Shown: positions 1 through 19,832 of the stretch, piece by piece | Position numbering within the stretch: the first letter of the stretch is position 1 | Layout of the letters: each line of letters opens with the position of its first letter | Assembly: GCA_040326155.1 (NCBI GenBank) | Contig: JBEQLE010000073.1 | Location: 1 to 19,832 of the forward strand | Length of the DNA stretch: 19,832 nucleotides | Direction of reading: 5' to 3' | Source of the DNA: Leptospirales bacterium | GTDB lineage: Bacteria > Spirochaetota > Leptospiria > Turneriellales > JAOUFE01 | Position numbers and translations under genes: made by a program | Notes under the pieces: model-generated | Database searches by the model: none | What the model saw: the letters and a program-made list of their open reading frames with translations, nothing else | Told to the model about the DNA's origin: nothing

Positions 1-1913
1 GTAAGAGTGACATGGTTATATTCATCGTTAACATTGAATTCAGCGCCATTTATAATAATTTTTACTCCCGGAAACATTGTTTTTTCAACATGGACTTTTC
101 CGCTTGAAGCCAACATCGTCATGTATTCGGTGAGTTGCAGTATTTCAGATTCAGCTTCTTTCAGGCGTTCGGTAAGTTTTTCCTGGGCTCCGATCATTTT
201 TTGCAGCATCTCTTCTTTAGATTGTGCAAACCCTTCACCCGCAGCGCTTTTTTGTGTTGTTAAAGTTCGAATGTTTTGTTCAATTTTATCGAGTTTTTCA
301 CGGGCTTGAAGTTTAATCGTTTCAAGTTGTTGAATTTGGGCCAGAATTTTCGGGTTTGTACCCACAGTCACGAGGGTCGGGGTAGAAGCCTGAGCGCCAA
401 GTTGTTTTACTCGAACCTCTTCTCCGGCCATAATCTCTCCACCTACAATCTGGGCTCTTTTACCATTACAAATGACTTTACTTCCTGCGTGAATTTTGGA
501 GTGAAGTACGCCCTCTTGTACGATAACATCTTTTTCCACATGCAGTTCGGTATTTTGTATAAACTTGGCATAGGCACTACCGGTTGTCGATTCGATAACG
601 GCCCCGTCTCTTCCTTGAATACCTTGTCGAACAATGATATCGCCTTCAGCTTCCATGTGCGCTTTTTGAACGCTTCCGGCAACTTCAATATTACCAGCGG
701 CTTTTACTTCCATGTTATCAGATACGGAACCGCGAACCGTAACAGAACCAAGAAACATAATATTACCTGTATCGAGACCGACATCGCCGCCAATTACATA
801 ATTTTCTTCGACATTAATTCGCTGAGCAATATAGACAACCTGACCATTTTTTTCTGCTAAAACTTGTCTTCCATCTTCCGATAAAATAGTTCCTTTTCCC
901 GGTTTCATCTCGGTTGGGTGGCCATCTTTTGCGGGTAAAATTTTATTAAATATCGTTTGTCCGTTTTGCCCTTTTTCAGGTTCAATTAATTCTGCAAGTA
1001 CCTGTCCCTGAACCACATTTTCAATTAGATCTTTTGCCAGAAAGTCAATACGTCCCGATTCATCTTCTTTAAATTCAATTTTCTTTTCAATTCGAACTTT
1101 GTAATCGACAAAGCCGTCTTTTCCATTTACAACGGGGTCTCCCGTTGCGGCAACAAACGAGACTCCATATTTATCATTATCGAGCGCTTCTTCAATACCT
1201 TCATTCTGGAAACCGTAGACAACACCTGATTTTTTCAGTGCGTTTACAACATCTTTGACCATCAAGTGGCGACCGCCGGGGCGTGGGGCAGAAACAAGGA
1301 CCGTAGCCTCCATTTCATCAGGGGCAATATCGATGGTCATACTGGAGTCAGCGCCATCTCGTGGTTTAAAACTTGCGATTTTAACCGGTTCGCCTGTACT
1401 TTGTTTAATAGCTTTTTCTACTGCATGTTTATCTAATTCAAATATTCCAGCTTTATGGATATACTCAGAAGCTCGTTCCAATGATTCCGGTTGACCTTGC
1501 CCTTTTGGCGGTATAACTTTAATAAATACTCCGGTAGAGTAAATTCTAATAATACTGCGTCCATCCACATCCGGTTCGACTTCTTCCCCGAATTCGTTGA
1601 ATTTTTTTCCATTTTCTAAAGAAACGTTTAAATCTTCAAGTTCACTGGACCATTTATCCGTTAACTCTTTAGATTTTCTGATGGTTATTTTATAAGGAGT
1701 TCTAGCCATCCCAAAAAAACCCGAAGAGCCTCTTTGGTGAATTTCATATTCCAATTCGCCTATAGGAGCGAGTATAGTGTCTGATGCAATTTTTAAAGCC
1801 TCCTGCAAAGAGTCGGCGTAAATTTCCACCTCTTCAGGTATTCCATCATCAGAATTGACTAAACTCTCCATTTCAAGGGCGAGCATTGTTGTTTGTAATT
1901 GGCTTAATCCCAT
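1..1913 (-). CDS. FapA / DUF342 family flagellar assembly protein with N-terminal Jag_N-like domain; 3' end runs off the window
   Basis: Not in the ORF track; I translated both ends by hand and they share a frame. ATG at 1913 preceded by AAGGGA. N-terminus MGLSQLQ...EEVEIYADSLQEALKIAS...LEYEIHQRGSSGFFGM is Jag_N-like. C-terminus ...MFPGVKIIINGAEFNVNDEYNHVTL fits the DUF342 C-terminal region. Confidence 0.85.
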   Translation of the reverse strand, partial: MGLSQLQTTMLALEMESLVNSDDGIPEEVEIYADSLQEALKIASDTILAPIGELEYEIHQRGSSGFFGMARTPYKITIRKSKELTDKWSSELEDLNVSLENGKKFNEFGEEVEPDVDGRSIIRIYSTGVFIKVIPPKGQGQPESLERASEYIHKAGIFELDKHAVEKAIKQSTGEPVKIASFKPRDGADSSMTIDIAPDEMEATVLVSAPRPGGRHLMVKDVVNALKKSGVVYGFQNEGIEEALDNDKYGVSFVAATGDPVVNGKDGFVDYKVRIEKKIEFKEDESGRIDFLAKDLIENVVQGQVLAELIEPEKGQNGQTIFNKILPAKDGHPTEMKPGKGTILSEDGRQVLAEKNGQVVYIAQRINVEENYVIGGDVGLDTGNIMFLGSVTVRGSVSDNMEVKAAGNIEVAGSVQKAHMEAEGDIIVRQGIQGRDGAVIESTTGSAYAKFIQNTELHVEKDVIVQEGVLHSKIHAGSKVICNGKRAQIVGGEIMAGEEVRVKQLGAQASTPTLVTVGTNPKILAQIQQLETIKLQAREKLDKIEQNIRTLTTQKSAAGEGFAQSKEEMLQKMIGAQEKLTERLKEAESEILQLTEYMTMLASSGKVHVEKTMFPGVKIIINGAEFNVNDEYNHVTL

Positions 1914-2023
1914 AGTATATATTCCCTTTCAGGATTTCTATACTATAATATCGGTATTTTCAATTCATTTCTATTTTTTTTCCCCATATTTTTTTTAAAT
2001 TTGAGGAAAACTACACTTTCTAA

Positions 2024-3709
2024 TTATAATTTTATTTCAATTAAACTGTTTATATAATTTTGGTGCAAATATTCATACAGGTGAAATTGTTTGATATTCT
2101 TTATATACATCCAATACGGCATTCGTGTAAAGCTCGATTTACCCTTTTTCACAGATTCTATAATCGCTGCTACGTCGATATAGAGAAAGGATTGAATTGA
2201 CTTATAATCGATGTTTTTACCTGTTTTTTTTATGACAGGACGAGAGACGGATTTTAATACCTTCTTTCTGCCAAACGTAATAATGAATTCATCTGAGTGT
2301 AGTGACACAATTGTTTTTTTTACATCCGGTTTCGACGGTTTATTCACATCAGATTCTATTTTTTCATTACCATCACCTTCCAGCGTTTCTATGAATTCCC
2401 ATTCATCTAAATTTTTACCGTTTCGAAATACTACCGAAACATTTTCTGTATGGTTGGCTTCCTTTTCAAGTTTATGCAAATATGTTTTTATAAGTTTTCT
2501 TTTATCGGTATCAAAATTAAATGATATACTGCCTTGCCACCCTTTGTCCGGTTTTCCAGTGGAGAGATCTGGAATTCGCGAAATAAATAGAGAAATATTT
2601 GAGTGAATCCACGTTGTAAAATCAGACGAGATATTATTTACCGCATAAGGTCCGATCATTTTGTGCAAAAATTTATTAATTTCGGGACGAACAGGAAGGT
2701 CGAGTTTTTCAAGGTCGTTGAATATGGCCATCCAATTGTATTGAAATTTAGCATAGATATAGGGAGCTTGTTTCGTTCTGTCAATTCTGCTTAAATAAGG
2801 TTCTCTTTGAATAATATTTTGAATAGGCGATGGTTTTTTGCCACCAGGTTCAACGGAACTGGTTGATAAATATCGTAAACCGTTTTTTGTTAAGTGGACT
2901 ACGGAGTAAGCATCATTAGAACCGGCTCGGTATTGTTTAATGACAGTTAGGAATTTTTCCATCGGGTTTTCAGCATTGACAGGGTCCGTCTTTTCAGCTT
3001 CCGAGCGTATAAATTTTCCATTTAAAAAGATAGAAATAACAGCGCCTGGCTCTCGCAGTTTTGCCATATAGTTTGCCGATAATTTTTTATACCCCGGGTT
3101 ATTTGAAATTGGTTTTTCCGATTTAACAAGCGATTTGTTTAATAGTTCCAAATTATTTGCGACGACGATAAAACCCTCTCCCTTACCAAGGTAAGTTTTT
3201 TCACCCGGATCGATTAACGCTATTTTCCCTTTTTCAATTTCATGAACATCAAGAGAGGTTTTTATCTCTTTTTCGGCGATATGTTCCTCCCATTTTTGAT
3301 CGGAGCGAATGAGTATGTTACGGTACAAGGTGTCCGTATTATTTGACGGAAAGAGTATACTGAAGTGTGGTTCTTTTTTTTTGCTCGTATTTGTGTCGGG
3401 TTCTCGCAGTCCCAACCCGATGGGTTTTTTTATATCGAAACCGTATTTTTTCATTTCTTCGAGATCAAGAAAGTTAACACCGGTACTCGATACTACCATT
3501 TGTTGCAAAAATTTCCATTGTGCTTCAGCCGTCTCTGTGCCCAGTAATTGAAAAAAGAACTCTTTTACATGGTAATTGATTTTTTCCAACGGGGCGATTT
3601 CAACATAAACATCGACATTAGCTGCTATATGCTCTTGTGGATTAAATGGTTTTGTCGTTTGACCATAAAGAACACCCGAGATTAGTAAATACAGAATAGG
3701 TTTTTTCAT
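2024..3709 (-). CDS. Exported hypothetical protein (561 aa), signal peptide; weak DUF3352-like N-terminus
   Basis: Long ORF co-oriented with its neighbours. MKKPILYLLISGVLYG/Q is a typical Sec signal. Confidence 0.75.
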   Translation of the reverse strand: MKKPILYLLISGVLYGQTTKPFNPQEHIAANVDVYVEIAPLEKINYHVKEFFFQLLGTETAEAQWKFLQQMVVSSTGVNFLDLEEMKKYGFDIKKPIGLGLREPDTNTSKKKEPHFSILFPSNNTDTLYRNILIRSDQKWEEHIAEKEIKTSLDVHEIEKGKIALIDPGEKTYLGKGEGFIVVANNLELLNKSLVKSEKPISNNPGYKKLSANYMAKLREPGAVISIFLNGKFIRSEAEKTDPVNAENPMEKFLTVIKQYRAGSNDAYSVVHLTKNGLRYLSTSSVEPGGKKPSPIQNIIQREPYLSRIDRTKQAPYIYAKFQYNWMAIFNDLEKLDLPVRPEINKFLHKMIGPYAVNNISSDFTTWIHSNISLFISRIPDLSTGKPDKGWQGSISFNFDTDKRKLIKTYLHKLEKEANHTENVSVVFRNGKNLDEWEFIETLEGDGNEKIESDVNKPSKPDVKKTIVSLHSDEFIITFGRKKVLKSVSRPVIKKTGKNIDYKSIQSFLYIDVAAIIESVKKGKSSFTRMPYWMYIKNIKQFHLYEYLHQNYINSLIEIKL

Positions 3710-3755
3710 AAGCTTAACTCAAAATAAAATATTAAATTGAAATGGCAATCTTTTT

Positions 3756-4397
3756 TTATGAATTGATTTCAATAAGACAGTGTTTTCCATAATGGTGAAA
3801 GTCAACAGGAATTTCACTTAACACAGGGTTTGCTTTTAAAAAATGTTCAATACGGGAACTTTTGAGCGGTGTTTGAACCATTAGAGTTTTTTGTAGAAAA
3901 GGCGTTTTTATGTCATTGAATATGTGCAATAGTTTTACAGCGCTCTCAAAATTATTTTCATTTTCTTGATAAGGAGGGTCGGCATATACCAGCAGAGTCT
4001 CCGGTATTTCATCTGCTTTGTCGAATACTTCTTCGGGATTTTTTAATACTTTGCCAAACAAACGTATAACATCTTTTTTAAAAAAATAAGCACCCGCTTC
4101 AGGGTCATTCTGGTCTACCCATTGGCGTATGTCCTTTAAACGTCTAGAGTTGATTTCAGCAAAACCTACCTGCGGACAGCCTCGGCTGATGGCTTCAAAA
4201 CCCATTTGACCACTGCCGGCATACAGGTCTAAGAACAGGGATTCGTCAAAATTGCATCTGTTTTCAAATATCTGGAAAGCCGCCTCTTTTACCTTTTGCG
4301 AAGTTATATTCTCGTGCCCGCGTATGGCAATGGGTTTGGCTATCGCTTTTTTGCGAAACTTCCCGCGAATTATATAAGATTGAAATTTTACGGACAT
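3756..4397 (-). CDS. rsmD: 16S rRNA (guanine966-N2)-methyltransferase RsmD family
   Basis: IIRGKFRKK...KVKEAAFQI, SAM motif FLDLYAGSGQMGFEAISRG and DPPY motif. Start moved to ATG 4397 (MSVKFQ), immediately after the upstream stop at 4400. Confidence 0.88.
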   Translation of the reverse strand: MSVKFQSYIIRGKFRKKAIAKPIAIRGHENITSQKVKEAAFQIFENRCNFDESLFLDLYAGSGQMGFEAISRGCPQVGFAEINSRRLKDIRQWVDQNDPEAGAYFFKKDVIRLFGKVLKNPEEVFDKADEIPETLLVYADPPYQENENNFESAVKLLHIFNDIKTPFLQKTLMVQTPLKSSRIEHFLKANPVLSEIPVDFHHYGKHCLIEINS

Positions 4398-4399
4398 TC

Positions 4400-5968
4400 T
4401 TAAGAGGAACGAGCAGAGCCCAGGCCATATTTTTTTATTTTTTGATAGAGGGTTTTGCGGGCAATTCCAAGCACTCGTGCACATTCAGAAATATTCTGGT
4501 GGTGTTTTTGCAACAGGCTTTGAATATACTCTCTTTCAAGTTCATCAAGCGAGTACTCTTTTTTTCCCATTAAAGAATTTATTGAGGAGTCCGTGGTGAA
4601 CAAACCATTTGTATAGGAGTCTTGTTTTTTAGTTTCTTCTCGTATGAAGGAAGAATTTGTAAATGTGATTGTCGCGTCGGTAGAAGGTGTTTGAATTTGG
4701 GAACTTTCGTTGTTTTCTGCAAGATCAAGCAGGGTAAGGTCTACTTTTTCATTACACAAAGCGAAAAGCTGGTTTAAAAAAGTATAAAAAGACTCTATTC
4801 CTTCCACCCATCGTCTTTTCATCAATACTTTTTTCACTTCGGTATCGACAGAGATTTTTTTTCCGTAGTGTAATTCGTATTTCTTTGCGTACATATCAAT
4901 CAGCTCAGGAATATCTGATTTTCTTTGTGTAATTTGCGGCACTTCAATTTTGTGAACGGCTAAATGCGAAATAAAGTCCTGGCGTAAAACCCCGCGATCT
5001 ATGGATTTTTCAAGGTCAAAGGGGGTATATACGATTATTCGGCACCGTACATTTATTTTTTGTTCTTGTTTATAAAAATGACCTTCTCGTATGGTACGAA
5101 GCAGTCGGGCTTGAAGATTCCAGTCCAGGTTTTCTATGTTTGGCAGGTATAAAACGCCTTTTTTGGTTCTTTCGAGCAACCCTTCGGCCAGCGGACTGAA
5201 ACCGGGCAGTGTAGTTTCATTTTTTCCAAAAAGCATAAACTCTTGCAAATGGACCGGAACCTCCGTAAAATCACCCACCAACAAGGGATGTTTTTTAACC
5301 GCCTTGCTTCGAGAGTAGATATATTTGACCACAGACATCGATTCAGATTTATCTTTCCCGGTCAACAGAATCGGGACCTGGTGAGGGGGTAATCCCTTTA
5401 AATCGCGGCGTAACCGGAGCGCTTCTTCAGATTCTCCGATTGTAAAGGAGAAAGTAGAACCGAGGCTTGTTTCTCCCATGTCCGGGCGTTCCGTTTTATC
5501 TTCTCGTGAGATCGTCAGCTCTGTTTCAGTCGCTTCTAACTGTTTTTTTATGAGTGTATAGTTCTGTTTATATTGCAGCATCTGGCTGAATTTTTTTAAA
5601 GATAGCGATATCGCACCGATTATTTCTTCAGAATTGTTTCCTGTCAGAAAATGTACCGATTCCACCTGAGGATGTTCCAACATAGACATCAACTGCTTGT
5701 CCTGAGTTGTGCTGGGGCCGGCTAAAAAGATAAGAGCCACCTTGCTATGATCTTGTGAATTCAGTGTTTTAACTTTATGGATGATATTTTCAATTTTTCC
5801 GTGGATATGCGTAAGGTCGATGACCAGTAATTCGTGGGAGAGTTTAAGCAGGTTGCGAAAACCTTCTTTAAGGGTGGAAGATGAGAATAAGTCCAGATCT
5901 CCTTTCAACTTTCGCTTTAATTTCCTGCGAAATTCCGCGTCATTGCTAATTAACTGAACCGTAACCAT
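4400..5968 (-). CDS. NtrC/Fis-family regulator: receiver-like N-terminus, degenerate sigma54-activator AAA+ domain, intact Fis HTH
   Basis: PILLTG, LQEFMLFG, LQARLLRTIREG, SLDELEREYIQSLL and HTH NISECARVLGIARKTLYQKIKKY. ATG at 5968 (TTG at 5971 is an alternative). Confidence 0.85.
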   Translation of the reverse strand: MVTVQLISNDAEFRRKLKRKLKGDLDLFSSSTLKEGFRNLLKLSHELLVIDLTHIHGKIENIIHKVKTLNSQDHSKVALIFLAGPSTTQDKQLMSMLEHPQVESVHFLTGNNSEEIIGAISLSLKKFSQMLQYKQNYTLIKKQLEATETELTISREDKTERPDMGETSLGSTFSFTIGESEEALRLRRDLKGLPPHQVPILLTGKDKSESMSVVKYIYSRSKAVKKHPLLVGDFTEVPVHLQEFMLFGKNETTLPGFSPLAEGLLERTKKGVLYLPNIENLDWNLQARLLRTIREGHFYKQEQKINVRCRIIVYTPFDLEKSIDRGVLRQDFISHLAVHKIEVPQITQRKSDIPELIDMYAKKYELHYGKKISVDTEVKKVLMKRRWVEGIESFYTFLNQLFALCNEKVDLTLLDLAENNESSQIQTPSTDATITFTNSSFIREETKKQDSYTNGLFTTDSSINSLMGKKEYSLDELEREYIQSLLQKHHQNISECARVLGIARKTLYQKIKKYGLGSARSS

Positions 5969-6298
5969 CAAGCTAAATACGAAAGCCTGCTAGCATATGT
6001 CAAGAGGTCTTTTTATCAGCTGGTATTTTATGTCAATTATTGTCTTGTCGTCTAAAGTATTTTCAGGGGAAGGCTTCAATGAGACGTAATCCTCTCAGCC
6101 GTCCCAAAAGAACCGAATTTTATTAAATGAATTGAGACTCTACGTTCCATTCTGCGGGCTGCAAAGATTTTCAACAAGAAATTATAAAAAAATAGTTCAC
6201 TTATGATCTACTGTTATTCCATTCATTTTTTTCTTTGTCGGGTAACTTTAGGGGTTCAAGCAAAATGATTCACCATGGTATTAGAAGGTATAATTTGT

Positions 6299-7234
6299 TT
6301 AGTGCGGTTTATGCTCTTTTTTCATACTATGCGATATACCCATTGCGTTCATTTTCAGATCAAATTCAAGTATCCTCTTTTCATTCTCTTTTAACTGAAT
6401 TTGTCTTTTTTCTATTTGTTTATAGATAAAACATGAAAACCGTTGGCGGACATGCTCGAAATAGTCATCTGGAGAAAGTGAACGGCCTTCAGCAATTATT
6501 TTTTCAATTTCATTGAGTGCTAAATTCAGCTGGTCGGCTCCGTCTTGTATGTTACCCCATGGGCCATAATGGGTCAGCATGGCTTTCTTTGCGCCGGTAT
6601 TTTGAATTTTTTGAATTGAAGTTCTCATTTTTTCGGGGTAAAACTCGGTTGGAGTTGTTGCGGGTATTATAAAAGGGTTTTCCGGTACTTGTAAAAAAGG
6701 ATAAGCTACGCCAAAAGCGTCACCGGTAAAAACCGTTTTTGTTTCAGGCTCATAAATCGATAGATGGTGGCTTGCATGACCCTCCGTATAAATAATATCA
6801 AAAGTCAGGTCTTTAATCGCAAAAGGCTCTTCTTGTAAACGGTGTATACGATGTTTCTCCAGAGGTTCAATGTCGCCATACAGGGCCTGGTAGTCGCGTT
6901 CCCCGTATACCGATTTTACAGCAGCAACAAGTCTGGATGGATGGCTCAGGTGATGAGCGCATCTGGGGTGACACAATAAAGTTGCATTCTTACAATATTT
7001 TAATAATTCGGCTGCGCCTCCTGCATGGTCAAGATGCACATGGGTAATGATAATGATGTCTACTGATTCCGGGGCAATATTTTCTTCTGCAAGCGAGTCG
7101 AGAATGTAGGGAACCGAATTGCGAGTTCCGGTTTCAATAATGGCAACGGACTTTTCTGTTTTCACGATCCATGCGGCGCACAAACGAGGTTCAATATAAT
7201 GGCAATCGATCTGTTTAATTTTTACATGCGGCAT
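6299..7234 (-). CDS. MBL-fold metallo-hydrolase
   Basis: THVHLDHAGG (HxHxDH), GHASHH, FTGD and LTHYG metal-ligand motifs. Confidence 0.92.
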   Translation of the reverse strand: MPHVKIKQIDCHYIEPRLCAAWIVKTEKSVAIIETGTRNSVPYILDSLAEENIAPESVDIIIITHVHLDHAGGAAELLKYCKNATLLCHPRCAHHLSHPSRLVAAVKSVYGERDYQALYGDIEPLEKHRIHRLQEEPFAIKDLTFDIIYTEGHASHHLSIYEPETKTVFTGDAFGVAYPFLQVPENPFIIPATTPTEFYPEKMRTSIQKIQNTGAKKAMLTHYGPWGNIQDGADQLNLALNEIEKIIAEGRSLSPDDYFEHVRQRFSCFIYKQIEKRQIQLKENEKRILEFDLKMNAMGISHSMKKEHKPH

Positions 7235-7482
7235 GCAGACCTTCAGGGTTTATATTGAATTATTTAATATAACAGCAAGCATATATTAAAAGCGAATCAT
7301 CTTTTTAGAAGACCTTGTCTTGTATCGGTCTAAAAGATGAAAAATAGCATTAAATGGATTGACAATCAAAGTGTGTATTATACTGTTCGAATCGGTAATA
7401 ATTTAACGAAGCTAATGTTAACCGGCCCTTATAAAATAGTATAAAAACAAAAAAAGAAAACAAAAGGTATGAAACCAAGACT

Positions 7483-8466
7483 ATGATTTCACCACGCAAG
7501 CAGATTATTGAACTTATTGAGAAAGGAACCATTCAGGTCGAGAATATTAACGAGGCGTTGAAACTCACTAAAGTTGCGCCCGATGCCATAGCCTGGAAAA
7601 AGTTTATGGACCACCTTTTACTTTGGCTGGGAGGCATGGCCTTGTCTTTTTCTGCGATGTTTTTTGTCGCGTACAACTGGAGCGATCTGGGGCGTTTTGC
7701 CAAATTCGGTATGGCCGAAGCTTTACTTGCACTGGCTATTTTTGCGTACTGGAAATTCGGTGAAAACAAGGTCGTAGGCAAAGTGAGTCTGCTTAGCGCT
7801 ACAATACTTCTCGGGGTTTTACTTGCTCTTGTCGGACAAACTTACCAGACCGGCGCCGACCCTTGGCAACTGTTTTTTTACTGGGCTTTATTCATGTTAC
7901 CCTGGGCTGTTCTTGGACGTTTTGCGGCAATCTGGCTTGTCTGGTTAGCCCTTCTTGTCGTTTCTATTTTATTATATCAGGATGATTTAAGAGGTAGGTT
8001 CTGGGGTTCGGTAAATCCTGAAACGGTAGCCAATATGTTGATTTTCTTCTTAATTACTACTACCCTTGCTATCTGGGAGTACTTATCTCCCAGGTTGGTC
8101 TGGTTATCGGAACGCTGGGCCATACGTTTGTTGGCGGCAACCAGCGGTTTTACCATAACATGGTTGGCAATGGAATCTATTTTTGACGGTAAAGGAGCTT
8201 TTGCAATTATTACCATACTCATCTGGATTGTCTGGTTGTTTGCCCTTATAGTTTTTTATTTGAAAATAAAACCCGATCTGTTTATGCTGACTGGCGGCTG
8301 CCTATCCGCTATAGTCGTATTGACCAGTTTCTTTGGCAATCTTATGTTGAGTGACTGGAGCGCGGGTGGTTGGTTGTTTCTTGCTTTGTTGGTCATTGGT
8401 ATGGGTGCGGGCGCCGCTTTTTGGCTGAAAAATGTACATAGGAAGTGGGCACATGAGTCAAACTAA
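7483..8466 (+). CDS. DUF2157 family membrane protein
   Basis: FFVAYNW and ALVGQTYQTGADPWQLFFYW signatures, multiple TM helices. Confidence 0.88.
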   Translation: MISPRKQIIELIEKGTIQVENINEALKLTKVAPDAIAWKKFMDHLLLWLGGMALSFSAMFFVAYNWSDLGRFAKFGMAEALLALAIFAYWKFGENKVVGKVSLLSATILLGVLLALVGQTYQTGADPWQLFFYWALFMLPWAVLGRFAAIWLVWLALLVVSILLYQDDLRGRFWGSVNPETVANMLIFFLITTTLAIWEYLSPRLVWLSERWAIRLLAATSGFTITWLAMESIFDGKGAFAIITILIWIVWLFALIVFYLKIKPDLFMLTGGCLSAIVVLTSFFGNLMLSDWSAGGWLFLALLVIGMGAGAAFWLKNVHRKWAHESN

Positions 8467-9517
8467 CGAACTGTTCTGGAAGAACTTAGAAGCGGCCGGT
8501 CTTGTGGAAGGGACCATTCCTGAAGCCGAAGCACCAGATTCACCGTGGTTTGTAAAAGTATTATTGGGTTTTTCCGCCTGGCTTGGCGCACTTTTTTTAT
8601 TTGGTTTTATGGCATTAGGTTTTTGGGATATTATAGATAACAGCGTTGCCGCATTTATTCTCGGGGCGGTGATGATCGGTATCGCTTTTACTGTGTTGTT
8701 TAATTCTAAGAATGTATTCTTAGAGCATTTTTCTCTGGCAATAAGTTTAGCCGGTCAATGTTTAATTGCAGTGTCGTTTATGGATATGGGAGAAACAAAC
8801 ATCTGGCTGTTGCTGGCCTTGTTTCAAGTTCCCCTTGCTATCTTTATGCCGAATTTTATTCACAAGGTATTGTCATCTTATTTTGCCGCTTTTTCGGTCT
8901 CCATGGCTCTAAATTCAAGCGGTGAGCCGTATATTATCAGTGGTATTCTTATGGCGGTTGTCGCTTATTTCTGGCTTAACGAATTTCGCTACCCAAAACA
9001 GATGAGTAAAATGAGGGCGATGGGCTATGGCTTCACGCTGGCTCTGGTACACGTTAAGAGTTTTGAACCTTATAGTGCAGGAGGTGTGACTGGTCTGTTT
9101 TCTAATAAGCAGTTTGAGTTGTGGTTTGCGCCCTGGATGGGTGAAATTATTGCCGGCGGGGTTTTGCTCTATGTTGTATGGCAATTATTGCGCCGTAATA
9201 ACCTGTCTATATCTGAACCTATAACCGTTATGGTGCTACTTGGCACTTTATTTTTTTGCTCTGTGTCCATTGTGGTGTTTGGTATTTCTGCGGCCACTTT
9301 AATTATATTGCTGGGTTTTGCCAGCAGCAATCGTGTATTATTGGGGCTTGGTATTATTTCTTTACTCTATTTTATATCAATTTATTATTATACGCTTACT
9401 TCAACCTTGATGGAGAAATCACTTTATTTGCTTGTCTTGGGCCTTTTATTAATTTTTATGCGTTGGTTAATGTTGCGTGTGGTCGGCGCTTCGAAGGAGT
9501 CAGAAAATGTCCAGTAA
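8453..9517 (+). CDS. DUF4401 family membrane protein
   Basis: SPWFVKVLLGFSAWL, LAGQ, YYYTLTSTLMEKS. Sits between DUF2157 and GDYXXLXY genes, the usual arrangement. Start taken at ATG 8453. Confidence 0.85.
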   Translation: MSQTNELFWKNLEAAGLVEGTIPEAEAPDSPWFVKVLLGFSAWLGALFLFGFMALGFWDIIDNSVAAFILGAVMIGIAFTVLFNSKNVFLEHFSLAISLAGQCLIAVSFMDMGETNIWLLLALFQVPLAIFMPNFIHKVLSSYFAAFSVSMALNSSGEPYIISGILMAVVAYFWLNEFRYPKQMSKMRAMGYGFTLALVHVKSFEPYSAGGVTGLFSNKQFELWFAPWMGEIIAGGVLLYVVWQLLRRNNLSISEPITVMVLLGTLFFCSVSIVVFGISAATLIILLGFASSNRVLLGLGIISLLYFISIYYYTLTSTLMEKSLYLLVLGLLLIFMRWLMLRVVGASKESENVQ

Positions 9518-10034
9518 AATAGCAGCGGGTGTTTTGGTTCTGGTTTTAGCTCTGTTAAACTGGACTATTTACAAGAAGGAAAAACACCTCGCCGAAGGTA
9601 GGGTTGTTTATCTGAATCTGGCCCCTGTGGACCCACGTTCTTTAATGCAAGGTGACTATATGGCCTTAAATTTCCGTATGGGCCAGGAAGTACGAAGCGC
9701 TTTGCGAAAAAAAGAGGGAGAGCAGTCTACGCAAATGGCTATATTTCCTTCGGGCGGTTATGTTATAGCAAATCTCGATCAACGTGATATTGCAACTTTT
9801 AAAGGTATTTATGCCGACCAGAAATTGACAAAGAATGAAATTAAACTGCGTTATCGAATGCGTCATGGTTCGGTAAAGTTTGCAACAAATGCTTTTTTCT
9901 TTCAAGAGGGTCATGGAGAATATTATGAACGAGCTCGTTATGGTCAATTTCGCGTTGACGATAGCGGCGAACTGTTACTGGTGGCAATGTATGATGAAGA
10001 ACTGAAAAAACTGGGTCCGAAAGATGGCGAATAA
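9507..10034 (+). CDS. GDYXXLXY domain membrane-anchored protein
   Basis: LAPVDPRSLMQGDYMALNF and FFFQEG motifs. AAGGAG RBS before ATG 9507. Confidence 0.9.
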   Translation: MSSKIAAGVLVLVLALLNWTIYKKEKHLAEGRVVYLNLAPVDPRSLMQGDYMALNFRMGQEVRSALRKKEGEQSTQMAIFPSGGYVIANLDQRDIATFKGIYADQKLTKNEIKLRYRMRHGSVKFATNAFFFQEGHGEYYERARYGQFRVDDSGELLLVAMYDEELKKLGPKDGE

Positions 10035-10153
10035 ACCCCATCCGACGCTCGTTCACGGTTTTATTATAATCGTGCATTCGAGTTCTTTTTTTTACTTTAT
10101 AAACTATCGTCTTCTTAGACCCTGTCCTTTGTAAAAAAAATGGGACCTGAATT

Positions 10154-11305
10154 ATGAAATTTATATTACCAAAATCCACTTTAGAAAAAGCAATGGCTCA
10201 GATTGACGCTATCGTTCCCGGACGAGACACGCAGACTCTGCTATCGAATGTTTTATTAGGTATTGAAAAAGACAGGGTTCGTATTACCGCTTCAGATATG
10301 GAAAGTACTGTAAGAATCAGTATTGACGCTGAAGATACGGAACCGGGCGAATTGATCGTTCGCGCTAAAAAACTTTCCGAGATAGCTCGCCAGATTAATT
10401 CGGAAAAAGTTGTTTTTTCCAGTGAAATCGACGAAGAAGCGGAGGGGTCTGATGAGGGGGCAGTGCACCGAGTGCGCCTCGAAGGCAGTGGCAAAATGGC
10501 TGCCAAGTTCAGAATGGCCGGTTCTGATCGGTCTCACTTTCCTGAGATGACCGAAATCAGTTCAGATAAGCTATCAAAAGTTCCGGCTGACATACTTTCC
10601 GAGATGATCGCTAAAACGGTCTATTCTATCTCTCAAGAAGATAATCGCTATATATATAATGGACTCTATTTTCTAGCTGACGGTAATAAACTTACTATTG
10701 TTGGCACCGATGGACGGCGCCTGGCCGCTGTTTCTCGAACCGTTCCCGAACCCATCAGTATTGGCTCTGCCGAAGCGGGTGATATTGTTGTTCATGCCAA
10801 AGCAATACGTGAACTTGTTAAAATTATGGAAAGTGGTGAAGATGTTTCGATCGGTGTCGAACAAAGAGATGTTTTTTTTCAAGTCGACCAGGCCGAACTG
10901 TCCAGCCGTTTATTAGAAGGCAAATTTCCCGATTACAAAAAAGTTATACCGGGAACATCGGAAATTGATTTTGAAATTAACCGGGCCGATTTAAGCGACG
11001 CTATTCGCCAGGTTATGGTGATGACGGAGCAGCCATCTTACCAGGTTCGATTGTCGTTAAGTGCAGGCGGGGTTGAGCTTAGCGCAAATACTCCTGATGT
11101 AGGAGAGGCTGAAATAATGCTTCCGGTCGAAGGTCTTGACCAGGAACTTGTAATCGGTTTCAACGCTAATTATTTAATGGATATTCTAAAGAACCTCGAT
11201 TGTGAAATGGTGCGTTTGAAGTTTATTGACCCGGCTAAACCAATTGTTGTTGAAGATACGGGGGATGACCAATTCGTATCGCTGGTTATGCCCATGAAAA
11301 TTTAG
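10154..11305 (+). CDS. dnaN: DNA polymerase III subunit beta (sliding clamp)
   Basis: LLSNVLL, ASDME, GTDGRRLA, SRLLEGKFPDYKKVIP, IGFNANYLMDIL and C-terminal LVMPMKI. Confidence 0.97.
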   Translation: MKFILPKSTLEKAMAQIDAIVPGRDTQTLLSNVLLGIEKDRVRITASDMESTVRISIDAEDTEPGELIVRAKKLSEIARQINSEKVVFSSEIDEEAEGSDEGAVHRVRLEGSGKMAAKFRMAGSDRSHFPEMTEISSDKLSKVPADILSEMIAKTVYSISQEDNRYIYNGLYFLADGNKLTIVGTDGRRLAAVSRTVPEPISIGSAEAGDIVVHAKAIRELVKIMESGEDVSIGVEQRDVFFQVDQAELSSRLLEGKFPDYKKVIPGTSEIDFEINRADLSDAIRQVMVMTEQPSYQVRLSLSAGGVELSANTPDVGEAEIMLPVEGLDQELVIGFNANYLMDILKNLDCEMVRLKFIDPAKPIVVEDTGDDQFVSLVMPMKI

Positions 11306-11306
11306 T

Positions 11307-12470
11307 ATGCCGGACAGTTATTTTCCCGTTAGTTTACGAAAAATCACTCTAAGAAGCTTCCGAAAATACGAAAAACTTACAATTGACTTAAATGCTCCTG
11401 TGGTTATGATCACCGGAAGAAACGGTAGCGGTAAGACTACTATTTTAGAAGCTATTTCTATGGTCAGCTCTTTGCGATCTTTTCGCAGGGCTTCAGATAA
11501 AGAACTCATCGCCTGGGAAAAAAATTATTACTCTCTTGAGCTGGAATATAAAGGGACCGAAGGTGTTGAGGTCTTAAAAATGGGGTATGGTAAAGCGGAG
11601 AAAAACAGTCCGACAATGCGAACCATGGTTGTAAATGGGAGCAGGGTAAAAAAAATATCCGAATTTCTCGGTCGTTTTCAAACTGTTGTATTTTCCCCCG
11701 AAGATTTAAAAATTATCGAAGGTCCGCCCGCAGAGAGGCGTAAATATATCGATATGGTTCTTTCGCTTCTTTCTCCCGGTTACTTAGATACCCTGCAAAA
11801 ATACCGTAAAGCTTTAGAAATGCGCGGTGCCATTTTAAAAAAAAGGGGAAGCCAGTCCTATGTTTCTTCCATTGACCGAGAACTTGCCGAGTATGGGAGT
11901 CGTATACAATTGGCCAGGGTCGATTTTATTCAAGAGTTTCGAAAACCTTTTTTTGAATATATTGATAAAATTTCCGGCGGTGAGGACCAATGGAATTTAG
12001 CATACGTACCATCCATTGCAGGTGGCGATCAAAAAGAGGTCTATTTTAATACATTACAGCAATCGTATACCAGAGATATTCGGTATAAGCAAACTATGAA
12101 TGGAATTCACCGAGACAGGTTTATCATTCACCTGCCCGACGCTGCCGAAAAAGAAATTCGAATTGTTGCCTCTCAGGGCCAAAAACGGACCGCTGCTCTA
12201 GCCATGCGAATGGCCCAATATCGACATACCCAGGAAAAAACTCACGAAACACCCGTTATTTTAATCGATGATGTTTTAACCGAACTCGATACCCACAGAA
12301 GAAACGGTTTTATTCGATTCATGAACGATGTTGGTCAGGCTCTAATTACGTTGACCGATACCAGCGGAATTCAAGACTATATAACCGCCGGAGATGGTAT
12401 TCAAAACATGCTGGTCTACGAAACCGGCGAAAGTTCCGGTCAAATTCAGTTGCAAGCGATTAAGCCGTAA
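11307..12470 (+). CDS. recF: DNA replication/repair protein RecF
   Basis: Walker A GRNGSGKTT, VVFSPEDL..I.GPPAERRKYID, SQGQKR, Walker B ILIDDVLTELD. Directly follows dnaN. Confidence 0.96.
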   Translation: MPDSYFPVSLRKITLRSFRKYEKLTIDLNAPVVMITGRNGSGKTTILEAISMVSSLRSFRRASDKELIAWEKNYYSLELEYKGTEGVEVLKMGYGKAEKNSPTMRTMVVNGSRVKKISEFLGRFQTVVFSPEDLKIIEGPPAERRKYIDMVLSLLSPGYLDTLQKYRKALEMRGAILKKRGSQSYVSSIDRELAEYGSRIQLARVDFIQEFRKPFFEYIDKISGGEDQWNLAYVPSIAGGDQKEVYFNTLQQSYTRDIRYKQTMNGIHRDRFIIHLPDAAEKEIRIVASQGQKRTAALAMRMAQYRHTQEKTHETPVILIDDVLTELDTHRRNGFIRFMNDVGQALITLTDTSGIQDYITAGDGIQNMLVYETGESSGQIQLQAIKP

Positions 12471-12480
12471 CGGTTGTTCC

Positions 12481-12708
12481 CACTGGGGATTTCCCCAACA
12501 AAATTTGAAAGGGGGAGGTCGTTTTTCCTTAACCCTAAGGACGCGATTCATCGCGTCCTTAGGAAATGCAAACCCCCTTGTCTGCGAACCACTGGTTCTC
12601 CGCCAACCCCCCGGTAGTCGTGGGCGCTTTGCGCCGTCGAGTATTCGATGGGGTTATAAGTTGGTGAGAAATTACCCACCAGAAGAACCTCATTGGGGAT
12701 TTCCCCAA
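12481..12708. repeat. Structured non-coding element bounded by 18-bp direct repeats, with an internal REP-like perfect hairpin
   Basis: cactggggatttccccaa (12481-12498) and cattggggatttccccaa (12691-12708) match at 17/18 and are 210 bp apart. Hairpin cctaaggacgcga-ttca-tcgcgtccttagg at 12534-12563. Confidence 0.7.
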
Positions 12709-12718
12709 AAAACAAAAA

Positions 12719-12862
12719 AGGGCGCCGATATTGCTGATTTTACAGATAAACAAATCAAAGATATCGAAAAAAGGATAAACAAAATACCACGAAAAATTTT
12801 AAACTATAAAACAGCAGAAGAAGTATTTTTGGAAGAGTGGTGCAATTGTGCTTGAATTCGGG
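12719..12862 (+). mobile_element. IS30-family remnant (transposase C-terminus plus right terminal repeat)
   Basis: KGADIADFTDKQIKDIEKRINKIPRKILNYKTAEEVF matches the IS30 tail (KGTD...LNxRPRKxLxYKTPxEVF). It is followed by gtgcaattgtgcttgaattcggg, an IS30-like end. Confidence 0.78.
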
Positions 12863-13013
12863 ATGTTGAACTCAAAAAACCTGGCCAGGAAGTAGAGATC
12901 TGGTTTTTTGATTTACTTTTCACATACTCGAAAACCTTCTAAGATAAAATGTATAAAGGACCATAAACTATAATAAAATAGTCTATGATCCCAAATTTGG
13001 GTACACTAAGGCC

Positions 13014-13535
13014 ATGAAAAAGATCAATATTATTTACATATTTGTTGCCATATTCATAATTAACCTGCCCCTTTTTTCTCAGGAACCACATACTGGTAGT
13101 CAAGAGACAGAGAAATCGGTTCTAATTTACCTGCACTCTCCAGTTGCAGGTTATAACTCCCTCAATGGTTTGATTTTTGATTTTCTACCGCTAGGCATAG
13201 AGATACCTATGAACCACTTTATCGGTTTAAGAGCTGAAACAGGATTAATATATTACAACGCTACGTTACAATATTTTAATATCAATCTTTTTTTACAGTT
13301 TTACCTGTTTCCGGAAAGTGGTACTCCGTATGGAGGCTTTTATGTTGCTCCGGGGATCAGTTCGGCGGTCAATTTTTCCAATCAAAACTAGGATTTTAGC
13401 GCCATCATCATCGCTGGTTACTCTTGGAATCTTACCAACAACTGGCACTTCAATACCGGGCTCGGTTATGGATATTCATTCACGAGTCAGACCTCCAATG
13501 CATTTGTAGACATCAATTTTGGCTACTGGTTTTAA
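13014..13535 (+). pseudogene. Small outer-membrane beta-barrel protein gene interrupted by one in-frame TAG at 13389-13391
   Basis: Signal peptide present. The same frame continues after TAG as DFSAIIIAGYSWNLTNNWHFNTGLGYGYSFTSQTSNAFVDINFGYWF*, ending in a beta-signal-like GYWF. Confidence 0.8.
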
Positions 13536-13901
13536 AAAATCGAGTAGTTATTTAATTATTGTTTTTATAAGCTTCGCGTTTTTCATACTGATCCGGCCAA
13601 AGAAAACACAATCTTTGCAGAAGGTTTTATCTCGACATTTCTTACAAACAATTTTCTTATCCGAAGCTATGCGAAATTAGCGACTTAAAGAAAAAGATAA
13701 TATGGAAAATAGAATGAAAAGAGGAAATTGCCGCAAAACAAAGGAAAATCGAGGCTGGTGAGAATGGTGCCGATCTGGAAAGGACTTATTCTACGGTCTT
13801 GTTAGGCGATGTGCTAGATAAGATATCATAGAGAAGTACAAAAATATCAATAAAAATTAAAAAGTTATTGCAATATTGATCATTCATTGTAAGATTGATA
13901 C

Positions 13902-15779
13902 ATGTCATCAAAAGTTGGGAAAGTAAATAAAGTTTCAGACTCTACAAAAAATAATGCTACTAACACAAAAATATCTTCCGGAACTACTACTACTAATCAT
14001 CATCATGTAAACAATAATAGTAATTCGGTTTCCAATCAACCGCTTGTTTCTGGAAGCAGCAGGACACAATTATTACTGCAATTACAGAGAACGCATGGTA
14101 ATCAATTTGTAGGGCAAGTGATAAAATCGGGAATTTTACAAAAAAAATGTTCGAGTTGTCAAAACGATTTTATTGGCTTAAGATTAGAAGGGATGCATCT
14201 TCGCACTCTGTCTCTTTGTCGAACATGTGAAGGAAAGAACCTGATCAAGAGTTTACAAAAAAATGAAATACGAAAGACAGGTGTACCTGAAGAGGAACCG
14301 CAAGCAAAACTCACTCAGCGATCTGATATTAAAGAAGAAGAGCCACAGGCAAAGTCTATCCAAAGGGTAGAACCAGAAGAGGGTGAACCTCAAACTAAAA
14401 TGAGTATGGGCGCCCCCGGTGATGTTTACGAAAAAGAGGCCGACTCTGTCGCAGAACAGGTTTCCGCATTTTATAACTCGGATAATCTTGCCCAGAGGGT
14501 GATCTCCCGCCTCAATGTTCCCAAAGTTCTTGGGCTAGGCAACAAAACTACCACTATTTCCCGGATTTCGACCTCGCCAAGAAGAGCATCAATATTTGCA
14601 CATTATGAGTCAGGTGGAGGAGGTACGGTCGCCCCTTCCGTCGAAAACCGGATTATGCAGAGCAAAGGAAGTGGTTCTCCTTTGCCATCTTCCATTCGCA
14701 ATGTGATGGCCTTGCGTACCGGACATGACTTCAGTAGCGTGCGCGTGAAAACCGGCTCCGAAGCCGAAACTCTGAACACGAAACTGGGGGCCAGGGCTTT
14801 TACCCATGGTTCCGACATCTGGATGGGGAAGGGTGAAAGCACAAATGACGTTAAGCTGATGTCCCATGAGTTGACCCACGTTGTGCAGCAAGGCGCAGCC
14901 AAAAGGGTCAGCCCACAAAGCATCATCGGCCTGAGCGGTATGAAAACGTCCGACAAGGTACTCGGGGCTTTGCAAGCCATGGCGAATGGCCAGGGCAAAG
15001 CAGGGGCTCTTTACGCAAAAGAGATCATGCAATTTCAAGAAGAGAACTCGCCACAAAGCATTCAGACCCTTCAAAGTCAGATTATGCCGCAATCGAAGCA
15101 GGTATCAATTAACCAGAAGAGTGATTCAAGCACCTTAAGGGCTTGTTCGCGTAACGAGCCTGCGGCTATTACAAATTTTTCTACAGGTGATATACTGGGG
15201 GTTAAAAGCGGTAATTCTGAAGGGTGGATACGCGGGAAATTAAATTCAGCAAGTGGACCAACTACCGACTTTCCGGATTATCTAAAAGTTCGATATAAAG
15301 AGAATCGTGGCGGACGGGATTATTTCGATATTCTCGAAGGACAACATATTGGAAAAGTAGGGACATTATTACCCGGGTATTTGGAAACAAAAAGCTGGGG
15401 TGGTTCCGTTTCATTACAATTTAATGAAAATCGAACGACGTCGACATCACTTCAAAGTAGAGGTGTTCTAAATTATGGTGCGGGTACTGTAGAAGCAAAA
15501 ATATTTGTAGCCGGTGGCACCAATAAAATTTCACCAAACAGAAACTATAACCTTGCTTTACCAGATTATCCACATTCTGGAGGAAGTAGTTATGGAGATT
15601 ATGCCAAAACGTGGTTTCGTATTATCGGAGGCCCGCAGGGTGATGAATACTTACATCGGGGGGATCGTTCTGCTGGATGTGTAAGTGTTGCGTCTAATTG
15701 GCCCCAAATCTATAGATATCTTATAAATAAACGCAATGGAACACAAAATATTGGAACGATAAGAAGGATGATTACTTGA
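13902..15779 (+). CDS. DUF4157 (eCIS core domain) protein with C-terminal Tlde1/L,D-transpeptidase-like domain; putative polymorphic toxin
   Basis: LQLQRTHGNQFV, GAPGDVYEKEADSVAEQV, GSPLP...GHDFSSVRV...ARAFTHGSDI...HELTHVVQQ (DUF4157, about 14667-14892). C-terminal YLHRGDRSAGCVSV (HxGxxSxGC) at about 15648-15689. Confidence 0.88.
   Translation: MSSKVGKVNKVSDSTKNNATNTKISSGTTTTNHHHVNNNSNSVSNQPLVSGSSRTQLLLQLQRTHGNQFVGQVIKSGILQKKCSSCQNDFIGLRLEGMHLRTLSLCRTCEGKNLIKSLQKNEIRKTGVPEEEPQAKLTQRSDIKEEEPQAKSIQRVEPEEGEPQTKMSMGAPGDVYEKEADSVAEQVSAFYNSDNLAQRVISRLNVPKVLGLGNKTTTISRISTSPRRASIFAHYESGGGGTVAPSVENRIMQSKGSGSPLPSSIRNVMALRTGHDFSSVRVKTGSEAETLNTKLGARAFTHGSDIWMGKGESTNDVKLMSHELTHVVQQGAAKRVSPQSIIGLSGMKTSDKVLGALQAMANGQGKAGALYAKEIMQFQEENSPQSIQTLQSQIMPQSKQVSINQKSDSSTLRACSRNEPAAITNFSTGDILGVKSGNSEGWIRGKLNSASGPTTDFPDYLKVRYKENRGGRDYFDILEGQHIGKVGTLLPGYLETKSWGGSVSLQFNENRTTSTSLQSRGVLNYGAGTVEAKIFVAGGTNKISPNRNYNLALPDYPHSGGSSYGDYAKTWFRIIGGPQGDEYLHRGDRSAGCVSVASNWPQIYRYLINKRNGTQNIGTIRRMIT
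14290..14400 (+). repeat. Three intragenic EEEPQAK-type repeats
   Basis: EEEPQAKLTQR / EEEPQAKSIQR / EEGEPQTK in the linker before DUF4157. Confidence 0.75.
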
Positions 15780-15859
15780 TGTGTTTAAAAGCTAGTGTAA
15801 AAAAATATTCTGTAATGCATAAATAAATTAGATTAAACTAATGAGTATTTAAGAAATTT

Positions 15860-16345
15860 CTAAATATCGGATATTTCCGCAATAACATAAAAGTATGGAA
15901 TTTGTGGCCACTCTTCACGTTTTTTTAATTCTGTATCTTCTGAAAACATGGAGACCTGAAAGACAAGGGAACTTCCGTCTTTAAAAAATTGGCTGTCAGC
16001 AAATAAACCTTTTTTACCATTTTTTACCTCCCATCCGCAACAAAGATATATCAGGGCTTCCATGTGGTAATTATTGACTAAAAATTTCTCGACTTCTAAA
16101 GCATACTTACCTTGGACTTTGTAAGTTGCCTCATAAATTGTCTGTCCATTTTTACTCGTGCAATCTAAAAATTCCAAATGACCCGGTTTTTGAGCCAGCT
16201 TCTCCAGCACGTCGCCACATTCCAGTCCTAAAGTATTTTGAGTTTTTAAATTCGATTTTGATTTACAGTAATATAAACCAATGAATGAGATCGACATAAG
16301 CAATAATATCACATAAAGTTGATTTCTCTTTTTTAATTTAATCAT
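15860..16345 (-). CDS. DUF4952-like protein, probable lipoprotein
   Basis: Spirochaete-type signal ending IGLYYC. CGDVL...KPGHLEFLDC...ATYKVQG...LCCGWE...VSMFSED...WPQIPYFYV pattern recalled for DUF4952. Confidence 0.75.
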   Translation of the reverse strand: MIKLKKRNQLYVILLLMSISFIGLYYCKSKSNLKTQNTLGLECGDVLEKLAQKPGHLEFLDCTSKNGQTIYEATYKVQGKYALEVEKFLVNNYHMEALIYLCCGWEVKNGKKGLFADSQFFKDGSSLVFQVSMFSEDTELKKREEWPQIPYFYVIAEISDI

Positions 16346-16458
16346 GACTTATTTATTCTTGAAACTTAAAATACGATTCCACGTAAAGTTTTGCCTTTAT
16401 ATTAAGTCCTGACATAAGGATGTCCGGTCGCAGAATACTAAAATAATTGTGAACTTGT

Positions 16459-16488
16459 ATTTGACAATATAAGTATTGTTTGTCAAAT
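16459..16488. promoter_or_regulatory. Inverted repeat atttgacaa-N12-ttgtcaaat in the divergent intergenic region; candidate operator
   Basis: Perfect 9-bp arms, each carrying TTGACA on its own strand. Confidence 0.5.
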
Positions 16489-16580
16489 TGTAAATAAATT
16501 TTTAACATTTAACTGTCTTTGTATAAATAGAGAATGTTTATATCAAACACAGGCAGTTATACTCATAAAAAGTTAATACA

Positions 16581-17561
16581 ATGAACGAATCCGAAACAAG
16601 CGATATACTTTACCCCTGGTTGAAAAGTAGCTACCCTAGAATTCAAGAGGTGATTGAAACTTCTGTTCCAAAAGACTGGCCGGGAATCCGGCATGCTGTT
16701 GCTGGATTATTAGAAGGGGATTTACCAACAGAGACAGTTTTGCCCCTGGCATCTTGTAAGGCAGTCGGGGTAGATCCGAAAGAGGCGACAGAGGTAACGG
16801 CTGCTCTTCTACTCTTTGCCGCCGCCTTAAGACTCTATGATGACGCCGTCGACCAGGACAGGCCGGGAGGTCTATGGGAACAGGTCGGGTCGGCCCGTGC
16901 GTCGAACTATGCAACAGTCGTACACACTCTTGTTTACAATGTTTTGAGTAAGGCCAAATTGTCGGAAGACAAATACCGAGCACTGAATATATTTTTTACT
17001 GATGCTTATATCAATATCGCCGCCGGGCAAGACAAAGATCTTGCCGGTGACACGAAAACCGTTGAGGAGTATTGGCTGACAATTGAATTGAAGTCAGGCT
17101 GGTCTTATGCGCTTGGTTGTGCATGTGGAGGTTTGGTGGGAAGCGATGAGCCAGAGCTAATTGAAAGTTGCCACATGTATGGGTATCACCTTGGTTTGGC
17201 CAAACAAATCATGAATGACTATGAATCAGTATGGACTCCTGATGATATATCTGATTTTCAACAAGGTAAAACTACATTACCTTTGATCTATGGACTCAAC
17301 TACGACCACCCGGCCAAAGGGGAATTGCTTTCGTATGTAAATGAAAATAGTGTTCAGAAGCATGAAAAAAGAATCGGAGAGATTCTAGACTCTATCGACA
17401 CGAAACAATTTCTCATATGGGCGGCTCTAAAAGAACGTGAGGCGGCTTTAGAAGCTCTGGAGCCTTGTCCCGATGTGGAAGGAAAAAAAGCTCTGTTTGC
17501 TTATATTACAGGTATGTTTGGTGACATTGATAAATTGTTGGATAAAACCAACAAAGGATAA
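16581..17561 (+). CDS. Class I isoprenoid-synthase-fold prenyltransferase, ComQ-like
   Basis: FARM DDAVD, GQxxDL, KS, second motif QIMNDYES, GKTTLP. Lacks the GKxxR and RRG IPP-binding motifs. Confidence 0.85.
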   Translation: MNESETSDILYPWLKSSYPRIQEVIETSVPKDWPGIRHAVAGLLEGDLPTETVLPLASCKAVGVDPKEATEVTAALLLFAAALRLYDDAVDQDRPGGLWEQVGSARASNYATVVHTLVYNVLSKAKLSEDKYRALNIFFTDAYINIAAGQDKDLAGDTKTVEEYWLTIELKSGWSYALGCACGGLVGSDEPELIESCHMYGYHLGLAKQIMNDYESVWTPDDISDFQQGKTTLPLIYGLNYDHPAKGELLSYVNENSVQKHEKRIGEILDSIDTKQFLIWAALKEREAALEALEPCPDVEGKKALFAYITGMFGDIDKLLDKTNKG

Positions 17562-17640
17562 TTAGCATAGTATGTATTAGTAAAGATATTTTAAAAATTA
17601 CATAATAGTGAGAAGAAAATTCTGAAAAACCATCGAGCAT

Positions 17641-17890
17641 ATCGTATAACGTGTTGAGATTATCTGACGTGGGAATCCGGTCGTAGCCAGCCAGACGAAC
17701 AAAAAATAAACCTCCCGTTTATTGCGAGCTCTGGCGGTTAAGCGTAGACCGGATTTCCATGTGGTCGAACAATTACTTTAATTAATTATGAGAGAAATAC
17801 TTGGGATCATATATCTATGCTCCGAAAAATATCATTGTTCGACCCGAACGCCCGAAAAGGGCGTGAGCAGATCAATCTCTGTTATCGGAT
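17641..17890. repeat. 250-nt attC-like multi-hairpin (cloverleaf) element
   Basis: Outer arms atcgtataac/gttatcggat (8/10) and gagattatctg/cagatcaatctc enclose three hairpins at 17669-17760, 17763-17844 and 17848-17864. Confidence 0.75.
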
Positions 17891-17893
17891 GTA

Positions 17894-19832
17894 GTGTGCC
17901 ACGAACGTGCGACGAGAGAAGTTTCTGAAAGACGTTAGTCTTTCCCGCACGGTGCTGTTTAGAAGATGAGGGTGGGCCCCTCGAAACCGGCCTACAGGGG
18001 ATGGTTTCAAATCACCTTAAGCTGCTTTGGTAAAGAGCCATGGTAGTGAGCGTTAAGGAAAAGGCCAACTATATGATTGGTCAGATGAGTGCATGAGAGA
18101 CGAACGCAAGTGAACCACTGATGAAGTGTCGAAAGATAACATAAGGCGTTGTCAAAACCGGGGTGTGTACTTCCGTCCCGGGATAAGTTCGGGAGAAACC
18201 TGTTTACCAAGTGAGCCTTTGGCTCGCATGGTCTAAGGGCCTCAAGTGGCCCCGGGACTGCCCGAGCGGCAACCGGCATGTAGGTGGCGTGAAACATGCA
18301 CAGGCTTCTAAGCGGAACGTGGGAACCTGTCGTGCTGATGAGAAGGGAAAATACCAAGCAAGAAGGACTTGTAAGGTAGAAATACCGAAGCAGTGCATAG
18401 GGGCGGAACAACCCGTAGTAGTGATGAAATTCCTGTAATGGGAATGGAGCGAAGGGGTTGTATGATTCGTTTGATTATGAAAACAACCGGTTTACCGGGA
18501 GGATTTTTATGAGTAGAACAAAGTCGTTTGAGATCGAAAAACAGGCTGTATGGGAAGCTTTTAAATTGGTAAAAGCCAACCGTGGTGCAGCTGGTGTAGA
18601 CGGACAATCTATCCGGCAATTTGAAGAGAAGTTGTCTGACAACTTATACAAACTTTGGAATAGGATGTCATCCGGGAGTTATTTTCCACCTCCGGTAAAG
18701 GCGGTAGAAATACCGAAGAAATCGGGTGGAAAACGGACCCTTGGCATTCCAACAGTCGCAGACAGAACGGCACAAATGGTAGTGAAGATGAAAATCGAAC
18801 CGCTGATTGAGCCGGTATTTCATCATGATTCTTATGGTTATCGTCCTGGCAAATCTGCTAAAGACGCACTGGCTATAACGAGGAAAAGGTGCTGGGAATA
18901 CGACTGGGTATTGGAGTTTGATATAAAAGGACTTTTTGACAACATCGACCATACTCTTTTAATGAAGGCAATTCAAAAACATGTGAAAGAAGAGTGGATT
19001 ATCCTTTACCTGAAAAGGTGGTTAGTTGCTCCTCTATCGAATGTGGACGGGGACCTAGTCGAGAGAAAGCAGGGGACACCGCAGGGCGGAGTCATCAGCC
19101 CTCTTCTGGCGAACCTTTTTCTTCATTATGTTTTTGACCTGTGGATGCAGAGGAATCACCCGCATAATCCATTTGCGCGATATGCGGATGATGGGATTGT
19201 GCATTGCAAAACAGAAAAAGAGGCGTGCGAGATGCGCGATAAAATTGCTTCGAGATTAGTCGAATGTAAGCTTGAAATACACCCCGTGAAAACGAGAATT
19301 GTGTATTGCAGGGATTACAAAAGAACAGGAAAACATTCCTCTAACTCCTTTGACTTTCTAGGGTTTGCGTTTAGACCACGGCGAGCAAAAGGAAAGAAAG
19401 GGAATATTTTCATGGGCTTTTTACCGGCTATCAGTAATGGAGCAAAGAAGTCAATAAAGCAGACAATCCGTAGTTGGAATATTCCAACGCAAACCGCCGG
19501 GACGATTGAAGAACTATCTAAATATTATAACCCGGCCCTCCGGGGCTGGATTAATTACTATGGTTCTTTTTATCCGTCGGAGCTGGCGACTATATACCGG
19601 CACTTCGATCACAAATTAATAATCTGGGCCATGCGAAAATATAAAAGGATGCGGGGGAAATACAAAAAGACCCAAAACTGGTTGATTCGCATTTCGCAGG
19701 CTAATCCGGACCTTTTTCATCATTGGCGGATTGGCCACAAACCCAGCGGTTGGATCATAAGAGCCGTATGAAGTGAGAGTTTCAAGTACGGTTCTGTGAG
19801 AGCCTGCGGGGGAAGTTCCCGCGGGCTACTCG
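17894..19832 (+). mobile_element. Group II intron, bacterial class D (IIB, RmInt1-like); 3' end cut about 2 nt short by the window edge
   Basis: 5' GTGTG at 17894. DI closing stem ccacg 17899-17903 / cgtgg 18318-18322. alpha gcctaca 17990-17996 / alpha' tgtaggt 18279-18285. DV gagccgtatgaagtgagagtttcaagtacggttc 19761-19794. DVI 19798-19832 with bulged A. EBS/IBS pairing supports the 5' boundary. Confidence 0.93.
18509..19771 (+). CDS. ltrA: Group II intron reverse transcriptase/maturase (420 aa, no endonuclease domain)
   Basis: KANRGAAGVDG, RTLGIPTVADR, GTPQGGVISPLLANLFLH, RYADD (YADD at 19181-19192), FDFLGF, X domain LRGWINYYG. GGAGG RBS before ATG 18509. Confidence 0.96.
   Translation: MSRTKSFEIEKQAVWEAFKLVKANRGAAGVDGQSIRQFEEKLSDNLYKLWNRMSSGSYFPPPVKAVEIPKKSGGKRTLGIPTVADRTAQMVVKMKIEPLIEPVFHHDSYGYRPGKSAKDALAITRKRCWEYDWVLEFDIKGLFDNIDHTLLMKAIQKHVKEEWIILYLKRWLVAPLSNVDGDLVERKQGTPQGGVISPLLANLFLHYVFDLWMQRNHPHNPFARYADDGIVHCKTEKEACEMRDKIASRLVECKLEIHPVKTRIVYCRDYKRTGKHSSNSFDFLGFAFRPRRAKGKKGNIFMGFLPAISNGAKKSIKQTIRSWNIPTQTAGTIEELSKYYNPALRGWINYYGSFYPSELATIYRHFDHKLIIWAMRKYKRMRGKYKKTQNWLIRISQANPDLFHHWRIGHKPSGWIIRAV

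Follow-up and report, generated by a model that had tools for sequence, protein, structure and literature searches.

The window, that is, the whole stretch of 19,832 nt that was analysed, is a single contig (C142; the other C numbers used below are contigs of the same assembly). At its right-hand end, directly after one copy of a multicopy structured repeat, lies a group II intron of class D (IIB3, RmInt1-like) which, judged from its sequence, appears to be intact. The features of the intron and of its 5′ exon are listed here with the evidence that places them.

17881..17886, + strand: IBS2, GTTATC, positions -13 to -8 (complement of 18135-18140)
17887..17893, + strand: IBS1, GGATGTA, positions -7 to -1 (6/7 with 18168-18174)
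17894..19832, + strand: group II intron, class D/IIB3 type (Rfam RF01999 and RF00029, RmInt1 alignment)
18135..18140, + strand: EBS2, GAUAAC (column of RmInt1 AUGAA)
18168..18174, + strand: EBS1, UACUUCC, in the loop of hairpin 18158-18182 (loop position of RmInt1, L053 and L028, 3′-anchored)
18206..18256, + strand: 51-nt insertion in domain I (alignment gap)
18281, + strand: EBS3, U (aligned with RmInt1 G329)
18509..19771, + strand: reverse transcriptase/maturase, 420 aa from ATG (Pfam, TIGR04416, RmInt1 identity)
19761..19832, + strand: domain V (19761-19794) and domain VI with bulged branch A (RF00029 alignment, C122 and C97 3′ ends)

Anatomy and class of the intron

The sequence has the hallmarks of a group II intron: its 5′ end fits GUGYG, domains V and VI were recognized, the latter with a bulged A, and domain IV contains a reverse transcriptase/maturase ORF. 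Rfam model RF01999 matched positions 17968-18085 with 110.9 bits (cut-off 36) and RF00029 matched 19759-19832 with 56.3 bits (cut-off 40), and domains I-IV could be aligned with RmInt1 on the nucleotide level. The 51-nt insertion in domain I is missing in RmInt1, in all the aligned relatives and in two metagenome relatives. Related intron copies on C122 and C97 have 3′ termini that read ...CTACTCGAC; by comparison with them, the last 2 nt of domain VI, and hence of the intron, lie beyond the contig end, which gives an inferred full length of 1941 nt.

The position of the 5′ end deserves comment, since GTGCG at 17907-17911 also fits the GUGYG consensus. A splice site at 17907, with 17894-17906 as exon, can be dismissed with near certainty: the homology to RmInt1, L053 and 14 further relatives begins with GTGYG at the column of 17894 (followed by ACGAACG in several of them), that of the C111 fragment begins at 17894, the first base of one metagenome contig corresponds exactly to 17894, another has 72 nt of unrelated sequence upstream of 17893, and the EBS1 and EBS2 pairings are in register only with 17894. 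The 5′ end is therefore GTGTG at 17894-17898, where the original prediction had placed it.

The intron-encoded protein contains the YADD motif and scored 423.9 bits with TIGR04416 (cut-off 300). It shares 62% identity over 312 aa with the RmInt1 protein; with the protein of L053, a second S. meliloti class D-type intron that is probably RmInt2, the identity is 58% over 407 aa and takes in the C-terminal ...DLF.HW..G tail. In the 437-aa frame Pfam recognized only RVT_1 (residues 85-304) and GIIM (331-404), and no endonuclease domain was found by Pfam; class D proteins are described as being without it (PMC3552965). On the evidence of the RmInt1 and L053 identities and the C-terminal tail, the protein is assigned to class D, in agreement with the class D/IIB assignment first made from the DNA; RmInt1 itself is described as IIB3/class D (PMC5894124).

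The cloverleaf repeat and the cassette ends

The intron follows a repeat with three arms, to which we refer as the cloverleaf.

17637..17893, + strand: one copy, 257 nt, of the multicopy structured three-arm repeat (nhmmer and covariation)
17646-17650 with 17881-17885: R-like box of the basal stem, ATAAC with GTTAT
17657-17666 with 17868-17878: L-like box of the basal stem, AGATTATCTG with CAGATCAATCT, one bulged C
17667-17762: arm A
17763-17844: arm B, containing a 60-nt insert
17850-17862: arm C, GCCC-GAAAA-GGGC

With nhmmer, 57 repeat matches at E<1e-5 were obtained over 39 contigs of the same genome, so that the claim of a multicopy target is sound. In an alignment of 14 copies, 83.8% of the cells pair, compared with 28-42% with slid partners, and double changes occur in 39 of the 70 pairs, a value reached in none of 500 shuffles. 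RNAalifold alone recovered arms A and B and not the long-range basal stem; the full structure was supplied by hand and then tested. Inverted repeats I2 and I3 were detected in the repeat region of the window. GTTATC, which had been taken as the right-hand core of a hairpin element, indeed belongs to the 3′ strand of the basal stem and is paired with GTATAAC at 17644-17650. The repeat gave no match in Rfam, either at the gathering threshold or at E up to 10, and none by BLAST of one copy against 400 genomes of the phylum, a weak search in which only two candidates per genome were scored.

The insertion had been thought to lie at the core end of the repeat. It lies instead inside an 18-nt motif, GTTATCGGCAGTA↓AACGC, 13 nt beyond GTT, and in this repeat subfamily the conserved unit continues for ∼55 nt more past the insertion. 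The 18-mer stands directly after the cloverleaf, and it also occurs inverted and cloverleaf-less (type B) at the opposite cassette end; the target is therefore better termed a cassette-end inverted repeat, as in RmInt2. In the three resolved cassettes (C7, C138 and C112) the target is located between the 3′ end of the gene and the cloverleaf, on the antisense strand. The possibility that the segments bounded by the 18-mer are copies of one IS was rejected, as the ORFs that they contain, of 350, 361 and 476 aa, show no relation to one another.

An attC site has an inverse core RYYYAAC, a core GTTRRRY, inner L′′/L′ boxes, an unpaired spacer and an extrahelical base. The repeat had been called attC-like, and in its layout it shows some resemblance: the family consensus GCATAAC ... 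GTTATGC agrees at 6/7 positions with each of RYYYAAC and GTTRRRY, the inner box of 10 bp has a single bulged C, and the spacer is asymmetric. As in attC arrays, single cassettes lie between co-oriented repeats, in runs found on C106 (3), C16 (4-5), C7, C41, C161 and C140 with a spacing of 1-2.7 kb; 18 of the 30 ORFs between repeats have no Pfam family, and both orientations occur. Unlike attC, pairing and conservation extend 5-11 nt past the core, and the elements measure 170-300 nt and have three arms. Nor was an integron integrase found at the TIGR02249 cut-off of 265 in this assembly, whose completeness of 94.7% leaves the absence unproven. The best scores, 181.8 bits for a 352-aa protein of C12 and 170.8 bits for one of C106, left model positions ∼186-237 uncovered in both recombinases. 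The C106 protein, encoded beside the array, was rejected as integrase because it is an ordinary XerD (356 bits; cut-off 329.6). The orphan Xer/IntI-like recombinase of C12 lies at a contig end, 390 nt from a cloverleaf-less 18-mer.

A palindromic arm of 18 bp, TTATCGGCAATAAACGC, is divided between the two ends of a cassette: its distal half stands at the 5′ end, and the matching half, together with the ∼200-nt three-arm fold, at the 3′ end, as expected from a crossover at G↓TT. It is conceivable, and we put it forward only tentatively, that the cloverleaf is the recombination site of an integron-like cassette system without a canonical IntI; in that case, the junction of a circular cassette would read ...CCGATAAC-cloverleaf-G↓TTATCGG.... 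Besides these cassette ends and the location of the C12 recombinase, a third observation points to such a system: remnants of the IS110 family and a small inverted-repeat element are also located at cloverleaf repeats, and these, with the class D intron, are independent arrivals that mirror the parasites of true integrons (IIC-attC introns and IS1111-attC elements).

Guide sequences and their match to the repeat family

On recheck, all the coordinates originally given for the IBS and EBS elements, for GTGTG and for the stem of the EBS1 hairpin (CCGGGG, 18158-18163, with CCCGGG, 18177-18182) were correct. EBS2 pairs with IBS2 at six of six positions, all Watson-Crick, and EBS1 with IBS1 at six of seven, with a U·U mismatch at -4. 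When the whole hairpin or the EBS2 region was scanned with wobble pairs allowed and compared with shuffled exons, the pairing alone was not significant (p ∼0.44 for EBS1, ∼0.10 for EBS2). It is significant because the positions are independently fixed by homology; at fixed positions, the chance of 6/6 together with at least 6/7 Watson-Crick pairs is ∼3e-7 by hand calculation.

That homology was read from the domain I alignment. The published IBS2 and IBS1 of RmInt1 are UUCAU and GAUGAG (PMC3123198), and the EBS2 (AUGAA) and EBS1 (UUUCGUC) that they define fall in the columns of the window EBS2 and EBS1. In seven of 16 other introns (L018, L022, L023, L027, L028, RmInt1 and L053) the 7-mer at the EBS1 loop position pairs 7/7 with the intron's own, different 5′ exon, and both L025 and L026 have CUCUUC in the column of GATAAC, which pairs 6/6 with their own exon GAAGAG. 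One metagenome relative carries the EBS1 variant AACUUCU. Placement of the guides by analogy with RmInt1 (EcI5 is not known to be a class D intron) thus agrees with the domain I alignment and with covarying relatives, and recognition by sequence pairing, as first suggested, is supported at homologous positions. For EBS3, which in RmInt1 is G329 (PMC3123198), the column is complementary to the 3′ exon in all six relatives with a readable 3′ exon. The U at 18281 predicts an A at +1, and the 3′ exons of both the C97 and the C122 copy begin with A; in the window itself the +1 base lies beyond the contig end. Exon recognition is hence of the IIB type, with EBS1-IBS1 and EBS2-IBS2 paired and EBS3 given by homology.

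Taken together, EBS2, EBS1 and EBS3 specify GTTATCGGAAGTA↓A, i.e., GTTATC-GGAAGTA↓A, in which the ideal target already derived from the guides is extended by the A at +1. Compared with 66 metagenomic repeat ends, this 14-mer departs from the commonest base at a single position (13/14), and compared with 40 candidate ends of the same genome, at two (12/14). The agreement includes -4, where the commonest base across the family is A and could pair with EBS1, and +1, neither of them dictated by the window's own exon, and the family consensus is closer to the guides than is the occupied window site. Most of the agreement is simply a consequence of the intron's location within a member of the family, so that the independent information consists of these two positions and of the C97 site described below.

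A repeat end in the metagenomic locus L125 is followed by an exact 14/14 target. Scores of at least 12/14 were reached by three of the 40 own-genome candidate ends, among them the occupied window site (scored with the first base of the intron as its +1 letter), and by ten of the 66 metagenomic ends; none of the 66 is occupied by an intron. A good target is presented by only a subfamily of repeat ends, and the many harmless sites envisaged in the original prediction were an overstatement. Among 8.5 million genomic 14-mers, eight match at 13/14; three are cassette-end motifs (type A on C138, type B on C91 and C83) and five lie outside recognised repeat or cassette ends.

Intron copies, explanations and known systems

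The assembly contains only one full-length intron copy, the 3′ exon of which is missing; overlaps of another contig with the final 15-127 nt of C142 were sought and not found. On C97, a 3′ remnant 88% identical to the window intron is followed by AACGCTTCGAACCTCAAACATTGATG, which is homologous to the sequence after unoccupied ends on C138, C118, C29 and C106. Upstream of the remnant there is a truncated cloverleaf, with an arm A strongly unlike that of the window copy, and an IS110-type fragment. Since the flank is homologous and arm A divergent, the C97 remnant represents another insertion, next to a repeat copy other than that of C142, and the intron lineage has thus reached this type of site, the repeat end, at least twice. 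The more distant 5′ fragments on C111 and C149 (identity 77-81%) are preceded by 5′ exons that bear no relation to the repeat, and the 3′ exon of the C122 remnant was not matched to any repeat module. The flanks of C111, C149 and C122 speak against a repeat-directed intron, as do the single full-length copy and the five 13/14 matches outside recognised ends.

Beyond this assembly, the non-coding 5′ part of the intron was found in one of 100 related genomes, of the same class, with 72% identity, and the window intron itself in none of the other 100 genomes searched. A metagenome scan with a 22-mer from the intron 5′ end gave no match. Contigs of four public sediment runs contained only fragmentary intron relatives (88-99% identity), and none of them spanned 17893/17894 together with the repeat.

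On balance, we consider it rather probable that the intron lineage has adapted to a multicopy non-coding landing site and that the window copy is one such insertion; the landing sites are probably the cassette-boundary repeats. The intron would find its DNA by base pairing of EBS2 with -13 to -8, EBS1 with -7 to -1 and EBS3 with +1, and the sequence so specified is close to the family consensus on the 3′ side of the basal stem. The window insertion would have entered a repeat end carrying one IBS1 mismatch. By analogy with RmInt1, the intron may reverse splice into single-stranded DNA at the replication fork, where nascent lagging-strand DNA would serve as primer. To the left of dnaN the GC skew becomes positive and the genes change strand; from this local skew and gene orientation, the + strand, which has the sense of the intron, is the likely lagging-strand template, the same bias as is described for RmInt1 (PMC5894124). 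The sequence comparisons show the class and boundaries of the intron, the EBS and IBS positions, the structured multicopy repeat and the further insertion at this type of site; we infer that the intron is currently mobile, that it primes by this route, and that the repeat was chosen rather than merely hit.

An incidental hit would mean that the window copy stems from a single retrohoming or ectopic retrotransposition event, and that the real home of the intron is elsewhere, for instance in an IS or a cassette gene. The single full-length copy, the 66 unoccupied metagenomic ends and the non-repeat 5′ exons of C111 and C149 would fit such a history, and any intron matches its own site, to which the other family members are alike by descent. 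Yet the C97 remnant sits at a homologous site beside a different repeat copy, the fit of EBS1 and EBS3 to the family majority at -4 and +1 exceeds their fit to the window site or does not depend on it, and the exact 14/14 target occurs at the L125 repeat end; we regard a one-off insertion as unlikely. Even less probable is that the ribonucleoprotein recognises the upstream hairpin or cloverleaf in class C fashion and requires it for homing. A IIB intron directly after an attC site has been reported (PMC7923331), and both the C142 and the C97 insertion are on the cloverleaf side of the 18-mer, with none at type B, but two sites are too few to establish a preference. Moreover, since the target 13-mer itself forms the 3′ strand of the basal stem, it would be hidden rather than exposed by folding, and class D relatives use EBS pairing alone on unstructured IS targets.

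The reading of a lineage adapted to the repeat by base pairing can be set beside known systems. Bacterial group II introns persist via harmless, repeated landing sites, the known targets being IS elements for class D, and terminators and attC hairpins for class C. With RmInt1 of Sinorhizobium meliloti the window intron shares the domain I nucleotide alignment, the GUGUG 5′ end, homologous EBS1, EBS2 and EBS3, the lack of an endonuclease domain, the conserved C-terminal tail, a multicopy non-essential target and the inferred lagging-strand template orientation. RmInt1 differs in lacking the 51-nt insertion, in its described target inside the ISRm2011-2 transposase gene (PMC5894124) as opposed to a structured intergenic repeat, and in the 1-nt linker given between its IBS2 and IBS1 (PMC3123198), which are contiguous here. 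Closer in its choice of target is RmInt2, a class D intron whose target is described as lying in the terminal inverted repeats of a multicopy element, with one copy always turned towards the lagging-strand template (PMC5894124). Likewise, the 18-mer that holds the window target stands in opposite orientations at either end of cassettes, but here the repeats and cloverleaf bound unrelated genes and not an IS, and no type B insertion was seen.

IIC-attC introns (e.g., S.ma.I2) and IS1111-attC elements are described as inserting close to that end of the site which adjoins the cassette gene, in antisense orientation to this gene (PMC3001079), and offer a parallel as mobile elements specialised on a recombination-site repeat of cassette arrays. 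The window intron does not belong to group IIC-attC: its protein and domain I are RmInt1-like, its EBS2 is full and paired, it has a 13-nt EBS2 plus EBS1 match where IIC-attC introns use a hairpin and a short IBS1, and its repeat resembles attC in architecture only. The reported case of UHB.I2, an IIB1 intron of a soda-lake metagenome, lies immediately after attC with IBS1 and IBS2 in the flank (PMC7923331), and is likewise a IIB intron that directly follows a site of attC type; its protein is of class CL1, and it is described as one case with exons poorly conserved among relatives, to which the window intron adds the match to a family consensus and a second insertion. Precedents are known, therefore, in RmInt2 on IS inverted repeats, in the IIC-attC introns and in a IIB intron beside attC. 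To our knowledge, the last of these is a single reported case.

The 14-nt guide of this RmInt1-type intron matches the consensus of the repeat ends, and the niche of the IIC-attC introns would thus have been reached by base pairing and not by hairpin recognition. The convergence proposed in the original prediction thereby gains, in the match of guides and consensus, a testable example of convergent target choice, and the window intron would provide a class D intron of natural origin whose target is defined and which could be reprogrammed with ease. Possibly of greater importance is the repeat: it is uncharacterised and strongly co-varying, it bounds variable genes, and it attracts three kinds of mobile DNA.

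Boundaries and class of the intron

The window comprises an entire contig (C142, 19,832 nt). Its group II intron runs from 17894 to the contig end, directly behind a structured three-arm repeat, the cloverleaf (17637-17893). On the + strand we recognized:

17968-18085, domain I-IV sequence (Rfam RF01999, 110.9 bits)
18458/18509-19771, intron ORF with RVT_1 and GIIM domains and no other domain (TIGR04416, 423.9 bits)
19759-19832, domains V/VI (Rfam RF00029, 56.3 bits), with the remainder cut off by the contig end

The intron 3' ends of two relatives, on contigs C122 and C97 of the same assembly, read ...CTACTCGAC and are followed by unrelated sequence; hence, the window lacks only the last two intron bases. 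The 3' exon is absent from the assembly. At the 5' end, GTGYG in the column of 17894 starts the homology to RmInt1, to L053 (a second intron of S. meliloti GR4) and to 14 further relatives from other phyla (50-74% protein identity). The match of a fragment on C111 also starts at 17894. One metagenome contig has its first base at this position, and in a second one the 72 nt upstream of 17893 do not match. A 5' splice site at 17907 was ruled out, since the relatives, C111 and the metagenome contigs all point to 17894.

In a tblastn search against plasmids, loci present in several copies in S. meliloti GR4 matched with 57% identity. RmInt1, described as a IIB3/class D intron without En domain (PMC5894124), was found in the GR4 record via its published target (IBS2 UUCAU, linker C, IBS1 GAUGAG.; PMC3123198), and is present there in four copies, at TTCATCGATGAGA↓GTGTG. 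The window's intron protein is 62% identical to that of RmInt1 over the 312 aa available, and 58% identical to that of L053 over 407 aa, C-terminal tail included. Domains I-IV align with RmInt1 at the nucleotide level. Judged by protein identities and colinearity, the window's intron is of class D (RmInt1-like). Related class D-type fragments (67-94% identity) were observed on C70, C73 and C76 (∼550 nt each), and at C85:57844-58092 (a derivative that has lost its ORF), C111:2365-2498 and 4625-4741, and C149:46501-46634. Contigs this short point to one or more additional multicopy introns, collapsed by the assembler.

Exon-binding sites and the specified target

The EBS2 of RmInt1 (AUGAA) aligns with GAUAAC (18135-18140) of the window's intron, and UACUUCC (18168-18174) occupies the same hairpin loop as the RmInt1 EBS1, UUUCGUC, which pairs 7/7 with GAUGAGA, two G·U pairs included. 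Sixteen other introns were scored at the EBS1 position, and in seven of them the 7-mer of the loop pairs 7/7 with the intron's own, different 5' exon; in two relatives (L025 and L026) CUCUUC in the EBS2 column pairs with GAAGAG. The EBS3 of RmInt1, G329 (PMC3123198), aligns with U18281, and this column is complementary in 6/6 relatives with a readable 3' exon. From these three assignments it follows that the guides specify GTTATC-GGAAGTA↓A, from which the window's own site differs solely at -4 (T). When whole regions were scanned and wobble was allowed, the window's own pairing was not significant (p ∼0.44 and 0.10); once the relatives fix the positions, the predicted EBS/IBS pairing is significant. 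In a metagenome relative, EBS1 reads AACUUCU, a variant that retains the central ACUUC, which pairs with the repeat family's GAAGU. The intron, its coordinates and its EBS/IBS pairing, as originally predicted, are thus confirmed, with the 5' end at 17894 and the EBS columns set by RmInt1 and the relatives.

The cloverleaf repeat and its cassette-like segments

The cloverleaf family, including 17637-17893, has 57 nhmmer matches (E<1e-5), spread over 39 contigs and often located at contig ends. In a 14-copy alignment, a basal stem of two boxes, ATAAC/GTTAT and ATTTTATCTG/CAGAT-C-AAAAT (bulged C), closes three arms. Pairing was found in 83.8% of the cells, versus 28-42% with the partners slid, and 39 of 70 stem pairs carry changes on both sides, which was equalled in 0/500 shuffles. 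Lengths of 170-300 nt are accounted for by optional insert modules. An Rfam search of the repeat gave no match. The covarying fold may act as RNA or as single-stranded DNA.

The 13 nt targeted by the intron form the 3' strand of the basal stem, and the conserved unit extends further. One subfamily of ends, type A (C7, C29, C118, C138, C106 and C112), has the sequence GTTATCGGCAGTA↓AACGC, and conservation continues for another ∼55 nt, which include a hairpin. Type B copies carry the same 18-mer without the cloverleaf (C7, C138, C112, C12, C91, C82, C130 and C83), followed by a different conserved hairpin and TTGACA. The 18-nt motif (GTTATCGGCA.TAAACGC) stands as inverted copies at cassette ends. 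Segments of 1.4-2.2 kb on C7, C138 and C112 are flanked by a type B copy on one side and an inverted type A copy on the other. Their ORFs (350, 361 and 476 aa) are mutually unrelated, and the segments resemble gene cassettes whose ends are conserved. The cassette gene reads from the B end towards the cloverleaf, and therefore the intron is antisense to it. Some cloverleaf ends are followed by a third conserved module, ...GGAAAGAGCGCCTCTT.. ..TTTCTC.. CCGCCCC .. ACC..ATGGAGGTT (C29:∼4420-4445, C16:∼5140-5200, C67:80-150; metagenome loci L071, L091, L096, L097, L100 and L110); it is possibly a leader sequence common to the cassettes that follow.

Co-oriented arrays with 1-2.7 kb spacing (C106:6923-10866, C16:1599-8841, C7:1822-3759, C41, C161 and C140; loci L058-L061, L067 and L068) enclose variable genes in either orientation, and no Pfam family was assigned to 18/30 ORFs. 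The cassettes' 5' end carries half of the outer arm. Two large proteins carry an eCIS_core domain, one just upstream of the window's repeat (13902-15779) and one in a cassette between two cloverleaves (C16:5333-7717).

The layout is attC-like, with inverse-core- and core-like boxes, an extrahelical base in the inner box, an asymmetric spacer and a variable central part. Against attC identity, no recombinase in the 94.7%-complete assembly reached the integron-integrase family cut-off, and the recombinase adjoining the C106 array is XerD. There is also an orphan:

C12:8247-9305, - strand, tyrosine recombinase of 352 aa, below every NCBIfam model cut-off (XerA 206, XerC 184, IntI 182 bits)

It scores 181.8 bits against an integron-integrase cut-off of 265 and lacks the IntI-specific segment. 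The repeat is therefore attC-like in architecture, with membership unproven. Between the C12 gene and a type B 18-mer (C12:9459-9561; both in locus L045) there are 390 nt, and the contig ends 100 nt beyond this copy. The cassette system could have its platform at this locus. Three ..ATTAGAA.. direct repeats follow the 18-mer.

Other mobile DNA was observed at the repeats. A ∼100-nt palindromic element with terminal repeats GAG(T/G)CTGTAGAATAAGT stands directly after the GTT of cloverleaf ends (C21:352-452, C58:∼1100-1191, C81:∼13080-13179, C83:∼4530-4631), and a further copy follows an unrelated ...TGTT on C114. At C91:431, C154:17356 and C159:14004 the same terminus is followed by other sequence opening with a possible ORF. 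IS110-family transposase genes or fragments (Transposase_20, DEDD_Tnp_IS110) adjoin cloverleaf copies at C97:5857-6279 and C161:692-1291; REP elements are known IS110 targets (PMC1525189).

Probable targeting of the repeat and replication context

With a 21-nt pattern, 66 metagenomic repeat ends were collected, ∼59 of them with a family-like hairpin just upstream on visual inspection. The guide-derived 14-mer has the commonest base at 13/14 positions over these ends (a tie at -8, a difference at -7) and at 12/14 over 40 own-genome candidate ends. Among the agreeing positions are -4 (A) and +1 (A), neither of which follows from the exon of the window itself, and one metagenomic repeat end (L125) is an exact 14/14 target. 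An intron 3' remnant on C97 shares 88% identity with the intron of the window and has a 21-nt insertion; the exon that follows it, AACGCTTCGAACCTCAAACATTGATG..., shows homology to the type A module. A truncated cloverleaf lies ∼430 nt upstream, with an arm A unlike the window's, and the C97 transposase fragment (L062:1857-2279; Transposase_20, E = 1.8e-13) stands between it and the truncated intron. The remnant represents a second insertion, next to another copy of the repeat.

Several observations count against targeting. The intron is present in a single full-length copy, and all 66 metagenomic ends are unoccupied. Scores ≥12/14 were obtained for 3/40 own-genome ends, one being the occupied window site, and for 10/66 metagenomic ends. 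Five of the genome's eight 13/14 matches lie outside recognized repeat or cassette ends, and no relation to the repeat was found in the flanks of the more distant 5' fragments (C111, C149) or of the C122 3' remnant. The proposal of a class D intron guided by EBS pairing into an attC-like multicopy repeat therefore holds in part: i) sequence-paired targeting of a multicopy repeat is supported by the family consensus, L125, C97 and the AACUUCU variant of EBS1; and ii) attC identity is unproven, and 0/66 ends are occupied.

The RmInt1 ribonucleoprotein inserts the intron into the target strand by reverse splicing, and nascent lagging-strand DNA at the fork primes reverse transcription (PMC5894124). 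By analogy, the window's intron would reverse-splice into its target strand and be copied from such a primer. The GC skew of the window changes sign near 2-4 kb and the gene strand switches near 7.3 kb, followed by:

10154-11305, + strand, dnaN
11307-12470, + strand, recF

No dnaA was seen beside dnaN in the window. Positions 1-12470 are probably a replication-origin region; from the skew change, gene switch and dnaN-recF, the intron-bearing + strand is therefore likely the lagging-strand template.

Another class D intron, RmInt2, has targets in the two inverted repeats of ISRm17 (PMC5894124). Integration close to the gene-proximal end of attC, in antisense orientation to the cassette, has been described for IIC-attC introns and IS1111-attC elements (PMC3001079), and a CL1-class IIB intron is known directly after an attC (PMC7923331). 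Our literature search found no class D intron at attC or a comparable structured repeat; an earlier report may still exist. The window's intron is a variation on a known targeting strategy, and the repeat system is the more unusual object.

Follow-up and report, generated by a model that had tools for sequence, protein, structure and literature searches.

A branched attC-like repeat and a linked Xer-like tyrosine recombinase in Leptospirales: a candidate border of mobile gene cassettes

The window, that is, the whole 19,832-nucleotide stretch under analysis (JBEQLE010000073.1:1-19832), was derived from Leptospirales bacterium GCA_040326155.1, a fragmented MAG of 4.26 Mb in 171 contigs that was 94.7% complete (designated G000). 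It contained, in this order, a solo core site, three genes, a structured element, and a group II intron (Table 1).

Table 1. Coordinates of the structured element, its parts, and its neighbours in the window
Feature	Position	Strand	Basis or remark
Solo core TGTTA (13800-13804) plus flank GGCGATGTGCTA (13805-13816)	13800..13816	+	Putative upstream border of the window's cassette
Cassette gene 1, 625-aa eCIS_core protein (toxin-like)	13902..15779	+	Pfam PF13699, 1.3e-22; paralogues beside other elements
Cassette gene 2, DUF4952 protein	15860..16345	-	Domain search
Cassette gene 3, divergent polyprenyl synthetase-like protein	16581..17561	+	Far under all NCBIfam cut-offs
Type-1 structured element (proposed attC analogue), whole family profile match	17626..17892	+	nhmmer iteration 2, E 3.7e-63; RNA and DNA folds
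5' flank GAGCATATCGTA	17635..17646	+	Complementary to 13805-13816; would lengthen the outer stem in a circular cassette form
Outer stem gtataac / gttatcg	17644-17650 / 17881-17887	+	Read in the sequence
R-box 5' arm TAACG	17647..17651	+	Core kept across genera (alignments, pair counts); likely crossover region; homology break at recombinase-adjacent sites
Unpaired 3-4-base bulge between R and L boxes, 5' arm only: TGTT here, TTTn in the family	17652..17655	+	Folds
L-box 5' arm gagattatctg	17656..17666	+	Pairs with 17868-17879; whole-helix compensatory replacement between genomes
P2, long hairpin with apical aataaac/gtttatt hairpin and loop with CCTCC	17667..17762	+	Fold; helix 4, 14/16 pairs changed on both sides
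P2 arms gtgggaatccggtc / gaccggatttccat	17669-17682 / 17747-17760	+	Read in the sequence
P3, 11-bp stem closing an AT-rich optional interior	17763..17844	+	Fold, alignments
P3 arms ggtcgaacaat / attgttcgacc	17763-17773 / 17834-17844	+	Read in the sequence
P4, GC-rich hairpin acgccc-gaaaa-gggcgt	17848..17864	+	Fold; helix 7, 6/7 pairs changed on both sides
L-box 3' arm cagatcaatctc, C17873 bulged	17868..17879	+	Sequence, fold, pair counts
R-box 3' arm TGTTA	17880..17884	+	Alignments, pair counts
First bases past the core, TCGGATGTA, probable start of the neighbouring unit	17885..17893	+	GTTATCGG..AACGC flank class; shortened by the intron
Group II intron, 9 bases past GTTA, in folded-strand sense, ending at the contig end	17894..19832	+	Rfam, Pfam, NCBIfam, homology with paralogue and metagenome

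The element had been described in the initial annotation as a 250-nucleotide cloverleaf at 17641-17890, and a four-way junction was indeed the minimum-free-energy fold of this interval, with every named stem and the extrahelical L-box base (C17873) in place. The + strand folded at -91.3 kcal/mol as RNA (z -6.65; none of 200 shuffles folded as well) and at -46.9 kcal/mol as DNA (z -5.82), and the - strand folded at -80.6 kcal/mol as RNA (z -4.91). The element was slightly longer than the annotated interval, as the family profile ran from 17626 to 17892. The domain search agreed with the initial annotation in finding no integrase in the window. An unclassified structure had been offered there as one possibility, and no known Rfam family lay behind it: the gathering-score matches in the window were to intron families only, and the element region 17500-18000 yielded nothing credible at E up to 10. 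Promoter and terminator signals of the window copy were at background, and an outward promoter was not supported. Two further candidates were dropped: (i) a small minus-strand ORF behind the GGAGG of the P2 loop, which on inspection was interrupted by stops in copies with insertions, and (ii) mimicry of dif by the folded R box, which displayed only a 7-base similarity to the Escherichia coli XerC arm, with unfit spacing.

Copies of the element were collected by BLAST plus two nhmmer rounds, and the structure was tested by pair counts. G000 gave 91 nhmmer hits, merged into 65 loci, of which 61 were free of overlap with ORFs of at least 90 aa and 21 lay within 1 kb of a contig end. Full-length copies were four-way junctions of 186-309 nt, and their lengths varied by discrete optional insertions in P2 and by whether they contained the P3 interior, which was missing in the C67, C104, and C29 copies. 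BLAST with one copy matched 4 of 40 related genomes (3/3 of the same family and 1/2 of another family), in which a profile search of the matched loci recovered full-length copies, and it gave zero matches in 20 genomes of family f6 and 7 of f8; this single-copy query missed the diverged g11 versions, which were found later via the recombinase (see below). A fixed 20-base pattern, applied across genome contigs, returned seven single matches in unrelated organisms, about the estimated chance level. The architecture recurred in a 197-nt element of the distant genome G018 (z -8.66), which had an R box, a TTT bulge, an L box, and three inner hairpins.

The initial annotation had called for copies with covarying stems beside variable genes, and such copies were found. 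Among 16 copies of G000, standard pairs were formed by 91.0% of cells, a share that fell to 31.8-44.7% on sliding the 3' partners by 1-3 columns, and 30 of 56 pairs were changed on both sides; none of 500 shuffles reached the observed values. The corresponding figures for 17 copies from five genomes were 83.8% against 32.9-47.1% and 38 of 56 pairs, in an alignment that was not fitted to the structure and whose genomes were kin rather than independent samples. Between genera, the L box was exchanged whole with full compensation, while TAACG, TGTTA, and the T-rich 3-4-base bulge of the 5' arm stayed constant; the two R-box arms were thus near-invariant in sequence, while the L box and the inner helices covaried. 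Of 24 copies compared, 20 folded more stably on the + strand when RNA parameters were used, and 22 did so with DNA parameters. The structure of the element is under selection, on one strand.

The core was shared by other bodies as well. At least two further hairpin types (type-2 and type-3) ended in the core TGTTA-K-NN-GA-W-G, giving at least three body types on one core. The degenerate pattern TGTTA[TG]NNG[AC][AT]G gave 81 matches against 58 for its reversed control and was thus too loose for counting sites, but it was this pattern that revealed the type-2 and type-3 bodies.

Neighbouring elements of G000 less than 6 kb apart were co-oriented in a ratio of 15:2, whichever way the genes pointed, with a spacing of 0.8-4.1 kb. 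The genes between copies were diverse and mostly without annotation; those recognized encoded (i) an OLD/AriA-like ATPase-nuclease, (ii) MBL-fold and HNH proteins with PADLOC matches, (iii) TetR plus a hydrolase, (iv) a CAAX protease, HupE/UreJ, and a ParA-like ATPase, and (v) eCIS_core-domain proteins. At seven loci, unrelated genes were preceded by a module of about 150 nt that carried a promoter (TTGACA-N17-TATAAT, judged by eye); its homology began exactly at GTTATCGG, and the DNA to the left was unrelated in each of the seven.

The sequences bordering the elements were compared as the 12 bases after GTTA against the 12 bases before TAAC. The two flanks of one copy were complementary at chance level (17 pairs, with on average 4.1 of 12 positions in Watson-Crick match, P=0.40), while those of consecutive copies were complementary (8 pairs, mean 6.1 of 12, three of them at 9-10, permutation P=0.002), against a background in which 14 of 1184 of all flank pairings reached 9 or more of 12; the strong signature was displayed by only 3 of the 8 consecutive pairs, and several of the 8 reused one degenerate flank. 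When the best partner of the post-GTTA bases was sought within 8 kb (G-T scored 0.5), scores of at least 9 of 12, counted by reading among the matches listed, were reached upstream in 9 of 30 cases, downstream in 1 of 25, and on the opposite strand in 2 of 30; at a threshold of 9.5, the counts were 3/28, 1/21, and 0/32, respectively. Upstream, the best-scoring partner belonged in most cases to the preceding element, at its 3' end, or to a solo core. Complementarity with the flank of the next copy, and not with a copy's own, is the pattern left by circularly permuted integron cassettes. Taken alone, the flank signature is symmetric, and the genes that travel with an element may be those 5' of it or those 3' of it. 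In the window, the 5' flank of the element paired with 13805-13816 at a score of 9.0 of 12 (8 Watson-Crick plus 2 G-T), which would delimit a three-gene cassette of about 4 kb; the DNA ahead of the solo core displayed no fold (z +1.68).

The integron integrase IntI was absent from the five genomes searched with TIGR02249 (G000 and four element-bearing relatives): the best score in G000 was 102.7 bits, where the cut-off is 265, and no protein of the four relatives exceeded the cut-off. The most IntI-like protein of each genome belonged to a single family, about 350-395 aa long (the G000 member, on contig C12, has 352 aa), which always matched TIGR02249 in two pieces, skipping profile positions about 181-236, and which harbored 13 residues at the IntI-specific segment versus 54 in VchIntIA/IntI4 (2a3v). 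The closest solved structures were XerC-like and XerA proteins; the homologues, mostly from Spirochaetota and Leptospiraceae MAGs, were labelled only as generic tyrosine recombinase or XerD.

This Xer-like recombinase was linked to the element family in two ways. First, a solo core of TAAC type was located on the gene's strand about 110-200 bases ahead of the recombinase gene in G000, G001, G002, and G003. Its outer flank matched the element ends of the same genome (GTTATCGGCAATAAACGC versus GTTATCGGCAGTCAACGC in G000; GTTAGCCGAAATAATCGC versus GTTAGCCGAAGTAAGCGC in G001), and its inner side was common to G000 and G002, unlike the elements; the homology between solo sites and elements stopped a few bases after AAC, and the crossover thus probably lies in or next to the core. 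Second, arrays or elements were located directly upstream of the recombinase and on its strand in G001, G009, G012, and G018: (i) one element 1.2 kb upstream of the gene, with two opposite-strand genes between, in G001; (ii) two elements 2-3 kb upstream in G009; and (iii) the same architecture in G012 and G018, although both belonged to family f6 and were BLAST-negative. In G018, four tandem 459-bp units, each with its 197-nt element, ended at a solo CAACGTTT site, and the recombinase similarity started about 410 bases further on. The flank of the solo site was complementary to the 3'-core flank of the preceding element at 13.5 of 14 in G012 (partial element) and at 11.5 of 14 in G018, while no flank partner was found beside the recombinase in G019 and G021 (best scores 8.5 and 7.5 of 14). 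An array next to the recombinase was not visible in G000 because the recombinase contig stopped about 40 bases past the solo core, within the end of another kind of multi-copy transposon-like element. An ordinary XerD gene (356 bits against a cut-off of 329.6) was also present 1.1 kb upstream of the C106 array, a proximity that is possibly coincidental. The initial annotation had proposed a branched single-stranded DNA site for an integron-like tyrosine recombinase and had advised looking for a linked enzyme: a candidate enzyme was found, and the flank signature and the recombinase-adjacent solo core spoke for the proposal, while the candidate was not an IntI, the sites were branched and larger than attC, and the recombination itself is read from the sequence patterns.

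Among the alternatives, the element might be a structured, MITE-like repeat that spreads selfishly or is copied into intergenic DNA, akin to ERIC, BOX, or the neisserial mosaic repeats, with a structure that would matter, if at all, only after co-transcription and with no shuffling of cassettes. Several observations would fit such a repeat and count against the cassette reading: the 65 loci were dispersed, and many were 5' or 3' halves or lacked the P3 interior; mosaic modules of about 100 nt were common to the flanks of different copies, as in selfish repeats; a type-2 hairpin was placed exactly between ...CTGTT and TGTTA of one type-1 copy; no protein family recurred beside the copies, the biggest cluster (eCIS_core proteins) having four members; and the genes lay in both orientations, with 32 same versus 26 opposite upstream and 29 versus 26 downstream of the elements, hence no bias, as judged from gene calls that were crude ORF picks. 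The repeat is nonetheless considered unlikely on the following grounds. A MITE with target duplications, which the initial annotation had named as an alternative, was contradicted by the copies, which had inverted termini but no direct duplications, because their flanks are inverted complements of the flank of the neighbouring copy and not of their own. These flanks also differed from cassette to cassette, which argues against transposase-bound ends, since a transposase recognizing the ends would not tolerate such variation. Neither the solo core beside a conserved recombinase in four genomes, nor the arrays abutting the recombinase in four, nor the 15:2 co-orientation of neighbours would be expected of it.

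A multi-copy structured RNA, acting as an RNA gene or as a cis-acting module (stabiliser, insulator, or processing site) to which the DNA patterns would be secondary, is regarded as improbable. It would account well for the strong covariation and for the strand asymmetry, which was larger with RNA parameters (mean + strand advantage 7.4 kcal/mol) than with DNA parameters (2.9 kcal/mol); several G-T wobbles (G-U pairs in RNA) were conserved among the copies by pair counts, as were loops including CCUCC, most family copies carried a tandem G-A/A-G in the P3 stem, and a -10-like hexamer was read in most copies of the alignment, a few bases ahead of the 3' arm of P3. Against it, the orientation was random relative to both flanking genes, so that about half of the copies would run antisense to the adjoining genes; no Rfam match, no conserved upstream promoter, and no downstream terminator accompanied the element; and an RNA role would leave unexplained why successive copies, at distances of 0.6-3.8 kb, have complementary flanks and why solo cores adjoin the recombinase. 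The element may still have an RNA role besides that of a recombination site. A non-autonomous derivative of an IS200/IS605-type single-stranded DNA transposon (PATE-like, possibly with an omega-RNA-like scaffold) is very improbable: the strand-specific structure, the intergenic copies free of target duplication, and the agreement between element orientation and the local GC-skew sign at 26 of the 35 loci that could be scored (overstated, because clustered copies are not independent) would suit it, but neither Y1 transposase (PF01797) nor a TnpB-type domain (PF07282) had any match in the 94.7% complete G000, the Rfam HEARO and IS605-type families were unmatched, and it does not predict the flank signature.

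The cloverleaf is thus best read as an integron-like recombination site, probably a functional analogue of attC that forms the border of a mobile gene cassette. In the proposed mechanism, the + strand would fold, as single-stranded DNA, into (i) an R box (TAACG/TGTTA) conserved in sequence, (ii) the 3-4-base bulge, (iii) an L box conserved as a helix only, with its bulged base, and (iv) three inner hairpins. A cassette would be the DNA between two successive cores, and in its circular form the bases past one core would pair with those before the next, resulting in a longer outer stem. The Xer-like tyrosine recombinase (encoded on another contig in G000), which lacks the IntI insertion, would be the likely catalyst, rather than XerD; the solo core ahead of its gene would be the attI analogue, and the crossover would most likely occur in or adjoining the AAC/GTT core.

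A feature absent from the initial annotation began four bases past the end given there, at 17894, namely the group II intron. It displayed Rfam matches to RF01999 at 17968-18085 (group-II-D1D4-2) and to RF00029 at 19759-19832 (D5/D6, at the contig end), and its IEP ORF (18458-19771, 437 aa) contained reverse transcriptase and maturase domains but no endonuclease domain by Pfam and NCBIfam. The 5' end was placed at 17893/17894, the point from which a paralogous intron fragment and metagenome contigs were homologous to the window; these contigs, from three sediment runs of one study and at small shares, contained intron-like sequence from 17893 on and none of the element. On the cassette reading, the insertion would lie inside the first bases of the next cassette, 3 bases past the foot of the lengthened outer stem. 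Class C introns have a short 5' part, an IBS1 of 3-4 bp, and no EBS2, and the 564 nt ahead of the ORF and the AGC in D5 speak against that class here. A possible EBS2 (GATAAC, 18135-18140) could pair with GTTATC at 17881-17886, a weak indication for a 6-mer among about 650 positions, and the search for EBS1 found no 6-base complement to GATGTA in the intron.

A broader reading, offered as a serious but tentative possibility, is that of a second kind of integron, present order-wide in Leptospira-class spirochaetes. It would combine a Xer-like recombinase that lacks the IntI insertion with single-stranded DNA sites that are four-way junctions of 190-310 nt, whose branched fold could replace the missing protein domain; its cassettes (toxins, defence genes, and promoter modules) would be seeded at more than 60 places of the chromosome, and group II introns would also use its sites for landing. 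The full-text literature search listed no spirochaete system of such kind and no integron analogue with a Xer-like enzyme. If the system works as its anatomy suggests, the IntI-specific domain would be dispensable for integron-style gene capture, much larger and branched folded sites would be usable for it, and such capture would operate in a phylum where integrons are barely known. Since the cassettes seen here carry toxin-like, nuclease, and defence-like genes, it would then count as a main path by which these bacteria gain and lose accessory genes. The definition of integrons rests on IntI plus short attC hairpins, and standard searches rely on both, so that current tools would miss the system. 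It would also provide a natural test of how tyrosine recombinases recognize folded single strands, and a second example of group II introns homing beside such sites.

Compared to known integrons, the system is integron-like in its working but lacks two of their defining features, the IntI insertion and the attC size and shape. The element shared with integron attC sites the imperfect palindrome, in which the terminal AAC...GTT cores are conserved in sequence and the rest in structure, as well as the R box, the unpaired spacer, the L box with an extrahelical base, and one better-folding strand. Co-oriented sites in arrays separating diverse accessory genes are likewise common to both, and in both the bases past a core are those of the next cassette, pairing with that cassette's own site. 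In integrons as here, an attI-like solo core is located beside the tyrosine recombinase, with the array upstream on the recombinase coding strand; with the folded strand taken as the equivalent of the attC bottom strand, the order of array, solo site, and recombinase gene along the recombinase coding strand would be the canonical one. attC sites, however, are single hairpins of about 57-141 nt, sometimes with a branched tip, while the elements are four-way junctions of 186-309 nt, and the bulge of the element has 3-4 T-rich bases. Unlike most integron cassettes, those proposed here contain genes in both orientations, often 1-3 of them with promoters of their own, and, unlike in integrons, at least three body types share one core and 65 loci are spread over the genome. 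The IntI-specific insertion is present in IntI, while the recombinase here is without it and closest to XerA/XerC-like structures; PMC8138268 describes the insertion as 'not fully conserved' in a subgroup of integron-like recombinases. Only the folded bottom strand of attC recombines, as stated in PMC7923331. Clusters of attC sites often occur without a nearby integrase (CALINs), according to PMC4889954, and many element clusters likewise had no recombinase nearby. What this analysis adds is a spirochaete lineage, large four-way-junction sites, genome-wide dispersal, and explicit flank statistics.

Group IIC-attC introns insert directly after or into the bottom-strand stem-loop of attC, as described in PMC7923331. 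The intron of the window was similar in that it had no endonuclease domain, ran in the sense of the folded strand, and was located just 3' of a stem-loop; it differed in that group IIC-attC introns use TTGT/T, while it was inserted 9 bases after GTTA and belonged to Rfam group-II-D1D4-2.

The folded attP of CTX-phi and other IMEX offer a further comparison: there, a Xer-family recombinase acts on a site made by the folding of single-stranded DNA, and a Xer-type recombinase on folded single-stranded DNA would be common to both systems. The element differed from them, however, in displaying no dif-like 11-6-11 arrangement in its stem on inspection, in its many chromosomal copies in arrays, and in having no phage. 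ERIC, BOX, and the neisserial repeats are multi-copy intergenic imperfect palindromes with optional internal indels and mosaic neighbours, and the element resembled them in all of these respects; compared to them, it additionally displayed linkage to a recombinase, co-orientation within arrays, and complementarity between successive flanks.

The folded four-way-junction elements shared conserved internal details: the tandem G-A/A-G mismatch of inner hairpin P3 was retained in 14-15 of the 16 copies (columns 212-213/288-289 of family alignment A1), the window copy having Watson-Crick pairs at this position instead; the P2 loop with CCTCC was conserved across genera; and most copies had a -10-like hexamer, TAnnAT, a few bases upstream of the 3' arm of P3.

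The core of these type-1 elements also bounded other hairpin bodies: a ~115-nt palindrome was located exactly between their ...CTGTT and TGTTAGGCG, and a third body type (...TTTGCAACTAAAACATGGAGTC), found in contigs C85, C96, C98, and C114 of the window's own genome, had the same terminal core.

Coordinates of features associated with the elements (C, contigs of the window's own genome; G018, a related genome of family f6)
Feature	Location	Remarks
~150-nt module	C7:362, C12:9459, C82:9632, C83:56127, C91:2203, C112:7316, C138:45260	7 sites
~115-nt palindrome	C81:13081-13200, C21, C58, C83:4629, C114; window ~13770-13800	arms AGTCTGTAGAATAAGTC...
eCIS_core-domain ORFs	window 13902-15779; C16:5333-7717; C14:2170-3324; C100:35933-36259	four paralogs, toxin-like, in cassettes
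459-bp unit	G018 locus L077 1432-3274	4 tandem copies, 94% matches; directly upstream of recombinase
Group II intron	window 17894-19832	437-aa RT/maturase; endonuclease domain absent
End of a different multi-copy mobile element	C12 9493-9561 (locus L032); also C1, C99, C137, C150, C82

The ~150-nt module started exactly with GTTATCGGCAATAAACGC, contained a small hairpin plus a TTGACA-N17-TATAAT-like promoter, and was followed by genes unrelated to one another; in C7, C112, and C138, the order was module, the gene that it drives, and an inverted-orientation element with the same 18-base flank. Several eCIS_core ORFs had in common a 5' leader of ~85 nt, starting with GGAAAGAGCACCTCTT right after the element core. 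In G018, each tandem unit was composed of a 197-nt element plus ~260 nt, and the array looks like a duplicated small cassette.

The window carried dnaN and recF (10154-12470) followed by an accessory island; the cumulative GC skew profile had its turning point at ~2-5 kb, and the window was therefore placed near the replication origin. The folded strand of its element was the G-rich strand. As for the group II intron, its GATAAC (18135-18140) could be the EBS2 partner of GTTATC in the element core; a related fragment in C97 showed 92% amino acid identity over the last 104 residues, and further fragments were present in C111, C70, C73, and C76.

A bona fide xerD (C106:4906-5805; TIGR02225, 356 bits) had a three-element array 1.1 kb downstream, elements and gene being on the same strand; their proximity could be fortuitous, or else XerD could be an additional candidate for the catalyst. 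On C12, which encodes the Xer-like recombinase, the multi-copy mobile element was inserted ~40 bases from the solo core (a core without folded element) adjoining the recombinase gene, and this insertion accounted for the contig break. Its terminus contained two direct copies of a 17-base repeat, GACAATTAGAAnTnCCG, an arrangement like that of transposase-binding ends.
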